From the NCBI GenBank assembly GCA_029938715.1, contig JAOZUK010000009.1, forward strand, positions 3,504-67,503: DNA of 64,000 bases, in the 5' to 3' direction. The DNA comes from Bacteroidales bacterium. GTDB taxonomy: Bacteria > Bacteroidota > Bacteroidia > Bacteroidales > GCA-2748055. The notes beneath the pieces were generated by a model. That model was given only the letters and a program-made list of their open reading frames with translations. It made no database searches and was not told the DNA's origin. Shown in pieces: positions 1 to 64,000 of this stretch (the first letter of the stretch is position 1; every line of letters starts with the position of its first letter). The translations under genes were made by a program, and so were the position numbers.

Positions 1-876
1 TATGTTGTGCAGGCCATTGAACTGGACTCTAGTTTCGCACTTGCCTACAGTCTTCAGGGCAACATCGCTATTGCCAAAGGTTCCATGTTCGGAGTTGAAC
101 TGAGTGCCATGGAAGCATTGAGCCAGGCCATTATCTCCATTCGGAAGGCCCTTGAGATCGAACCGGATCTGCCTGAAGCCCATGCTGTTAAAGGTTTCTA
201 TCATCTTTACTATGAATGGGATTTCAAAAAGGCTGAACAGGAATACAAGAAGGGGATTGAAAGGTTCAACACTGAGGGTTATGCCCTTTACGTGGACTAC
301 CTGAACTTTGCCGGCAGGCACAAAGAAGCCCTGGAGATGACTCAGCGTCTGGAATACAATGAACCCTACTATCCCAATACCCGGATGATCCTTTCCCTTT
401 TTTATAATCAGCAGATAGATGAAGCCAGGGAGTTTGCACAATCCAGGCTCAGGGTTATGCGTAACTATGTTATCATGGATTCCTACGGCTTTCTACTTTT
501 AAACTCTGGTGATTACAAGGAAGCCATCCGGATATTCCAGCAGATCTTCGAACTGGAAAACATCCGCTATCCGAGAATCCTTGGCTGGATGGGAGCTGCT
601 TATGCCAGGTCGGGGCAGCGAGTTAGGGCCAGGGAGCTTATTGACGAATTAATGCAACACAGGGCGCTGAATTCTGCAGGTTCTCCTGCATTTTTCATTG
701 CTGTGATCCATGCAGCAATGGACGAAACAGAAGACGCCCTGCACTGGCTATCTGTAGCCATTGATGATCACGAAATGGAGATCCCCTGGCTTACCACCGA
801 ACCACAATTCTATCAATTACACAATCACAAGGACTTCAGAGCCATGGTCAAAAAAGTGGGCTTCCCGGGAACATGA
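1..876 (+). CDS. TPR-like repeat protein, C-terminal part (5' end outside the window)
   Basis: The frame is open from base 1, and track ORF 7..876 starts at an internal GTG. It shows repeated helical A/Y/L-rich ~34-aa units such as EALEMTQRLEYNEPYY and EAIRIFQQIFELE. Confidence 0.5.
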   Translation, partial: YVVQAIELDSSFALAYSLQGNIAIAKGSMFGVELSAMEALSQAIISIRKALEIEPDLPEAHAVKGFYHLYYEWDFKKAEQEYKKGIERFNTEGYALYVDYLNFAGRHKEALEMTQRLEYNEPYYPNTRMILSLFYNQQIDEAREFAQSRLRVMRNYVIMDSYGFLLLNSGDYKEAIRIFQQIFELENIRYPRILGWMGAAYARSGQRVRARELIDELMQHRALNSAGSPAFFIAVIHAAMDETEDALHWLSVAIDDHEMEIPWLTTEPQFYQLHNHKDFRAMVKKVGFPGT

Positions 877-925
877 TCCGGTCTGATTCAGGGTTTGCCC
901 TGGCGAACCCCGAAGGGCTCAAATT

Positions 926-2878
926 TTAATTTTTTATCAACCTGGCTACCCAGCCGCCTCCGGGAGCTAGTTTGATCTTTAAAGAATCACTACTCGAGAC
1001 CTTTATTGATTTTTTCAGGTAGTCTATGGCACGTGTGTCTGCGTTAATTCCATCTTCAATAAATTCCATCTGGTATTCACCTTCTTCAAGAAAATCAAAT
1101 GCGATTTCAAACTCCTTTGTATTCCAGTTGGTTATTGCCCCGATATACCAATCTTCCCCATTCTTCCTTGCCAATACCGTATTTTCGCCGATTTCAGCAT
1201 GAAGTACTTTCAGGTCATCCCATTCGACAGGGATTTTTGAAATAAACTCTGTACATTCCTTTTCATTATAATAATCGGATGGAGAGTCAGGCAACATTTG
1301 CATCGGGCTTTCCATGATTACAAACAGGGCCATGGAATGAGCCCGGGTTCCTTGCCCCATTGGCATATCACCTACAGGCCTGAAATTCTTCTTTTGAGCG
1401 TTATGAGTAGTGAAGGGAATATAATCTACCGGACCGGCTACCATCCGTATATATGGTAGTAGATTATGATGTTTGGGGGTATCGTAATCAGTCCAGCCAT
1501 TATACTCAAATTCAATCAGGGCTTCTCGTGTTAATACATTCGGGTAGAGACGCCTGAGTCCGGCAGGTTTGTATGCTCCGTGGAAATCGATAACCATTTT
1601 TCGTTTGGCTGCTTCATGCGCAACCTGGTGGTAAAACTGTACCATTTCCTGATCGTCCCGGTTCATAAAATCAAACTTAATCCCACTTATTCCCCACTCT
1701 TCAAATTGATCCCAGGCCCTCTGTTCCTGTTTTTCAAACGTGTTCCAGATTACCCACAGCATGATTTTAACATTTTTCTCCTCCGCGTAGGCAAGGACTT
1801 CTTCCATGTTCAGGTTGGGATTTATGTCAAAAAGGTCATCCTGTTCCGACCAACCATCATCAAACAAGAAGTATTCGAATTCAAATTCCGAAGCAAAATC
1901 GATAAAATACTTTGCTGTTTCAGTATTTACTCCAGATTTAAAATCTGTACCGTATATATTACGCCTTCCCCACCAGTCAAAGGTAACTACACCTGGTTTT
2001 ATCCAGGACAGATCTTCAATCTGAGTGGGTTTTGCCAACTGATATACCAGTGTGTTGGAAATCAATCCTGCATCATTTACCGAGATTGCAAAAATGCGCC
2101 AGGGAAAGCTTCGGGTACCTGTGGTTTTGGCAATAAAGTTTTCATGTACTTTTACTTGCCCGTGACGATAAGGGCTTCCTTCATTTATTAAAGCTGCAGG
2201 GTAACCTGCATGCGCTGATTTTAATGAATTATTACCGGTGCTTTTGAGCCACATTCCGGGGTAATTCTCAAGATCTGACTCCATTACCAGGACATTAATA
2301 CCATTGGGTTTCTTAACTAATGCCGGAAGGCAACAATATCCCTCAGTGGAAATATTATTGATTGCTTTAAACTGGTATGGAGTTTCATAGCTAGAGTTAA
2401 AAGTGGCTGACTTCTGAAAATGGAGAGAGTCCCGATCCTCAAATTGAAGAGAGAGATTTTCCCGATTCACCACTGTGCTGTCGGAGAAAAATGTTTGGAA
2501 CCGGTAAGCCATTCCTTCATTAAATACCCGGATAATAAACGCATAATTGCTTTTAAATCGGAGAGTTAATTCATTAAATTCTTCATTAATTGCACTATAT
2601 TTTTCTTTGATTGGAGGATATAGTTTCCGGCTTATGGAACTAGTTTCGGCTTTCTTAATTTTTTTAATACCAGAGCTAAAATCTATTCCTTCAATTTCAA
2701 GTGAGATATCTTCCAGTTCAAAAAGTTTATATGATTGGTAATGTACATTTATCCCGATTTCCGAATCCAGGGTAAGCACTACTTCAATATTCTTATCCGG
2801 AGAAAAGAGAGTAAACTCCTGTCCAAAAGAGATGTTGGAAATAAAGATGTAAATAGTTGATAGTAAAAGATATTTCAT
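926..2878 (-). CDS. Glycoside hydrolase family 97 (alpha-glucosidase/alpha-galactosidase, SusB-like)
   Basis: 650 aa with a signal peptide and ATG start. N-terminal FTLFSPDKNIEV and the central WGISGIKFDFMNRDDQEMVQFY block match my recollection of GH97 signatures. Confidence 0.8.
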   Translation of the reverse strand: MKYLLLSTIYIFISNISFGQEFTLFSPDKNIEVVLTLDSEIGINVHYQSYKLFELEDISLEIEGIDFSSGIKKIKKAETSSISRKLYPPIKEKYSAINEEFNELTLRFKSNYAFIIRVFNEGMAYRFQTFFSDSTVVNRENLSLQFEDRDSLHFQKSATFNSSYETPYQFKAINNISTEGYCCLPALVKKPNGINVLVMESDLENYPGMWLKSTGNNSLKSAHAGYPAALINEGSPYRHGQVKVHENFIAKTTGTRSFPWRIFAISVNDAGLISNTLVYQLAKPTQIEDLSWIKPGVVTFDWWGRRNIYGTDFKSGVNTETAKYFIDFASEFEFEYFLFDDGWSEQDDLFDINPNLNMEEVLAYAEEKNVKIMLWVIWNTFEKQEQRAWDQFEEWGISGIKFDFMNRDDQEMVQFYHQVAHEAAKRKMVIDFHGAYKPAGLRRLYPNVLTREALIEFEYNGWTDYDTPKHHNLLPYIRMVAGPVDYIPFTTHNAQKKNFRPVGDMPMGQGTRAHSMALFVIMESPMQMLPDSPSDYYNEKECTEFISKIPVEWDDLKVLHAEIGENTVLARKNGEDWYIGAITNWNTKEFEIAFDFLEEGEYQMEFIEDGINADTRAIDYLKKSIKVSSSDSLKIKLAPGGGWVARLIKN

Positions 2879-3091
2879 GGTAAAAATGATTTTCCGTTTA
2901 GATTTTAGAAATTGCCCTTTTCATTGGAGCAATATTACAAAAACAGCTCCATTTGGCATTGAATAATAGACCAATTACAGATTTAAGGCCTGTTTTTGCA
3001 GAATTGGGGGTATTTTATCACTTTTTCGCGCTAAATCAGTCAAATATCGTATGATCTGCAGGGTGCCCAAGGAGATTCAATGAGTTGCCTT

Positions 3092-4855
3092 TTACTTCCT
3101 AAGAGAAAACAGGAACTCAAGCCCCTTCTCTGTATCTTGCCTTGCCGAAATAGTTCCTCCATGCAGCATAATGGCGTTTTTAACAATGGCCAGACCCAGG
3201 CCCGTTCCGCCTGTCTTTCGCGACCGGCCGCCATCGATGCGATAGAATCGTTCAAAGATGCGTGAAAGATGCTTTTCATCAATCTCGCTACCTGTATTTG
3301 AGAACGAGAAGTAGAAGAATTTATCATCCTCCAAATAACTGGTCAGGTTGATATCTATATCCTTGCCTCCATATTTAATGACATTGTCGAACAGGTTGTA
3401 AAATATTGAGAAGAGGAGCGACTGGTTTCCGTTTACGACCATTTTTCCCGGAAGATCGATGTGTAGACCGACGCGATTTGTATCTAGTTTTTGCTGCATA
3501 TTTTCTATCACCTCCAGGGCAATCCTCTTTATTTTCACTGGCTCAAAGGCATATTGATCGTTTGCCTCCTCAATTTTATTCAGGGTGGAGATGTCTTCAA
3601 TAAGGTCTGAGAGCCGTTTTGCCTGGGCATGTGCTTTTTCAATGAAATATTTTTGTTTTTCAGCTTCCAGTTCATTCTGCTGAAGCGTTTCCAGGTAACC
3701 CATTACGGTGGCCACAGGTGTTTTCAGTTCATGGGAAATATTGGAGGTCATCTGTTGCTTGATCAGTCGCCGCTTCTCCAACTTCGTGGTATCTGTAATC
3801 ACAATCTCGAAACTGTTGTCCTGAAAGAACACACACTTTACATTAAAATAGCGATTCTCCCGCTGCAGGCCTACCTCCGCTATGGGATGGTCACTGGGCT
3901 GATAGCCAGCTGGTTTTTCAAGCTGCTGGTCAATAAAACGAACAATAGGTTCCAGCGCGGCAATTTTAAAAATCTTCTCTGCTGAGATGGTAGAAGTGTC
4001 GGAAATCAGATTCAGGTTCTGAATAAACTGGTTATTTGTCAGCACCCTCTTTTTTTCAGGTGTGAAGAATGCAACACCTTCATTCAGTGCGTTTAAGTGG
4101 CTGAATAGTTTATCCTTTTCAACCAGGATCTCCTCCTTGGCATTCAGGAGCTCTTTATAAATCGATGTGATCTGATTACCAATATCCCCCAGCTCATCAT
4201 CCGGAAATTTTATGGAGCTGTCATATGTTTTTCCACTTCTAAGTCTGATGGCAAAGTCCTTTAGCCTGGTGATGGTGGCTGAGAATCGCCGGGTCATGAT
4301 CATCAGCAACAGGGAGATAAACAGGAATAGCGACAGGAGATAGATGATAAAGAGTTTCTCCACATGAAGAAAATCTATGACCCGGATATCGTAGAGTGCG
4401 GCTGTTCGTATGAAGTAATCTGAATAAAACCTGGCATAATAGTAGTAGCTGCTTCCCGTGGTAGACGACTCCCTGATATTGGCCCCAAACTCCGAGGCAA
4501 CGGAGCCCCTGACCTCCGGTCGCTGCAAGTGGTTCTCCATGCCTTTATAATCGGCAACCTCACTGTCGTACAAGACCACTCCTTCAGGATTGATTACAGT
4601 TACTCGGATATTCTGTACCGGGAGGATCCCCACCAGAGAATCGATCTTTCCGAAATCCGCTTCTTCCAAAATCGCATTGCTCCGAATATAATTGTGGGTA
4701 AGTACTGTAATTTGATCAAGCTGGCTTTCAAGCTGGCTTTTTTTAAATCCCTTCTCTCGTTGAAACTGAAATACAAGCACCAGTATTGTGAATATGATAA
4801 AGATGACAGAGAAAGAGATAAAGAGTCGCTGTCTGAAATTCAATTTTACTAACAT
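3092..4855 (-). CDS. Two-component sensor histidine kinase (PhoR-like by context)
   Basis: Two TM segments, H-box SHELKTPV and G2 box GGTGLGLAIVKN. It sits adjacent to the response regulator, phoU and pst genes. Confidence 0.85.
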   Translation of the reverse strand: MLVKLNFRQRLFISFSVIFIIFTILVLVFQFQREKGFKKSQLESQLDQITVLTHNYIRSNAILEEADFGKIDSLVGILPVQNIRVTVINPEGVVLYDSEVADYKGMENHLQRPEVRGSVASEFGANIRESSTTGSSYYYYARFYSDYFIRTAALYDIRVIDFLHVEKLFIIYLLSLFLFISLLLMIMTRRFSATITRLKDFAIRLRSGKTYDSSIKFPDDELGDIGNQITSIYKELLNAKEEILVEKDKLFSHLNALNEGVAFFTPEKKRVLTNNQFIQNLNLISDTSTISAEKIFKIAALEPIVRFIDQQLEKPAGYQPSDHPIAEVGLQRENRYFNVKCVFFQDNSFEIVITDTTKLEKRRLIKQQMTSNISHELKTPVATVMGYLETLQQNELEAEKQKYFIEKAHAQAKRLSDLIEDISTLNKIEEANDQYAFEPVKIKRIALEVIENMQQKLDTNRVGLHIDLPGKMVVNGNQSLLFSIFYNLFDNVIKYGGKDIDINLTSYLEDDKFFYFSFSNTGSEIDEKHLSRIFERFYRIDGGRSRKTGGTGLGLAIVKNAIMLHGGTISARQDTEKGLEFLFSLRK

Positions 4856-4869
4856 AGCTGATTCAATAA

Positions 4870-5565
4870 TTATTTAGCGGGTTTTTCAAATGCATAACCA
4901 TATCCAGGTTTAGTCCTCAGATATTTTCCATAAGGCCCCAATTTTTTCCTTAGCCTGGTGATGTGTACATCGGTGGTCCTGTCTGAAACTATGGTTCGAT
5001 CATCCCAAATCCGTCTGAGTATTTCCTCCCTGGAGAAAATGACCCCTTCATTCCTGAGAAGCAGTGCCAGGATCTCAAACTCCTTCTTGGTCAGTTCGAC
5101 CTCCTGCTTCCCGATATAGAGTTTCCGTTTTTTAAAACTGAGTTTAAGGTCATCCACAAGGATAGGCGCTTTACTTCGGCTCTCCTTACCATGTACTCTT
5201 TTTAGCACCGCCCTCACCCTGACAATGACCTCTTTCACCGAAAAGGGCTTGGTGATGTAATCGTCACCTCCCAGGTTAAACCCTGTAAGCAAATCATCCT
5301 CGGCAGTCTTTGCTGTAATGAAAATAATGGGTATGGTCAGAGCCTGCTCTGTCCGTAGCTTTTTGGCAAGTTTGAATCCCGACATTTCGCCCATCATTAC
5401 GTCCAGGAGGATCAGGTCAAAGGATCGCAGATCTTTGGTTAATGCCTCCTCTGCAGAGTGGGCTACTTCGGTGCCAAACCCCTCACCATCAAGGTTAAAC
5501 TGCAGAATTTCACATAGGTCCTCCTCGTCATCCACAATCAATATTTTGTAATCGTTTTTCTCCAT
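4870..5565 (-). CDS. OmpR-family response regulator (PhoB-like by context)
   Basis: Receiver domain (ILIVDDEEDL, LLDVMM, KP) plus a winged-helix output (TKKEFEILALLL). The track start at 5574 is TTG; the first ATG gives MEKNDYK at 5565. Confidence 0.85.
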   Translation of the reverse strand: MEKNDYKILIVDDEEDLCEILQFNLDGEGFGTEVAHSAEEALTKDLRSFDLILLDVMMGEMSGFKLAKKLRTEQALTIPIIFITAKTAEDDLLTGFNLGGDDYITKPFSVKEVIVRVRAVLKRVHGKESRSKAPILVDDLKLSFKKRKLYIGKQEVELTKKEFEILALLLRNEGVIFSREEILRRIWDDRTIVSDRTTDVHITRLRKKLGPYGKYLRTKPGYGYAFEKPAK

Positions 5566-5601
5566 GATCTTCAAGTCATGATTTGATTTTAAAAGATAAC
5601 A

Positions 5602-6294
5602 CTAATTCTTCGTTTTTGGATTCTGGTGTCTGACAATGGAACCTGTAATGGCATATATGGATGACTCGGCAATATTGGTAGCATGGGCGCCGATGCGCTC
5701 CAGGGATGAAATGATCGATCTTACATCCACAAGGTTGTTCAGGACCTTTTGACTCTCCATGGGCAGTCCGGCCGATTTGAAGTTCTTCTTCAGCAGCTTC
5801 CTGTTCAGTTCATCAAACTCCATATCCTTATTGATGGTCCAGGTGGCAAATTCTGAATCATTGTTGATGAATGACAGTAGGGCTTTATTCACCATCTTCG
5901 AGGTGAGCTTCAGCATGTTCTGAAGTGTTGAGGCAGATTCCTCCAGCAGGGAGCTGTCTTTTATCTCCAAATAGGTATTTGTAATCTTTACCACCAGGTC
6001 ACCCACCCTCTCCAGGTTGATGGTCATGTGATAAATGGCAAACAAGCGTCTAAGATCAGTGGCAAGCGGGTGATAGAGGACAATGACCTTGATAATTTTT
6101 TCATCAAGCTGAACCTCATGTTTGTCAATAAGTTCCTCGTTAGAGACCAGTTTCTGCATGATCTTCTTCCTGCCGGCATCCTCCTCCTTGTTCAATATCT
6201 CCTGGAGTAAGCGGAGCTGCTCAAGGATCAGGTTTGAAAGTTTCTCAAACTCCTTTTCGATTTTTTGAATGGCCAGGTCTTTATTTGTAGTCAT
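5602..6294 (-). CDS. phoU: Phosphate signalling complex protein PhoU
   Basis: 230 aa with two PhoU-type helical repeats (ERVGDLVVKI and ERIGAHATNIAE), immediately downstream of pstB. Confidence 0.85.
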   Translation of the reverse strand: MTTNKDLAIQKIEKEFEKLSNLILEQLRLLQEILNKEEDAGRKKIMQKLVSNEELIDKHEVQLDEKIIKVIVLYHPLATDLRRLFAIYHMTINLERVGDLVVKITNTYLEIKDSSLLEESASTLQNMLKLTSKMVNKALLSFINNDSEFATWTINKDMEFDELNRKLLKKNFKSAGLPMESQKVLNNLVDVRSIISSLERIGAHATNIAESSIYAITGSIVRHQNPKTKN

Positions 6295-6311
6295 AGCTCT
6301 AAGGTTTTCAA

Positions 6312-7094
6312 TTAACTAAACTTTCCAGTAAGATACTCTTCGGTACGTTTATCGATTGGTTTGATGAACATATCTTTGGTTTTTCCATACTCTATCAACT
6401 CACCAAGATACATGAACATAGAGTAATCTGAAATACGGGCTGCCTGCGACATGTTGTGCGTTACCAGCAGTATTGTATAGTGTTCTTTCAGTTGAGTCAG
6501 TAGCTCCTCCACCTTTTTGGTGGCCACAGGATCAAGGGCAGAAGTGGGTTCATCAAGGAGGATCATATCTGGACGAAAGGCAAGCGCCCGTGCAATACAA
6601 AGCCTTTGTTGTTGTCCCCCCGACAAAAAAGTTCCCTTCTTTGTGAGTGAGTCTTTCACCTCATCCCAGAGGGCCACATCGCGGAGCGATTTTTCAACGA
6701 TTTCATTCCGGTCACTCTTTTTCAGCCTGATTCCGTTGAGCTTGTACCCGGCAATCACATTGTCGTGGATGCTCATGGTTGGAAAGGGGTTGGGGCGCTG
6801 AAACACCATTCCGATCTTTCGCCTTAGCATGATCGTGGACATATTGGTAGTCTCTTCACCGTTCAGAAGAATATCGCCGTTAATATCAATATTGGGATAG
6901 AGATCGTGCATCCGGTTGATTGCTCTTAGCAGGGTGCTTTTTCCGCATCCCGAGGGCCCCATGATGGCAGTCACCTTGTTTTTTTTGATCCCGGCACTCA
7001 CATCTGTAACGGCCGGTTTATCTTTGTTGTAGGCCACCGATAAATTCCGGATCTCCAGTACGGGGTCATCTATATGTTTGATTAAATCACTCAT
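6312..7094 (-). CDS. pstB: Phosphate ABC transporter ATP-binding protein PstB
   Basis: Walker A GPSGCGKST, ABC signature LSGGQQQRLCIARAL, Walker B ILLDEPTSALDP, and a PstB-typical length. Confidence 0.95.
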   Translation of the reverse strand: MSDLIKHIDDPVLEIRNLSVAYNKDKPAVTDVSAGIKKNKVTAIMGPSGCGKSTLLRAINRMHDLYPNIDINGDILLNGEETTNMSTIMLRRKIGMVFQRPNPFPTMSIHDNVIAGYKLNGIRLKKSDRNEIVEKSLRDVALWDEVKDSLTKKGTFLSGGQQQRLCIARALAFRPDMILLDEPTSALDPVATKKVEELLTQLKEHYTILLVTHNMSQAARISDYSMFMYLGELIEYGKTKDMFIKPIDKRTEEYLTGKFS

Positions 7095-7097
7095 TAT

Positions 7098-7964
7098 TTA
7101 ACTTCTTTTGGCAATAAGCTGCTTCGATACAAGGTTCAGTAAGAGCACAACCATCATCAGAAACAGGGAGGATGACCAGATGAGGTCAATCATATTAGGA
7201 TCGTTATAAAATTCCCAAATCAACAGCGGTACAGCGCTAGTGGGCTTTGTCATATTAAGGTTCACCTCCATGCTCCCCAGTGCTGTCAGCATCAGTGGTG
7301 CGGTCTCTCCAATAATTCTTGAAATGGCCAGCAGGATACCTGTAGCCAGACCGCTGAATCCGGAGGGGATCAACACCCTAAGGATAATTTTGTGGTAGGG
7401 GACACCCAGCGCAAAACCTGCCTCCCTGATGGATTCAGGGATCATCTTCAGTGTCTCCTCGGTGGATCTGATAATAAGGGGAAGCATCATAATGGCAAGC
7501 GCGGTACTCCCTGCCAGAGCCGAAAAACCATGGGTGATATTTTTTACCACCCAGAAATAGGCAATCAGCCCCAGCACAATGGAGGGTACTCCCTGGAGGA
7601 TATCCACAATATCTCTTACAATACCGGCATATCTTTTGGTTTTCTGATCATATAGAAAAATACCGATCATCAGCCCTATTGGTATGGCCATTGCCGAGGC
7701 AATCAGAACCATAAATAGTGTTCCTGTGATACCGTTTAGAATACCGCCCGGAATAATCTCCCCCGAATTGACCGCCACCATGGCTTCATAGGTGTCAGGT
7801 GCCTTTTTTGAGAAAAAGTCGAAGTTGATCTGCCTGTAACCTTTGGAAACCAGCTTATAGATGATCAGTACAATGGGGGAAATGGTGACCATCGACAAAA
7901 GGAAAATCCCACCGGCAAACAACCGGTCCTTAACAATACGTTTGTTGAGGGTTGGATTTTCCAT
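7098..7964 (-). CDS. pstA: Phosphate ABC transporter permease PstA
   Basis: Polytopic permease with an EAA-like loop (IREAGFALG), located between pstC and pstB. Its start overlaps the pstC stop (TAATG). Confidence 0.9.
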   Translation of the reverse strand: MENPTLNKRIVKDRLFAGGIFLLSMVTISPIVLIIYKLVSKGYRQINFDFFSKKAPDTYEAMVAVNSGEIIPGGILNGITGTLFMVLIASAMAIPIGLMIGIFLYDQKTKRYAGIVRDIVDILQGVPSIVLGLIAYFWVVKNITHGFSALAGSTALAIMMLPLIIRSTEETLKMIPESIREAGFALGVPYHKIILRVLIPSGFSGLATGILLAISRIIGETAPLMLTALGSMEVNLNMTKPTSAVPLLIWEFYNDPNMIDLIWSSSLFLMMVVLLLNLVSKQLIAKRS

Positions 7965-8821
7965 TATACGCTGTATTTTTTGACAATCAGTTTACCGATT
8001 CCATTGATAATACCAGTAATTACAAAAAGCAACAGGGCGATGGCAATCAGTGCGCTCAACTTGAGTCCGTCTGCCTCTCCAAACTGGTTGGCAATGACAC
8101 TGGCCATGGTATTTCCACTATCGAAGATCCCTTTGGGGATCATATTCGAATTTCCTATCAACATGGTGACAGCCATGGTTTCGCCCAGGGCCCTGCCGAA
8201 GGCCAATATATAACTGGTGAAAATTCCTGAACGTGCATTGGGGACGATTACATTAAATATCACTTCCCGACGTGTGGCGCCCAGTGAATAGGCAGCCTCC
8301 TTCAGGTCGTTGGAGACCATCTTGATGATCTCTGTGGTGATGGAGGTGGCATAGGGTATGATCATGATGGCCAGTACCACTCCTGCCGTAAAGATGCTAA
8401 ATCCCTGTGCGCTCCACCCGAGTGCTACAATCAAGGGCCTCAATACGTAAAACCCCCATAATCCGTAAACGATGGAGGGGATCCCCGCAAGCATATCAAC
8501 CATGGTGCCGGTAATGCTTGCCATTCGTGTGCCACGGTAGTACTCTCCGATAAAGAGGGAGGTAGAGAAGGCCAGAGGGAAGCACAGGATAATGGCGATC
8601 AGTGAGGTCAGCAGGGTCCCGATAATAAATGGCAGGGCCCCATAGACTTCCCGACCCTCTGTGGGATTCCATTCCGAGGAGATAATAAACCGCAAACCAA
8701 ATTCTTTAAAAACGGGAATGGCTCCACTGGTCAGGGAGTACACCATTCCGGCTGTTACAAGAATGACCACTGCAGAAGCCAGGAACAACAATGTTTTTAC
8801 TATCCGTTCACTATTAAACAT
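7964..8821 (-). CDS. pstC: Phosphate ABC transporter permease PstC
   Basis: Polytopic permease with the EAAYSLGAT loop, directly downstream of pstS. Confidence 0.9.
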   Translation of the reverse strand: MFNSERIVKTLLFLASAVVILVTAGMVYSLTSGAIPVFKEFGLRFIISSEWNPTEGREVYGALPFIIGTLLTSLIAIILCFPLAFSTSLFIGEYYRGTRMASITGTMVDMLAGIPSIVYGLWGFYVLRPLIVALGWSAQGFSIFTAGVVLAIMIIPYATSITTEIIKMVSNDLKEAAYSLGATRREVIFNVIVPNARSGIFTSYILAFGRALGETMAVTMLIGNSNMIPKGIFDSGNTMASVIANQFGEADGLKLSALIAIALLLFVITGIINGIGKLIVKKYSV

Positions 8822-8864
8822 CTGCAGGGGTTATTAATTAATGATTGAATTTCTGAACCGGCTG

Positions 8865-9926
8865 CTATTTCAACAGCGGTTGTCCGTCAAATACTACAGA
8901 TCCCAGCAATTCCATGGCCTGTGCCACGGTCTTTTCTGGCAGCGGAGCATAATTCACTTGCTGAGCCAGGGCCTGTGCATCTTTTTCAATGATCCAGGAC
9001 AGGAACTTCACCGTCTCTTCTGCCTGGGCTTTTGACCTTTTGTTGTAGGCCTGTTCTTTGTAGAGAATCAACCAGGTGAACCCACTGATTGGGTAAGCAT
9101 CCGGATCGGTCGAACAGGTGAGCATCACCTTGGTGTCGACGGGTATTTCTCCTTTTGCCGCAGCGCTGATTGAGGCAAGGTTTGGCATTACATATTTTCC
9201 GGCACTGTTTTCAACCTGCGCCACCGGTATTTTCTGGGCAAATGCGAATTCTGAACCAATATATCCTACAGCACCATTGGTTTGCTTGATGGTTCCTGCA
9301 ACACCAGGATTGCCCTTGGCCCCTAAACCAACGGGCCATTTCAGTGATTTGCCCCGGCCAACTTCACTCTCCCAGTCAGCACTGATCTTACTCATGAAGT
9401 CGCTGAAGATGTAGGTGGTCCCACTACCATCGGAACGATGGACAACCGTGACAGCCAGGTTAGGCAGGGTTACCCCGGGATTGGATTCCTTGATCCTGGA
9501 ATCATTCCAGTTGGTGATTTTTCCCATGAAGATGTCCGTAAGATTCTCATTGGATAACTTAAGCTCCTCTATCCCGGGCAGTGAGTATGCAATTACCACT
9601 GCACCAATGCAGGTTGGAATGTGTACAATCTCTGCAGGCATTTCAGCCTCCTGATCGGCATTCAGATAAGCATCAGTGGCTCCAAAATCAACCACCTTGT
9701 CTTTCAGGCTTCTGATTCCTCCTCCCGAACCGACCCCCCCATAAGTAAGCAGGGTGCCTGCGCTCTTTGAATAGTTTTTGATGGCCAGGTTGTAAAAGGG
9801 CAGAGGGAATGTGGCTCCCGCAGCTGTAAGACTTACATTCTCCGAACTGCTATTGCCTCTGTTACTGCTATTGCCACAAGATGAAAGCAGCAGGGCAACT
9901 GTGATGATTCCAATTAGATTTTTCAT
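8865..9926 (-). CDS. pstS: Phosphate-binding lipoprotein PstS
   Basis: Lipobox LLSSC, with phosphate-binding motifs GVGSGGG and HRSDGSGTT. It is the first gene of the pstSCAB order. Confidence 0.9.
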   Translation of the reverse strand: MKNLIGIITVALLLSSCGNSSNRGNSSSENVSLTAAGATFPLPFYNLAIKNYSKSAGTLLTYGGVGSGGGIRSLKDKVVDFGATDAYLNADQEAEMPAEIVHIPTCIGAVVIAYSLPGIEELKLSNENLTDIFMGKITNWNDSRIKESNPGVTLPNLAVTVVHRSDGSGTTYIFSDFMSKISADWESEVGRGKSLKWPVGLGAKGNPGVAGTIKQTNGAVGYIGSEFAFAQKIPVAQVENSAGKYVMPNLASISAAAKGEIPVDTKVMLTCSTDPDAYPISGFTWLILYKEQAYNKRSKAQAEETVKFLSWIIEKDAQALAQQVNYAPLPEKTVAQAMELLGSVVFDGQPLLK

Positions 9927-9941
9927 TTTTTTGTTTAATTA

Positions 9942-10934
9942 TTAGTTAAATCTTATTTCAAGACTCAGGTAGGCCGAATGCGATACTCCGCCTCCATTGG
10001 CAGGGATCCACCCCTGGTAGTTTGGGGTCACAACCAGTCCCTTTATCGGTCTGAACTCTACACCCACAATGATTAGCTCACCATCTTTGGCATAGTTCCA
10101 GGGATCGGTATCGGTGCTGAGCGTGGGAGATGATAGCATGTCATATCGCCCAAACAACCTGATTTTTTTCATCAGGTAAGATCCGTAAACAGAGATTCCG
10201 GAAAGGTCATGCCCATTAATTCGTTCGTGGTTAAGTTGATAGTTATATTCAGCCCCCACAGACAATTTATCTTTCCTGTATCCAAGGTAAAGCGCCATTG
10301 TCTGCTGTGCAGAATCCATCCCCATATGGTCATATGAGGCCCGCAGATCCAATCCCTTAAATGGTCTGATGGTAGCGCCTAAACTATATTTCAGGGCTGT
10401 ATCAGATTCCAGCTTCTTGTAGCCCTCACCATTGGCTACTGTAAGATCAATACTGAGATTCTTATGGATATCATAGGCCAAATAAGCCCCAAGGTCGGCG
10501 CTTGGTCCAAACCTATGCTCATCCATAAATGATTTGTATAGATATCGGCCACCCCAGAGATCCTCCTGCAACTTAAATTGGTGCAGACCGATCATTCCCA
10601 GTTTGGCAGTAAGCCTATCCTTTGAATATTGGACGTAAGCATGTTTCAGGTAAGCGGTCATCTCAAGGTCGCCAAAATGGGGATCCCCCACATCGAGGGT
10701 CAGCTTTCCGGATATATACTCGCTTAGCTGGTACTTGTACCCAAAATAGGCCCTTTGTATTTCGAAAACTTTGTTGGCCTCAGCATCTGTCCATGTGCTG
10801 TGGTAGTTTGTAAACACCTTCATAAACGCTTTGCCACTGGGCTTGAACTCGGGAGCAGCTTCCTGTGCATGGATATATCCAGCAAACAGTGTTAAAGTAA
10901 GGGCAGTTGAAAAAATTCTTTGTCTCATAATCAT
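9942..10934 (-). CDS. Outer-membrane beta-barrel porin, possibly phosphate-selective
   Basis: Signal peptide, alternating beta-strand pattern and a C-terminal aromatic residue (EIRFN). It lies immediately upstream of pstS on the same strand. Selectivity is inferred from context only. Confidence 0.55.
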   Translation of the reverse strand: MIMRQRIFSTALTLTLFAGYIHAQEAAPEFKPSGKAFMKVFTNYHSTWTDAEANKVFEIQRAYFGYKYQLSEYISGKLTLDVGDPHFGDLEMTAYLKHAYVQYSKDRLTAKLGMIGLHQFKLQEDLWGGRYLYKSFMDEHRFGPSADLGAYLAYDIHKNLSIDLTVANGEGYKKLESDTALKYSLGATIRPFKGLDLRASYDHMGMDSAQQTMALYLGYRKDKLSVGAEYNYQLNHERINGHDLSGISVYGSYLMKKIRLFGRYDMLSSPTLSTDTDPWNYAKDGELIIVGVEFRPIKGLVVTPNYQGWIPANGGGVSHSAYLSLEIRFN

Positions 10935-11108
10935 TGGTTCTTATTCATGAATAAAGGAATCGCTAAAACATTTCATAATCATTAAGGGGATGTTAAGATA
11001 ATGTTACAAAAACGGAAGTAATTATGATCAATCCCTCCAGATAGATCTACACTAAGTATGGAATTTTTTAAAATCGTACTTTTGAAGTTTTATTAGCTTC
11101 AGCTCTGT

Positions 11109-12482
11109 ATGGAGAAAGTACGTCAAACACTGCATGATTCGGCTCTGGCACGTTGGGGAGTCCTTATTCTGGTGGGATTTGTCCTGTCGGCCAATTACTA
11201 TTTCTACGATGCTTTTTCTACCCTGAAGGATCATCTTGCAAATCAGTTCAGCTTTAGCAATACGCAGTATGGGCTGTTTGTTTCTTTCTATGCCATCCCC
11301 AATACATTCCTGTTGATGGCAGTCATTGGGGGTATGATACTGGACAGGCTGGGGATCAGGCGAACAGGATTTATGTTTGTTTTCTTTATGGCTTTCGGAG
11401 CCATACTCACGGCTTATGGTGCCTCCGGATTTTACTCGGGAGGGGGGCCTGGATATGGAGTGATGCAATCTTTTCTCCCGAATTATTCTCCTGAGTTGAA
11501 GATGATGTTACTGGGAAGGTTCTTCTATGGACTTGGTGCAGAAACCAGCATAGTGGTTATGAGCAAGATACTGGTGAAGTGGTTTAAAGGAAAAGACCTG
11601 GCATTGTCATTCGGGCTGAAAGTAGCCTTTGGAAGGCTGGGTACTTTTGCAGCACTCCAGATCTCACCGGCGCTTGCCCATGAGGATGGATCCGGGCTTT
11701 CAACAGCCATCTGGTTTGCAGCTATGCTGGTCCTCATTGGATTGCTGGTTTTTATGATTTATATGATGCTGGATCTGAAAATCGACCGGGAGGGAGCGAC
11801 CACCGAAGGCAAGTCCAAAAGCGAGAAATTCAATAACCGCGATATCCTCTCAATATTAACAAATCCGGCCTATATACTTATAGCCCTGCTTTGTGTTACT
11901 TTTTATTCAGCGGTCTTTCCATTCCTGGCTTTTGCTCCAGATTTCTTCCTGAATAAATTCTCAATGACAACTCTTATGAGCGGACGGATTACCTCACTTT
12001 TGCCGCTGGGAACCTTGTTTTTCACTCCTCTTTTTGGCATTTATGTGGACAGAATGGGGAGGTCTGCCACTATGATGATATTCGGAGCTCTGATCTTATT
12101 GCTGGTACATCTCCTTTTTGCTCTTACTTCCATTCAGCCCTATGTTCTTATGATCATGCTGGGTATAGCTTTCTCTCTGGTACCTGCTGCAATGTGGCCT
12201 TCCATGGTAAAGCTTGTGAAGGAGAAGCAGATTGGGACTGCTTACGGACTGATGTATTCCATACAAAACCTGGGACTATGGGGCGTCCCACTGATTGCTG
12301 GCATTATCCTGGACAGAACAAATCCCGGTGATCCCGAGGTACTAAATTATACCCCCACCATGCTAATGTTTGCCGGACTGGGGTTGGCGGGACTGCTATT
12401 TGCAGTTACGCTGAAGATAATGGATGGCAGGAAAAACTATGGCATTGATCTGCCTTTGAATAAGATAAGCAGCAATACTTAA
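11109..12482 (+). CDS. MFS transporter
   Basis: 457 aa with about 12 predicted TM helices and an MFS-like loop motif (DRLGIRRT). Divergent from the pst block. Confidence 0.8.
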   Translation: MEKVRQTLHDSALARWGVLILVGFVLSANYYFYDAFSTLKDHLANQFSFSNTQYGLFVSFYAIPNTFLLMAVIGGMILDRLGIRRTGFMFVFFMAFGAILTAYGASGFYSGGGPGYGVMQSFLPNYSPELKMMLLGRFFYGLGAETSIVVMSKILVKWFKGKDLALSFGLKVAFGRLGTFAALQISPALAHEDGSGLSTAIWFAAMLVLIGLLVFMIYMMLDLKIDREGATTEGKSKSEKFNNRDILSILTNPAYILIALLCVTFYSAVFPFLAFAPDFFLNKFSMTTLMSGRITSLLPLGTLFFTPLFGIYVDRMGRSATMMIFGALILLLVHLLFALTSIQPYVLMIMLGIAFSLVPAAMWPSMVKLVKEKQIGTAYGLMYSIQNLGLWGVPLIAGIILDRTNPGDPEVLNYTPTMLMFAGLGLAGLLFAVTLKIMDGRKNYGIDLPLNKISSNT

Positions 12483-12522
12483 ATCATTAACTGTTGAAGG
12501 ATTGATATCCCATTCCCAGCAA

Positions 12523-12861
12523 CTAGTGGTCGCAGTAGTTGGCATTGAAATCCAGAGTTTCCTGGAGAAATCCATCAACCAGCTCTTCCGGAGTCAGTTT
12601 TGGTGCACCTACAAATACATTTACCCCCTTTTCGTTGAACAGCCTGATTGCATGCTGTCCCATCCCTCCTGCAATTATATCTGTAGCACCTCTTTCGGCA
12701 AGCCATGGAGGAAGCAATCCTGGTTGATGGGGAGGAGGATCAATATAGGTGGTATTTATGATTGTTTTATCTTCCACTTCTACTATGGCAAATTTTTCGC
12801 AATGGCCGAAATGAGCATCCAGAACACCTTCGGTTGTAGGTACAGCAATCTTTTTGGTCAT
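12523..12861 (-). CDS. NifB/NifX-like (dinitrogenase Fe-Mo cofactor biosynthesis domain) small protein
   Basis: 112 aa. The pattern KIAVPT..G.LDAHFGHCEKFAIVEV...GATDIIAGGMG is typical of this domain family. Confidence 0.7.
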   Translation of the reverse strand: MTKKIAVPTTEGVLDAHFGHCEKFAIVEVEDKTIINTTYIDPPPHQPGLLPPWLAERGATDIIAGGMGQHAIRLFNEKGVNVFVGAPKLTPEELVDGFLQETLDFNANYCDH

Positions 12862-12912
12862 AGTACGTGTTAATTTGTAATTTTTTTGGTTTGAACTTTT
12901 ACTCTTATTGGG

Positions 12913-13227
12913 TCACTTGATTTTATGAATGATATCGGCTATGGTATGGGAGTCATCGGGAATGATCACCATCTGAATATTGAATTTGTCCAGCAACTCC
13001 TTAGCTTTTGGCCCAAAATCGCCGGAAATAATCTTGGTGGCACCTAACTCTATCACTGTTTCTGAGGCCCTGGTTCCCGCTCCGTGCGGCTCATCCTGAT
13101 GTGCATTCTTAATAAACCTGGTTTTTCCTGTTTCCTCGTCGAGAAGACAGAACCATCCGGCCCTGCCAAACCTTAGGTCGAACTGAGATTTTATGTCGTT
13201 ACCTGTAGAAGAGATTATCGTTTTCAT
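12913..13227 (-). CDS. NifB/NifX-like small protein (second copy)
   Basis: 104 aa with FGRAGWFCLLD ... LGATKIISGDFGPKA, the same fold family as the neighbouring gene. Confidence 0.65.
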   Translation of the reverse strand: MKTIISSTGNDIKSQFDLRFGRAGWFCLLDEETGKTRFIKNAHQDEPHGAGTRASETVIELGATKIISGDFGPKAKELLDKFNIQMVIIPDDSHTIADIIHKIK

Positions 13228-13649
13228 TATGTATCTGAGATTAAATTGGTTTGTTTTGATTTACAAATGGGGCATGTTTGGTGAATAAGAGTGGCTGGTA
13301 TAGTAAACCTGGAGTGGCAAGCATTGCATACATACCATGATTTATCCAGCCAGGCATTTCCAAATACAGACCGGATCTCCCGGGTTTCCACCAGTGCGCT
13401 GGCTATTTTTCTGCGGGCACTTTCATATACCCGGGCAAAGGTAGCCCTGGATACTCCCATTAATTCTGAAGCCTCCTGGTGGTTCATAAGATCATAATCA
13501 GTAAGTTTAATGGCTTCATACTCTTCATATAAGAGGTCCACCTGCTTCTTACGGCGAACCCTGTTGCCATAGGGCCTGTAACCTTTAAAGCCAGGCGGAG
13601 CAACCACCTTTCTCATTCTTTTTCTTCTGGGCATAAAAGTAAATTCCAA
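13227..13649 (-). CDS. DUF134 (UPF0251) family DNA-binding protein with C-terminal Cys4 zinc ribbon
   Basis: N-terminal PRRKRMRKVVAPPGFKGYRPYG, an HTH-like MGVSRATFARVYESARRK, and CNAC...CPIC. Its stop overlaps the start of the next gene. Confidence 0.75.
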   Translation of the reverse strand: MEFTFMPRRKRMRKVVAPPGFKGYRPYGNRVRRKKQVDLLYEEYEAIKLTDYDLMNHQEASELMGVSRATFARVYESARRKIASALVETREIRSVFGNAWLDKSWYVCNACHSRFTIPATLIHQTCPICKSKQTNLISDT

Positions 13650-13721
13650 ACAAATATAATGAGAATATTCTCATACTAAAAGCATGAAATCAATTAAATC
13701 CATCAATCTTAGTTAAAAAGC

Positions 13722-14666
13722 CTATCGATCAGTGATCAAAAGCTTACCTGAAATGGGATTGCCATTGTGAGAGATCCGGTATATGTATATTCCTGGCTTC
13801 TGAATTCCAGTGAACAGACTATTCTCACCGGAGAGTAATTCAACCTGATTGTAGAAAATCCGGGTACCTGCAATAGTAAAGATTTCCACCTTACTGGTTT
13901 CAGTTTCACCTCCATTTAAAATGTAGATGTTATAAAGATCACTTCCCTGGTATACCAATAGGTCTGATTTAATGTGGTTCCGTTCATTGATTGAAGTTGT
14001 TCCCGTGTAATACAGCTTAAGTGTAGGCCACGTTTCATGGTTGTCATGATCCCTGCTGCCAAACTTAACCGATGTTGCTGTTTTGGATTCATCTCCAATT
14101 AAAATCCAACCAAAGTTATTGGATGGATTTTGCAACCAGAAATTGACATCCAGGGTTAACCGAATCGAACGAAATATAGCATCGGTCCCTTCCGATACGG
14201 TATTTGATGTGCTGGATTCCAGGTCGAAATCTCCACCCTTTTTAATCCAGGGATCGGTATTAAACTTTGCAAAACTCCAGGTAGCATCACCATTTGTTGC
14301 CGGTGCTCCTTTGCCATCACCATCGCTTGCTTTGGAGGTGCCCTCCCCCCATTCGGTGGTTATACGGTGTACAGCAACTTCAGTACTGTCAGGTTTCACC
14401 TTGAACGGAACCAGAGTCAACGACACGCTGTCAATAGTAACTCCTTCAGGCACAGCCTCGTTGAGGTCAAATTTAACCAGTGCGCGTTTTTTTACATCCT
14501 TATTGGTTGTTCCTGCAAAAATGAACTCTCCGAGTCCGTTGCTTACATCGGTGTCTTTAAACATTGTATTATCAATCATAGGAGTTACCTCCACTACCAT
14601 GGCTTGAGAAAACAGGTTTAAACCTGTTACCATCACCAAAATCAGCACAAAGTATATCTTCTTCAT
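13722..14666 (-). CDS. Secreted protein with T9SS C-terminal sorting domain
   Basis: Signal peptide plus a C-terminal beta-sandwich tail (GIYIYRISHNGNPISGKLLITDR) typical of T9SS type-A CTDs. The N-terminal part resembles DNRLRE-type domains, with low certainty. Confidence 0.6.
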   Translation of the reverse strand: MKKIYFVLILVMVTGLNLFSQAMVVEVTPMIDNTMFKDTDVSNGLGEFIFAGTTNKDVKKRALVKFDLNEAVPEGVTIDSVSLTLVPFKVKPDSTEVAVHRITTEWGEGTSKASDGDGKGAPATNGDATWSFAKFNTDPWIKKGGDFDLESSTSNTVSEGTDAIFRSIRLTLDVNFWLQNPSNNFGWILIGDESKTATSVKFGSRDHDNHETWPTLKLYYTGTTSINERNHIKSDLLVYQGSDLYNIYILNGGETETSKVEIFTIAGTRIFYNQVELLSGENSLFTGIQKPGIYIYRISHNGNPISGKLLITDR

Positions 14667-14761
14667 ATTCTTTTTTTAGGATAACAATGTGAAACGAAAG
14701 AATGTTTGAAAAAAATATCTACATTTGCACCTCGAAAATCACCTTTTCCGGTGAAATCGAT

Positions 14762-14839
14762 CGGGGTATAGCGCAGTCCGGTTAGCGCACCTGCTTTGGG
14801 AGCAGGGGGTCGGGAGTTCGAATCTCTCTACCCCGACCA
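14762..14839 (+). tRNA. tRNA-Pro (anticodon TGG), CCA encoded
   Basis: Hand-folded cloverleaf. The acceptor cggggta pairs with taccccg, and the D stem is gcgc/gcgc. The anticodon stem cctgc/gcagg carries the loop tTTGGGa. The T arm is gggag-ttcgaat-ctctc, followed by discriminator A and CCA. Confidence 0.9.
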
Positions 14840-14955
14840 ATTTCGTCTGATTATAAGTTTGTTATGGGGTTGTAGGAACTCAATATGAACTAACAGACTT
14901 TGGAGAATGAGAATCAGATGCGATTCTACAGAGATTTTCTCAACAATTTATTTTG

Positions 14956-14993
14956 AAAAGGCCTTCATCATAATACTGGTGGAGGCCTTTTTT
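14956..14993. terminator. Rho-independent-type hairpin with flanking A and T runs (potentially bidirectional)
   Basis: aaaaggccttcatca / taatac / tggtggaggcctttt forms a ~15-bp stem with two G-U pairs, followed by tttt. Confidence 0.55.
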
Positions 14994-15367
14994 GAGTCCT
15001 GCCAAAGCACTCAATCATATCAATAAGTATTGAAATTTTGATCGCTATGAGCTCGGCTAAGTTAGACTCAAATCTCTTTTTCTGAGGTTTAGATGCCATT
15101 GAATAGCTCATTATTCAAATTTACCCATCATCTTTTTGAATTCTCACGCACCATAGAAGATTGAGCTTGAAGTTCACTATGGTAGGATAGCTCAACAAAC
15201 TCGAAAATCTTATTTATCTAGTCTGCAGCTTGCGCCAAGCTGTTTCCATTCAGAGAATAGTCCCTACACTCAGTATAGCGGATTCTGAGTATTCATATAC
15301 CGTAATTCTACTTGTAAAAACCTTATAATATACTTTTTATAGGCATTGGGCACTGATAATTATCTCT

Positions 15368-15769
15368 TTAGTACCCCCCTATCACACCACCTATTAATCC
15401 TCCAATTGCTCCAGATTTAAGTCCGTTCCCAAATGTTACTCCCCCAATCAATGCATTACATGTTCCGCCGGAAAATCCTCCTGCGAAACCAGTAGCAGAG
15501 CCAATTATTGCACCACCCTTAAATCCAATTGTTCGAACCATACTGGACAAGCCAACACCAACCGCAGCAGTAGGAGCTCCTGAAGCAGCTCCTACACTAA
15601 AATATCCAAGAGCTTGCCATAGGTTATCAATATTGTCTGCATTCATACCGAGATTTACAACATCTCCGATAATGGCTCCTAAAATATACTGTAGGAACTC
15701 CCCACTAGGGTCAGTATAGATAAGAGGATTATTGAGGGCATAGGTATACCAGTAAAGCCGATAATACAA
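15368..15769 (-). CDS. Orphan Rhs C-terminal toxin cassette 3 (glycine-zipper-rich tip)
   Basis: Begins with the Rhs core-end homology LYWYTYALNNPLIYTDPSGEF. There is no ATG (the track start is TTG). The rest is G/A/I-rich with GxxxG repeats (GGLIGGVIGGY). Confidence 0.6.
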   Translation of the reverse strand: MYYRLYWYTYALNNPLIYTDPSGEFLQYILGAIIGDVVNLGMNADNIDNLWQALGYFSVGAASGAPTAAVGVGLSSMVRTIGFKGGAIIGSATGFAGGFSGGTCNALIGGVTFGNGLKSGAIGGLIGGVIGGY

Positions 15770-15856
15770 AACTTAAAAAAAATCAAAGAACGCTTAATGG
15801 TCAAAGATATAGTTCTCAAACTATCCCCACAATTTGGAGATAACGTATCACAATAA

Positions 15857-16276
15857 CTACTTTAAAACAAGTTCCTTAGAAATCCCCAAGGCTTCCCTTT
15901 TTTGGACGTATTCAATTCTTTCCATCGGGCCGAAGATGCTATCTATTGAATAATCAATAATCCAGTATCTATCTATTCCTTTTTTTATTGCTACTTTATA
16001 GTATTTACCATTCTTGATGAGATTGTTTTCTTCTTCAATAGTCAAGTTAAGATCTTTTTCTAATGCAATAAGAAAGCTATTATTATTGTTATAACTCACA
16101 ACAACACCCGGTATGCCTTTCTTCGTGTTTACATTTGAGATAGTTGGAATATTTGTAACCTCATGAAAATAGTAACCATATCCAAGGTCTTCTTGGACTA
16201 TGTTATCAATTGAACCAGGACATCCGGAGATAAGAATTGAAATGATCAATATTGCTAAAATTGCTTGGTTTTTCAT
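15857..16276 (-). CDS. Putative immunity lipoprotein for orphan toxin 2
   Basis: 139 aa with lipobox ILISGC. It starts 1 nt after the stop of the disrupted toxin cassette, which is the classic toxin-immunity arrangement. No family was recognised. Confidence 0.5.
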   Translation of the reverse strand: MKNQAILAILIISILISGCPGSIDNIVQEDLGYGYYFHEVTNIPTISNVNTKKGIPGVVVSYNNNNSFLIALEKDLNLTIEEENNLIKNGKYYKVAIKKGIDRYWIIDYSIDSIFGPMERIEYVQKREALGISKELVLK

Positions 16277-16598
16277 ATTAATTGCCTCCTATCGTTCCGA
16301 TACCATGAAAAATAAACCGATAACTATTCCCACCATATGTATTGAAAAGAAGCGGTGCCCACGGCATATTTATATAATACCCTCCAATGCCGGTTGCAAT
16401 ATTCCTTACTAGGTTTTCTCCTCTGAAAACTTGATTCCATCTTACATTATAATTGTAAGTATCATAGTAGGGCTTGAAAATTTGTGGTCCGCCTATAAAA
16501 TAGTCCGCAACTTTTATTTTGTTATCACCTAAATACTCCAGGGACATTTCTCCAAAAACCGCACCTGCTGTAGAGAATTTTTTCTTACTAAAAATGTT

Positions 16599-18190
16599 GT
16601 AACTAATCAGTCTACCTCAAATATAGGCAGGTATTAACAATAATCCGGGGTTTTGAACAGGGAAAATTCTCTTGAGATAGTCAGTTCTTCAGAATCAGCA
16701 GTTCTTAACAAAATTCGTGACTGAGACTTAATATTTATCGGCGTAAAAGTTTGATTTTGAATATTATCTGTTATTGCTTTGTAAAAAACAAAGCACGTTG
16801 CCTTTTGATAAGAGCATAGCATCCTTAAGCAAGAAGATAGACGATCTGATCGAACTTGTGAATCACCTTTACACAGAGATCAAAGGGCTCAGGCAAGAAA
16901 ATGAGAAGTTAAAGGAGAAGCTTGCCAAATACGAACATCCGAAGAACAGCAACAACAGTTCCGTTCCTCCCTCCAAAGATGAGAACCGGCCTTTTAAAAG
17001 CAAGAGCCTAAGGAAGAAGACAGGTCGTAAGCCCGGAGGGCAGAAGGGACGTGAAGGCAAAACACTACAAATGGTATCAGATCCCGATAAGATCATTGAT
17101 CATTCTCCGGACTACTGCAAGTGTTGCGGGCTAGAGCTTGGATCCATTCCTGGCATCTAAGTCGGGCGCAGGCAGGAGATAGACATACCGCCAATTACCC
17201 CAGTTGTCACCGAACACAGGGTTTACGAGAAACAGTGTAACTGTAGCCATATAACCAAGTCTTCTTTTCCTGGAGGGATTACGGCACCGGTCAGTTATGG
17301 TCCCATGATAGAGAGTCTTACCGGATATTTTCATTCTCGTCAATACATACCGTTTTTGAGAATGCAGGAGTTGTTCAGGGATATTTTTTCTGTCCCTATT
17401 AGTGAGGGGGGCATCCATTATCTGCTGAACCGTTTCTCATCCAAGGCCCTACCTGTATATCATAAGATCAAGGATATGTTAACCACCAGTTCGACGGTGG
17501 GTACCGACGAAACCGGTGGTAGACTCAACGGGAAAAAGATATGGATATGGACCTGGCAAAATGATCGGTTAACCTGGTTAAAGGGTACAGACAACAGGGG
17601 ATACAGAACCATTGAAGAAAGTTTTCCCGATGGTTTTACAGATGCAGTACTGGTACACGATTGCTGGAGGAGTCATTTTCAGACAGGTGTACAAACTCAC
17701 CAGTTATGCACTGCCCATTTACTCAGAGAACTTACCTATCTTGAAGAAAGATACCATCACCGATGGCCAGTCAGGTTCAGGAACTTTCTTCTTGATGGAA
17801 TTGAACTGAAAAAGAAACTGGATCCCAGAGATTATTACCAGTCTCTGAAGGAAACAACAGATATTGAAAATCGTTTGAAGAAGCTGCTGGCATCCCGAAT
17901 AGATAAGAGACACAAAGAACTGGTATCTTTCCAAAACAGGATGGTGAAATACAAAGACTACATCCTTAATTTCCTTTATCATCCCAAGGTTCCACCAGAT
18001 AATAATGGCAGCGAGCGAGCTATACGGAATGTGAAAGTGAAACTGAAGATCTCAGGACAGTTCAAATCCTGGAAGGGGGTAGAGAACTTCTTGGTCCTCC
18101 GAAGCATCACCGATACCGCATTGAAAAACAAGCAGCCCGTGCTGAATGCCCTGAATATTATTGCTAAATTACACGGGACTGATTAGTTAC
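16599..18190 (+). mobile_element. IS66-family insertion sequence (single-ORF type, 1592 bp)
   Basis: Perfect 14-bp terminal inverted repeats: gtaactaatcagtc at 16599-16612 and gactgattagttac at 18177-18190. Both begin with the GTAA typical of IS66. Flanked by the 8-bp direct repeat aaaatgtt (16591-16598 and 18191-18198). Confidence 0.85.
16774..18186 (+). pseudogene. IS66-family transposase with an in-frame TAA at 17158-17160 and no ATG start
   Basis: N-terminal leucine zipper (LRQENEKLKEKLAKYEHPKNSNNSSVPPSKD) and zinc finger (CKCCG), then a DDE region. Track ORFs 16774..17160 and 17305..18186 and the linker between them share one reading frame. Confidence 0.75.
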
Positions 18191-18852
18191 AAAATGTTTA
18201 ATGATTTTATAGAACCAACTCCTCCAGGAAAATCTTTTTCCGATAGCATCGAAAAATCTACTTTAGATATATCAATGTGATAATCGGCCTCTCTTCCAAA
18301 CTTATAATGCAAATATGCACTCAAGAAATTTACCTTACCTCCTGATCTCGAAGCAACTTTCCCGTAAACATTATCTATTGGTTGATGTATCCACGAGATA
18401 TCTGCCATTTCAGGAAATCCACTTTCCATTGCTACTGGATCAGAAATCCACACGTAACCAGTAATCTTTGGTAAATGAATTTGGAAATCTCCTTCGTCCC
18501 ATACTAATGAATTCCTTTGCTTGCTTGGAATAAATCTCCATTTAAAACTCCCAAGACCTCCGGAGAAACTAATGCCACCTCCGTAACTAGCTTGCAAGGA
18601 TCCACCACCACCACCACCTGACGAATAATTATCATAGTTAGAAAAACCGTTACCAGGATCCCAGGTGGATCCATCGGGCATAGACATTAGCATAGTGGCG
18701 ATATACCGAGTAGTAAGAGTCTGATACCCCGAAGGGTCAGTATACTTCAGTGGGTTATTGAGGACATAGGTATATATATTAGGATGATAGACCATTGCTG
18801 AGTCACAATAAAGTTATCTGGATACATTTCATCCCATTGTTTGAGGCCCCTC

Positions 18853-19320
18853 CTACCCACTGTACTTTTTTAGTTCATATTCAATATCTTCATTCTCATT
18901 GAAAAAAGAATCTATCAACCAATATTCATTTGCATCATATTTATTCTTTATTATGTAACCATTCATATGACTTCTGCCAAACCCTTTGAAATAGTCACTA
19001 ACCTTTTGAATATGAATATCCTTCAAACTTGATTTCCCTCTCTTTGTTTCTATAGTAATCTTATTATCAGAAAACTCAATTTTCTGAATTACCTTATTAA
19101 TTTTACTTTTAACGTAGATCGGGCCCAAGACTATAATTAATAATGATATAAAACCAGCCCATAAGTACATAATGAATTGAAACGTCTTATCTTCCATTCC
19201 ATATTTTATCCCTACATAAAATACAATTAAGAGAATCATTCCACCCCAGATGAACTTAGGTAGTTCTTTAGTTTGTCTTTTTATTAAGTGCTTTCCGATA
19301 GTATTGATCTCAAATCTCAT
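18853..19320 (-). CDS. Putative membrane immunity protein for orphan toxin 1
   Basis: 155 aa with two TM helices. Its start overlaps the toxin stop (ATGA). No family was recognised. Confidence 0.45.
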   Translation of the reverse strand: MRFEINTIGKHLIKRQTKELPKFIWGGMILLIVFYVGIKYGMEDKTFQFIMYLWAGFISLLIIVLGPIYVKSKINKVIQKIEFSDNKITIETKRGKSSLKDIHIQKVSDYFKGFGRSHMNGYIIKNKYDANEYWLIDSFFNENEDIEYELKKYSG

Positions 19321-20207
19321 GGATTGATGTGCTTAACATTGTCATACAATGAATAATTATAATTTACTAACGTAAAACCATAAAGAGCCCAATTTGAAAA
19401 AGTCGGAGTAATTAGAGCTTCCTGAAGTGCAAATCCAGATCCCCCAGAGAATGCGAATGCAACGCAATCATTTAAAGATCCAACAATTACCTGTCCGTTA
19501 CCAACTTGATTCATAGGAGTACCATTTATCAAATCGCCAATTTTACCTATTGCACCTCCAAGGCTTGTTGGATATGCATTCGCTAACTGATGATTACCTC
19601 TTAAATACATTCTTAATCTTTGGGCATTTGCAACAGTACGACCTGCACCATCTATCATCAAAGGCACAGTTAAAGGAGTTGAAGTACCTGCAGTAAAGAA
19701 AGCAATGGCTCCACCAAAAGCTATTTCTGCAACACCTCCAGCCATAAGTAATGTTGCATTTATAATTCCACCTAGATTAGAATCCCCACTGTTCAAGGCA
19801 TCAATATAGATTCTGGTACTTTGTACACCAAAATCCCTTACATATCTGACATACTCATTCATATCAGCCTCTACTCTTACAAAACCTGTCCCCCAATATG
19901 GTGTTGATTTGTTATAGTAGTACTGGCGAGTTAATTCATCGAAATACTTCCATTCTCCAATTTCCCTATCAAAGTAGCCAGGACGATATTTGAGTGGGTC
20001 ACTTTGCGCTAAAGTCTGCCCCAAAGTGAAACTACCACCACCGAATGAACCATGATTATAAATTGAACTTCCACCACCACCTTGTTGAATGGCATTCCAG
20101 GACTCCCTCCATCTATTGGCACCGTAATCTATTGGCTCACTATTCTGGGAAGCATATTCGAGTGTACCAGGATTCGAAAGATAACCGAGGTATCCAGATG
20201 GATCCAC
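19317..20207 (-). CDS. Orphan Rhs C-terminal toxin cassette 1
   Basis: The track start is GTG inside the core-end homology. Upstream, the same frame reads LYWYSYVLNNPLKYVDPSGYLG back to about 20252, then reaches a stop. There is no independent ATG or promoter context. Confidence 0.6.
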   Translation of the reverse strand: MDPSGYLGYLSNPGTLEYASQNSEPIDYGANRWRESWNAIQQGGGGSSIYNHGSFGGGSFTLGQTLAQSDPLKYRPGYFDREIGEWKYFDELTRQYYYNKSTPYWGTGFVRVEADMNEYVRYVRDFGVQSTRIYIDALNSGDSNLGGIINATLLMAGGVAEIAFGGAIAFFTAGTSTPLTVPLMIDGAGRTVANAQRLRMYLRGNHQLANAYPTSLGGAIGKIGDLINGTPMNQVGNGQVIVGSLNDCVAFAFSGGSGFALQEALITPTFSNWALYGFTLVNYNYSLYDNVKHINP

Positions 20208-20305
20208 ATACTTCAGGGGGTTATTGAGGACATATGAATACCAGTAAAGCCAAAAACAACATCAACCTTATCAAAGAACTTGCTAATCTGCTAGGGAAAA
20301 TATCA

Positions 20306-20836
20306 TTACTCGTTTAATCCTATAAGATACAAATCAGCTTGATGATCTAAGACATAGGCATAGCCTTCAATTATATCTAAGATCTCATCCATGTATAACT
20401 CGCTACAAACAATATACCTAATATCGGCAAATTCATTTTCACTGGTGGGTTTATAATCGTATACGAGAAAATCAAGATCGCGATGTCTAAAGCAAGAATT
20501 AATACCGTTTCGCCTTAAATACAATATCGTCTGAAAAATCTGCTGATCTGTCTTCGTATAACCTTTTGCTTTTAGATTTTCGAACTTAAGAAATGTGGAA
20601 TCTAGTATTCCTATCTCCACATTGTCAATTCTAAGTAAATTATTTTCATCTAGATAATAATTCACTTCACTATAGTTCGATAAGTACCCATTCAGAAATG
20701 TTATTGTATCATTAATTTGTTTTGTTGAACATTTAAAAGAAATTTTATTCCTCTCTTTTGATGGTTCGCAGCTACCGAGAAGAACAAGAGTAGCCAATAT
20801 TATTATATTAAAGTATCTCATCAGTTTAATATTCAT
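20306..20836 (-). CDS. Putative immunity lipoprotein for the main Rhs toxin
   Basis: 176 aa with lipobox LLGSC. Its start overlaps the rhs stop by 11 nt. Confidence 0.5.
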   Translation of the reverse strand: MNIKLMRYFNIIILATLVLLGSCEPSKERNKISFKCSTKQINDTITFLNGYLSNYSEVNYYLDENNLLRIDNVEIGILDSTFLKFENLKAKGYTKTDQQIFQTILYLRRNGINSCFRHRDLDFLVYDYKPTSENEFADIRYIVCSELYMDEILDIIEGYAYVLDHQADLYLIGLNE

Positions 20837-23800
20837 GGAAGAATCCCATTATGATCAATTGTGTATCTCGAGTATGATCAAAATACCCTAACGAATTATT
20901 AAGATCAGGATCTAATTTCCGGATCTGATTTAAACCAGCACCTCTTAAAGCATCTTTAAGGGACAAACCAAAGGAACGTGCAGCAAGTCCAAAATTGTAA
21001 TTGCCGAAGTCATCGTATCTGAAGCTTTGTCCCCTGTAGAATCCATATTCAGAGCCAAGATTGGCTCTACTGAAAGATGTTCTTTTTATATCAAAAACTG
21101 CATGGTCATTTACTTTGCTTCTAAAGAATAGAAGTTTTCTAAGTCGATCTTTTGGAAATTCTCTGTCAAAACGATGTTTTGCTAACGAAAAATATATCAT
21201 AGTATTTGATAGCTGTTCATCAAATTCCGCGGTTACATCTTTATACCCATTACTGGACATAGGGATTTCCGTTATCTCCCAACCAAAATGGGATTCAACG
21301 ATATCAAGATCTTCGTTGTATCTAGTGCCAAAACCAACAAATTGTTTATCACTTTCAGAAATGCTTGAAGATGGATCTAGGTAACGGCTTCGAAACTCTC
21401 CGGTATTCATTCTTTTCCCGGAATATCTATTCACCATTTCTCCAGTAGGAGCTTTCCACCAACCTCCAGTTGGGTCGGTCTGAATATCAAACCAGTTATT
21501 TCCAAAACCGGAACCACCCCCATAGCTCGAAATCATATTCGGAGCCTGACTAAATCTGGAGTTATCACCATATGCATCGGCTTCTGAAAATGGAGAGTAC
21601 TTCGTTAATGTGGTTGGATCGCCGAGGTATCCACTTGGATCGACATACTTGAGTGGGTTGTTTAATACATAAGAATATCTATTGTAACTATTAGGATTTC
21701 CAGGAGCCTGTACAATCGGATCTGGACTCAGGAACCGGCCGAGTAACGGATCATAGATCCTACCGTTCATATTTATCAGATTGAAATCAGAAAGGTGTTC
21801 GTGCCCGGTGAATCCCCTGCCTGCAAATAAATAGCTGGTGTCTGATATTGTCCAGTCTGAGGCATTCCTGGGCATTCCCCATGCATTGAAACTGTAGTTC
21901 TTCACCTCACTGGTGGATGCATTCACAATGGCTGTCAAAGAACCCAAATGATCAGAGAGCACATAGTGCAATGTGTCGTTCCCTGATCCTTCCATAACAA
22001 ATATAGCTGTTAATCCAGTTCCGCCATAAATGTAATGGTACTTTTTAATCCCTGCAGAGGTGGAGTCTTCTTCATAATCTCCATTAAAGTATTTGACTCT
22101 TTCAACAATGCTATCCCTTGCTTGAGTAGTCTTTATTCTTTGGTTACCAAGACCATACTTAATATCCAGTTCCAATAAGCCTCCTCCTGAAAGAGTATCT
22201 GAAATTAAGGACATTTTGTTAAAGACATTATAACTAATATTTTGCGGAGGTGGATCGTAAGATTTATTTGGATTTTCAATAGATGTAAGGGCATGAGGTT
22301 TTTCGCCTTCACCGTAATTTATCGTTGAACTCACATCGGTTTTGGAAATTATATTCCCGCAGTTATCGTATCCAATATTCAAATCTGCTGTGGAAACATA
22401 TCCATTAGGATCGTAATAATCTATTCCAATCAGCCTGTTTAGATTATCATATTCGAAGACTTCCATCTGATCACTCCGATCATCTTTCCTGGAGGATAAG
22501 TTTCCCATATCATCAAATGTGTAACACATATCCATTACGCCAGCTGTATAAACCCGATTCAACTCACCATGCATATTATACGTTAATGATGTTGAATTTC
22601 CTCCCTGGGAATACGAGGTTATCTGTCCTAGAGAATTAGCATCATTGCAACTCCAAAGCGTTAGCCCATTCCCCCTAACTTGATCCAAATCGCCATTCGA
22701 AGTATATGCATACTCTAGCTCAAAATCTGATGGATATGTTCTGGTCATCGGTCTACCAAACCAATCATATGTAAAAGTATTTGTGAAGGTTTTGTTTACC
22801 CCTGTTCGTGTATGAGTAAGTAACATACCATAATCCGAATCATAGGTATACACCTCCTGAAGTGAATGATCACTGTTGTACACAGAATCTAACTGTCCAA
22901 AAGCAGCAGTGGTCGTATCTGTGACATAGGAATAGAAAATATCCCCCCGAGCATCTGTGAGCTTGGTAGTTCTTCCTGCCACATCATACTGATAGGTTGT
23001 TGTATCATTCTTTGCATTTATCTGCCTTAGCAGTTGTCCAAACGCATCATACATTGAGGTAATGGTTCCAGCGTCTGGATCAGAGATTGAGGTGCGATTC
23101 CCTTGAGCATCATAACTGAAACTAGTTGTATCAGATGTATGAGTACTTACATAAGAGAATTTGAGTTTGCCATCCGGATAGTAACTGTAGTGAACAACAT
23201 TATCTATATTATCCTCACTTTGAGTGGTTTCACCCATAGCATTAACCAGCTTGCTAGTTTCGATAGTATCAGAACCTTTTATTGTGGTTACAGTGGTCCT
23301 CAGGAGTGAATAATTATAAGTTGATACTGCCGTATCTGGAGAAGTTACTGTTAACATCCTGCCGAAATTGTCATACGTTATGGTTGTCCAGAGTGGAGAA
23401 TTGGTAGAATAGTAAGGCATAGATTTTTGGGATACCCTACCTTTGGTATCATACTTCGTATCTACATAGATGGAATCATTATTGAAACCCATAGCTACTG
23501 ACCGAAGTTCTCTTCCTCGTTCATCAAAGAATTTAAGAGCTGGTGATGTCCCCGAAACTGCCGTCCAATTATAAAACAGAGCGCTGTCAGGACTGCTGGG
23601 GTGATCATGAGCCCAGAATAGTCTGGATGATTTTTCAATTAGATTCGGTCCCGTGATCTTCTTCATCGCCCCAAAGGGACCATATTCCAATGTTGTATTA
23701 GTTCTATTTGGAGTTGTCTGTGATTCAAGCATTCCTGTAGAGGAGTCGTACTCATATGTTGTCTTATAATCAAGGGGCCCTTCCTTTGACAATAAAAACC

Positions 23801-26800
23801 GGCCATCGGATGAATAGGTCAGATCAGTTTCAATTGAAGTCACTGAAAGATTTGCACCACGTTTCCCAGATGTTTCTATTGTCTTCGGATTTCCATAAGA
23901 ATCAAAATCACTATACGAGGTTACTATTTCACGATCACTCTTATAAAAGTCCTTTTTCTGGATAAAATTTCCTTTAGTGGATTCATAGGAATAGTAGATA
24001 CTATCAGTCTCGCTATTACCATTTCTAGTGTATGTCTTGCTTACATACTGAGGTAAAGCATTCACATACCAGCCTGCGCTGATGTAGTCATATTTTTCCG
24101 TTATTGTTGCCTCACCGTTCACATTCATTCCCTTTTCAGAGATAAATCCATCATTATTGTAGTCAAACGAATTAGTCGTAGTAGTTCCTGCCTGGACATT
24201 CTGAATAGTTACTGAATCGGTTTTCACCAAATACTTGTGGACATCTATACTATCAATTGATGTATGTGTATCTGTAAATTGTAGATAACCCGCTACCGAA
24301 CTAATTGTATCAGAAACCGAATAGCTATGAAAAAAGGTTGTATCATAATCTAACCAGGACACCTTCGAGATATCTGATAAATCATTTTCCACCTTCCTCT
24401 TCGCAAACCCAAGAAAGCCTTTGCCCTCCAAATGGATCTTTGCTCCTTGATAATTATACTCTATAAATGATGAATCAGCCACCCCATTATCTGAAGATAT
24501 ACTGCTAAGTACATACCAAGGGGCAATAAAATCTATCACCGGAAATATGGCCGTGTTTTCTTTTTTGTAAACCGAGGAGTTGGTGAGTGGTTTATAAGAA
24601 TATCTTGTTTCAATCCCTAATCCATTGGTTATGGAAGTAACAAAATGACCAGGCTTACCAGAATCAACAAAACAAATTTTCTTATCGTTTTTTGGATCAA
24701 CTAATTCAACTATTCCATCCCCGTTAAAATCACCCTCTTTAACATCCTCCCCTAATTTAAAATTGCAGTTAACCGAATCGTAATTATAAGAAATTGTGGT
24801 ACCAGTTATAGAAGGCTTGAAATCATAAAAAATCATTTTCAGTGTATCCTTGCTGAATATGAGTAATTCATTTCTCCCATTTGCATCAATATCTGAGGCG
24901 ATGGCCTTACTGAAGATAGAATCATGACCATCGTAATGCCCTAAACTCACCCTTGGGCCCCTAGATGCGAGGTGATCAATAAAAAGCTCTCGACCTAGAC
25001 TTTCATCAGGGTAGGTAACCGAAGTTTCAGATCGAAATGAAGACCAACAATCGAGGTCGTCAACGTCATTGCATGACACTGAGAGATAAGTTTCATATTC
25101 ATATTCTAATCCATATGCTTCTAAAAAATCCTCCCATTCGGTAATAATATCGGGAAAAGTACACCCTCCAATTGATGTACAATATTCTCCCCAAAGGGAG
25201 GAAACACTAACCGTAATGGAATCAAACTCCTCATTTCCAAGAGAAACATAACCTGAAATTCCATCACCATTTAAATCGATTGATCCCAGATAACCACTAT
25301 TGATGGTATTCTCGTAAGCAAAACTATCAGCTTCAGGCTGGTATAGCATTATATGAAAAAAGGTACTGCTGTCCTGAATATAATCGTAAAAGCCATCACC
25401 GTTAAGCTCCATCCACTCTGGGTCCACTTCGGTCCCCAGCACATGGGTCCGTTTTTCATAATTGTCATCTATATACTGTACTTTTTTATCAATACAGAAT
25501 GGACTGTAACCTAGCTTCAAAATATCTGGTGAATAGTCCATTTCTAATTTAAGACCAAGGTTATCCGGCCCATATTTGAGAGTTCTGACCCGTTGAAAAT
25601 ATGTAGAGGCATCAATATCAAAGTTGATAAAGCGACATACATTGTAATCCAATACAATAGAGTCGGGATAACTATACTTATTTGAATCGCCCCCACAATT
25701 CGCATTTACATAGTCTATCCCATTAAATATGTTATAGTTATCACTTAAATGTGGTATTAGTGGACTCCATTCCAATACCTCAACCATCAGTTCCATAATC
25801 CCATCTCCATCAAAATCTCCAGCACTTACATTCTCGATATCATTGAAGTTATATGTATCTGGAATTGATGATCCATTACAATGAACAATACACATCTGCC
25901 TTAGTTCTGACCAACCCTCATAAACATAGGAGCGAGGAAGAATATCCGAAAAATCATGGACAGTTTTTATACCTACTGTTGAGCCCTTATACAGATAGTA
26001 AACCCAGTTATCTGTGTTAACGGTGACCAAGTCCGTATAGCCATCCCCAGTAAAATCACCTGAGAAATCCAGATAGTCCGGCCCTGAATTAATATATGTG
26101 GTACTGGGGGTTTGTTCCATATTTGGAACTGGGAATTCCCAATTTATTTTTGTTGCATTGAACCTGTAGTTATCTTTATCATATTGGACAATCTCGTCCA
26201 GGAGGGTTTCACTTTTGGTAGTATCATAAAAAAACTCATATTTGCCGAAGGACTCATTGTAAGATTCAATTGTAATATCTTTGAGCAACTGGTCGTTTAC
26301 AATAAGATCGTTATGGATGTAGCCATAACTGATATCATCCCGGGTGGTGTAGTGAAACGAAATAGTATTGACTGGGAATGAGGGAGCTTTTCCACCATAT
26401 TTTATTTCAGAAAGAAGGATCTCGCCAGTATCCTCATCTATCTCATAAGTGTATTCAATGGAATTACCGTTTCGGTCAGATACTTTATTTAACATCCATT
26501 TCCACTCAGTTGAAGCATCAAGTGATAATCTTGAATTTGCGGTGAATCCATATTCCATTGTACGCCCATCTGGAGTTGTGACTTTGAACCAAAATAGGTC
26601 ATAGTAAATTTGCTCCCTTGTGATCTTGATATTTGAGACATGCTCAGTTCTGAAGGAATCTGCATCCAAGCCTGCACTATTTAATGCTATTAGTCTTTGT
26701 CCATCCCAGGCAACTCGACATTCACTATTGGTATCAGAAATTATTGAGCTTTCATTATCATAATACTTTGTTTTCCCGACAGCCACAATCGACGAGAGCC

Positions 26801-27260
26801 CAGACAAACTCCATCCCCTCCCTAATAGTCCATTTCCTGCCTGGCTGTTATAAGTAATGGCAAGCTGGGGAACCATTCCTTTATTTCCTGAAGGAACCTC
26901 TATGGGGATGCTATAGGTCGCTGCCCCTGTTGGGCTTACTCCGGGTTGTCCATTTATCGTGCCTACAATAAAACTTCCATCCAGTGTACCTATGGAGTCA
27001 AGGGTATTGCCAGGTGGAACAGTGTGAGGAGGTTCTTCAATATTCCAGGGATCGGCATTGGCTATAAAGGAGCCATTGCCGTTGGATGAAAATGTGAAGC
27101 CGGCATCCAGGGTAATAGTATTGTGAGCAACGATCTCCACATTATCATAATGCGAAAAAATGGTATCCACCGTAACTGTTTGATTGTATATAAGTGTATC
27201 GTTAGCAAGAACCTGAACCGATACAGATAGAAGCAATAGGGTTGGGAGGATTTGTTTCAT
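20826..27260 (-). CDS. Rhs/YD-repeat polymorphic toxin with SpvB-like N-terminal, FG-GAP/VCBS and TcdB-mid-like regions
   Basis: Signal peptide MKQILPTLLLLSVSVQVLA (ATG at 27260; the track TTG is at 27269). SpvB-like block GMVPQLAITYNSQAGNGLLGRGWSLSG. Several GDFxGDG repeats and many YD repeats (YxYDxxGN). Rhs core end GRIYDPLLGRFLSPDP...YVLNNPLKYVDPSGY, followed by a ~265-aa variable tip. Confidence 0.9.
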   Translation of the reverse strand: MKQILPTLLLLSVSVQVLANDTLIYNQTVTVDTIFSHYDNVEIVAHNTITLDAGFTFSSNGNGSFIANADPWNIEEPPHTVPPGNTLDSIGTLDGSFIVGTINGQPGVSPTGAATYSIPIEVPSGNKGMVPQLAITYNSQAGNGLLGRGWSLSGLSSIVAVGKTKYYDNESSIISDTNSECRVAWDGQRLIALNSAGLDADSFRTEHVSNIKITREQIYYDLFWFKVTTPDGRTMEYGFTANSRLSLDASTEWKWMLNKVSDRNGNSIEYTYEIDEDTGEILLSEIKYGGKAPSFPVNTISFHYTTRDDISYGYIHNDLIVNDQLLKDITIESYNESFGKYEFFYDTTKSETLLDEIVQYDKDNYRFNATKINWEFPVPNMEQTPSTTYINSGPDYLDFSGDFTGDGYTDLVTVNTDNWVYYLYKGSTVGIKTVHDFSDILPRSYVYEGWSELRQMCIVHCNGSSIPDTYNFNDIENVSAGDFDGDGIMELMVEVLEWSPLIPHLSDNYNIFNGIDYVNANCGGDSNKYSYPDSIVLDYNVCRFINFDIDASTYFQRVRTLKYGPDNLGLKLEMDYSPDILKLGYSPFCIDKKVQYIDDNYEKRTHVLGTEVDPEWMELNGDGFYDYIQDSSTFFHIMLYQPEADSFAYENTINSGYLGSIDLNGDGISGYVSLGNEEFDSITVSVSSLWGEYCTSIGGCTFPDIITEWEDFLEAYGLEYEYETYLSVSCNDVDDLDCWSSFRSETSVTYPDESLGRELFIDHLASRGPRVSLGHYDGHDSIFSKAIASDIDANGRNELLIFSKDTLKMIFYDFKPSITGTTISYNYDSVNCNFKLGEDVKEGDFNGDGIVELVDPKNDKKICFVDSGKPGHFVTSITNGLGIETRYSYKPLTNSSVYKKENTAIFPVIDFIAPWYVLSSISSDNGVADSSFIEYNYQGAKIHLEGKGFLGFAKRKVENDLSDISKVSWLDYDTTFFHSYSVSDTISSVAGYLQFTDTHTSIDSIDVHKYLVKTDSVTIQNVQAGTTTTNSFDYNNDGFISEKGMNVNGEATITEKYDYISAGWYVNALPQYVSKTYTRNGNSETDSIYYSYESTKGNFIQKKDFYKSDREIVTSYSDFDSYGNPKTIETSGKRGANLSVTSIETDLTYSSDGRFLLSKEGPLDYKTTYEYDSSTGMLESQTTPNRTNTTLEYGPFGAMKKITGPNLIEKSSRLFWAHDHPSSPDSALFYNWTAVSGTSPALKFFDERGRELRSVAMGFNNDSIYVDTKYDTKGRVSQKSMPYYSTNSPLWTTITYDNFGRMLTVTSPDTAVSTYNYSLLRTTVTTIKGSDTIETSKLVNAMGETTQSEDNIDNVVHYSYYPDGKLKFSYVSTHTSDTTSFSYDAQGNRTSISDPDAGTITSMYDAFGQLLRQINAKNDTTTYQYDVAGRTTKLTDARGDIFYSYVTDTTTAAFGQLDSVYNSDHSLQEVYTYDSDYGMLLTHTRTGVNKTFTNTFTYDWFGRPMTRTYPSDFELEYAYTSNGDLDQVRGNGLTLWSCNDANSLGQITSYSQGGNSTSLTYNMHGELNRVYTAGVMDMCYTFDDMGNLSSRKDDRSDQMEVFEYDNLNRLIGIDYYDPNGYVSTADLNIGYDNCGNIISKTDVSSTINYGEGEKPHALTSIENPNKSYDPPPQNISYNVFNKMSLISDTLSGGGLLELDIKYGLGNQRIKTTQARDSIVERVKYFNGDYEEDSTSAGIKKYHYIYGGTGLTAIFVMEGSGNDTLHYVLSDHLGSLTAIVNASTSEVKNYSFNAWGMPRNASDWTISDTSYLFAGRGFTGHEHLSDFNLINMNGRIYDPLLGRFLSPDPIVQAPGNPNSYNRYSYVLNNPLKYVDPSGYLGDPTTLTKYSPFSEADAYGDNSRFSQAPNMISSYGGGSGFGNNWFDIQTDPTGGWWKAPTGEMVNRYSGKRMNTGEFRSRYLDPSSSISESDKQFVGFGTRYNEDLDIVESHFGWEITEIPMSSNGYKDVTAEFDEQLSNTMIYFSLAKHRFDREFPKDRLRKLLFFRSKVNDHAVFDIKRTSFSRANLGSEYGFYRGQSFRYDDFGNYNFGLAARSFGLSLKDALRGAGLNQIRKLDPDLNNSLGYFDHTRDTQLIIMGFFHEY

Positions 27261-27283
27261 GGTGTGCAAGGTGTTTGTGGGGA

Positions 27284-27721
27284 TCAGTTCTTAACAATTA
27301 TCCACTCTTTGTGCCTGTTTCCGTAAATGAGCTTCAGGATATAGGTTCCAACAGGGAGCATACTAACATCAATCTCGTTGGTCGACTGGGAGGCGATTCT
27401 CTGAATCACCTGCTTGCCAAGGTTGTTGTAGATGATAATCATCCTTTGATCCTCTTCCATGGCAATTTCATTGAGGGTGACGTACAAGGTGTGAGAAGCC
27501 GGGTTTGGATACACATTCAGGCCTTCTTCCGATTCAATTTCTTCATCCACAGTGGTTACTTCCGCACTTTTCTTGGCCTGTACATAATATGTAATCGTTC
27601 TCTCGGTACGGTTTCCAGCAGAGTCGTATGTAAAACTAATCTCTGTAATGGAATCTGATTGGGCAAAAAGATTGGTACAGGAGAATATAATCCCACATGC
27701 CATTAGATAAATTGCTCTCAT
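27284..27721 (-). CDS. Small secreted protein with T9SS C-terminal sorting domain
   Basis: 145 aa with a signal peptide and a CTD-like tail LNVYPNPASHTLYV...GTYILKLIYGNRHKEWIIVKN. It ends 23 nt upstream of the rhs ATG. Confidence 0.6.
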   Translation of the reverse strand: MRAIYLMACGIIFSCTNLFAQSDSITEISFTYDSAGNRTERTITYYVQAKKSAEVTTVDEEIESEEGLNVYPNPASHTLYVTLNEIAMEEDQRMIIIYNNLGKQVIQRIASQSTNEIDVSMLPVGTYILKLIYGNRHKEWIIVKN

Positions 27722-27731
27722 ATCAAGGGGA

Positions 27732-28904
27732 TTAGTTGGTGGTTTCCGGATTCTTCAGCTTATCAATCTCTTCTTTCAGTACTTTAATATCCTCAGCCTG
27801 TGCTTTTAGTACACCATCCATGCTTTGAATGGTTTCAGACTGAGAATGAACAAGCTCTTCTAATATTTGGATAGTACTAGCTTGCAACTGTACAGATTCT
27901 TCCATGGTCTGGATGGCAGTGTCTTGAAATTGCAGAGATTCTTCCAAGAATATGATAGCTTCTGACTGGGATTGTAAAGCTTCCTCATGAGCCTGAAATT
28001 TCTTGGTTAGATCGTTTACGGATTCATCCTGTTCTTTTATTGCTTCAACCAATACCGGTATAAGACCAATGTAATTGACACTTAAGTATCCATCCTGCCC
28101 CTTCTTTACAAGTTCGGGATAAAACTGCTGAACCTCTTGGGCCGAGAAACCAATCTGATCTTTTGTGTACCTATCTTCCGTATATTCTTTAGTACGGGGA
28201 TCAATTTTCATTGTATCGGCCACTTCGGGAGGAATCGAATTTAGCTCAGCTGGAGTTTTAAACTTATACTTTATAGCGGTAAGGTTTTTTAGCTTGACTA
28301 ATTGATTGGAATCCTCTAACTTGAGTGGTCTAACATCTTTTTTAAGAGTTATGTCTGAATTGTTAGTAAATCCGTCTACAGTAAGATGGCCAGCTATTTT
28401 CACTTCATCCGTAAAATAACCTGCATATCTCCCGGATATCCCAACTTCTGACCCATTGATACAGCCGAAGACAGCTGCACCGTTCCGGGTTCCATACAGA
28501 TAGCCAAACACTCCGTAATTGTATCCGGAAATCCCATTTCCGGCGATGCCTCGTAATCCAAAGGTCCGGTAATTTGTTTGAGTTGAAGAAGTTGCTTGAA
28601 ATTGAGCTCCCACAAGCTTATATCCTCCATTGTGTGCTATGTGGCCCCAAACTGAAAAGGAATAATCGCTTCCATTGTCTCCACTAGCGCTTTTATTAAA
28701 CTGCGCACAACGTTGACTACTTGTCGTCGTGTTGTTCTCTACATACAGAGTACTATAAGTATTACCCTCTCCATTAATTGATAATTCACTGGCCGGAGTC
28801 GTCTCTCCGATTCCAACGTTGTTGTCATCAGCAACAGTCAGTTGAGCATGCATTTGGATCAATAATCCTACAAGAAAAAGAAAAGTAATTTTAAATCGTT
28901 TCAT
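27732..28904 (-). CDS. Tail-fibre-domain (peptidase S74 intramolecular-chaperone-like) protein with C-terminal coiled-coil repeats
   Basis: Signal peptide. S74-like block SDITLKKDVRPL...AIKYKFK...GFSAQEVQQFYPELV...YIGLIPVLVEAIKEQ. Followed by five ~14-aa Q/E-rich repeats. Confidence 0.7.
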   Translation of the reverse strand: MKRFKITFLFLVGLLIQMHAQLTVADDNNVGIGETTPASELSINGEGNTYSTLYVENNTTTSSQRCAQFNKSASGDNGSDYSFSVWGHIAHNGGYKLVGAQFQATSSTQTNYRTFGLRGIAGNGISGYNYGVFGYLYGTRNGAAVFGCINGSEVGISGRYAGYFTDEVKIAGHLTVDGFTNNSDITLKKDVRPLKLEDSNQLVKLKNLTAIKYKFKTPAELNSIPPEVADTMKIDPRTKEYTEDRYTKDQIGFSAQEVQQFYPELVKKGQDGYLSVNYIGLIPVLVEAIKEQDESVNDLTKKFQAHEEALQSQSEAIIFLEESLQFQDTAIQTMEESVQLQASTIQILEELVHSQSETIQSMDGVLKAQAEDIKVLKEEIDKLKNPETTN

Positions 28905-29002
28905 AGTTTTTGGGTATTATTTTTCGACTTATAAAATTTCAATGTGACTTATGAAATTCAGCATCAAGGTTGGATCCACTTGGATTCAGTTTTGGTAGCG
29001 AA

Positions 29003-29209
29003 TCACTTTTTATGACAGGCAGGACAACAATATGCGCATCCATCTGCGGTGCTATAGAATGTTTTGGCTTTTTGTACTGCACCATGGCAGGATTCATATG
29101 TTCCTAGGTAAGTCTTGCTGGTTACTTTTGCCAGCCAAATACATCCATATTTGTGAACTTCATGGTCTCCATTGGCTTGTGCACGATCATTTACGTAGTA
29201 TTGAGGCAT
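29003..29209 (-). CDS. Small Cys/His-rich hypothetical protein
   Basis: 68 aa: MPQYYVNDRAQANGDHEVHKYGC...CHGA...DGCAYCCPACHKK. It has a zinc-binding look, but no function was recognised. Confidence 0.4.
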   Translation of the reverse strand: MPQYYVNDRAQANGDHEVHKYGCIWLAKVTSKTYLGTYESCHGAVQKAKTFYSTADGCAYCCPACHKK

Positions 29210-29614
29210 GTTCTTCTATTTTGCGACTCTATATTTGAGTCAGGTTAGATTTTGATTTTCTAATCTCTTAGGGGTTAGTTCCCCGCCGCTCGCGGCGAAT
29301 AAAATAAATATAAACCTATCATGATACCCCGCTGCTTGCGGCGGGGAGATTCATTTTTTTAAGTATTATGTTGTTTAATTAAGATGCACTCTATTTTGTT
29401 ACCCGTTTTTTAGCTGAAATATTCAACTCTTTTTGTTGAGTACATTTAAATGCCTGATATTCTGGCATTATCTAGTGCCTGTTTTTGACCTTATTTGCGA
29501 CCAGATTATGCAGAATCAGAAATTGGCGGGAATCAAATCTGGTGGATGAAATGACAGATATCCAATTAACTACCCTTTAATTGAGGCATATATGCCCCGA
29601 TAATCAATCGATAA

Positions 29615-29860
29615 ATGTTCCAATTTGGGAACATGAATCTTCAACGTGATCCTGTATTTCTCATTAAATTGGGTGGCAACTTGCGTAAATTCCGCTTGAA
29701 CAAAGGTCTTACACAGGAGATGCTAGCAGATAAAGCAGAAATACAAAGATCCCAAGTAACAAGGATTGAGCGAGGAACAACAAATCCTACAATAAACACG
29801 TTGAAAGTAATTGCAGAAGTATTGGAAATAGATTTGAAACTTTTATTAGAATTCGATTGA
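29615..29860 (+). CDS. XRE-family helix-turn-helix transcriptional regulator
   Basis: 81 aa with LRKFRLNKGLTQEMLADKAEIQRSQVTRIERGTTNPTINTL, a canonical HTH_3 pattern. Confidence 0.8.
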   Translation: MFQFGNMNLQRDPVFLIKLGGNLRKFRLNKGLTQEMLADKAEIQRSQVTRIERGTTNPTINTLKVIAEVLEIDLKLLLEFD

Positions 29861-29865
29861 GCAAG

Positions 29866-30486
29866 ATGCAGGTAGCAGGAGAAAATGTGGATGTAGATCT
29901 TAGTGTCAAAGCTTCAGAATACACGGATTCTGAACTGGTTGATGGGATAAGGTGTCGTGATGAACATGTGTTTAAGCATCTTCAAACCAGGTATAAACAT
30001 GGTATCAGGTTGATGGTTTGTATGAATGGAGGAAATGCAGATGATGCGGAGGATCTCTTTTGTGACGGTCTTGTCAGACTCATGGAGATTGTTGATAGGC
30101 ACGGATTTAAGCTAACTTGTAAATTACCTAGTCTCCTTTATGCGATTTGTGAAAAGAAATGGAAGCTAATTCTATTAAAGCGAAGAACAGCAGCAAGATA
30201 TCATAGACGAAAACTGGATACTACTCCAGAAGACGATTTTATAGATGTCATTGACAAGTCATTATATTCCATGATTTTTTGGGAGAGTTTTAACAAGCTC
30301 AATGATGACTGTAAAAGAATATTTCGGTCCTATTTTAAAGAATTATACTCGAAGGAAATCGCCGAGATTCTGAACTATTCTTATGGTTATCTTAGAAAAA
30401 GAAAGTGCTTGTGTCATAAGTCACTTGTTAGGATGGTAAATGTGCACCCTGAGTATCGAAAAATCAAAGCTACAGAAATACTATAA
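29866..30486 (+). CDS. Sigma-70 family (ECF-like) RNA polymerase sigma factor
   Basis: Region-2-like DAEDLFCDGLVRLMEIV and region-4-like LYSKEIAEILNYSYGYLRKRK. The first ATG is at 29866, and the track TTG at 29857 overlaps the XRE stop. Confidence 0.6.
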   Translation: MQVAGENVDVDLSVKASEYTDSELVDGIRCRDEHVFKHLQTRYKHGIRLMVCMNGGNADDAEDLFCDGLVRLMEIVDRHGFKLTCKLPSLLYAICEKKWKLILLKRRTAARYHRRKLDTTPEDDFIDVIDKSLYSMIFWESFNKLNDDCKRIFRSYFKELYSKEIAEILNYSYGYLRKRKCLCHKSLVRMVNVHPEYRKIKATEIL

Positions 30487-30507
30487 TTGCTACAAACTCA
30501 CTGAACG

Positions 30508-31308
30508 ATGAGCAGTATTGAAAAATATTCCGACAGAATTGCAAACTATGTCTTCAATGATATGAGCCTATTGGAAAGAAAGCAATTTGAGGAGGACCTT
30601 CTCACGGATAATGAATTAGCGGAGGAATACAAGAGGCAGGTTCATATGGTAGACTATCTAAAATCTCGATCAGCTTTAGAGGAGATGACTTCTGATCCAG
30701 ATATGGCTGAAGCTCGCCGGATAGTCGATGAATTTTATGATTCTCCTGAAGAATTGAATAAGGAAAGCAGACCACAACCATCGAAAAGTATTAAGGTTCA
30801 GAGAATGCTTTACCCTATTATTGGAGTAGCGGCAATTTTTATTGGATTGGTGATATATAAGATTTCGTTTCTTGGGCCTTCGAATGAACGTTTATACAAT
30901 AGACATTATAAGCCTCTAGATGCATCCAGCTTCGTGTATCGTGGAGAACAAGACCAAATTGACCTAAAGCTTAGGGAGGGACTATCATTTTATCTAGAAG
31001 GATCATATCTGGAATCAAATGTATTGTTCCAGGAACTTTTTCAAGGATATCCAAATAATCCCGAAGCAGGTCTCTATTTTGGCCTTAGTAGAATAGCTTT
31101 AGAAGAATATGAAGGAGCCATTAGGCTATTGGAATCACATATAAGTAATCAAACAATATACACTACTGAGGCAAAATGGTATTTAGGATTATGCCACGTC
31201 AAGCTTGATAACAACTCAGAAGCAGAATTATATTTTGAGGATTTATCCCAGATCGGAGGGTATTATGGTAAAAAATCGCTCGAGATATTAAAGAAGCTTG
31301 ACCGCTAA
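30508..31308 (+). CDS. Putative anti-sigma factor: N-terminal cytoplasmic helix, one TM segment, C-terminal TPR-like domain
   Basis: Positioned directly after the sigma gene. TM segment MLYPIIGVAAIFIGLVIYKISF, with TPR-like repeats in the C-terminal half. Confidence 0.5.
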   Translation: MSSIEKYSDRIANYVFNDMSLLERKQFEEDLLTDNELAEEYKRQVHMVDYLKSRSALEEMTSDPDMAEARRIVDEFYDSPEELNKESRPQPSKSIKVQRMLYPIIGVAAIFIGLVIYKISFLGPSNERLYNRHYKPLDASSFVYRGEQDQIDLKLREGLSFYLEGSYLESNVLFQELFQGYPNNPEAGLYFGLSRIALEEYEGAIRLLESHISNQTIYTTEAKWYLGLCHVKLDNNSEAELYFEDLSQIGGYYGKKSLEILKKLDR

Positions 31309-31371
31309 GACAAGCTCCAATAATAAAGATTAGAACTGACTAGCTGGGGCTCGATCCCTATTATTGGACCT

Positions 31372-34113
31372 TTATTCAGGCCAGTATTTCACCCGAACAC
31401 GCCTAATAACTGCGATAAAAGTGAGTATTGCTAAAATCCCTAGGATAATCTGAATAGTTCTCCGATGATGGACTATCGGATTTGGGTCTCCAATAACCTG
31501 AAAGCCGGCCCAAAAATGAGGGTGAGTAAATGAGTTTGGAGTGGACTCCAGGTATTTAATTTTTGCTTTTCTTAGTGCTTCGGTTTTATTTAATCCTTTC
31601 GAAAGTAAATGGTAATAATCGATCATAATCCTGGAGCTAGATATATCTTCAATTGGCCAGAGAGTATGTATAACGGATGATGCTCCGGCAAGAAGAAAAC
31701 TCCTTGATATGCTGAGCATGCCTTCTCCTTCATAAAATGGACCCTTACCAGATTCGCAAGAATTTACAACAACCATTGGTGATTCTATGCTAAGGTTACA
31801 GATTTCAAAATCGAATAGTTTTCTAAATGTTGAGTTTTTCTCTATCCCAAGAATTAAATAGGGGTTTCCAGTAATCTCAGAATCTGCGACCGAATGAGTA
31901 GCAAAGTGAAGTATTTTTCCCTTACTAGCCTTTGCAAGGCTGTCATTTGAATGGATATCAATTATTTTTTCACCTTTGAATTCTTTAAGAATTTCTTCAA
32001 TTTCCATTGAGCTATTTATAATCGAAAGGTTCCCATTGTCTGATTCATTAAAATCAGGAGCAATGGCTACTATGTTAGGCGGCCTCCTGAGAATTGCACG
32101 ATCGGGCTTATTTATCATTGTCGAGTTTGGCGCATATCCTATTGCATAATCATAAAGAAGGTAGTTCTGATCAGAGTACGATTTTAAACTGTCAATATCA
32201 CGCACCAATAAATCAAAAGGAATGAGGATCAGCTCACCGTCTGGAATGATTGTGAGATTTCTCGTTCTTACCCAATCCTCTATTGGATGAAAAAGAGCAA
32301 TATATAAACCATGTAACCAGGATATTAATTGCTTATCAGTATTGCCTTTAGACTTGACTGTATTAATAGAAGAAGATGAATTAAACACATTATATATTTG
32401 ATTCGTAAAATTATTGTCCACAATGCTTTGTGATATTCTACATGAATCTTTTGTTATTAAAAATGTATAGATCTTTTGCCCTTTATCAGGATCTTTTTCT
32501 CCTAATGAAAATTCAATGACAGTCTGCTTTTTGGACAACCTAGATTGAAGGTCAACCAATGGGTTGTGATTGTGCTTCGTTTCTGCAAGTGAGTCGAATC
32601 TGTTGCCAAATATTCTTTGGTGAATATTTTCGAAAGATCTCCTAAGAGTGAAAAGCTCATGTTTCATTTGATCTACCTGAACAGAGTTTGACTCCTGGTT
32701 CACTTCTCCCTCATAAATCAGGTTAGTGAGACTAAAGATTTGTTCGTACATGGACAGAAGATTATTTACAGAATCCTCCTCCATACTACTCATATACATC
32801 CAGTTTTTTTCTTTGATTTCGAAATTTAGTTCCAGTGTTTTACTCAGTGAAGCAAATCCGTAAGCCTTCTCTTTATAATATAGTAAACCTGTATACTCAA
32901 ATAATTGAAGTGCCACATCAATTCCATGAACAAAGAAATCTCGCTGATTGCCTATCAGAAATAGACGGCTTTCCCTCGTTAGATAACTATTTTGGATTCT
33001 CGTAAGAACGTAAAAGGCTTCGTCAGCGGTTTTCAGTGCAACTTCAAGTATTTCAATTGCTTTTGTTCTCAAGTTATTACTGTTGGCTAAACCATTCAGA
33101 GCTACCAGTTTGCTATTATAAGTTTTCAAAAGGCGGATGTCAAGCAAAGGCTTTAAATCAACAGGATTGGAAAATATATTGGTATTGTAAAAATCAGGGC
33201 AAATTGAGATTAATGCATCCTGCAGAAAATTTAGCGCTTCTTTATAATCCTCTGATTCTATATAGAATTGAGCAATATGGTAGTAGCAGTCTGAAATATA
33301 TGCATGATTACTGCCATAATTGAATAAATAATTTTCGATTGCTTGATTGTAATAACTGAGTCCCATGTCGTGATCCTTACTCTCAATTAGGAATTGTCCG
33401 TAGTCACGATAAACGTTGCCCAATTGATAGTAGGAGGACCCATGTTCCAACTTCCACCTTTCAACACTTGCTTTATAATACTTGTCTGCCTGTGGAGAGT
33501 TCTTCAATGCTTGATATGTCCGTGCTACATTAAAATAGACGCTTCCCAGGTGAGTGAGGTCATACGCTTCTTTAATTATTTTAGATTCAAATAGAAGTTT
33601 TAAAGCTTCAGTGTAATTCTCTTGATCATAGAGGACTAGCGCTTTGTTTAGTTTTAATAAAGAAGACCTTTCCTGAAACCCAAGGGTAAAATTTGCTTCT
33701 TCAGATAGGAGTCGTTCTGTTTCTTCATAATACTCATTGGCCAATAAATACTCCCCTATGTGCCTGCAAAGAACTCCCTGGTTAATTAGAATGTCGAAAT
33801 AAAGAGTTTTTTCCTGTATGGAGTTCATTTTACAATAGGCTAAAGCAAGTTTATAGTTCTCTTTTGCTTGCTCGTAAAGCCCCAAATTCTTAGCTGCCAC
33901 CCCTAGATTACTATATAGTACAGCAATATTGTAATCAGGTAGATTGTAATCAGATTCTAGTATATGGTTTAGGATCTGGTAGGATTCATAGATATTGCCT
34001 TTCTCTCTGGCTAGCAGGTAACTATTAAACAGATCGCCAGCAATTTCCACATCACTTTGACCAAATGTTATAGTAGTGACGAAGAGAAAAAAGACAAAGG
34101 AATGAAACCTCAT
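31372..34113 (-). CDS. TPR-repeat CHAT-domain (caspase-like) protein with C-terminal membrane anchor
   Basis: 913 aa with a signal/anchor at the N-terminus and many TPR units. The CHAT His/Cys dyad contexts are ILHFATHSVAD and VVVNSCESGKG. C-terminal TM segment IQIILGILAILTFIAVI. Confidence 0.85.
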   Translation of the reverse strand: MRFHSFVFFLFVTTITFGQSDVEIAGDLFNSYLLAREKGNIYESYQILNHILESDYNLPDYNIAVLYSNLGVAAKNLGLYEQAKENYKLALAYCKMNSIQEKTLYFDILINQGVLCRHIGEYLLANEYYEETERLLSEEANFTLGFQERSSLLKLNKALVLYDQENYTEALKLLFESKIIKEAYDLTHLGSVYFNVARTYQALKNSPQADKYYKASVERWKLEHGSSYYQLGNVYRDYGQFLIESKDHDMGLSYYNQAIENYLFNYGSNHAYISDCYYHIAQFYIESEDYKEALNFLQDALISICPDFYNTNIFSNPVDLKPLLDIRLLKTYNSKLVALNGLANSNNLRTKAIEILEVALKTADEAFYVLTRIQNSYLTRESRLFLIGNQRDFFVHGIDVALQLFEYTGLLYYKEKAYGFASLSKTLELNFEIKEKNWMYMSSMEEDSVNNLLSMYEQIFSLTNLIYEGEVNQESNSVQVDQMKHELFTLRRSFENIHQRIFGNRFDSLAETKHNHNPLVDLQSRLSKKQTVIEFSLGEKDPDKGQKIYTFLITKDSCRISQSIVDNNFTNQIYNVFNSSSSINTVKSKGNTDKQLISWLHGLYIALFHPIEDWVRTRNLTIIPDGELILIPFDLLVRDIDSLKSYSDQNYLLYDYAIGYAPNSTMINKPDRAILRRPPNIVAIAPDFNESDNGNLSIINSSMEIEEILKEFKGEKIIDIHSNDSLAKASKGKILHFATHSVADSEITGNPYLILGIEKNSTFRKLFDFEICNLSIESPMVVVNSCESGKGPFYEGEGMLSISRSFLLAGASSVIHTLWPIEDISSSRIMIDYYHLLSKGLNKTEALRKAKIKYLESTPNSFTHPHFWAGFQVIGDPNPIVHHRRTIQIILGILAILTFIAVIRRVRVKYWPE

Positions 34114-34191
34114 ATGTTATAATTAGCCGATTGCTTGCTGGGCTAAATATAATATAGAATAGTTTCATTCCAATTTATCCTCTTGTCTAGA

Positions 34192-34338
34192 TTATGGATA
34201 CCAAGGTGTAGGCGGTGGATCCTGATCACCTCCACCTTCACCATCTCCACCTTTTAGGTAGTTCATTTTCTTTGGATCCAATTTGTTCTCAGAGAACTGA
34301 GCAAAAAAACTTCTTTCATTTTTTGACAATTGTTTCAT
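34192..34338 (-). CDS. Unlisted 48-aa peptide with double-glycine-type leader
   Basis: My own translation: MKQLSKNERSFFAQFSENKLDPKKMNYLKGG-DGEGGGDQDPPPTPWYP. ATG at 34338 and TAA at 34192-34194. It lies 78 nt upstream of, and co-oriented with, the CHAT gene. It falls below the track length cut-off. Confidence 0.45.
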   Translation of the reverse strand: MKQLSKNERSFFAQFSENKLDPKKMNYLKGGDGEGGGDQDPPPTPWYP

Positions 34339-35001
34339 AACAAAGTGTTTTGGTTTACAATTGCCGTTTAATTCTATTGAGGCTGGATGTGTTACCTTGT
34401 AGTCATGGGAACTTCTTTTTATGATTGTTTATATATCTGTGTATCTGAGGGATATGTGTGAGTCTATAGGGTATTACAGAAATTATCGTTGACTGGAGGG
34501 TAACAAATTCTCGATGATCTTAATTAAACACGTTAATCATTAAAATTGGAGGGGTTAACTGATACCGAATTGGAGCAGATGCCTTCCAGCTAAAGGCATT
34601 GGTGCAGACTATTCAACATACTAATCAGAGGAGGGCATGACTTCTTTGAGAAAAGACTAAAGCGATTATAATCTTGGAGCGTCATGTAAGCCTCCCCCAG
34701 ATCCGCAACTGAGAGAAAGCAAAGGAGCTAAGTTTGGGAAGCCTGTTCCGAGCATACACGCCTCCTTGGTTCTTGGCCAAAACGCCAGCATAAGATCCTT
34801 CCCTGATTTACTCAAATATCTATCCCCATACCTATTCTAAAATGAGAAGTAAAGGGGCATATTTGTGGGTTTTCCTAACTTAAGATTCTACCCTCCTGAA
34901 TCGACGACTTCCCCAAGTAGACAGGTATTGAGGTGCAAGTGAAAAACACTATCCAAGGGGAGGAGATAATTGCCAAACTATAAAAACCTAATTGATGAAT
35001 A

Positions 35002-35260
35002 GCTGATCCAAAGATCCAGGCTTGATTTCAATTATTGCTAGTCTTTTTAGTAACAGAAGTGTTAGGAAGGCTAGAATTACTGAGCAATAGCATGTTTTAG
35101 AACATACCAGATACGGGTAACAAATCAAGGTCCATTCGAATTAAACCAGCATACTGGTTTATAACTATTCCAAATTGTATCATTTCAGAAATGCCTCTTC
35201 CTGATTGGAATCTCCATTATTCTAAAAGAAAAATAAACTGTAGTTTCGAAATGGAATTCA
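35002..35260. repeat. Copy A of a ~260-bp conserved upstream module (copy B at 42029-42289)
   Basis: Alignable by eye along its whole length with copy B. A 45-nt block is identical (35126-35170 = 42155-42199) and contains the hairpin aaaccag-cata-ctggttt. The shared end is gtagtttcgaaatggaattca. Confidence 0.8.
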
Positions 35261-35345
35261 AGTAAAAAACCACCCTCTGAGAAGGTGGCATTGAAATACC
35301 CCCAAATAGGTAGGTTTTTATTTTAAACTAAATCAGTTCTTCGAA

Positions 35346-36284
35346 ATGAAAAAGACACATATCCTTGCCCTCGGCATACTACTGTTATTGCAAAGTAATT
35401 CTGCCAATTGCCAAAAAGTTTGGTTTCAAGAAAACACTACATGGCACTATGGTATACTTCTTAGTGCACTTGATCCTTTGAATATTCAAGAATATGCAAT
35501 ATATGAAGTGACTGGGGATTCTTTAATCGATAGTAGAATTTATAGTATAATTGAAAAGACCAGATATTTTCTAGATGGTTCGAAACAATTCTTGGGATAT
35601 GAGTTGTATAATCAAGAGGGGGACCAGATATACTATTATCAAAGCGGACATAGGCACCTACTTTATGATTTCTCTCTCGAAAAAGGTGACAATTGGACCA
35701 TTAGAATACCAAACGATTCGGACGAACCACATTCAATAGAAGATACTGTTAGAACAGTTCACATTGATTCAACAAGTGTAATAGTAGTCAATTCAGATAG
35801 TCTAAAAGTTCTATATACAACCTTCTCTAATAATCCTAATACAAACAAAATAGACTGGCAATTCAAAGGTCCAATAATTGAAAAAATAGGTTCAACATAT
35901 CTACTTCCTGGGATTTGGTGGTTTGTTGATATGGATATTCCATATTTAAGATGCTTCAAAGATTCGGTTCTAAGTTATATTGTTTATCCAGATATTGAAT
36001 GTGATGGCTTATTTACCAAAATACAAGATTCAGAACCCAAAAATCAGGATATTTCAATTACCCAAATCGCTAATGAAAAGCTATTCTATTCAGTCCATAA
36101 CAATGCATATAAGCGCATTAATTACAACGTATTTGACATCACTGGCAAGATGATTCTAAATGGGCATGCAGAATGTGCGGGAGAAAATTCAATATCATTT
36201 TCTGGTCAAAATAAAGGATTATTTGTGATCATTTTCACGTCTAATAATGAAGTCATTTCCACATACAAATTTATAACCTATTAA
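35346..36284 (+). CDS. Secreted hypothetical protein with T9SS C-terminal sorting domain
   Basis: Signal peptide and a CTD-like tail (NVFDITGKMILNG...GLFVIIFTSNNEVISTYKFITY). Confidence 0.55.
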   Translation: MKKTHILALGILLLLQSNSANCQKVWFQENTTWHYGILLSALDPLNIQEYAIYEVTGDSLIDSRIYSIIEKTRYFLDGSKQFLGYELYNQEGDQIYYYQSGHRHLLYDFSLEKGDNWTIRIPNDSDEPHSIEDTVRTVHIDSTSVIVVNSDSLKVLYTTFSNNPNTNKIDWQFKGPIIEKIGSTYLLPGIWWFVDMDIPYLRCFKDSVLSYIVYPDIECDGLFTKIQDSEPKNQDISITQIANEKLFYSVHNNAYKRINYNVFDITGKMILNGHAECAGENSISFSGQNKGLFVIIFTSNNEVISTYKFITY

Positions 36285-36297
36285 CAACCCTCATCTT

Positions 36298-39200
36298 ATG
36301 AAAACCCCACAACTAATTTTTCTCTTAGTCACCTCTTTAATTCTTAATCTGAATGTAAATGGACAACAAGAATTTGAATGTTTTACTCCAGCCAGTGGTT
36401 CACTTAAAAGTACTGCACCGTCTAATTGTGTAAATAGTCCAACTGCTTATACAAATTATATCCCAGGATCAAATACTCCAGTCAAAATAGTGAAGTTCAA
36501 CATCCACGTCATGCAAAAATCTAATGGATCGAGGAACTTCCAATCAACAAATTCTGATCACATAGAATATCTTGAATCGGTTGAAACATCTATGAATAGT
36601 CTTTTGGAAGGCCTTTCCGAACCCTATTGGGGAGGAGCAACAAATGATACATATATTGAGGACGCAAGAGTCCAGTTTGAATTGCAGAGTATTTACTTCC
36701 ACCAGGATGATATTGCCTGGTATAATAATGGAAGTGTATGTGGTTCATATTGTTACAGCAATTATAAAACGAATGAAGAAAGCGAATTAAACATTTTTCT
36801 TTGTCACCATTATGACACCACAAAAAATTCTCCCACAGGAGGTTGTGGCCCAAGCGACCATTGGGCAGTGATGTACAATCATTATGAGGATTACCTCACT
36901 AATGGTGATCGCATGTGGTTGAAATCCAGGGGAATTCTGCATGAGATCGGTCATACATTTGGCTTGTCACACACTCACTCTCCTGATCAGTTTAGTGACA
37001 CATATTCTCCAGAGTATTATACTGCGAATTACCCCGATGGATGGTGCGACCCTACTACTGATTATCAGTGTTCCAATAATGTAATGGGATATAACAAATC
37101 AAAGACCTACCTTTCTCCATACCAGTTAGGTGAAATTCATAGGGTGTTTTCAGGAGACTATCACACGCGTTTCCTCACTTTTTGTGATTACGACTCGAAC
37201 AATACTACAACGATAAATTCAAGTCAGACATGGGACATAGGCAAAGTTTTTGGTGGAGATATTCGAATCACATCGGGCAATACTCTCACTGTAGAATGTA
37301 TGATTTCTCTACCGCCAGGAGGGAAAATCATTGTGGAATCTGGAGGTACGCTAGTTTTAGATGGAGCCCATTTAACTAACAGTTGTGAAAATGGACTATG
37401 GAATGGAATTGAGGTCTATGGAATTAATAGCGCGGATCAAACCTCCTCAAGTCAGGGGAAAGTAATAATAAAGAATAATTCTTTAATTGAATATTCGAAG
37501 GAAATATCAGCAATCAATGGAGGTATTATTCAAGCGGATGACTCGAAGTTCCTGAATACCGATAGAGCCGCAGAGTTTCTTTGGTATAGTCCAACAGTGT
37601 ATAATTCCGCTAGTTATTTTGACAATTGTGAGTTCGAGATCAATAATGATTACTACAACTATGACCAATCTCTGAGGCCTTTTATTACACTCAACGGTAT
37701 TAAAGGAGTAGAGATTTCAAATTGTTCTTTCACTAATATTTCAACTACTGAAACATATGATGATTTGGGAACAGCTATACATAGTGTAGATGCCTCGTAT
37801 ACTGTTGACAATTGTGAGATAGAGGATCTTTACTATGGTATTGATGTTCGGAATACTGACGCCACATATGATGTATCGATAATTAATTCAACTATAAATG
37901 GAAATAGCAGGGGGATATTCTTAAGCAATGTTGATGATGCTATCGTAACAGATAATGATTTTGATGTTCCAGGAACTGGATCAGGTTCACAAACCTATGG
38001 TATTTATTTAAATCATTGTTCTGGCTATGATATTGATGATAATGTGATAGATGGAATAAATGACGATAATTCAACATATGGCATAATTGTGAATGAATCC
38101 GGCACAGCTTCTAATGAGATAGTTCAATGTACAATGAATGACTTGTATTATGGCACTATCGCACAGGGGGCTAATGCGAATTCAAGTGTTGGCTTAGAGT
38201 ACTTTTGCAACACATTTGAAGACAATTACATTGGAATGGGAATTGGCCAATATGATAGCACAAAAACTAGTCATAATATTGCCAGTGAACAGGGCTATCT
38301 TGATTATGCAGCAATGAACCAATTCATTACAAATTCTTATACGGATATTTATAACACTAGTACAACGTTCAGATATTGGTATATCAATTCCACATATTAT
38401 AACCCTTCCACAACTTACTCTTCACCCGCACCCACAAAGTCCGAAGCCTGGTTCAATACTAATAATTGTTCAGCATATGGAAAGAAGTCAACTTCAGATT
38501 CATTTGCCCCGTCTGACTTATTAAGCGATTTGAGCTCCCTTGAAAGTGATATTAAACTCTTAGAGGCAGATCTGTCACTTCATCAAAAGGATTCAGTTGA
38601 GTTTTACAAAAGTCAGCCCTATACTGAAATTGGTAGGCAATTGCAAGAGTTGAGATTCAAGAAAAAGTTAAAATCTAGGATTATTAATTCCTTACTAAGG
38701 ATATATAAAGCAGAATCTAATGCTGATAACAAAATCATAGAACTACTATCTCTTCAGAAAGATCAAGAGTATAAATACCGGCTCATTGATTATTTGCTTA
38801 AAACAGAGAGGTACATTGAGGTACATGACTTATATGATGATATTGTAGAAAACCGTTCATCAATTAGCGAAATGGAGTACTATAAGGATTACTCCAAAAT
38901 ACTTGACATGAAAACTAATATTCTATCCTCAGAACGAACCTATTTTGAATTAACAGATCACGAAAAAGAGGAATTAAAAAAACTGGCAGAATCAAATACG
39001 AAAGCTGGTATAGTTGCAAAAAACATCCTTTTCCTATCGGATTCAATTTGCTATGAAGAATATATATTAGATCTGCCTATTCCTTCAAAAGAAAGAAAAG
39101 AAGAGAAATCATCCAACTCATATTCTGATCCCTCAAATTCCTTAGAATCAGTTTTAGACCTTGTTAGATTTGATATTTCACCAAATCCAACTAATGGAGA

Positions 39201-39417
39201 TTTTGAGGTGCATTACGATATTTCAAGCATTAAATATGAAATTGCCTATTTGAAAGTATTCGACATGAGTGGTAGAGAACTATTTAACATTCAATTGGTT
39301 GAGTCACATGATCACATATCTGTTAATAATCAAGATTTGTTAAAAGGAACTTATTTGTGCATTATTAGAGCTGACAATCGATTGATAGGGAACAAGAAAA
39401 TAGTCGTTAACGAATAG
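36298..39417 (+). CDS. Large secreted zinc-metalloprotease-like protein with parallel beta-helix repeats and T9SS CTD
   Basis: HEIGHTFGLSHTH (HExxHxxGxxH zincin motif). Repeated N/D/G-rich beta-helix units (ISNCSF, IINSTINGNSRGI, VTDNDF). C-terminal ISPNPTNGDFEV...GTYLCIIRADNRLIGNKKIVVNE. Confidence 0.65.
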   Translation: MKTPQLIFLLVTSLILNLNVNGQQEFECFTPASGSLKSTAPSNCVNSPTAYTNYIPGSNTPVKIVKFNIHVMQKSNGSRNFQSTNSDHIEYLESVETSMNSLLEGLSEPYWGGATNDTYIEDARVQFELQSIYFHQDDIAWYNNGSVCGSYCYSNYKTNEESELNIFLCHHYDTTKNSPTGGCGPSDHWAVMYNHYEDYLTNGDRMWLKSRGILHEIGHTFGLSHTHSPDQFSDTYSPEYYTANYPDGWCDPTTDYQCSNNVMGYNKSKTYLSPYQLGEIHRVFSGDYHTRFLTFCDYDSNNTTTINSSQTWDIGKVFGGDIRITSGNTLTVECMISLPPGGKIIVESGGTLVLDGAHLTNSCENGLWNGIEVYGINSADQTSSSQGKVIIKNNSLIEYSKEISAINGGIIQADDSKFLNTDRAAEFLWYSPTVYNSASYFDNCEFEINNDYYNYDQSLRPFITLNGIKGVEISNCSFTNISTTETYDDLGTAIHSVDASYTVDNCEIEDLYYGIDVRNTDATYDVSIINSTINGNSRGIFLSNVDDAIVTDNDFDVPGTGSGSQTYGIYLNHCSGYDIDDNVIDGINDDNSTYGIIVNESGTASNEIVQCTMNDLYYGTIAQGANANSSVGLEYFCNTFEDNYIGMGIGQYDSTKTSHNIASEQGYLDYAAMNQFITNSYTDIYNTSTTFRYWYINSTYYNPSTTYSSPAPTKSEAWFNTNNCSAYGKKSTSDSFAPSDLLSDLSSLESDIKLLEADLSLHQKDSVEFYKSQPYTEIGRQLQELRFKKKLKSRIINSLLRIYKAESNADNKIIELLSLQKDQEYKYRLIDYLLKTERYIEVHDLYDDIVENRSSISEMEYYKDYSKILDMKTNILSSERTYFELTDHEKEELKKLAESNTKAGIVAKNILFLSDSICYEEYILDLPIPSKERKEEKSSNSYSDPSNSLESVLDLVRFDISPNPTNGDFEVHYDISSIKYEIAYLKVFDMSGRELFNIQLVESHDHISVNNQDLLKGTYLCIIRADNRLIGNKKIVVNE

Positions 39418-39442
39418 TTCTGTTTTACTTCCTAAAACCCTA

Positions 39443-39474
39443 CCCAGTAAGGCTTCTGTCTTACTGGGTTTTTC
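39443..39474 (+). terminator. Rho-independent terminator
   Basis: cccagtaag / gcttctgt / cttactggg followed by ttttt, 26 nt after the stop of 36298..39417. Confidence 0.75.
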
Positions 39475-39709
39475 TTTATATAATAATTTAATCACCCATA
39501 TGTAGCCCTTGCTGACAAAGTCGTAAGCCTTCGGCCTCGTACGTATTGGGCTGACGGATCAGGGACAGTATTTAGGTTTGATTATGTGTACCGTATTTGT
39601 TCTTTCGTGTGAAACGAGGGAAATAGACTTTTAACCACGGAGTAGAGTGATACCACTTCAACGGTATTTTTGATACCATATGATATTTTGTGCGTATTCC
39701 TGCGATGCT

Positions 39710-41524
39710 GGTTCTTCGTCAAATTTGGGGATGTTTTAACCTGTTTGAGATAAGATCACTTTCTTCCGCAACAACTCAAAGCTAGCCCTCCCATACATCT
39801 GCCGTTTAATACTCTTGATTCTATTGACATGGCCTTCTACGGCTCCATTGCACCAAGACATGTTAATACCGTTTTCAACAGCCTCAATATCTCTCAACAT
39901 CCCCCTGACAAAAGTTTTCAGACCGGACAGTTTGCGCTTTGATTGGATGATGAAATCAATCCATCTTCTAATAATTCCGCGCCCTCTGGACAACATTGTT
40001 TTAAATATCTGGACCAGCTTACGGACGACTTTTAGTTCTGTAATATTATCCAATAACGTTTGCAAGTAAAACCGTTCATAATGGTCACTAATCTCGGTCA
40101 AGCGATACCCAATATATTTTGCCAGTTTCCTGGAACTTAAAGGCTTTACGTAGGGGATTTTGGATTGTTGAACCTGAGCGAAGCCAGGAACATTTATATC
40201 ATTATCTTCCCTGATAATATTAATATTATGATACGCCTGAGTTTGACTGCCATTAAATCCCAACCCTCTGATCTCCTCAATAATATCTTTAACCTTATAT
40301 CCATTGGTATTTAGCCGAGATACGATGTGACTGGTAAATAACTCAATGTTAGTCAATTTAGGATGCGCTCTGGGAGCCAATGATTCTTGAGCAAAATACG
40401 AACGTACAGTATTCCGGCTCATTTTCAGGTCTGTTGCAATTCTTTTGATTGGAGTGCCTTTTTCCTGAAGTTCCTTGACCTTTAAAAAGGTGTCCATTCT
40501 TTGGTCCACCTTAGCTTCAATTGATTCTTGGGCAGTCAGAACTGGTTGATCCTCAGTCGCTTTTTCACTTAAGTTTATTGGCTCTTTCTCAGGGAGTTCA
40601 AGGAGCTCATTTGTCTTGGCTGTGATCAGAGATCTTATTCTTTTACTAATACTCTTGAAATAGGCATCTAAAGCATCCGGCAGATTCATCAATAAATGAA
40701 ATCTATCAGCAATTTGAACGGCATTTGGACACACGTCATTAATAGCGGCTGCATAAGAGCTTGCTCTATCCCTGGTAACAATCTTAACATCATTATATTT
40801 CAATAGCCAATCCTTTAATACCTGGCCATCTCTTGATGGTAATAATTCGATCGGTTTCGAAGTCTCCATGTCAATAAGTATTGTTCCATAGCTTACTCCT
40901 TTCCTGTAGGCCCAATCATCAACCCCCAGCACCCTTGGCTGACTGATATTAGGGAGTTGTTGACCGTGGGCAATCCTGGTTATGGTAGAGCTACTGACTG
41001 TAATATGCAGTTGTTCAGATAAGATATTACCCAGTCTCCCGGTTAACTCTATTGCAAAGGTTTCCAGGATCCTGGTGGCCCTCTTTGTTCTTCTGGAGTA
41101 GCGGATTATGTCTGGTGTTTGCTCCGAGAATACTTTCTGGGAGCAGCGTGGGTTTCCACATCTGAACTTGCGAGTCCTTAATAGGATTTCGGTCCTATTC
41201 TGAAAAACCGGAAGATCGGTTATCGTTCTGAAATAGTAATCATGCACTCTTTTACTGTATCTCCCACAAAGAGGGCACTTTGACCGGCGAGATTTAATGG
41301 ATGCGTAAATCCTGATAATATCATCAGAATAGTTGATTTTTTGGATTTTTAGAAACGGCATGTCAATTAGTTGTTTTATCATCTTAAGTAATTGTTTATC
41401 AGTTGCTTTAAGATACAAAACAGTTGTCTAATTACCAAGAAAATATATGACTTATATGATTTATATTCAGATTTTTATCAACAATGTATTGTTAGGTAAT
41501 TATCCCCAAATGTGACGAAGAACC
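39710..41524 (-). mobile_element. ISL3-family insertion sequence (1815 bp)
   Basis: 23-bp inverted repeats: ggttcttcgtcaaatttggggat (39710-39732) against the reverse complement of 41502-41524, ggttcttcgtcacatttggggat (22/23). They enclose one transposase gene. Confidence 0.85.
39736..41382 (-). CDS. ISL3-family transposase
   Basis: N-terminal zinc finger CPLCG...HDYYFRTITDLP, an HTH region and a DDE core (LGVDDWAYRKG ... ADRFHL ... NGAVEGHVNRIKSIKRQMYG). The first ATG is at 41382; the track TTG is at 41418. Confidence 0.9.
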   Translation of the reverse strand: MIKQLIDMPFLKIQKINYSDDIIRIYASIKSRRSKCPLCGRYSKRVHDYYFRTITDLPVFQNRTEILLRTRKFRCGNPRCSQKVFSEQTPDIIRYSRRTKRATRILETFAIELTGRLGNILSEQLHITVSSSTITRIAHGQQLPNISQPRVLGVDDWAYRKGVSYGTILIDMETSKPIELLPSRDGQVLKDWLLKYNDVKIVTRDRASSYAAAINDVCPNAVQIADRFHLLMNLPDALDAYFKSISKRIRSLITAKTNELLELPEKEPINLSEKATEDQPVLTAQESIEAKVDQRMDTFLKVKELQEKGTPIKRIATDLKMSRNTVRSYFAQESLAPRAHPKLTNIELFTSHIVSRLNTNGYKVKDIIEEIRGLGFNGSQTQAYHNINIIREDNDINVPGFAQVQQSKIPYVKPLSSRKLAKYIGYRLTEISDHYERFYLQTLLDNITELKVVRKLVQIFKTMLSRGRGIIRRWIDFIIQSKRKLSGLKTFVRGMLRDIEAVENGINMSWCNGAVEGHVNRIKSIKRQMYGRASFELLRKKVILSQTG

Positions 41525-41629
41525 ATCAAGCTGACCCCGCACAATGCCGCTGAGACCATCAAATGATTTTCTCATATCAGTAGGCTTACGATACAGGTAG
41601 TAAAAAAAAGAGGAGGTCAGTGAAAACAT
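41525..41629 (-). pseudogene. IS66 TnpB (orf2) 5' fragment, truncated by the ISL3 insertion
   Basis: My own translation: MFSLTSSFFYYLYRKPTDMRKSFDGLSGIVRGQLDG. It contains the conserved IS66 orf2 motif P.DMRKSFDGL and stops exactly at the ISL3 inverted repeat. Confidence 0.7.
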
Positions 41630-41635
41630 CTTCCT

Positions 41636-41977
41636 CTATATAGCTTTGATCAATGCCTTGATCCTGGAAATACTCACTGACTTATCCAGGGTGATCTGAA
41701 CGCCATTGGGATATCGGATCTGAATATCTCCACGGGATTCATCTACCAGTGGCAAAACCGGTGGCCCGATTTCTACCGGAAGAAATCCCTTCTCACCAGA
41801 ATCGTAGGCTGCTTTATATTTTCTCAGCCAATAATAGAATATGTGCTCTGGCAGATTATGCTGGCGGTAAAAGGCCCGGGCACTGATATTGCTTTTCTCA
41901 TACTTCATGATAAGCGAGAACATATCCCGCCGGTGCTCCTCTTTTCCTGATTGGTCCATTGAATTCTTTTCCTCCAA
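41636..41977 (-). CDS. IS66-family accessory protein TnpA (orf1, HTH)
   Basis: 113 aa with the HTH-like SARAFYRQHNLPEHIFYYWLRKYK. It is directly upstream of the tnpB stub within the IS66 ends. Confidence 0.65.
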   Translation of the reverse strand: MEEKNSMDQSGKEEHRRDMFSLIMKYEKSNISARAFYRQHNLPEHIFYYWLRKYKAAYDSGEKGFLPVEIGPPVLPLVDESRGDIQIRYPNGVQITLDKSVSISRIKALIKAI

Positions 41978-42028
41978 AGATACTGGAACTGGCTATCCTA
42001 TGGAAGATGTACCAGACCGAAGGCTTAC

Positions 42029-42289
42029 GCTGATCCAAAGATCCAGGTGTAATTTGAATTTTTGCTGGGGCTTATAAATTATTGAAGGGTAGGGAAGGAC
42101 AAAATTGCCAAGCACATGTTATGTTTTATAACACGTCAAATACAGGTCACAGAACAAGGTCCATTCGAATTAAACCAGCATACTGGTTTATAACTATTCT
42201 AAATTATTATAGCTCAAAAATACCCCTTCAAGACTGTAATCTCCATTTCTTTTAATGATAATTATACCGTAGTTTCGAAATGGAATTCA
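42029..42289. repeat. Copy B of the ~260-bp conserved upstream module
   Basis: See copy A. It starts immediately at the IS66 right end and ends 92 nt before the ATG of 42382..43482. Confidence 0.8.
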
Positions 42290-42381
42290 TCTAAAGATAT
42301 CTTTTTACTCTTGTCCTACTGGCACGCTGCACCTCAGCGTACAGGTACTGTAATATTTTAAAACCCTCAATTAGTAAACCT

Positions 42382-43482
42382 ATGAAAAAAATAATTATTT
42401 CTTGTCTTGCACTCCTTTCAATTTTCTGTGTTGTCGCTCATGGCCAATTAGAGATGAACTCTAGTGGTGAAGTTGGTATCGGAGCAACTCCAACAACTGG
42501 AATAGATCTCTTTACGCCAGAAGCAAAAATAACTCATCTAGGCGTTAATGCATCACCGGTCAGTGGTATCGATTTTTATACTCCAGAAGCAAAAATATCC
42601 ACTTTGGGCATTAACGTAACCCCAACTGGAGCTCATCAGCTTTGGGTTCAAGGAATAGCAAGGTTTGGCTATTCTGCAACAATGTCATGTTTTGAATTCA
42701 AATATCTTGATATGTATGATATGCAACTCTTACCAACAATGAATAACTCTTGTGTGATTGGTTCATCAAGTTATGGTATTAGAAAAGTCACTGCATATAA
42801 CTTTACTACTTTATCAGATAAAAGGCAAAAAGAGAATATCCAAACCCTCTCAGGATCCCTCGATCAAATTATCAGACTACAGGGGGTGAAATATGATCTT
42901 AAAAAGGAGTTTGCATATGATGAGGCTAAGATCTCAGATGAGAGTTTGAAAACCAAACTTGATCTAGAAAGAAAAGGTTTCATTGGTTTCTTGGCCCAAG
43001 ATGTCTATGAAGTCTTGCCTGAGGTCGTATCATATGATGAGGATGCTGATATCTATACTATGAATTATTTAAGGATCATTCCGGTACTAGTTGAAGCTAT
43101 CAAAGAACAACAAACTCAAATAGATGATCTGAAGCAATTAGTTGCTTCGTCAAGTGGATCATTAAAAGGGGCAGCAGTCTCTGGCACCTCATTAGATGAG
43201 GTAGGTGAAAATATGGAGCTAACAAGTTTATTCCAAAACCATCCCAATCCATTTTCTGTAGAAACAACAATTGGCTACTATTTGACTGAAAATATCACAT
43301 CGGCATCATTATTCGTTTATGATATGACTGGAAAGCAATTAAAAAACTTCAATATATATGAAAAAGGCAGTGGGGAGGTTATCATATCCAGCGGAGAATT
43401 AGACGCCGGATTGTATATGTACTCTCTTGTTGCTGACGGAAAGCTAGTCGGGACGAAGCAAATGATTTTAACAAAAAATTGA
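42382..43482 (+). CDS. Tail-fibre-domain (peptidase S74 chaperone-like) protein with T9SS CTD
   Basis: LSDKRQKENIQTL...LQGVKYDLK...GFLAQDVYEVLPEVV...YLRIIPVLVEAIKEQQ is paralogous to 27732..28904. The C-terminal tail is HPNPFSVETTIGY...GLYMYSLVADGKLVGTKQMILTKN. Confidence 0.7.
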   Translation: MKKIIISCLALLSIFCVVAHGQLEMNSSGEVGIGATPTTGIDLFTPEAKITHLGVNASPVSGIDFYTPEAKISTLGINVTPTGAHQLWVQGIARFGYSATMSCFEFKYLDMYDMQLLPTMNNSCVIGSSSYGIRKVTAYNFTTLSDKRQKENIQTLSGSLDQIIRLQGVKYDLKKEFAYDEAKISDESLKTKLDLERKGFIGFLAQDVYEVLPEVVSYDEDADIYTMNYLRIIPVLVEAIKEQQTQIDDLKQLVASSSGSLKGAAVSGTSLDEVGENMELTSLFQNHPNPFSVETTIGYYLTENITSASLFVYDMTGKQLKNFNIYEKGSGEVIISSGELDAGLYMYSLVADGKLVGTKQMILTKN

Positions 43483-43489
43483 TTGCAAA

Positions 43490-45151
43490 ATGAGAAAAAT
43501 TTTGTTTTTCGCCGCATTTCTTGCACCATTTTGCAGTCTGTTTTCAAGTCCTATTGACAGTTTAGCAGCAAAAAAGGTTGCTTTGAACTTCATGGACAGC
43601 AAACGCATTGGTCCAAATACTATACTCAATCTGGTTTCTGACGTGAATGAAACCCAGACCATATTTTATGTTGTTAACTTCGAAGAAGGAGGTTGGGTTC
43701 TAGTTTCAGCAAGTAATTCCACTGTTCCTGTCTTAAGTTATAGCCTTCTTGGTGCATATAAAACTGAAGATCAGAAACCAGAGGCCTTCTCATATCTGAT
43801 TGAGTCATATAAGGATAAAATCGTGAATTCTATTGGCAAGGAATTGACAAATTCGACAATAAAGGCGAAGTGGGAAGAGCTACTATCAAATTCCAGTTTG
43901 AAATCTGCTACTTCTTATACTCCTGGAGATCAATTGCTCAACGTATCTGGAAGAGGCCATGTGAGATGGAATCAATCATTTAATTGGAGTGGAGGTTGTA
44001 GTCCAAGGTACAATGATTTCTTTCCCTCTGGAGGTTCAGGGTGCACCTGTGATGAGGTGCCTGCTGGCTGTGGACCAGTTGCAATGGGGCAAATTATGTG
44101 GTATTGGGAATGGCCTGAAGCATCATCTTATCGCACTTACGATTGGGAAGATATGCCCGAATATATTAGTAGCTCAACATCCCAAGCTGATGCCGATGAG
44201 ATTGCTCATTTGCTTGATGATATAGGCAACGAAGTAAATATTTCGGAATTATGTGCTGGATCCATGGCCACGGTTAATAATATTGAAGATGCATTTAACG
44301 ACGAATTTGGATTTGAAGCTGCAAAAAAGTACATTAAAAATGATTGGCTATATGGTTCAGCTTGGGAGGACCTGTTAAGATCTGAGATCGATAATAACAG
44401 ACCTGTCCTATATAGAGGAGATAAAAGTGATTTGAGCACGTCAAAACACATATTTGTTATTGATGGTTACGACAGTTCTGACCCTGATTATTTCTGGTTC
44501 AATTTTGGATGGGGATATTATGGCAATACAGCGTATAATACTTCCCGTCACTACCTCAGTAGCATAACCCCAGACACATATGATTTCACGGATAACCAAA
44601 TGGCTGTTGTTGGTATCTCGCCCACATATACTGACGTAGCACCAGATGATGTTAATATTACTACTGTTGCTTATACAACCGTTACGGGGACGCTGGCTGA
44701 AGATGCGCAACAAAATATTTCTCTTCCATCTACCGGTAGCACATTAACAATCATGAACGGTGGTAACTATACTTTGACTGCAGGTAACTCAATTACTCTT
44801 CAAGCGGGGTTTAAAGCTGACGTTGGTAGTGTATTTTCGGCTCAGATAAATACTGACTATCAGGAGGAGATGGATATTTCTGTAACTAGCTGGACAAATA
44901 ACTTCTCTCCGAATGGGACTAATGACGAGCTTTGTTTCATTGTAGATAATGCAGATTCTTGGGAATGTGAGGTATTCACCCTTGCTGGGTCGGCCGTATT
45001 TCAAAGTGCTGGTTCAATTAATTCATCTATCGTTTGTGTTTGGGACGGCTCTGGTGTATCATCATCTGGTTACTACACCTGTCACATCAGATTCAAGAAC
45101 AATTACGGACGAGATTTGGAAAATTCATTCAATGTCTACGTATCTTTTTAG
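43490..45151 (+). CDS. Peptidase C10 (streptopain/SpeB-like) family cysteine protease
   Basis: N-terminal inhibitor-like prodomain (AAKKVALNFM...FYVVNFEEGGWVLVSA). Catalytic Cys context AGCGPVAMGQIMWYWEWP. The later HIFVIDGYD is consistent with the His region. Confidence 0.7.
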   Translation: MRKILFFAAFLAPFCSLFSSPIDSLAAKKVALNFMDSKRIGPNTILNLVSDVNETQTIFYVVNFEEGGWVLVSASNSTVPVLSYSLLGAYKTEDQKPEAFSYLIESYKDKIVNSIGKELTNSTIKAKWEELLSNSSLKSATSYTPGDQLLNVSGRGHVRWNQSFNWSGGCSPRYNDFFPSGGSGCTCDEVPAGCGPVAMGQIMWYWEWPEASSYRTYDWEDMPEYISSSTSQADADEIAHLLDDIGNEVNISELCAGSMATVNNIEDAFNDEFGFEAAKKYIKNDWLYGSAWEDLLRSEIDNNRPVLYRGDKSDLSTSKHIFVIDGYDSSDPDYFWFNFGWGYYGNTAYNTSRHYLSSITPDTYDFTDNQMAVVGISPTYTDVAPDDVNITTVAYTTVTGTLAEDAQQNISLPSTGSTLTIMNGGNYTLTAGNSITLQAGFKADVGSVFSAQINTDYQEEMDISVTSWTNNFSPNGTNDELCFIVDNADSWECEVFTLAGSAVFQSAGSINSSIVCVWDGSGVSSSGYYTCHIRFKNNYGRDLENSFNVYVSF

Positions 45152-45214
45152 TTAAGAGATCTTTGACCATTAAGTGAATTTGCAACATTTTTGAGTTGAT
45201 ATACGTTAATAATT

Positions 45215-45703
45215 ATGAGCTTGGTAAATACAAACAAAATCCTATGTAATATGAGAAATGGACTGGTTCTCTCTGTATTAGTTACTTTTTTGGTAATGTC
45301 CTGTGGTAAAGGATTGGATCAAGATAAAACTATTCATGTACATAAACCAAAACAAGACTATTCTTCCCATGTCCCCATTGAGCTTTCTCTGGATAAAGCG
45401 ACTATTACATCAGCTCCGGGAAAGGTTGATCCCCCGATTAAACTTGTTCAAGGATTCTTTATGGGCAACACGATGGGAGTAAATACAGCCTATCTTTCTC
45501 TAACGATTGAAGAATATAATAATCATGTCCCACTTTTGCCGATAGATAGTCTCTACAAATATATTATTGAGACTGATCCCTTTTTAGAGTACTACATAAG
45601 CGAAGATAGCGACCTCCGAAATGCAGATGGAATTGATACTCTACTTATTAATGATTTAATAAGAGAGGATAAATTGACTGAGTATTTCACTAGGCTAAAA
45701 TAG
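45215..45703 (+). CDS. Hypothetical lipoprotein
   Basis: Lipobox LVMSCG and a compact ORF after the C10 gene. No family was recognised. Confidence 0.4.
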   Translation: MSLVNTNKILCNMRNGLVLSVLVTFLVMSCGKGLDQDKTIHVHKPKQDYSSHVPIELSLDKATITSAPGKVDPPIKLVQGFFMGNTMGVNTAYLSLTIEEYNNHVPLLPIDSLYKYIIETDPFLEYYISEDSDLRNADGIDTLLINDLIREDKLTEYFTRLK

Positions 45704-45726
45704 AGTTGATAATTATTATTGTATAG

Positions 45727-45755
45727 AAAAAGCCGGACACTCTCCGGCTTTTTCT
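45727..45755 (+). terminator. Rho-independent terminator
   Basis: aaaaagccgga / cactc / tccggcttttt with a T run, 24 nt after the stop at 45703. Confidence 0.85.
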
Positions 45756-46727
45756 TTCAAAAACGTATTTTATTTTACTGTATATTAAGGCACTAGGAAA
45801 TATATAACAAAAAGATCCCGCCAGAGGTTACGGAGCCCGGAATCAGCACCGGTAAACTTTCAATACCGTCACCAAATGGCCAGCATAAATTATTCACAGC
45901 TAGGACGCAAGCTCCTGAAAAAGTACCCCGACCTGACAAAAGAGCTGATCGACTCCTCGAAACCAGCCTTTAACAGCTTCGCTCTGATCCCCGATCTCAA
46001 AGAGATCTATGACAAGTTTCAGGACCCTCCAAAGTACACCAAGGAGCTCATAAACTACTGTCTGGTATTCATTTCCGTCATAGTTCGTTTTTACGATCCG
46101 GATGTGATCTATGTGGAGAATTTGTTTTCCCTCGTTTCGGTGATGTTTACGTTCATCACTGGGCTCATATGAAGAATAACGACTGCACATCCAAGCTCTG
46201 GTATGAGGATGAGACTCCCTGGCACAAGTATGGAAGAAGGCATTTGGGAAAGGATATTATGAAAATGTGATAGAAAGGGGGGAAACATCGTGCCGATGTG
46301 AAAACGAAAAACAACTCCATAATCGAAATTCAACACTCGTCGATCTCCACTGAGACGATAATAGCAAGGGAGATGATTGAAGTTGCTAAGGATCTTGGAT
46401 GATTCATGGCTGAATCCTCCGAAAATGTTACCGCCCAAACCACGGATTCTTTCCCCAGGAATCAGGGCCGTTGATGGATTCACAGAGCTCGAAGAATTGA
46501 GTCGGAAAGCTGGGATCTTCATCTGCTCATTTCTGTTCCCAATTCAATAGACCAATGAACCCTAGCGTGAGTTTATCACGGGATAAGGTCTAAAACGCTA
46601 TAACTATCAGGAACACATATAGATAGGCCTTATTTTTGACTATGTACTGTTCGACAGCTAGTTCTTCTCCAAAGAGATCCTTGCCCACATTGAATCGTTC
46701 CGTACGAAAGGCATCAAGCTCATAGCG

Positions 46728-47363
46728 ATGGTTAAGATGGGAAAGACTAAATACAGGGATTGCCTTAGTGGTAAGGAGATGGATGCCCCCACACTGAGAA
46801 AGCATTATAAGAAGCAGGCAAAACGAAACCGAAAGTATAATGCCTCTTACATTAAGGTTCCTGTCTGGTATGATAATCGGAGGGTGAACTTGTTCTTTGT
46901 AAAACTGGGATCAGGTGGCAAATGGAAAGCCTTTATCACCAATGACCTGGAGATAGGGTTCAACAAACTGATTGAGACGTACCAAATCAGATGGTCTATC
47001 GAAGTTTTTTTCAAGGATGGAAAACAGCACCTGCAGCTTGGCAAATGCCAGTGCAATAACTTCGACTCACAGATCGGTGCCACCACCCTGGCCATGATGC
47101 AGTACATGATGTTGCTACTGTATAAACAGATGCATTACGGGAACAGCCTCGGAAGCATCTTTGACATGTTGAGTTCGCAGGCAGAGGAGGAAAACATCAC
47201 CCGGTATATAATGGAGATATTCTGGGAGATCGTTAACGGGATCGGTGAAATACTCAAGGTTGATTGCATGGAACTGATCGAAGATATTATCCGGGACAAC
47301 CGAAGAGCGGAGGAGATCATGAGAATAATTTCACCGGCCCTTGAGAAAAAACGAGCTGCATGA
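46728..47363 (+). pseudogene. IS4-family DDE transposase, C-terminal fragment
   Basis: YQIRWSIEVFFKDGK matches the IS4 Y-x2-R-x3-E-x6-K signature. Only ~210 aa remain and the upstream catalytic region is missing. Surrounding DNA (45.8-46.7 kb) has only short broken frames. Confidence 0.6.
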
Positions 47364-48056
47364 CATACCAGTGTGGCTGTAATGCGCTGTATGCTTGATG
47401 TATAACATGCTTATTGAGACAAAAATCAAAAGTATAACAAATTGAATAACAATAGATTAAGAACTAGGAAACTTCAGTAACTAAGTAGTACCCTTCATAC
47501 CGAATTGGTCTATTACAGATTCAAATAAGTCTTCTTCCCCAATTGCCTTCAATATTTTTTCAACCAAATCTTCATCAAAGTACAGCAAGTCACAAATCAG
47601 GAATGAACAAGGAAGCTCCGGAGCATTTAATCTTTGACTTTTCAATTTCAGGTCACCATTAGAAATATCAACTGCGATTATATGGAATGAAAATCCTCGC
47701 AGGTAAACCTAAATAAGTTTAATGTATATAAGTTTGACTTCAGGTTCAGTAAAATCATGTATCTCGTAAATCTCGCCAATTTCTAGTGTCGAATCTCTGT
47801 GAAGACACAGGGACTGCGGACAAACAAGGAATTTCCGGTTCTCTTAAACCACGCTTGAATTCCAATTGCAGGTTTGATATCAGGATTTAATTCTTTAGGG
47901 TTCATAAGCTTTTCTCTTTGATATAAATACTGCAGGTCATTGAAAGAAGTTATCAGCTCCCCTTAAATTTTGGGCCTTCAATAACTGGAAGTCTCGCTGT
48001 TTTGATCTCCTATTTTGTGGGCGTAGCTGTTTGCTATCCCAACCTTTCCTCTATCA

Positions 48057-48767
48057 TCAGTCACCAATAAAGACTTTAACCTGATTTGACACTGGCATTT
48101 CATGGTAGTGTTTGCCTTGTAGTAATGAACCATTACGCTTACGCAGTTTACCACCCCACTGTTTGAAAGTAAAAGTTACTCCCTGTGCTTTACATTGGTC
48201 ACGCAGGTGTATCACCCATTCTTCTTTGCATGGCCTGAAACTTTTTCCAGACTCACCACCAACAACTACCCAATCAATACCTGTTAAATCCAGTTCTCCT
48301 AAATCACTCAGTAATGGTTCAGCACACACGAACTTATTTGATGCTGGTGTCTGCTTCAAATGGTCAATCCTGTCAGCATATCTGGCCTCTTCCAAGGTGA
48401 TACCTAACCAGATGTTATCAGACCAATTTAATGTTGGAGATAATTCCAGCATTCTGTCAGCACGCTTGGTCAGCACTATGAAGGTATGTTGGGGGCATCT
48501 ATTCATTGTATCGAATATTTTTCTGATAAAGTTGCCGGGGATATCTTCATGAAAAATATCGGACATCGAGCATGGAAAAATCTGTCGTGGCTTCTTCCAT
48601 TTCATTGGTAATTCCAACAAATCTTCATGCAGAGTCAGGTTAAAACCATTCGTATATCTTGGATTCTTCCACCTCCTCACAATTGACATTACTGAAGAGT
48701 TAACTGTAAGAAAAGAAGAATTAATTCGTATAGGTGAATGGAAATACTTTTTTCGCAATTCCCACAC
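48057..48767 (-). CDS. Phage Gp37/Gp68-like protein (DUF5131), apparently lacking the Cys-rich N-terminus
   Basis: LELPMKWKKPRQIF..SMSDIFHE, TFIVLTKR, VCAEPLL, IDWVVVGGESG and TFKQWGG all fit the family. The expected N-terminal WNP..GC...GC.NCYA block is absent in frame. Confidence 0.65.
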   Translation of the reverse strand: MWELRKKYFHSPIRINSSFLTVNSSVMSIVRRWKNPRYTNGFNLTLHEDLLELPMKWKKPRQIFPCSMSDIFHEDIPGNFIRKIFDTMNRCPQHTFIVLTKRADRMLELSPTLNWSDNIWLGITLEEARYADRIDHLKQTPASNKFVCAEPLLSDLGELDLTGIDWVVVGGESGKSFRPCKEEWVIHLRDQCKAQGVTFTFKQWGGKLRKRNGSLLQGKHYHEMPVSNQVKVFIGD

Positions 48768-48864
48768 AACGAAAACTGGGATGCTGAAAACGGTGAGATA
48801 AAGAATAATCTAAATGGAAAGTAAACAGTGACAAAAATTGTAAAAACAACTCAAACTTATAATT

Positions 48865-49407
48865 ATGAAAAACAAAACGACAGTCTTTATCGAAAACGCA
48901 AAACTTATCCACGGGGATAAGTATGATTACTCATTGGTGAATTATGAGAAGTCCAACCAGCATATCATAATTGTATGCTCGCGACATGGGGTCTTTCAAC
49001 AAACACCTGCTTACCACCTAAATGGAGGAATATGTCCGTATTGTGCGAGGAATAGATTAACACGAGAAGAATTTATGAAAGAAGTCAAAAAGTATCATGG
49101 GGAGGCATATGATTATTCCAAGTGCAATTATACACAAGAGACACGAAAGAGTGATTATATCATCATCACATGCAAAAAGCATGGAGACTTTCGTCAGAGA
49201 CTTGACTCCCATCTAAGAGGCTCTGGTTGTCCTCTGTGTAGCATGGCATACCGCTCCAAAAAGAAAGTGGCAGTTGTTAGAAGCCGGTATCATTATCCAG
49301 ATTTTAACAAGAGAATTGATGGAAATATATGCACCATTTCCATGACCTCCCGGCATGGAAAATCCCCAGTCAAACTGAGTGGTGGCCCTTTCAAAAGTAA
49401 GTCATAA
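48865..49407 (+). CDS. Hypothetical protein with two copies of a zinc-ribbon repeat seen at the N-termini of phage homing-endonuclease-like proteins
   Basis: Repeat 1: HGDKYDYSLVNYEKSNQHIIIVCSRHGVFQQTPAYHLNGGICPYC. Repeat 2: YHGEAYDYSKCNY...IIITCKKHGDFRQRLDSHLRGSGCPLC. No nuclease motif follows. Confidence 0.4.
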   Translation: MKNKTTVFIENAKLIHGDKYDYSLVNYEKSNQHIIIVCSRHGVFQQTPAYHLNGGICPYCARNRLTREEFMKEVKKYHGEAYDYSKCNYTQETRKSDYIIITCKKHGDFRQRLDSHLRGSGCPLCSMAYRSKKKVAVVRSRYHYPDFNKRIDGNICTISMTSRHGKSPVKLSGGPFKSKS

Positions 49408-49547
49408 GCTACCAACACTCGAAGATTGGAAAACGTTTGTGGATATGACTGATTCCAAGTTGGGATCCCTTGAGATTACCAACGATATAATTGAAATTTT
49501 TAAGAAGAAATACGAATAGTAAGAAATATAAATTAAAACTATTAGAT

Positions 49548-50369
49548 ATGAAAAAGGAAGAATTTTTACGACAACAAACTCGTGATGTAACAAAGTTTTT
49601 TGAAGAAAATGGCGGTTATCCACCAACCTTCGCAGTTTTATATCATGACGGGACTACTAAATCGGTCGCAACATCTTTTAATGGACAAGAAAGTAAGGAC
49701 GCTTTTGATTCTATGATGCGCAAATTGTGCGAGAATCCCAAAGTGATTGCATGTGTTTTTACTTGTGACGGATGGTCATCAAAGATTGCTAGAGAGGAAA
49801 ACAGAAGACCTTCTGAATGTAGCGATAGAGAAACTTTAATTACGCAAATCTTCAATACTCGTGATGGCACTCATAAAGTGTATATATATAAGCCTGATAA
49901 AAATGGAAAGCTTCGTCTTGAGATAAGTGATGATTCATTTGAAGGCAGGTTCAGCAATCCTTTCAGGATAAATGAATTAGTAACTAAAGTTGAAAAGGAA
50001 AACGCAATACATGAATTTCAGGAACAAATACGTGAGATATTTTGTGGGGTATTCGAAGAATATCAAGAATTGTCTTACTCGTTGTTTTTTCTCTATGATG
50101 CACCAGGAAAAATAGGAGTTCTTACATTGACAGAAGATGAATGGCTAGATAAGGCCGGACTGAAAAATGATATTGATAATAGAAGTCAAGACCCTCATTG
50201 TCTGGCCTTCATGATGCCAAATTCAGTAAATGGTGAACATGTCAGTTTCATTTTGGTAGCAGAAGAAGTTCAAGCAAAGTATCAATATGGAATAAATCCC
50301 ATGACTCATACTCTGGAATTTAAAAGCAAAGCGAGTTATGATGGAGAATTCTCGGAAGCATTTAAATGA
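49548..50369 (+). CDS. Hypothetical protein
   Basis: Long clean ORF. The first ATG (MKKEEFLRQQ) is at 49548; the track start is TTG. No family was recognised. Confidence 0.4.
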   Translation: MKKEEFLRQQTRDVTKFFEENGGYPPTFAVLYHDGTTKSVATSFNGQESKDAFDSMMRKLCENPKVIACVFTCDGWSSKIAREENRRPSECSDRETLITQIFNTRDGTHKVYIYKPDKNGKLRLEISDDSFEGRFSNPFRINELVTKVEKENAIHEFQEQIREIFCGVFEEYQELSYSLFFLYDAPGKIGVLTLTEDEWLDKAGLKNDIDNRSQDPHCLAFMMPNSVNGEHVSFILVAEEVQAKYQYGINPMTHTLEFKSKASYDGEFSEAFK

Positions 50370-50912
50370 AATAGTCCAGACTTGATCTGACAATTTTGGA
50401 TTCTCTTTCAATTAAAAGCAGAACATCAGGGTATAATTTGAATCCTGTATTGGTATTCACATAACCGGACTCAAGCCAGGGCGGAACCCTCATCGTATTC
50501 AACTCCTAAGTTGAGGTGGTGATGAACAAACTGCTTTGGGATGGTAATATTGAGATAGTGATTTCAAAACAAAGATTAGTATCTACCCTGTTAGTGGTGC
50601 TGCACGCAGTGCGGCAGCATTAACGGCCATCCAAACCACAGTTGGAGTGAGTGCGTGAAGTGAGCGTAGCCGCAGGCAAGCGAAGCGAACGAAACGAATG
50701 AACTCCAACTCCCAACCCAACCCCCCCAAACAACTGTCCCAAAGTCCTGTTTGGCTGGTACAGCCGAATGGACTCGTTTGTTCTTAATAAAGAGGGAAGG
50801 TATTTTAGCTTTCTTCTTTATGTATATTATTAATTTAAGCTATTTATTTGCTTAATATTATATATATAGTAGTGTGGTACCCGTACAACATGTACATCTA
50901 CAACATGTACAT

Positions 50913-51263
50913 TTACCTGTCGTGAAGCCTATAACATATTGGTATTTCATTGATTACCCATTCAACACCCCCTTGAAACGGCTTTTTTACCACATACCCG
51001 TTATCCTGCAATTTCTTCCAAGATGTCAGGAACTTTTTCTCCGGCAAACCCGAACGTTGCTGTACCCTGTTTTTGTTTATGATGTAGGTCCGGGAATTGC
51101 TCAGTAGCCAGGTAAGCAATCCGATGTCGGTAAAATCCAATTCAGGGTCCCGGTAGATATCCATTGCGAACGACTTCTTATAATGCGTTCGGCTTGAACG
51201 CGAACGATTATAGGTTGTCCGATTTACGAACGTATTTTGTCCATTTAAACCTGTTTTTTTCAT
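50913..51263 (-). CDS. Hypothetical protein with probable winged-helix domain
   Basis: 116 aa. DIGLLTWLLSNS...RSGLPEKKFLTSWKKLQDNGYVV resembles wHTH modules of mobile-element replication and regulatory proteins. Confidence 0.4.
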   Translation of the reverse strand: MKKTGLNGQNTFVNRTTYNRSRSSRTHYKKSFAMDIYRDPELDFTDIGLLTWLLSNSRTYIINKNRVQQRSGLPEKKFLTSWKKLQDNGYVVKKPFQGGVEWVINEIPICYRLHDR

Positions 51264-51448
51264 GGTTTCAATATTCTCTGCATGTCCTTATCATCCCTAA
51301 ATAAAGGAGGGAGTTTAAGGATTATTTCAAGCCGATCTGTAGATGGGATCAGTTGTGGTACCCCATAGCCAATAATTGCTCTGTAAAGCCGTTCTCTGCC
51401 TTTAAATTTCACAGTAGCTGGCATCGACTTCATGGCTAATTGAAACAA
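51260..51448 (-). CDS. Small hypothetical protein
   Basis: 62 aa. Its stop overlaps the next gene's start (ATGA), suggesting translational coupling. Confidence 0.3.
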   Translation of the reverse strand: MFQLAMKSMPATVKFKGRERLYRAIIGYGVPQLIPSTDRLEIILKLPPLFRDDKDMQRILKP

Positions 51449-51511
51449 GCTCTAGTTTCCTGGTAGCCTTACTGGTTTAATGCATCCGACCAAGGTATGT
51501 AAGTGGTATTT

Positions 51512-51931
51512 TCAGGTATACTCTAATTCTATCGGCTGAACATATTTCTGCCACAATATATATTGTTCATTTATCTCTTTCTTACTGCCAGAATGCTTGC
51601 ATCCTTCACAGCTATCTTCATTGCAATAGTAAAAGCCGGGACCATCACGGAAGCACAGGTATTTTGAGTAGTTGTCATATTCGATTTCAGAAAAGTAATC
51701 CTTGTACCTTGGATAACAGCCAATGCCAGTATCAATCATCTCGGTAATTTCAGCTTCCCAGAAATAATCAATGAAATTGTCAAATTTCATTCCTTCTACG
51801 AGCCATGTTTCCTGAAATAAATCACTCTCCCATAAGCATTCAAATTCACCTAAGTCCAGTTCCATATAATATTGGTAGGCGGTTGGGGTATTATTTTGTT
51901 TATCTGTGTCTGTATTTTTTAAATTCTTCAT
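51512..51931 (-). CDS. Hypothetical acidic protein
   Basis: 139-aa ORF in the co-oriented gene string. No family was recognised. Confidence 0.35.
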   Translation of the reverse strand: MKNLKNTDTDKQNNTPTAYQYYMELDLGEFECLWESDLFQETWLVEGMKFDNFIDYFWEAEITEMIDTGIGCYPRYKDYFSEIEYDNYSKYLCFRDGPGFYYCNEDSCEGCKHSGSKKEINEQYILWQKYVQPIELEYT

Positions 51932-52007
51932 CTTGTTTTTTTTAAATGGTTTGGAATTGAGTTCATAAATAAGTACTTCAACTCCGTTATTTTTTCACAT
52001 GATTTTC

Positions 52008-52640
52008 CTAAAACGGGAAACCATCTTCGCCAGCTAAATCAAAAACCTCAATACGGTCTGTTTTCTCTACAGGATTGTATATTCGTGGTTCTTTCTTTTC
52101 AACTGAAATTCTTATATAAGAAATTCCAATTCTTTCTGCAATCCATTTAAATTGGTCATTCTCGGAAGTAATCGTTATGTATGATTCATACCCATACTCA
52201 TCTCTTTCATTGTTCAATTTGTCAAGCTCAAAACCACCGTTTACTATTTTCACAATGTCCAGGCGATGCAGATATTCTAATACATGGTTTCGGAAAACCT
52301 CATAGTGTTCATAATGGCGATAGATATCGGCAGTTATAAAAAACAAATAAGCCGGTTCAATACCTAATACCTTACAGTTCCCATTTTTATATTCATAAGT
52401 GTAAATTATTCTGTCATAATGCTCATGGTCCCAATGCCATTTTGCAGTGAAGGTTTCTTCAGGGAACTTCAATGAAAGCTCAATGATTTCGTTTTCTATA
52501 TTGTTTTCCCATGCAAAGAAATGTGATTTATTGTTTTTAATCCATAATAAATCGGAATCTGAGTCTTTTACGAAGGTACTCCCAGAAGATATTAGTTCCG
52601 GATTAGTACATTCAAGTACTGTGTATGATTGTTGTGACAT
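52008..52640 (-). CDS. Hypothetical protein, paralog pair member 1, with acidic C-terminal tail ending GEDGFPF
   Basis: Aligns with 52756..53433: IIELSLKFPEETFTAKW / IIELSKVYPTEVFIAKY, GIEPAY / KIEPDY, VLEYLHRLD / VLRHIKRID. Confidence 0.45.
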   Translation of the reverse strand: MSQQSYTVLECTNPELISSGSTFVKDSDSDLLWIKNNKSHFFAWENNIENEIIELSLKFPEETFTAKWHWDHEHYDRIIYTYEYKNGNCKVLGIEPAYLFFITADIYRHYEHYEVFRNHVLEYLHRLDIVKIVNGGFELDKLNNERDEYGYESYITITSENDQFKWIAERIGISYIRISVEKKEPRIYNPVEKTDRIEVFDLAGEDGFPF

Positions 52641-52755
52641 TATTATTAGTTTTTGATAGTATTATTTTTTGATTCCTTGTGCTGAGAAGCTGGGGTTACT
52701 GAACCAGGTATTTGATATAAATTATGTTGTTTATTATTTTTCATTTATTTCCTTA

Positions 52756-53433
52756 TCAAAATGGGACATCCTCATACTCTTCTTCCTTAGCTTCGTCATC
52801 ACTCTTATCCAATGGATAGGCAACCCTGACAACTCGGTTCTTCTCCTTACCAATTAATTGCCATTTTGGAGCGGGAGCTTCTTTTATAAAAGCATTAACC
52901 TCTATAAAAGAGGATCCTATCTTGGTAGCCTCTATTTTAATTTTATCAGTCTCAACATTTATAGCGACTGATGATTTTATATTAAGTTGTCTTTCTCTTT
53001 CATCTGCATTTTGAGCTTTCAGAGTATCACTCATGGCATCAATTCGTTTGATATGTCTTAAGACAACTTTCATTAATCTCTCCAACGGCTCCTTGCCAAC
53101 TATTTTTTCAATATGTGAAATGTTGTACCAATAATCAGGTTCGATTTTGGTGCATTTTGACTTGCCGGATTTATATTTGATGGTCTGGATTTCAGAATCG
53201 TAATAAATATCACCATCCCGGTATTTTGCAATGAATACCTCAGTTGGATATACCTTAGACAATTCAATTATACTTTCATGCATCGTTCCACCACGAGAAG
53301 TGAAATAGTAAATTCCTTTTTTACAAGAGATAAACTTGTTGTTAGGGGTTTTGATGATATCTCTAGGGTCGATTTTTTGTAATAACTGGTTGTTACTTTT
53401 ACAAACCAGTGAAGTTTCATATTCATTTGCCAT
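52756..53433 (-). CDS. Hypothetical protein, paralog pair member 2, with acidic C-terminal tail ending EEEYEDVPF
   Basis: See the paralog. The tail is DKSDDEAKEEEYEDVPF. Confidence 0.45.
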   Translation of the reverse strand: MANEYETSLVCKSNNQLLQKIDPRDIIKTPNNKFISCKKGIYYFTSRGGTMHESIIELSKVYPTEVFIAKYRDGDIYYDSEIQTIKYKSGKSKCTKIEPDYWYNISHIEKIVGKEPLERLMKVVLRHIKRIDAMSDTLKAQNADERERQLNIKSSVAINVETDKIKIEATKIGSSFIEVNAFIKEAPAPKWQLIGKEKNRVVRVAYPLDKSDDEAKEEEYEDVPF

Positions 53434-53463
53434 TTCAATTGTTTTTTAAATTATAGTTATTAT

Positions 53464-53724
53464 TTAATTCAGTAGTTCCAGATTCATATCACTGATGCTT
53501 TTCCTAATTCCTTCAGAAAGCTTCTCTGGAACATATCTTCTTCTTTTCTTATAGTTTTGGTTTCTTATGTAGCCAAAGTGTTCCCTAATGCGCTGTAAAG
53601 CTTCAGGATTATGAAGTAAGCGACTCATATTGTCAAGGGTTTCTTTGACTTCTTTTTGAGCAGCTTCCTCTTGAAGGTGCTGCCAAATCATGTATTTCTT
53701 TTCTTCGTTTCTTTCTTTTTTCAT
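53464..53724 (-). CDS. Small hypothetical basic/helical protein
   Basis: 86-aa ORF in the same co-oriented string. Confidence 0.3.
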   Translation of the reverse strand: MKKERNEEKKYMIWQHLQEEAAQKEVKETLDNMSRLLHNPEALQRIREHFGYIRNQNYKKRRRYVPEKLSEGIRKSISDMNLELLN

Positions 53725-53983
53725 TTCATATATTTTTGTAATGTCATTGTTAATCTTGTGGTTTTACCAATTCTGATAAAGCATAGCGCTGCCAGTACGA
53801 TGAAATCGTTTTCATCAGAATCCATAACACATAAAATTTGGGTATTAAGACGCACATCCCACTTAGGGTTGCGATTGAGAGAGTCAGATGATCATGGCCG
53901 GATGAATTTCATCCGCCAATCTCATCTGGTTGTCATTAGGATGCTGCGCAGCTTTTCAGCATTCACTTTTTCAGTTCTGCTAT

Positions 53984-54292
53984 TTACAGTTTTCCAACAA
54001 TAGTGGTCTTCAGTCTTCGCAATTCATTCAGGGTCTCCAAGGATATCCATGATATTATCAATTGTTTTTCAGTAAGTAATCCTTCTTCAGTTAAACTCAT
54101 TCCAGTTCGTCTTCTTACAATGTTGTTGAATTCCAATAAATATTCTTCAAATACAAATGCCACAATTTCAATTATTCCAGTAAGTCGTCCGATTTCAAGT
54201 TCCAGATTTATTCCAATATTTCCATAACAGTAGAAGGCCATTACTTTTTCAATTATTTCAGTCTTAATATCGTTTACAGTCCTGCACATCAT
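53984..54292 (-). CDS. Hypothetical protein coupled to an upstream RHH gene
   Basis: 102 aa. Its ATG overlaps the stop of the RHH ORF (TAATG). Confidence 0.35.
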   Translation of the reverse strand: MMCRTVNDIKTEIIEKVMAFYCYGNIGINLELEIGRLTGIIEIVAFVFEEYLLEFNNIVRRRTGMSLTEEGLLTEKQLIISWISLETLNELRRLKTTIVGKL

Positions 54293-54468
54293 TAATTTTT
54301 CAGTCTTTCTTCAGTATCGTTTTCCAGTAAATTGTCCATCAGAAATTTCTTCACGAATGTTGAAACAGGCAGATGCGCTTCCCGTGCCTTTTGTCTTAGG
54401 AATTGGTAGAATTCCAGGTCCAGGGTCAAGTTCATTTTGCCATACTTCTTTCTTACAGTTTTCGTCAT
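54292..54468 (-). CDS. Unlisted 58-aa ribbon-helix-helix (CopG/MetJ-like) protein
   Basis: My own translation: MTKTVRKKYGKMNLTLDLEFYQFLRQKAREAHLPVSTFVKKFLMDNLLENDTEERLKN. It shows the beta strand (MNLTLDL) followed by two helices that is typical of RHH proteins. Confidence 0.5.
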   Translation of the reverse strand: MTKTVRKKYGKMNLTLDLEFYQFLRQKAREAHLPVSTFVKKFLMDNLLENDTEERLKN

Positions 54469-54747
54469 TTCATTGTTCTTTCATAAGGTTATTTTTGAGC
54501 CACACCGAGTGTGTTTTCTTTCTAATAAATAGAGCGATGTTCGAAATAATTTCATTTTTTTGCCATCACTACCTGATTTATTTTTGTGATTTTTAATAAA
54601 AACCAATGTTTATAGGCATTTCTCAGCATTGAAATAATTGAATATATTTTTTTAATGTGTGATTTTTCACCCCAAATCGCTATCAGAATCAACCTAACCA
54701 CACTTTTTAACTACCTTATTTGCAAACCCAATATCATTTGATCCCAA

Positions 54748-55011
54748 CTACGATATCTCGGAATCACGAAAAACCACGTCAGAGGGTTCCAAGCCAAAGC
54801 AAGAGGCATATCTATATAAAGAAATCACCGAGATAGGACGGCCGGTTTCAATTTGTTCAACAGTCCTACGAGAGATGCCATATTCTTCTTCAATTTTTTT
54901 TCTTGACATTCCTGACCCCCACCTGTATTCACGTAGTAGTTGCCCGGTGTTGGCAAGACGCTTGTGAAACAATTCCGGGACCTGCTGTTTCCTGTATTTT
55001 GTTTTGGACAT
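54748..55011 (-). CDS. XRE-family HTH regulator
   Basis: LREYRWGSGMSRKKIEEEYGISRRTVEQIETGRPISVISL. Confidence 0.65.
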   Translation of the reverse strand: MSKTKYRKQQVPELFHKRLANTGQLLREYRWGSGMSRKKIEEEYGISRRTVEQIETGRPISVISLYRYASCFGLEPSDVVFRDSEIS

Positions 55012-55242
55012 TAGTTCTGTATTTCTACATAAATACAGCCTTCACAAAGTTTTGTGAGTTCAGTAGAATGTTAATAGCTAATTCGATGCATTTAAACATC
55101 TTTTAATTGGCAGTTATTGGGGAGGGCAGAATTGGTGTTAAGGCGTATAACATAGAGAATAACCCCAAACAATGTAGATCGTAGGTCCCCCACGAAGAAC
55201 TTTCATCGAAAAAAATATATTGAAAACTGAAACAGTAGGAAA

Positions 55243-55497
55243 TTATAATTCAATCTCCCGGAAGAAGGACTCTATGGAGATGTCCTCATAGTAGGAGATA
55301 ATTCGAATCAATGTACTCAGATAATATTCTTCTTGACCCCGCTCAACTTTGTAGTAGGTTTTCTTGTCCATACCTATCTTCTCTGCAAAGTCAATATAGC
55401 TGAGATCGGTTTTCTCTTTCCTAAGCTTTCTTACTTGTTCGCCAATGATGACTAACCGATGGTCTACTTTTGCGGAATCCTTAGTTTTCATGTACAA
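55243..55497 (-). CDS. XRE-family HTH regulator (repressor-like)
   Basis: VRKLRKEKTDLSYIDFAEKIGMDKKTYYKVERGQEEYYLSTL. Palindromic operators lie just upstream. Confidence 0.7.
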   Translation of the reverse strand: MYMKTKDSAKVDHRLVIIGEQVRKLRKEKTDLSYIDFAEKIGMDKKTYYKVERGQEEYYLSTLIRIISYYEDISIESFFREIEL

Positions 55498-55522
55498 ACT
55501 GAATTTGCCACTAATATAAGCA

Positions 55523-55589
55523 ATTACCCACGTAAATGGGTAATAATGCGAATAATTGCATTATATTTGTACCCACGTAAATGGGTAAT
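55523..55589. promoter_or_regulatory. Two tandem palindromic operator candidates
   Basis: attaccca-cgtaaa-tgggtaat (55523-55544) and taccca-cgtaaa-tgggtaat (55570-55589). They lie between the divergent XRE gene (start 55497) and a small plus-strand ORF (ATG 55591). Confidence 0.6.
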
Positions 55590-55590
55590 T

Positions 55591-55779
55591 ATGGAAATAA
55601 AACAGGTATTAACTATTGTTCTATATCCACTTCGAACAAACTTTCCTGTGGAGAATGAACATATTCTAATCTGTGAGGTTGTAGGAAATCGTCACGATCG
55701 ATTCTATTTTGCTGAACTTCCTGCTATTGACAACGAAATAAGAAGGAGACTCAGGTACTATGAAAATATTGTCAATTGA
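55591..55779 (+). CDS. Small hypothetical ORF divergent from the XRE repressor (Cro/excisionase-position gene)
   Basis: 62 aa from the ATG at 55591 (MEIKQVLTIV...). Called from position only. Confidence 0.3.
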   Translation: MEIKQVLTIVLYPLRTNFPVENEHILICEVVGNRHDRFYFAELPAIDNEIRRRLRYYENIVN

Positions 55780-55891
55780 AATGTATCAATTATAGAGTAT
55801 ACATGAAAATGATACAATTTCCCAAAATATTACACCCCGGAATGAAACAATCATCAGCGGTCTATGCATCAAAAAAAAACCAACCCTAAAA

Positions 55892-56524
55892 ATGATACTC
55901 ATGAAGACAGTTATTTATACCAGGGTAAGTAGCCAAAGTCAGGATAATCAGAGACAGATTTTAAACCTCAAGAGAATTGCGGATGAGAAAAACTGGAAGA
56001 TGAAACGCACTTTCCAAGAGAAGGTTTCTGGAACAACCAGAGCAAATTCAAGATCTGAGTTTTATAAAATGATTCAATACATCGAAAACAACAGTATTGA
56101 TTTAGTATTGATAAGCGAGGTTTCAAGAATTGGCAGGCGGGTACTTGATGTCCTCAATAGCGTTGAACTACTACACAAAAAACATACAGGTATATTCATT
56201 CAACAGTTCAACATTATCACCTTCCAGGATGGTAAAGAGGACCCAATCGCCAAAATGCTACTACAAATGCTCAGCATCGGTGCGGAAATGGAGAATAGTA
56301 TGCGAAAAAATAGGCAGTTGGAAGGGATTCAGCTGGCAAAACTTAATCAGAAATATAAAGGTCGGCAAAAGGGAGCAAAGGCAACTCCATCTAATCTATT
56401 GGAAAAGTATTCTGATGTTTACGATTTGATAAAGAAAAGTGACCTGTCATTAAGAAGGATTGCACAAATCACAGAACATAGTATTAACACTGTTAGGAAG
56501 ATCAGGAATATAGCTTCTCTATAG
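55892..56524 (+). CDS. Small serine recombinase (resolvase/invertase family)
   Basis: VIYTRVSSQSQDNQRQ catalytic-serine motif, LVLISEVSRIGRR, and a C-terminal HTH (LSLRRIAQITEHSINTVRKI). Confidence 0.85.
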   Translation: MILMKTVIYTRVSSQSQDNQRQILNLKRIADEKNWKMKRTFQEKVSGTTRANSRSEFYKMIQYIENNSIDLVLISEVSRIGRRVLDVLNSVELLHKKHTGIFIQQFNIITFQDGKEDPIAKMLLQMLSIGAEMENSMRKNRQLEGIQLAKLNQKYKGRQKGAKATPSNLLEKYSDVYDLIKKSDLSLRRIAQITEHSINTVRKIRNIASL

Positions 56525-56548
56525 TCAAAACTTTCTGTGAGGATGGAG

Positions 56549-57433
56549 TTATTTAATTATAATTTTGGTTCTTGATTTCTGAACTTCTCCAAAAGGAAAC
56601 ATTAGGACAAATGCATTCCAGGTATTATAAAAAAAGTGATATTCAAATACACATTGATCATCCCCATTAAGGTTCATCTGAAATGAACCATCTTTTCGAT
56701 GGTTCGTGTTACTTAAGTAATCCTGAACAAATGGCCAAGTGGCATTCAAAGTTCTATCCCAATAGATTCTCCCAAATGTCTCTGTAAAAGAATTAGATTG
56801 TATAAAATTCTGTGTTTGACAGTTCAGGTTTTTCAATGATACGCCTTTCAAAACCAAAAGTGCACATCTCTTTGATGAGCACTCTACAAATTTTCTCATA
56901 GTGGCATGATATGAGGCTCCAAATTTCTGTGCAAGAGCAATTGGTGTACCTATTTCAAGCGGATGCTTCTTAATCAACTCGTCAAAATACCTACCTTGGA
57001 ATAGTACCTCAGAAGCAAAATAGCTTGCCTCCAATTCGAACTCTTCTTTTGCGTCAGAGCTAAGAGAGATTTCATCATCTTCAAGGATTTCAAACATCTC
57101 TCTCTGCCATGGTAACACATCATGTCCAACCTCATGAAGTTTTATGAAATTTCTTCTTGGGGGAATCAAATTCGAATCTACATAAATGGTTTTTTTCTTA
57201 CGATCCAATATCCCATTTACCTTTTTCAGGGCATGCTTTAAAATGTCTTTAGATTTTGAAATATAGTTTTTTGGGATCCTTTCTATATATCTACTCTCAC
57301 TTATTTGTAACTCTGTGTATTTTGCAATCTTATCTGTCGGTGTAGGAAACACACCGACAGATTTACTCTGTTTAAGAATATCGTAGGCAATATCCTGTAC
57401 CTTTTCTTGTGATGTGAGAGGATTAATTGCCAT
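56549..57433 (-). CDS. ImmA/IrrE-family zinc metallopeptidase (CapP-like position)
   Basis: HEVGHDVLPW (HExxH) in a 294-aa protein. It overlaps the upstream XRE gene by 11 nt. Confidence 0.75.
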   Translation of the reverse strand: MAINPLTSQEKVQDIAYDILKQSKSVGVFPTPTDKIAKYTELQISESRYIERIPKNYISKSKDILKHALKKVNGILDRKKKTIYVDSNLIPPRRNFIKLHEVGHDVLPWQREMFEILEDDEISLSSDAKEEFELEASYFASEVLFQGRYFDELIKKHPLEIGTPIALAQKFGASYHATMRKFVECSSKRCALLVLKGVSLKNLNCQTQNFIQSNSFTETFGRIYWDRTLNATWPFVQDYLSNTNHRKDGSFQMNLNGDDQCVFEYHFFYNTWNAFVLMFPFGEVQKSRTKIIIK

Positions 57434-57782
57434 CTTTTTGGGATCGTAGGAATTTCAGGTATTTCATCAACTCTTCCTCTTCCTCTTCATTGAGATTCTC
57501 AGAAGATAAGGCAAAGCTTGTTAACGACTTTCTATTATTGTCTCCATTCTCTTTGTTTTTTACAATCCCCGCAGTTATTAATAGGGCATTAAACTCAACA
57601 TTATAAAATTCCGCCAACTTATAGAGAATGTTTACGGATGGACTCTTAATCTTATTATTTTCTAACTGACTAAGATAAGCATTTGAAATCTTCGTCAGTA
57701 ATTCAACTTGCCTAAGTGATAATTTCTTTAATTCTCGCTGGTCCTTAAGCAACTGACCTAAAGTGGGTTTCTTTGTAGCCAT
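57423..57782 (-). CDS. XRE-family HTH regulator (CapH/ImmR-like position)
   Basis: LKDQRELKKLSLRQVELLTKISNAYLSQLENNKIKSPSVNIL plus an acidic C-terminal helix. Divergent from the Ubl operon. Confidence 0.8.
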   Translation of the reverse strand: MATKKPTLGQLLKDQRELKKLSLRQVELLTKISNAYLSQLENNKIKSPSVNILYKLAEFYNVEFNALLITAGIVKNKENGDNNRKSLTSFALSSENLNEEEEEELMKYLKFLRSQKDGN

Positions 57783-57814
57783 GACATTAAGGTGTTGATT
57801 TTCAAGAACAATAT

Positions 57815-57878
57815 AAGCAATTATGCTTGAAATAACAAACAGTGCTTAATACAAGCAACGAATAACAAGCGGTGCTTG
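57815..57878. promoter_or_regulatory. Three AAGCA/TGCTT palindromes (candidate operators) in the divergent intergenic region
   Basis: aagca-atta-tgctt (57815-57828), tgctt-aatac-aagca (57843-57857) and caagc-ggt-gcttg (57866-57878). Confidence 0.5.
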
Positions 57879-57906
57879 ATATAGTTAATGTTATTTCGTA
57901 TCTTTG
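57870..57906 (+). promoter_or_regulatory. Candidate Bacteroidota-type promoter for the small ORF and Ubl operon
   Basis: TATCTTTG (57899-57906) fits the TAnnTTTG -7 consensus. A CTTG at about the -33 position lies inside the third palindrome. Confidence 0.35.
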
Positions 57907-57941
57907 TATCGTTATCGGATTATTTACTTAAAAAATATCAA

Positions 57942-58070
57942 ATGGCGAAAGATTCAGATGGTAAGAAGTATAACCGCATCCCTGGGTATACTCGAAAGGT
58001 TGGAGGGAAGACCGTTAGTGTCAGACCTCATGTTCGTAGTAATCGAACAGATAGTAAAGGAGACAAGTGA
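57942..58070 (+). CDS. 42-aa highly basic small ORF, first gene of the Ubl operon
   Basis: MAKDSDGKKYNRIPGYTRKVGGKTVSVRPHVRSNRTDSKGDK has 12 K/R in 42 residues. The ATG is 36 nt after the candidate -7 box, and the stop is 26 nt before the Ubl ATG. The longer track ORFs 57888 and 57904 start upstream of the putative promoter. Confidence 0.35.
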   Translation: MAKDSDGKKYNRIPGYTRKVGGKTVSVRPHVRSNRTDSKGDK

Positions 58071-58096
58071 TTTATTAATTTTTACAGATTGAAAAG

Positions 58097-58387
58097 ATGA
58101 TTGAAAATTTAAACAGTAACAACAGGAAAAAGGGACAAGATAATGAGCTTGAAATCGTCATCAAGACCCCTAACGGAGACTGGACCAATACATTTTTGAA
58201 GACAACAAAAGTTGCTGAAGTTATTGCTGCAGTTATTCAGCATTTTAACTACGCAAGCAATGGTAAGTATGAGCTTCGTCTTGAGTCCGATCCAGACACA
58301 TTATTGCAGCCGGAGAGACCGCTTGTAAGTTATGGCATTATTGATGGGACGGTCTTAGTGTTCATTGACTTTGGAGCTGCTGTATGA
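58097..58387 (+). CDS. bilA: Ubiquitin-like (single beta-grasp) protein, BilA-like
   Basis: 96 aa. The alternating beta/alpha pattern (ELEIVIKTPNGDW...KVAEVIAAVIQHF...YELRL...LVSYGIIDGTVLVFIDFGAAV) fits a beta-grasp fold. Its stop overlaps the E2 start (ATGA). The fold is inferred, not computed. Confidence 0.6.
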   Translation: MIENLNSNNRKKGQDNELEIVIKTPNGDWTNTFLKTTKVAEVIAAVIQHFNYASNGKYELRLESDPDTLLQPERPLVSYGIIDGTVLVFIDFGAAV

Positions 58388-58866
58388 GTGTGCTGAAAGA
58401 AGTTTCTTTAATGAAAATCAGAAAGGAACTTAAGGATTGTATTGATTATGGAAAAAGGATAGGTTGGATTTTGTCAGACATTGATGAATCCAACCTATCT
58501 TATACCGTTCAGATGAGTTCTCCTATTGATGGCGAAGTTTATATAGTTGAAGTTATCTTTGATAATTACCCTGAGATCCCTCCACTAATAGATTTTGTTC
58601 ATTATCAAACTGGGCAGAAGAATATTCCTAATGCCTACCCTAAAAACAAGGACTCTTTTTTTCACCCGAATGGCCCATGTATATGCAATCCCTGTTCTCG
58701 CAAATCTTATAAAGAATTTGTACGTACAGGTCCTCATGGCGATTGGAAATTGATTGGATGGCAAAAGAATCCCAAAGTTGGGACACTAATAAGCATGGAT
58801 GCAATATTAAGAACAATCTATTCACGAATAAGCAATCCCGAATTTTATGAAAAGAGGATGGGTTAA
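58384..58866 (+). CDS. bilB: E2 (UBC-like) conjugating enzyme homolog, BilB-like
   Basis: 160 aa with FFHPNGPCIC, that is the HPN motif followed by a candidate catalytic Cys, as in UBC-fold E2s. N-terminal helix MKIRKELKD. Confidence 0.7.
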   Translation: MSVLKEVSLMKIRKELKDCIDYGKRIGWILSDIDESNLSYTVQMSSPIDGEVYIVEVIFDNYPEIPPLIDFVHYQTGQKNIPNAYPKNKDSFFHPNGPCICNPCSRKSYKEFVRTGPHGDWKLIGWQKNPKVGTLISMDAILRTIYSRISNPEFYEKRMG

Positions 58867-59452
58867 TAAGTCATTTCAGTACTTAAAGCTTGGAGATAGG
58901 ATTTCTCCAGCGGATAATGTCAGATATTATTTTAGCATTGAAGTATTGGAATTTACAGAGTCCGTATTAAAAGAATATGGGTCAATTGAACCCTCACATG
59001 AAGGCATTGTTCTTTGGGCAGGTAGAAAGAATGACAATAAAATCATTGTTAATTCAGCAATTGCTCCGGACACAGATTCTTCCGGCACCCATATAATCAT
59101 AAAACCGGAGTCGATGGTTAGGTTTATTACTTTTTTGTCTGATAGTAAACTTACATATGTTGGGCAGATTCACTCTCATCCAGGGAGCTGGGTTGGCCAT
59201 TCATCAGGTGATAATGATCTCTCTTGTTTCAAAAGAGAGGGATTAATATCTTTTGTTGCCCCTAACTATGGATTAGAAGGAATACTCCCTTTTAGTCAAT
59301 GTGGAGTTCACAGATATATGGATGGGAATTTCACTTTGTTGTCCAAAACTTATGTTGCAAAAAGAATGAAGATTCTTGGGATTCAAGCCAAATTATTGGA
59401 TCTGAGAAATAAAATGGATATAAGATGGAACGTGAAGAATGGTATAGACTGA
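58847..59452 (+). CDS. bilC: JAB/JAMM metalloisopeptidase, BilC-like
   Basis: HSHPGSWVGHSSGD gives an exact H-x-H-x7-S-x2-D JAMM motif, with an upstream Glu (SHEGIVLWAG). Overlaps the E2 gene by 20 nt. Confidence 0.8.
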   Translation: MKRGWVNKSFQYLKLGDRISPADNVRYYFSIEVLEFTESVLKEYGSIEPSHEGIVLWAGRKNDNKIIVNSAIAPDTDSSGTHIIIKPESMVRFITFLSDSKLTYVGQIHSHPGSWVGHSSGDNDLSCFKREGLISFVAPNYGLEGILPFSQCGVHRYMDGNFTLLSKTYVAKRMKILGIQAKLLDLRNKMDIRWNVKNGID

Positions 59453-60831
59453 GAAATGATCGGATGAATAGAGTGGATGATGTGAACCTTGCTCAATCCA
59501 CCAAAAGATCAATAGGTGTAGTAATTTCTCCAGAGCACCTTGATCACTATTCCATTCAGATTATGTCCTACATGTCGTTGAATATGCTTTCTCGGTGGTG
59601 TCCTTCCTTTACAATAGATCTACCTGATGAAAATCAATGTATCATTCCTGGATTTAGAAATAGAACACTTAAGGAAGTTGCTTTAGAGTTAGTGCAAAGA
59701 AATGATCCTTTCGGAGAATTTACTGTGAATAGCATCTTACCATCAGATTACAATATAGTACTATATATAGGTGAATGTAGTCATGCAGAAGGATCAAATA
59801 TGATCTGGATTGATGCAGAAGGATGGCTTGCAGGGTATGGTCAGAATATGTATAGTAATCTTAATAAGCGTAATAAAAATAACAAGAATCCAATTGGTCC
59901 TTCGTTCGCTGCCTGTTTAGGTGTGTCAGAAGTTTTAAAAAGGCATCTTGGTCTTCAAGTAAGTGAAAGTTTCATCCGGTGGTATTCTATTTATGATTTA
60001 CAATCGGATTCCAATCATGTTACTCTTTCTAACCCACCTATTTCAAGATTATTGGAGGTTGGAACGCTGCACCAAATAGGTTGTGGAGCAGTAGGATCCT
60101 CATTGGACTTGCTGTTCTCATTTCTCAACATCAAAGGTAACATCCATCTCATAGATTATGATAGTGTGTCTGTTCCTAATACTGCCAGTTCAATGGTATT
60201 TACGGCCAAGGATGGATTAGAAGAAATAGATAAAGTGGACAGCTGTTACAGTTTCTTAGAAAAGGTTGATGGACTTATACCTTACCCTCACAAATGCGAC
60301 TACGGTACATTTATCAAAAAGCACGATTTGTTAAATGATTATCCAGATATAGTTTTGTGTTTAGCTAACGAGAAAAACATCTGGTCAACAATCCAACATA
60401 ATTATCCACCTTTGGTTCTTCATGCCACGACTTCACCAAATTGGGGGGTGAATCTTGGAAGACATATCCCTTTTCAAGATTGGTGCATTGTTTGTCGTTT
60501 TGGTATAGATGAGTACGAAACAATTCCTGTATGCTCTCAGGCCAAGGTAGATTCTGGAGGGGAGAAGGAGGAAATTTTAGGAATATTGCCCTTTCTATCC
60601 ACAGCTGGTGCAATATTAATACTATCTGAAATTCTTAGATCAAGAATAGACGGATATTGCCTAACCAAAGATAATTTTGTGCAATTTTCATTTAAGGATA
60701 CCAATGTAGGATTTATCAAGTTAAAGTTGTCAAGAAACGAAAATTGCACTGTATGTAATAATCAGACAAAAGAGGAATATTCATTTCTTAGGAGACAAAT
60801 ATCATATAATCAAATTCATAAGGGTGAATAA
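59425..60831 (+). CDS. bilD: E1-like (ThiF/MoeB-fold) adenylating enzyme, BilD-like
   Basis: Rossmann motif IGCGAVGSSLD and two CxxC pairs (WCIVCRFG and NCTVCNNQ), typical of E1/ThiF zinc sites. Overlaps the JAB gene by 28 nt. Confidence 0.7.
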   Translation: MEREEWYRLRNDRMNRVDDVNLAQSTKRSIGVVISPEHLDHYSIQIMSYMSLNMLSRWCPSFTIDLPDENQCIIPGFRNRTLKEVALELVQRNDPFGEFTVNSILPSDYNIVLYIGECSHAEGSNMIWIDAEGWLAGYGQNMYSNLNKRNKNNKNPIGPSFAACLGVSEVLKRHLGLQVSESFIRWYSIYDLQSDSNHVTLSNPPISRLLEVGTLHQIGCGAVGSSLDLLFSFLNIKGNIHLIDYDSVSVPNTASSMVFTAKDGLEEIDKVDSCYSFLEKVDGLIPYPHKCDYGTFIKKHDLLNDYPDIVLCLANEKNIWSTIQHNYPPLVLHATTSPNWGVNLGRHIPFQDWCIVCRFGIDEYETIPVCSQAKVDSGGEKEEILGILPFLSTAGAILILSEILRSRIDGYCLTKDNFVQFSFKDTNVGFIKLKLSRNENCTVCNNQTKEEYSFLRRQISYNQIHKGE

Positions 60832-60957
60832 TAAATGTAAAATATATACATAGTTCTACTAATCCTCTTACAGTATTGATTTATTCAACTTTTTTTGACG
60901 ACCTTGGATTTACTTTTCCAATTTATATAGGAATAAGGTATATTTTTCATTTCTGTT

Positions 60958-60965
60958 TATATTTG
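60958..60965 (+). promoter_or_regulatory. Candidate -7 box for the deaminase gene
   Basis: TATATTTG fits TAnnTTTG, 17 nt upstream of the ATG at 60982, inside a 150-nt AT-rich gap after the E1 gene. Confidence 0.3.
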
Positions 60966-60981
60966 TTTTAAACTGTTTAAT

Positions 60982-62499
60982 ATGGGAGATCCGGCAAAAT
61001 CTTTAATCACCGAAGAAAAACCTAAAGACTCTCTCGATATAATAAAATCAACACATACGTCTGAGATTGTAATAGCTCTTTGTGGTCAACTTGGAACTGA
61101 TTTGAAAAAAATAGAAGAATTATTGACTACTGAGCTAAAACATAAATTTAGATATGAATGCCAGACTATTAAGTTAAGCTCCTTTATTTCAAGATATACC
61201 GATAAAAAGCTTTCATCAATCATAAATTCCTATGAAAGGATTAAAGCTGGGATGGATGGTGGCAATGAATTAAGGGAAAAATATGACAATCAAATATTGG
61301 CCGAGTTTGCTATACAAAAGATTATTTCAGATCGAGTTAGCGAAGAATCTACTGAAAATCTTGAGCAAGAAAAATTCGATGACAGAAGAAAGTGTTTTAT
61401 TATTGATTCCATAAAGCATCCAGCTGAGATTAAGCTCTTAAATGAGGTTTATAGAGATTCATTTTATGTTATTGGAGTTTTTTCTCCAATAGGACTAAGA
61501 GCGAAAAATCTCGAAAAATCGTTTGGCCTAAATTCAATATCAAAGGTATATGAGCTTATCAATCGAGATACTGGTGAGGATTTATTATATGGTCAAAAAG
61601 TTGAAGAATCATTCATAAATTCAGACTATTTTATCAGAGTTAGTTCTAACGAGAAAAGAAAGCTCAAGCCTAAGATCGAAAGATTTTTAAACTTACTATT
61701 TGACATTGGTATTAATACTCCTTCTCCAAATGAGACCCCTATGTACCAGGCCACTGCAGCGGCTGCAAATTCAGCTTGTCTTTCAAGGCAGGTTGGTGCC
61801 TGTATTACTGATTCAAGTGGAGATATTCTGTCATTAGGATGGAATGATGTTCCGACTTATGGGGGAAACTTATATCCTAACTCGGATTTGGATATAGATG
61901 AACGATGTTACAATATTGGAGATTGTGAGTGCGCAAATATAAAAAAGAAAGAAAAAATTAAGAGTGATATACTCACTGAGTTAAATAACGCTGAAATTTT
62001 GAAGCCTGGTGAGCATACCTCAGTTATCAACGATATTCTTGACAGAAATGGGATCAAAAACCTTATAGAGTTTGCTCGTTCAATACATGCGGAAATGCAT
62101 GCAATAATTCTTGGTAGCCAAAAGTCTGGCAGCAAAATGGTTGGAGGAAAGCTATATTGTACTACATATCCATGTCATAACTGTGCTCGTCATATCATTG
62201 TTGCTGGAATTAGTGAAGTATATTACATCGAACCATATAAGAAAAGTTTAGGAATTGAATTGCATGCAGATGCTATTACAGAAGATGAAAATGAAAATAA
62301 TAAGGTGAGAATTTTAATGTATGAAGGTGTTGCACCAAAAAAGTACATGGAGTTTTATAAATTAGTTTCTGATGATCGGAAAATAAAGGTGAAATATCAG
62401 GATTTATACACAATAAAACCAAAAAGTACGATTACCTTAAGGGCCCTTCATCAGCTCGAAGCATCGGTTTCAGAAAATCTCAAGAAGAAAGGCTTGTGA
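60982..62499 (+). CDS. Two-domain protein: degenerate P-loop kinase-like N-domain plus dCMP/cytidine-deaminase zinc domain (anti-phage dCTP-deaminase / AvcD-like architecture)
   Basis: C-terminal CDA motifs SIHAEMHAI (H-A-E) and YPCHNCARHI (P-C-x2-C). The N-terminal ~230 aa carry a Walker-A-like remnant, VIALCGQLGTDLK. The total of 505 aa matches the described fusion. Confidence 0.7.
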   Translation: MGDPAKSLITEEKPKDSLDIIKSTHTSEIVIALCGQLGTDLKKIEELLTTELKHKFRYECQTIKLSSFISRYTDKKLSSIINSYERIKAGMDGGNELREKYDNQILAEFAIQKIISDRVSEESTENLEQEKFDDRRKCFIIDSIKHPAEIKLLNEVYRDSFYVIGVFSPIGLRAKNLEKSFGLNSISKVYELINRDTGEDLLYGQKVEESFINSDYFIRVSSNEKRKLKPKIERFLNLLFDIGINTPSPNETPMYQATAAAANSACLSRQVGACITDSSGDILSLGWNDVPTYGGNLYPNSDLDIDERCYNIGDCECANIKKKEKIKSDILTELNNAEILKPGEHTSVINDILDRNGIKNLIEFARSIHAEMHAIILGSQKSGSKMVGGKLYCTTYPCHNCARHIIVAGISEVYYIEPYKKSLGIELHADAITEDENENNKVRILMYEGVAPKKYMEFYKLVSDDRKIKVKYQDLYTIKPKSTITLRALHQLEASVSENLKKKGL

Positions 62500-62877
62500 T
62501 AAGTTTATTTGCATCCAAGATTATTGTATTATACTTTTGAAAAGTAAATTTATTAAGATGTCTGGTAATAGAAAGTATGATTTTAGGAATTCAGGAACAA
62601 CCTACAAATCTGCCTTTATAGCTAATCAAGAACAGGGTAAAATCATTCCGATAAATTCTAAAGACCAAGCATATTCGCAGAAGATCTTAGATAAGATTCA
62701 TTCATTATCAAAAGATTAGTTACTGATATAAATTTAAACGACGATTGATTGAACACTGCTCATTTCTGAGGTGAATGAGCTTTCCTGAGGTTAATAAAAA
62801 ACTCAATCTTCGTCCCCTTTTATTCACTCTTGAACAGAAATTGGTCAGTTAGAAACTGGGAGGAAATCAATATCTTG

Positions 62878-63132
62878 ATGATAATCCACTCCGATTCATT
62901 TGCTTACGATCACGACCTTTCCAGTTTCATTGTCCTCGATTTTAATGTAAAGGAAACCATCCTTTTCCCCTATCTCAAGAATCCTGACAACATCACTGTT
63001 ACGCACTCTGATTTAAGCAGGGCATACCTGAACTTCATCCCCTATGTTATCACAGATTACTACAAGGAGAGGTGCTGTACAGAATATGTGTGGGAAGGGA
63101 TTGGATTTGGAGAGTGGATAGTGGGAGGATAA
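62878..63132 (+). CDS. Hypothetical small protein
   Basis: 84 aa from the first ATG (MIIHSDSF...); the track start is TTG. No family was recognised. Confidence 0.2.
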   Translation: MIIHSDSFAYDHDLSSFIVLDFNVKETILFPYLKNPDNITVTHSDLSRAYLNFIPYVITDYYKERCCTEYVWEGIGFGEWIVGG

Positions 63133-63211
63133 TAACAAAATTAAATCAAGCAGACAGCCACACCAGTTAATCTGCTGGCGAACGTATCTAATGATTAGAT
63201 ATTGATCTGAT

Positions 63212-63502
63212 TCAATTCAGAAAACAGGTTGTTCCTGAAATTATTTGTGTTGCACCTGGTTCCGAATGCAGACCCAAATCCAATACCATTTTCACAAGCT
63301 CGTCCAACCGGATTCCAAGGCCATCCTGACAGCCATCCTGAGCCAAAATAAAGCCATTCTTCACCTCTATCCTGCCGCAGACAACTGGAGTACCATCTGC
63401 ATCCCAACCTCGCTTAATTGTGCCGTAAAACCTGCGGTCTCGAGAAGCTTGCGCCATAAACAATTCTGCGATTTTGAACTGGTTTTCTTTTTTCTTGTCC
63501 AT
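63212..63502 (-). CDS. Hypothetical small protein
   Basis: 96-aa ORF with an ATG start (MDKKKENQFKIAELF...). No family was recognised. Confidence 0.3.
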   Translation of the reverse strand: MDKKKENQFKIAELFMAQASRDRRFYGTIKRGWDADGTPVVCGRIEVKNGFILAQDGCQDGLGIRLDELVKMVLDLGLHSEPGATQIISGTTCFLN

Positions 63503-64000
63503 GATGGTGAAAACGAGTTCAAAGTTACTTAAAATTCAGATAATGAGCAATAATGAGGATTTGGTCATGGATTGTACTTTAAGCAAAGTAGCGATTATTA
63601 TCAGCCTTCCTTTTCAAATAATTATAGTCAATTAGTCGCCAATTGCAATGACCATCAACGGCAGTCAAAAATTGATCAATCAAGAATACCTTCTCGATTT
63701 CCATATCTAATAGTAATGGTCTAATCTGATGACTGGCCAATCTGTTTTGGCATGTGCCGATCCTTAGTCTGAGCTTTATTATAAATACTACATGAGATGG
63801 AATTGTACATTAGGAGGGAGGGGAAGGGATCCCCCGGCCGGGGATACCCCTGGGAGACACCCACTTAGGAGGCCGGGGTGGACTTGAGAGGTCCTCTCGG
63901 TCAGAAATAAAGGGAAATCTGAGATATTATTTAGTATTAGGAAGCATCGGCGGGATAAAAATTCCACTAAAAAATCTGGAAATGGAATTTGATAGGTCAA

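Follow-up and report, generated by a model that had tools for sequence, protein, structure and literature searches.

A DCD/AvcD-family deaminase gene and its downstream mini-gene: a candidate two-gene anti-phage module in Bacteroidales

A deaminase gene followed by a mini-gene

The locus at positions 60958-62780 of the window, the whole 64,000-nucleotide stretch of Bacteroidales DNA analysed here, carries a deaminase gene followed by a mini-gene on the same strand and is best explained, with a probability somewhat above one half, as a self-contained two-gene anti-phage module in which the mini-protein inhibits the enzyme. The first gene almost certainly encodes an anti-phage dCTP deaminase of the DCD/AvcD family, and the second is very probably a real, linked protein-coding partner; whether the mini-protein acts as an inhibitor or antitoxin is an evenly balanced call. 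The silencing and triggering of dCTP deaminases is understood only for the Vibrio-type systems, via RNA, and a protein partner shared across phyla would, if true, provide a mechanism of control that could be tested throughout the family. The features of the locus are as follows.

60958-62780 (+): two-gene locus, deaminase gene and then mini-gene
60958-60965 (+): promoter-like box TATATTTG, fitting TAnnTTTG, 16 nt ahead of the deaminase ATG (regex scan)
60982-62499 (+): gene of the anti-phage dCTP deaminase family, 505 aa, ATG start (open reading frame, NCBIfam, PADLOC, Pfam, AF2/Foldseek)
61081-61098 (+): motif C34-G-Q-L-G-T39 of the kinase-like domain (homologue alignment)
62086-62094 (+): H369-A-E371, zinc ligand and catalytic glutamate (homologue alignment)
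62170-62184 (+): P397-C-H-N-C401, zinc-binding cysteines (homologue alignment)
62508-62539 (+): promoter-like pair, TTTG at 62508-62511 and TACTTTTG at 62532-62539 (subclade spacer alignment)
62558-62719 (+): mini-gene, 53 aa (open frame, conservation, profiles, AF2)
62758-62780 (+): weak hairpin GCTCATT-(9 nt)-AATGAGC, then TTTCCT (sequence)

Family membership and architecture of the deaminase

The deaminase scores 457.1 bits (E 5.7e-137) against the NCBIfam equivalog model for anti-phage dCTP deaminases, NF041025, which has a cut-off of 400, and the match spans residues 28-461 and model positions 1-432 of 437. The PADLOC dCTPase profile matches it at 511 bits (E 1e-153), the Pfam family dCMP_cyt_deam_1 also matches, and the characterised AvcD of ETEC p58 is collinear with it end to end at 36% identity (E 7e-87), identity to the enterobacterial enzymes being about 36-40%. 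An N-terminal P-loop-kinase-like domain at approximately residues 26-240 precedes a C-terminal zinc deaminase domain at approximately residues 250-460; in the AF2 model (pLDDT 85.7), Foldseek relates the N-half to the P-loop kinases 3h0k/3lw7 (TM 0.79) and the C-half to dCMP deaminases (TM 0.65-0.81), and sequence matches link the protein to the same two groups. With both domains in 505 amino acids, it has the architecture set as a criterion by Tal et al., namely a kinase-like N-domain and a C-terminal cytidine/dCMP deaminase domain in a protein of more than 350 amino acids. The earlier note, made from the letters alone, had placed this gene in the DCD/AvcD family and had suggested profile and structure comparison with DCD and AvcD as a check; the curated model, the architecture, the catalytic residues and the genomic context all bear the assignment out, and no grouping with ComEB, tRNA or riboflavin deaminases, the outcome that the note had named as its refutation, was found. 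By analogy with the characterised members, the window's enzyme is expected to deaminate dCTP and to act in phage defence.

The intact zinc deaminase centre reported in the same note is confirmed as HAE at residues 369-371 and PCHNC at residues 397-401: H369, A370, E371, P397, C398, and C401 are invariant in an alignment of 30 homologues, the HAE aligns with that of solved dCMP deaminases, and TTYPCHNCARHI, in the PCHNC region, is identical in ETEC AvcD. Its description of a "degenerate P-loop" holds in that CGQLGTDLK is present, at residues 34-42, but the motif is the family's own and not a decayed P-loop, because C34 and G38 are invariant and G35 is nearly invariant across the 30 homologues. 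The motif has no Walker lysine, and LCGQLGT (residues 33-39) aligns with LCGFAGC of ETEC AvcD. In E. coli DCD and in V. cholerae DcdV, mutation of the corresponding nucleotide-binding motif abolishes defence or toxicity, the equivalence to the mutated AW1.7 and DcdV sites being drawn at the level of the motif and not residue by residue. The enzyme itself is an ordinary addition to a defence family already catalogued, and its value lies mainly in annotating the island in which it sits.

Accessory distribution and neighbourhood

Both an accessory distribution and a defence-island neighbourhood hold for the window's gene. A full-length deaminase was present in none of 24 same-genus genomes, and the NF041025 cut-off was passed in two of 41 related genomes. 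In the window, the neighbours are CapH/CapP and a Bil-like (Ubl-E2-JAB-E1) operon, while homologues elsewhere adjoin type I R-M, helicase/Mrr, and MmeI-type systems. An integrase lies just beyond the window end, and the setting is best explained by a mobile island, rich in IS elements, that carries the module close to its integrase end; no tRNA-Pro direct repeat delimiting the island was found in the available sequence.

The distribution and the curated cut-offs together refute the reading of the gene as a housekeeping ComEB-like dCMP deaminase fused to a housekeeping kinase, the probability of which is virtually nil. In some genomes of the order, the gene of a ~175-aa dCMP deaminase does stand immediately behind that of a canonical P-loop kinase, and this split arrangement may be the ancestral pair, but the anti-phage model gives it no more than 43-49 bits, and its Walker A is a canonical GAGKGT where the window has CGQLGT. 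The ComEB model TIGR02571 gives the window's protein 50.9 bits against a cut-off of 219.45 and covers residues 365-422 only, and the source genome carries a separate, short dCMP deaminase of its own.

It is also extremely unlikely that the deaminase belongs to the Ubl-E2-JAB-E1 operon as its effector or fifth gene, although it lies on the same strand, 150 nt past the E1 stop, and the gap contains no terminator-like site. None of 146 related deaminase loci (1.32 Mb) encoded anything related to the Ubl, E2, JAB, or E1 of the window, and linkage to the operon was rejected from the deaminase side because of this count. The closest homologues have unrelated upstream genes, and E1 itself was present in one of 301 genomes of the order. 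The 150-nt upstream gap with a box, at 60832-60981, was found as the earlier note had described it, with TATATTTG at 60958-60965, so that the deaminase has a promoter-like box of its own; TAnnTTTG is the Bacteroidota -7 promoter consensus. Boxes resembling TATATTTG were found by regex scan upstream of the deaminase in three other loci (L009, L147, and L015), and none comparable was found in L011 and L014, where 13-36 nt separate the end of the upstream gene from the deaminase ATG. The suggestion that the deaminase is a separate unit stacked beside the Ubl system is borne out by the absence of Ubl-operon relatives from the 146 loci.

A conserved protein-coding partner downstream

The mini-gene encodes a basic protein of 53 amino acids, or of 60 if translation begins at the upstream TTG at 62537, with a disordered N-half, a short, strand-like core of G26-K-I-I-P-I-N32, and a C-terminal helix at residues 33-52 (AF2 pLDDT 83-93), ending in SKD. 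The earlier note had pointed to this reading frame, from the ATG at 62558, as one place where a regulator could lie, and the frame now emerges as a conserved protein-coding partner gene. It is open in all 12 loci of the window's subclade, with a chance of 0.2-1.3% for each, and conserved columns show synonymous codon variation, the conserved serine being written with TCN and AGY codons and the conserved leucine with TTA, CTA, and CTT. In the subclade alignment, the only conserved features of the spacer between the two genes are TTTG and, at a distance of 27-28 nt from it, a TTAATTTG/TAnnTTTG box; in the window the latter, TACTTTTG, ends 18 nt before the mini-gene ATG, and we infer from these boxes a promoter belonging to the mini-gene.

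Beyond the subclade, a small same-strand ORF lies behind the deaminase in 85 of 87 loci, the window included, when its start is sought from -60 to +200 nt of the deaminase stop; the observed starts fall between -55 and +70, and start-stop overlaps between the two genes are frequent. A profile built from proteobacterial mini-proteins ranked the in-frame downstream ORF as hits 1-29 of 9,456 six-frame ORFs from Bacteroidota loci, and the reverse cross-phylum test returned in-frame downstream ORFs as hits 1-15. The window's subclade was missed by the proteobacterial profile alone; its tie to the wider family consists of where the gene lies, how long it is, the core that it has in common, and a single profile-profile match, in which hhalign aligned the subclade with the core of the wider family at P 2.2e-5 and 76% probability, with nothing found for the reversed control. 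In a profile search of 1.84 billion proteins, 66 matches were obtained, nearly all of 53-77 aa. Searches of Pfam, NCBIfam, PHROGs, and PADLOC gave no match to the mini-protein, and it is undescribed in the literature searched, a search outside which many papers in subscription journals fall.

These data make it distinctly improbable that the deaminase alone makes up the whole defence, as in the type of Tal et al., and that the mini-gene is a co-inherited passenger whose role has nothing to do with the enzyme, for example a small DNA-binding or anti-defence protein. In keeping with such a reading, DCD has been described and catalogued alone, PADLOC and NCBIfam hold no partner model, and one locus of the 87 (L079) has no adjacent small ORF despite enough sequence. 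Against it, the linkage spans Bacteroidota, Proteobacteria, Acidobacteriota, Nitrospirota, Verrucomicrobiota, and Bacillota while all other neighbours change, the start-stop overlaps are frequent, and the two profile matches outside the seed set, obtained without regard to context, both lie directly behind a deaminase of 521-523 aa (two of two independent tests).

The mini-protein was not found naturally fused to the enzyme, and a Rosetta-stone fusion was rejected, the long homologues L079 and P0080 being extended N-terminally and not C-terminally. Mimicry of the deaminase strand-helix at residues 59-100 by the mini-protein was likewise rejected (hhalign P 0.15, against 0.21 for the reversed control), and the amphipathicity of the C-terminal helix is not significant, its hydrophobic moment being reached by 333 of 2000 shuffles.

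Search for an AvcI-like RNA

A small RNA in the flanking gaps, which the earlier note had proposed by comparison with Vibrio, is unsupported. The 5' gap is not conserved when the loci of the subclade are compared and folds no better than shuffles (z +0.20 and -0.50), and Rfam gave no match at E <= 1 in the gaps or the mini-gene region. In AvcID, a type III toxin-antitoxin system, a non-coding antitoxin RNA of ~150-175 nt is encoded 5' of the deaminase and in its orientation, and the window's gap, with the promoter box counted in, measures 150 nt; a 5' AvcI-like RNA was rejected for want of conservation, structure, and an Rfam match. A structured RNA in the mini-gene region was rejected as well, with RNAalifold giving 0 conserved pairs over 10 diverged sequences and a fold no better than shuffles (z +0.38).

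That the region 62500-62760 acts as an RNA antitoxin of the AvcI kind, shifted to the 3' side, with the open frame incidental or dispensable, is improbable. Such an RNA would find a precedent in the 174-nt antitoxin locus of Vibrio (AvcI/DifV in V. cholerae), where the ORF tolerates loss of its start codon and RBS, and the AvcI-position ORFs of three enterobacterial/Vibrio plasmid loci fall in the top four of 630 ORFs ranked by the mini-protein profile. It is opposed by conservation at the amino-acid level across phyla of very different G+C content, by the drawing of the conserved serine from two codon families, and by the structural and Rfam results above. The p58 upstream ORF, moreover, matches the mini-protein profile at noise level (E 8.5), and its homology to the mini-protein was rejected beyond the level of a hint; related plasmid loci gave weak matches (E 0.003-0.45), and the ranking of the plasmid ORFs hints at a common ancestry of the mini-protein and the AvcI-locus ORF. 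On the sequence evidence, a translated product is favoured over an RNA antitoxin.

Proposed mechanism and relation to known systems

In the two-gene module favoured here, the kinase-like domain, with no Walker lysine, would bind nucleotide, and the zinc deaminase domain (H369/E371 and C398/C401) would convert dCTP, and probably dCMP, to deoxyuridine forms, starving an infecting phage of dC nucleotides. The mini-protein, translated apparently from its own promoter and mostly disordered, would bind the deaminase through the conserved core and the helix and prevent its activity as long as the cell is healthy. Once host transcription or translation is stopped by a phage, the supply of the short-lived mini-protein would run out and the stable enzyme would become active, so that the mini-protein would play, as a protein, the part that the AvcI RNA plays in Vibrio. 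Direct binding, an inhibitory sign, and lability of the mini-protein are presumed in this scheme. Labile antitoxins are typically small and basic and, apart from a single helix, largely disordered, a form that the mini-protein shares.

DCD (Tal et al.; E. coli AW1.7; dCTPdeaminase in PADLOC/DefenseFinder) shares with the window's enzyme the family, the kinase-like plus zinc-deaminase architecture, the essential motifs, and the defence-island context. It has been described as a single gene, whereas a mini-protein gene follows the deaminase in the window and in most relatives, and the window's enzyme comes from Bacteroidota while the DCD and AvcD enzymes used for comparison are enterobacterial. 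Since E. coli DCD is reported as a single-gene defence, the partner is perhaps dispensable for defence in some members of the family.

AvcID (DcdV-DifV; V. cholerae VSP-1, V. parahaemolyticus, and ETEC p58) likewise pairs a homologous deaminase with a small, adjacent, same-strand locus, and the Vibrio enzyme is toxic without this antitoxin locus and is activated by transcription shut-off. The same logic of a labile inhibitor and a stable toxic enzyme may be expected here by analogy. AvcI is reported as a non-coding RNA of 152-174 nt located 5' of the enzyme, whereas the conserved element of the window lies 3', has promoter-like boxes of its own, and evolves as a protein. The arrangement also resembles type II toxin-antitoxin systems, which pair a small, labile protein antitoxin with a stable toxin, in that a small, largely disordered protein is encoded beside a potentially toxic enzyme, and start-stop overlaps are found in many relatives; it differs in that the partner gene of the window follows the toxin gene, no DNA-binding domain can be recognised in its product, and inhibition and proteolytic lability are in this case inferred.

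Defence-finding tools use one gene, and the detection of dCTP deaminase systems would therefore change if the partner is confirmed. A protein partner would, if real, also raise the question of whether the AvcI locus is translated.

A clamp-binding-like motif in the wider family

Most mini-proteins of the wider family carry in their disordered N-terminus a peptide similar to those of beta-clamp-binding proteins (QL[S/D]LF, QphixLxL; Hda N-terminus QLSLPL), judged by sequence resemblance. The pattern Q[LMIVF]x[LMIF]x[FLIM] occurs near the N-terminus, at a median position of 11, in 57 of 78 mini-proteins outside the window's subclade, against 4.2% of 6,900 size-matched control ORFs, and several of the peptides (QLDLF, QLNLF, QLELF, and QLSLF) agree letter for letter with validated clamp-binding peptides. 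No such motif (QphixLF/QphixLxL; 0 of 12) occurs in the mini-protein of the window or in the 11 closest to it, and because of this it cannot be the core function in the window.

The motif bears on a further reading, in which the mini-protein acts positively, as an adaptor or sensor by which the deaminase is targeted or activated and which in most members could dock on the beta sliding clamp, coupling dC depletion to the state of the replisome. The frequency of the motif relative to controls and its identity to validated peptides speak for a role of this kind; the complete lack of the motif in the window's subclade speaks against it, and the candidate motif would fit an inhibitor titrated by the clamp equally well. 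A positive factor is considered rather unlikely, and the inhibitory mini-protein is retained as the preferred reading.

A wider generalisation can be offered only tentatively. Anti-phage dCTP deaminases may generally be two-gene systems, in which a disordered regulator of 50-80 aa grips the enzyme through a [KR][VI][IV]x[LIF] core and a helix, and in which, in most lineages, a clamp peptide couples this control to the beta sliding clamp and so reads the status of the replisome or of host synthesis. The AvcI locus of Vibrio and E. coli would then be a relocated relative, and the window's subclade a minimal version that has lost the clamp motif, separating the enzyme-binding module from the clamp-docking module. 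The clamp-like motif, if real, would link nucleotide-depletion immunity to the replication machinery.

The 3' end of the locus

The weak hairpin at 62758-62780 is a candidate for the point where the two-gene unit ends. Positions 62715-62830 fold no better than shuffles (z -1.0), and two related loci (L097 and L098) have clear hairpin and U-run terminators at the equivalent place (z -2.5 and -2.7).

Identity of the deaminase

Taken by itself, the 505-aa enzyme is an ordinary addition to a known defence family; its partner, a conserved and unnamed mini-protein, makes the locus a two-gene version of a known system and offers a direct experimental handle on the control of the enzyme.

60958-60965, + strand: TATATTTG box, 16 nt before the deaminase ATG
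60982..62499, + strand: deaminase ORF, ATG start, 505 aa

These coordinates, the box, the zinc deaminase motifs (HAE, residues 369-371; PCHNC, residues 397-401, a PCxxC) and an ATG at 62558 are all in the sequence as the earlier note had described them. Its assignment of the enzyme to the anti-phage dCTP deaminases (DCD/AvcD) is borne out by the NCBI curated equivalog NF041025 "anti-phage dCTP deaminase" (457 bits against a cut-off of 400, residues 28-461) and by the PADLOC dCTPase model (E 1e-153), with Pfam matching the deaminase zinc-binding region. Housekeeping ComEB, the grouping that had been named as speaking against this assignment, was rejected, its 51 bits falling well short of the cut-off of 219. 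The AlphaFold2 model, with 30 homologues as input, is confident (pLDDT 85.7, pTM 0.83); in Foldseek, its C-terminal half resembles dCMP deaminases, among them the bifunctional dCMP/dCTP enzyme of chlorovirus PBCV-1, and its N-terminal half resembles P-loop nucleotide kinases (TM 0.79 to a Sulfolobus adenylate-kinase-related protein). No solved structure of any full-length relative was found in the PDB. The characterised enterobacterial homologue, ETEC p58 AvcD, aligns collinearly with the enzyme (36% identity, E 7e-87), and TTYPCHNCARHI is identical in the two.

The peptide CGQLGTDLK, previously described as a degenerate P-loop, is indeed present at residues 34-42, but it is rather a conserved family motif: in the alignment of homologues, C34 and G38 are invariant and G35 almost invariant. 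The same motif was knocked out in the E. coli enzyme by G29A/C30A (Tal et al.), and DcdV was inactivated there by S52K (Hsueh et al.). In two genomes of the same order (L164:1851-2910 in G026, L165:1437-2481 in G029), a kinase gene with a canonical P-loop (Walker A GTxGAGKGT, 184-187 aa) runs into the start of a ComEB-like dCMP deaminase gene (~175 aa), in conserved housekeeping surroundings. Each half has a weak match to the anti-phage model (43-49 bits), and the pair may represent an unfused ancestor of the defence enzyme.

A conserved mini-gene behind the deaminase

62558-62719, + strand: mini-gene, 53 codons from the ATG

A small same-strand ORF lies behind every close homologue of the deaminase. 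In a survey of 86 related loci plus the window (n=87), covering Bacteroidota, Alpha-, Beta- and Gammaproteobacteria, Acidobacteriota, Nitrospirota, Verrucomicrobiota and Bacillota MAGs, 85 have a same-strand ORF of 47-113 aa starting -55 to +70 nt from the deaminase stop, frequently overlapping it, and in one of the two exceptions the available sequence ends 123 nt past that stop. The mini-proteins share a layout of a basic N-terminus, Q-L-x-L-x-F, a variable linker, [KR][VI][IV]x[LIF] and a short helix-like tail.

With a profile built from proteobacterial sequences only, in-frame downstream ORFs were the top 29 matches among 9,456 six-frame ORFs of the Bacteroidota loci, and in the reverse direction they were the top 15. 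In the subclade of 12 loci with the closest mini-genes, window included, the frame is open in all 12 (chance 0.2-1.3% each at the given A+T content), conserved serines are encoded by both TCN and AGY and conserved leucines by TTA, CTA and CTT, and the frame always stops right behind (S/T/A)KD with varying stop codons. RNAalifold on ten diverged sequences found no conserved base pairs in the region. A profile search of 1.84 billion proteins retrieved 66 matches, almost all 53-77 aa and end to end; both non-seed matches examined (2/2) lie directly behind a 521-523 aa deaminase. These four comparative tests (cross-phylum profiles, codon evidence, lack of RNA structure and independent retrieval) show what is, as judged from sequence, a translated gene, neither a chance frame nor an RNA, and the earlier suggestion of the ATG at 62558 as the start of a possible partner gains substance.

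The N-terminal motif has been lost from the window's subclade, which the profile built on proteobacteria did not pick up; a profile-profile comparison links the subclade's C-terminal 33 residues to the family core (P 2.2e-5, 76% probability), with no match for the reversed control. The mini-protein has no match among the models of Pfam, NCBIfam, PHROGs or PADLOC, and the literature searched contained no mention of a protein partner. AlphaFold2 predicts a disordered N-terminal half and one confident helix (residues 33-52), and the mini-protein is basic (predicted pI 9.6 versus 6.3 for the enzyme). In the spacer before the mini-gene, conservation is confined to two elements, TTTG and a TTAATTTG/TAnnTTTG box; the distance between them, 27-28 nt, is that of Bacteroidota -33/-7 promoters. 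Clear terminators stand directly behind the mini-gene in two relatives, and the window's hairpin is weak. A Fluviicola locus carries a 55-aa ORF upstream of the deaminase (L016:9699-9866) besides its 53-aa downstream partner.

Relation to AvcI and proposed control

AvcI (DifV), the antitoxin RNA of Vibrio AvcD, is 152-174 nt long and lies 5' of the enzyme on the same strand, inside a 504-nt intergenic region. The idea of an analogous small RNA in the window's upstream gap found no support: the gap is 150 nt long, promoter-like box included, shows no conservation among close relatives (in two of which the upstream gene stops only 13-36 nt before the deaminase ATG), folds on neither strand better than shuffled sequence, and an Rfam scan of 60700-64000 at E <= 1 returned nothing.

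A 2025 review still gives AvcI as a non-coding RNA. At the AvcI position of enterobacterial and Vibrionaceae plasmid loci, ETEC p58 included, PGAP annotates a 56-61 aa hypothetical protein. Four such ORFs, annotated by PGAP or depositors, have a G[NK]V..[LF] core and a weak likeness to the mini-protein family:

L150:2618-2803
L153:705-887
L154:2224-2409
L155:2169-2339

Among 630 ORFs, the top four matches of the mini-protein profile were three upstream AvcI-position ORFs and one downstream ORF (Pantoea). Their E-values are weak (0.003-0.45) and the p58 ORF went undetected in this set; common ancestry of the mini-protein and the AvcI-locus ORFs is therefore a hint in the sequences and no result.

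By homology, the enzyme would deaminate dCTP and dCMP and so starve phage of dC nucleotides. We infer that the mini-protein binds and silences it and is short-lived, so that phage shut-off of host gene expression would deplete the mini-protein and release the enzyme. The same control logic has been shown for AvcI with an RNA, whereas here it is proposed with a protein. One main rival is a role of the mini-gene region at the RNA level, for which AvcI is the precedent and to which the codon pattern and missing base pairs are opposed. Another makes the mini-gene a passenger of unrelated function; its position behind the deaminase in 85 of 87 loci speaks against this. In the third, the mini-protein is an adaptor or activator of the deaminase. 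Here the wider family is relevant: Q[LMIVF]x[LMIF]x[FLIM] occurs near the N-terminus of 57 of the 78 mini-proteins outside the subclade (76 from loci L016-L096, plus L158 and L160) versus 4.2% of control ORFs. Peptides such as QLDLF, QLNLF, QLELF, QLSLF, QLSLDL and QLxLxF fit the beta-clamp-binding consensus, and several are identical to validated clamp-binding peptides; the window's subclade, the window's own mini-protein included, has none (0/12). Silencing by the mini-protein is the reading proposed here.

Distribution and island surroundings

The full-length deaminase gene was not found in any of the 24 genomes searched of the same genus, and of 41 related genomes only 2 exceed the cut-off; a separate short dCMP deaminase lies on another contig of the window's genome. 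The nearest homologues (62-68% identity) have widely differing neighbours: type I R-M, helicase/Mrr, MmeI-type enzymes or non-defence genes. Upstream in the window lie:

56549-57433: CapP-like M78 peptidase regulator, divergent from and upstream of the Ubl operon
57423-57782: CapH-like HTH regulator, likewise divergent and upstream
within 56549-60831: Ubl (96 aa), E2-like (160 aa), JAB (201 aa) and E1 (468 aa) operon, BilA-D order

PADLOC Bil models match this operon only weakly (E 1e-3 to 1e-10), and among 301 genomes of the order its E1 is present in a single one. Across 146 related deaminase loci (1.32 Mb), no relative of the operon's Ubl, E2, JAB or E1 is encoded; the deaminase is therefore, as had been supposed, stacked beside the Bil-like operon and no part of it.

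Overall, the window is a flexible region that carries transposases (IS66, ISL3 and IS4-type), a serine recombinase, T9SS cargo and an Rhs-type toxin:

20826-27269, - strand: Rhs-type polymorphic toxin, 2147 aa (SpvB, TcdB middle region, RHS repeats, C-terminal Ntox44 domain)
31372-34113, - strand: TPR-CHAT protein, 913 aa, caspase-like protease domain
52008-52640 and 52756-53433, - strand: adjacent paralogous ORFs, 210 and 225 aa, both with acidic tail and ...PF terminus
63810-63900: very-high-G+C stretch, ~90 nt, GGAGGGAGGGGAAGGGATCCCCCGGCCGGGG...
about 64092-65432, - strand, past the window end (L099:2303-3643): tyrosine integrase, 446 aa, Pfam Phage_integrase

TPR-CHAT proteins are often linked to defence or signalling. 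The paralogous ORFs have no Pfam match. The high-G+C stretch, in surroundings of ~33% G+C between the deaminase module and the integrase, occurs once in the genome, matches nothing in Rfam and folds no better than shuffles. The integrase, ~1.4 kb past the mini-gene, is seen in L099, which is an identical copy recovered from a different metagenome; in the close homologue locus L009 an integrase likewise lies directly behind the mini-gene. In two unrelated genomes (L052:9887-11098, L087:8865-10102), CapH/CapP-like pairs 38-51% identical to the window's stand 2-3 kb downstream of dCTP deaminase modules.
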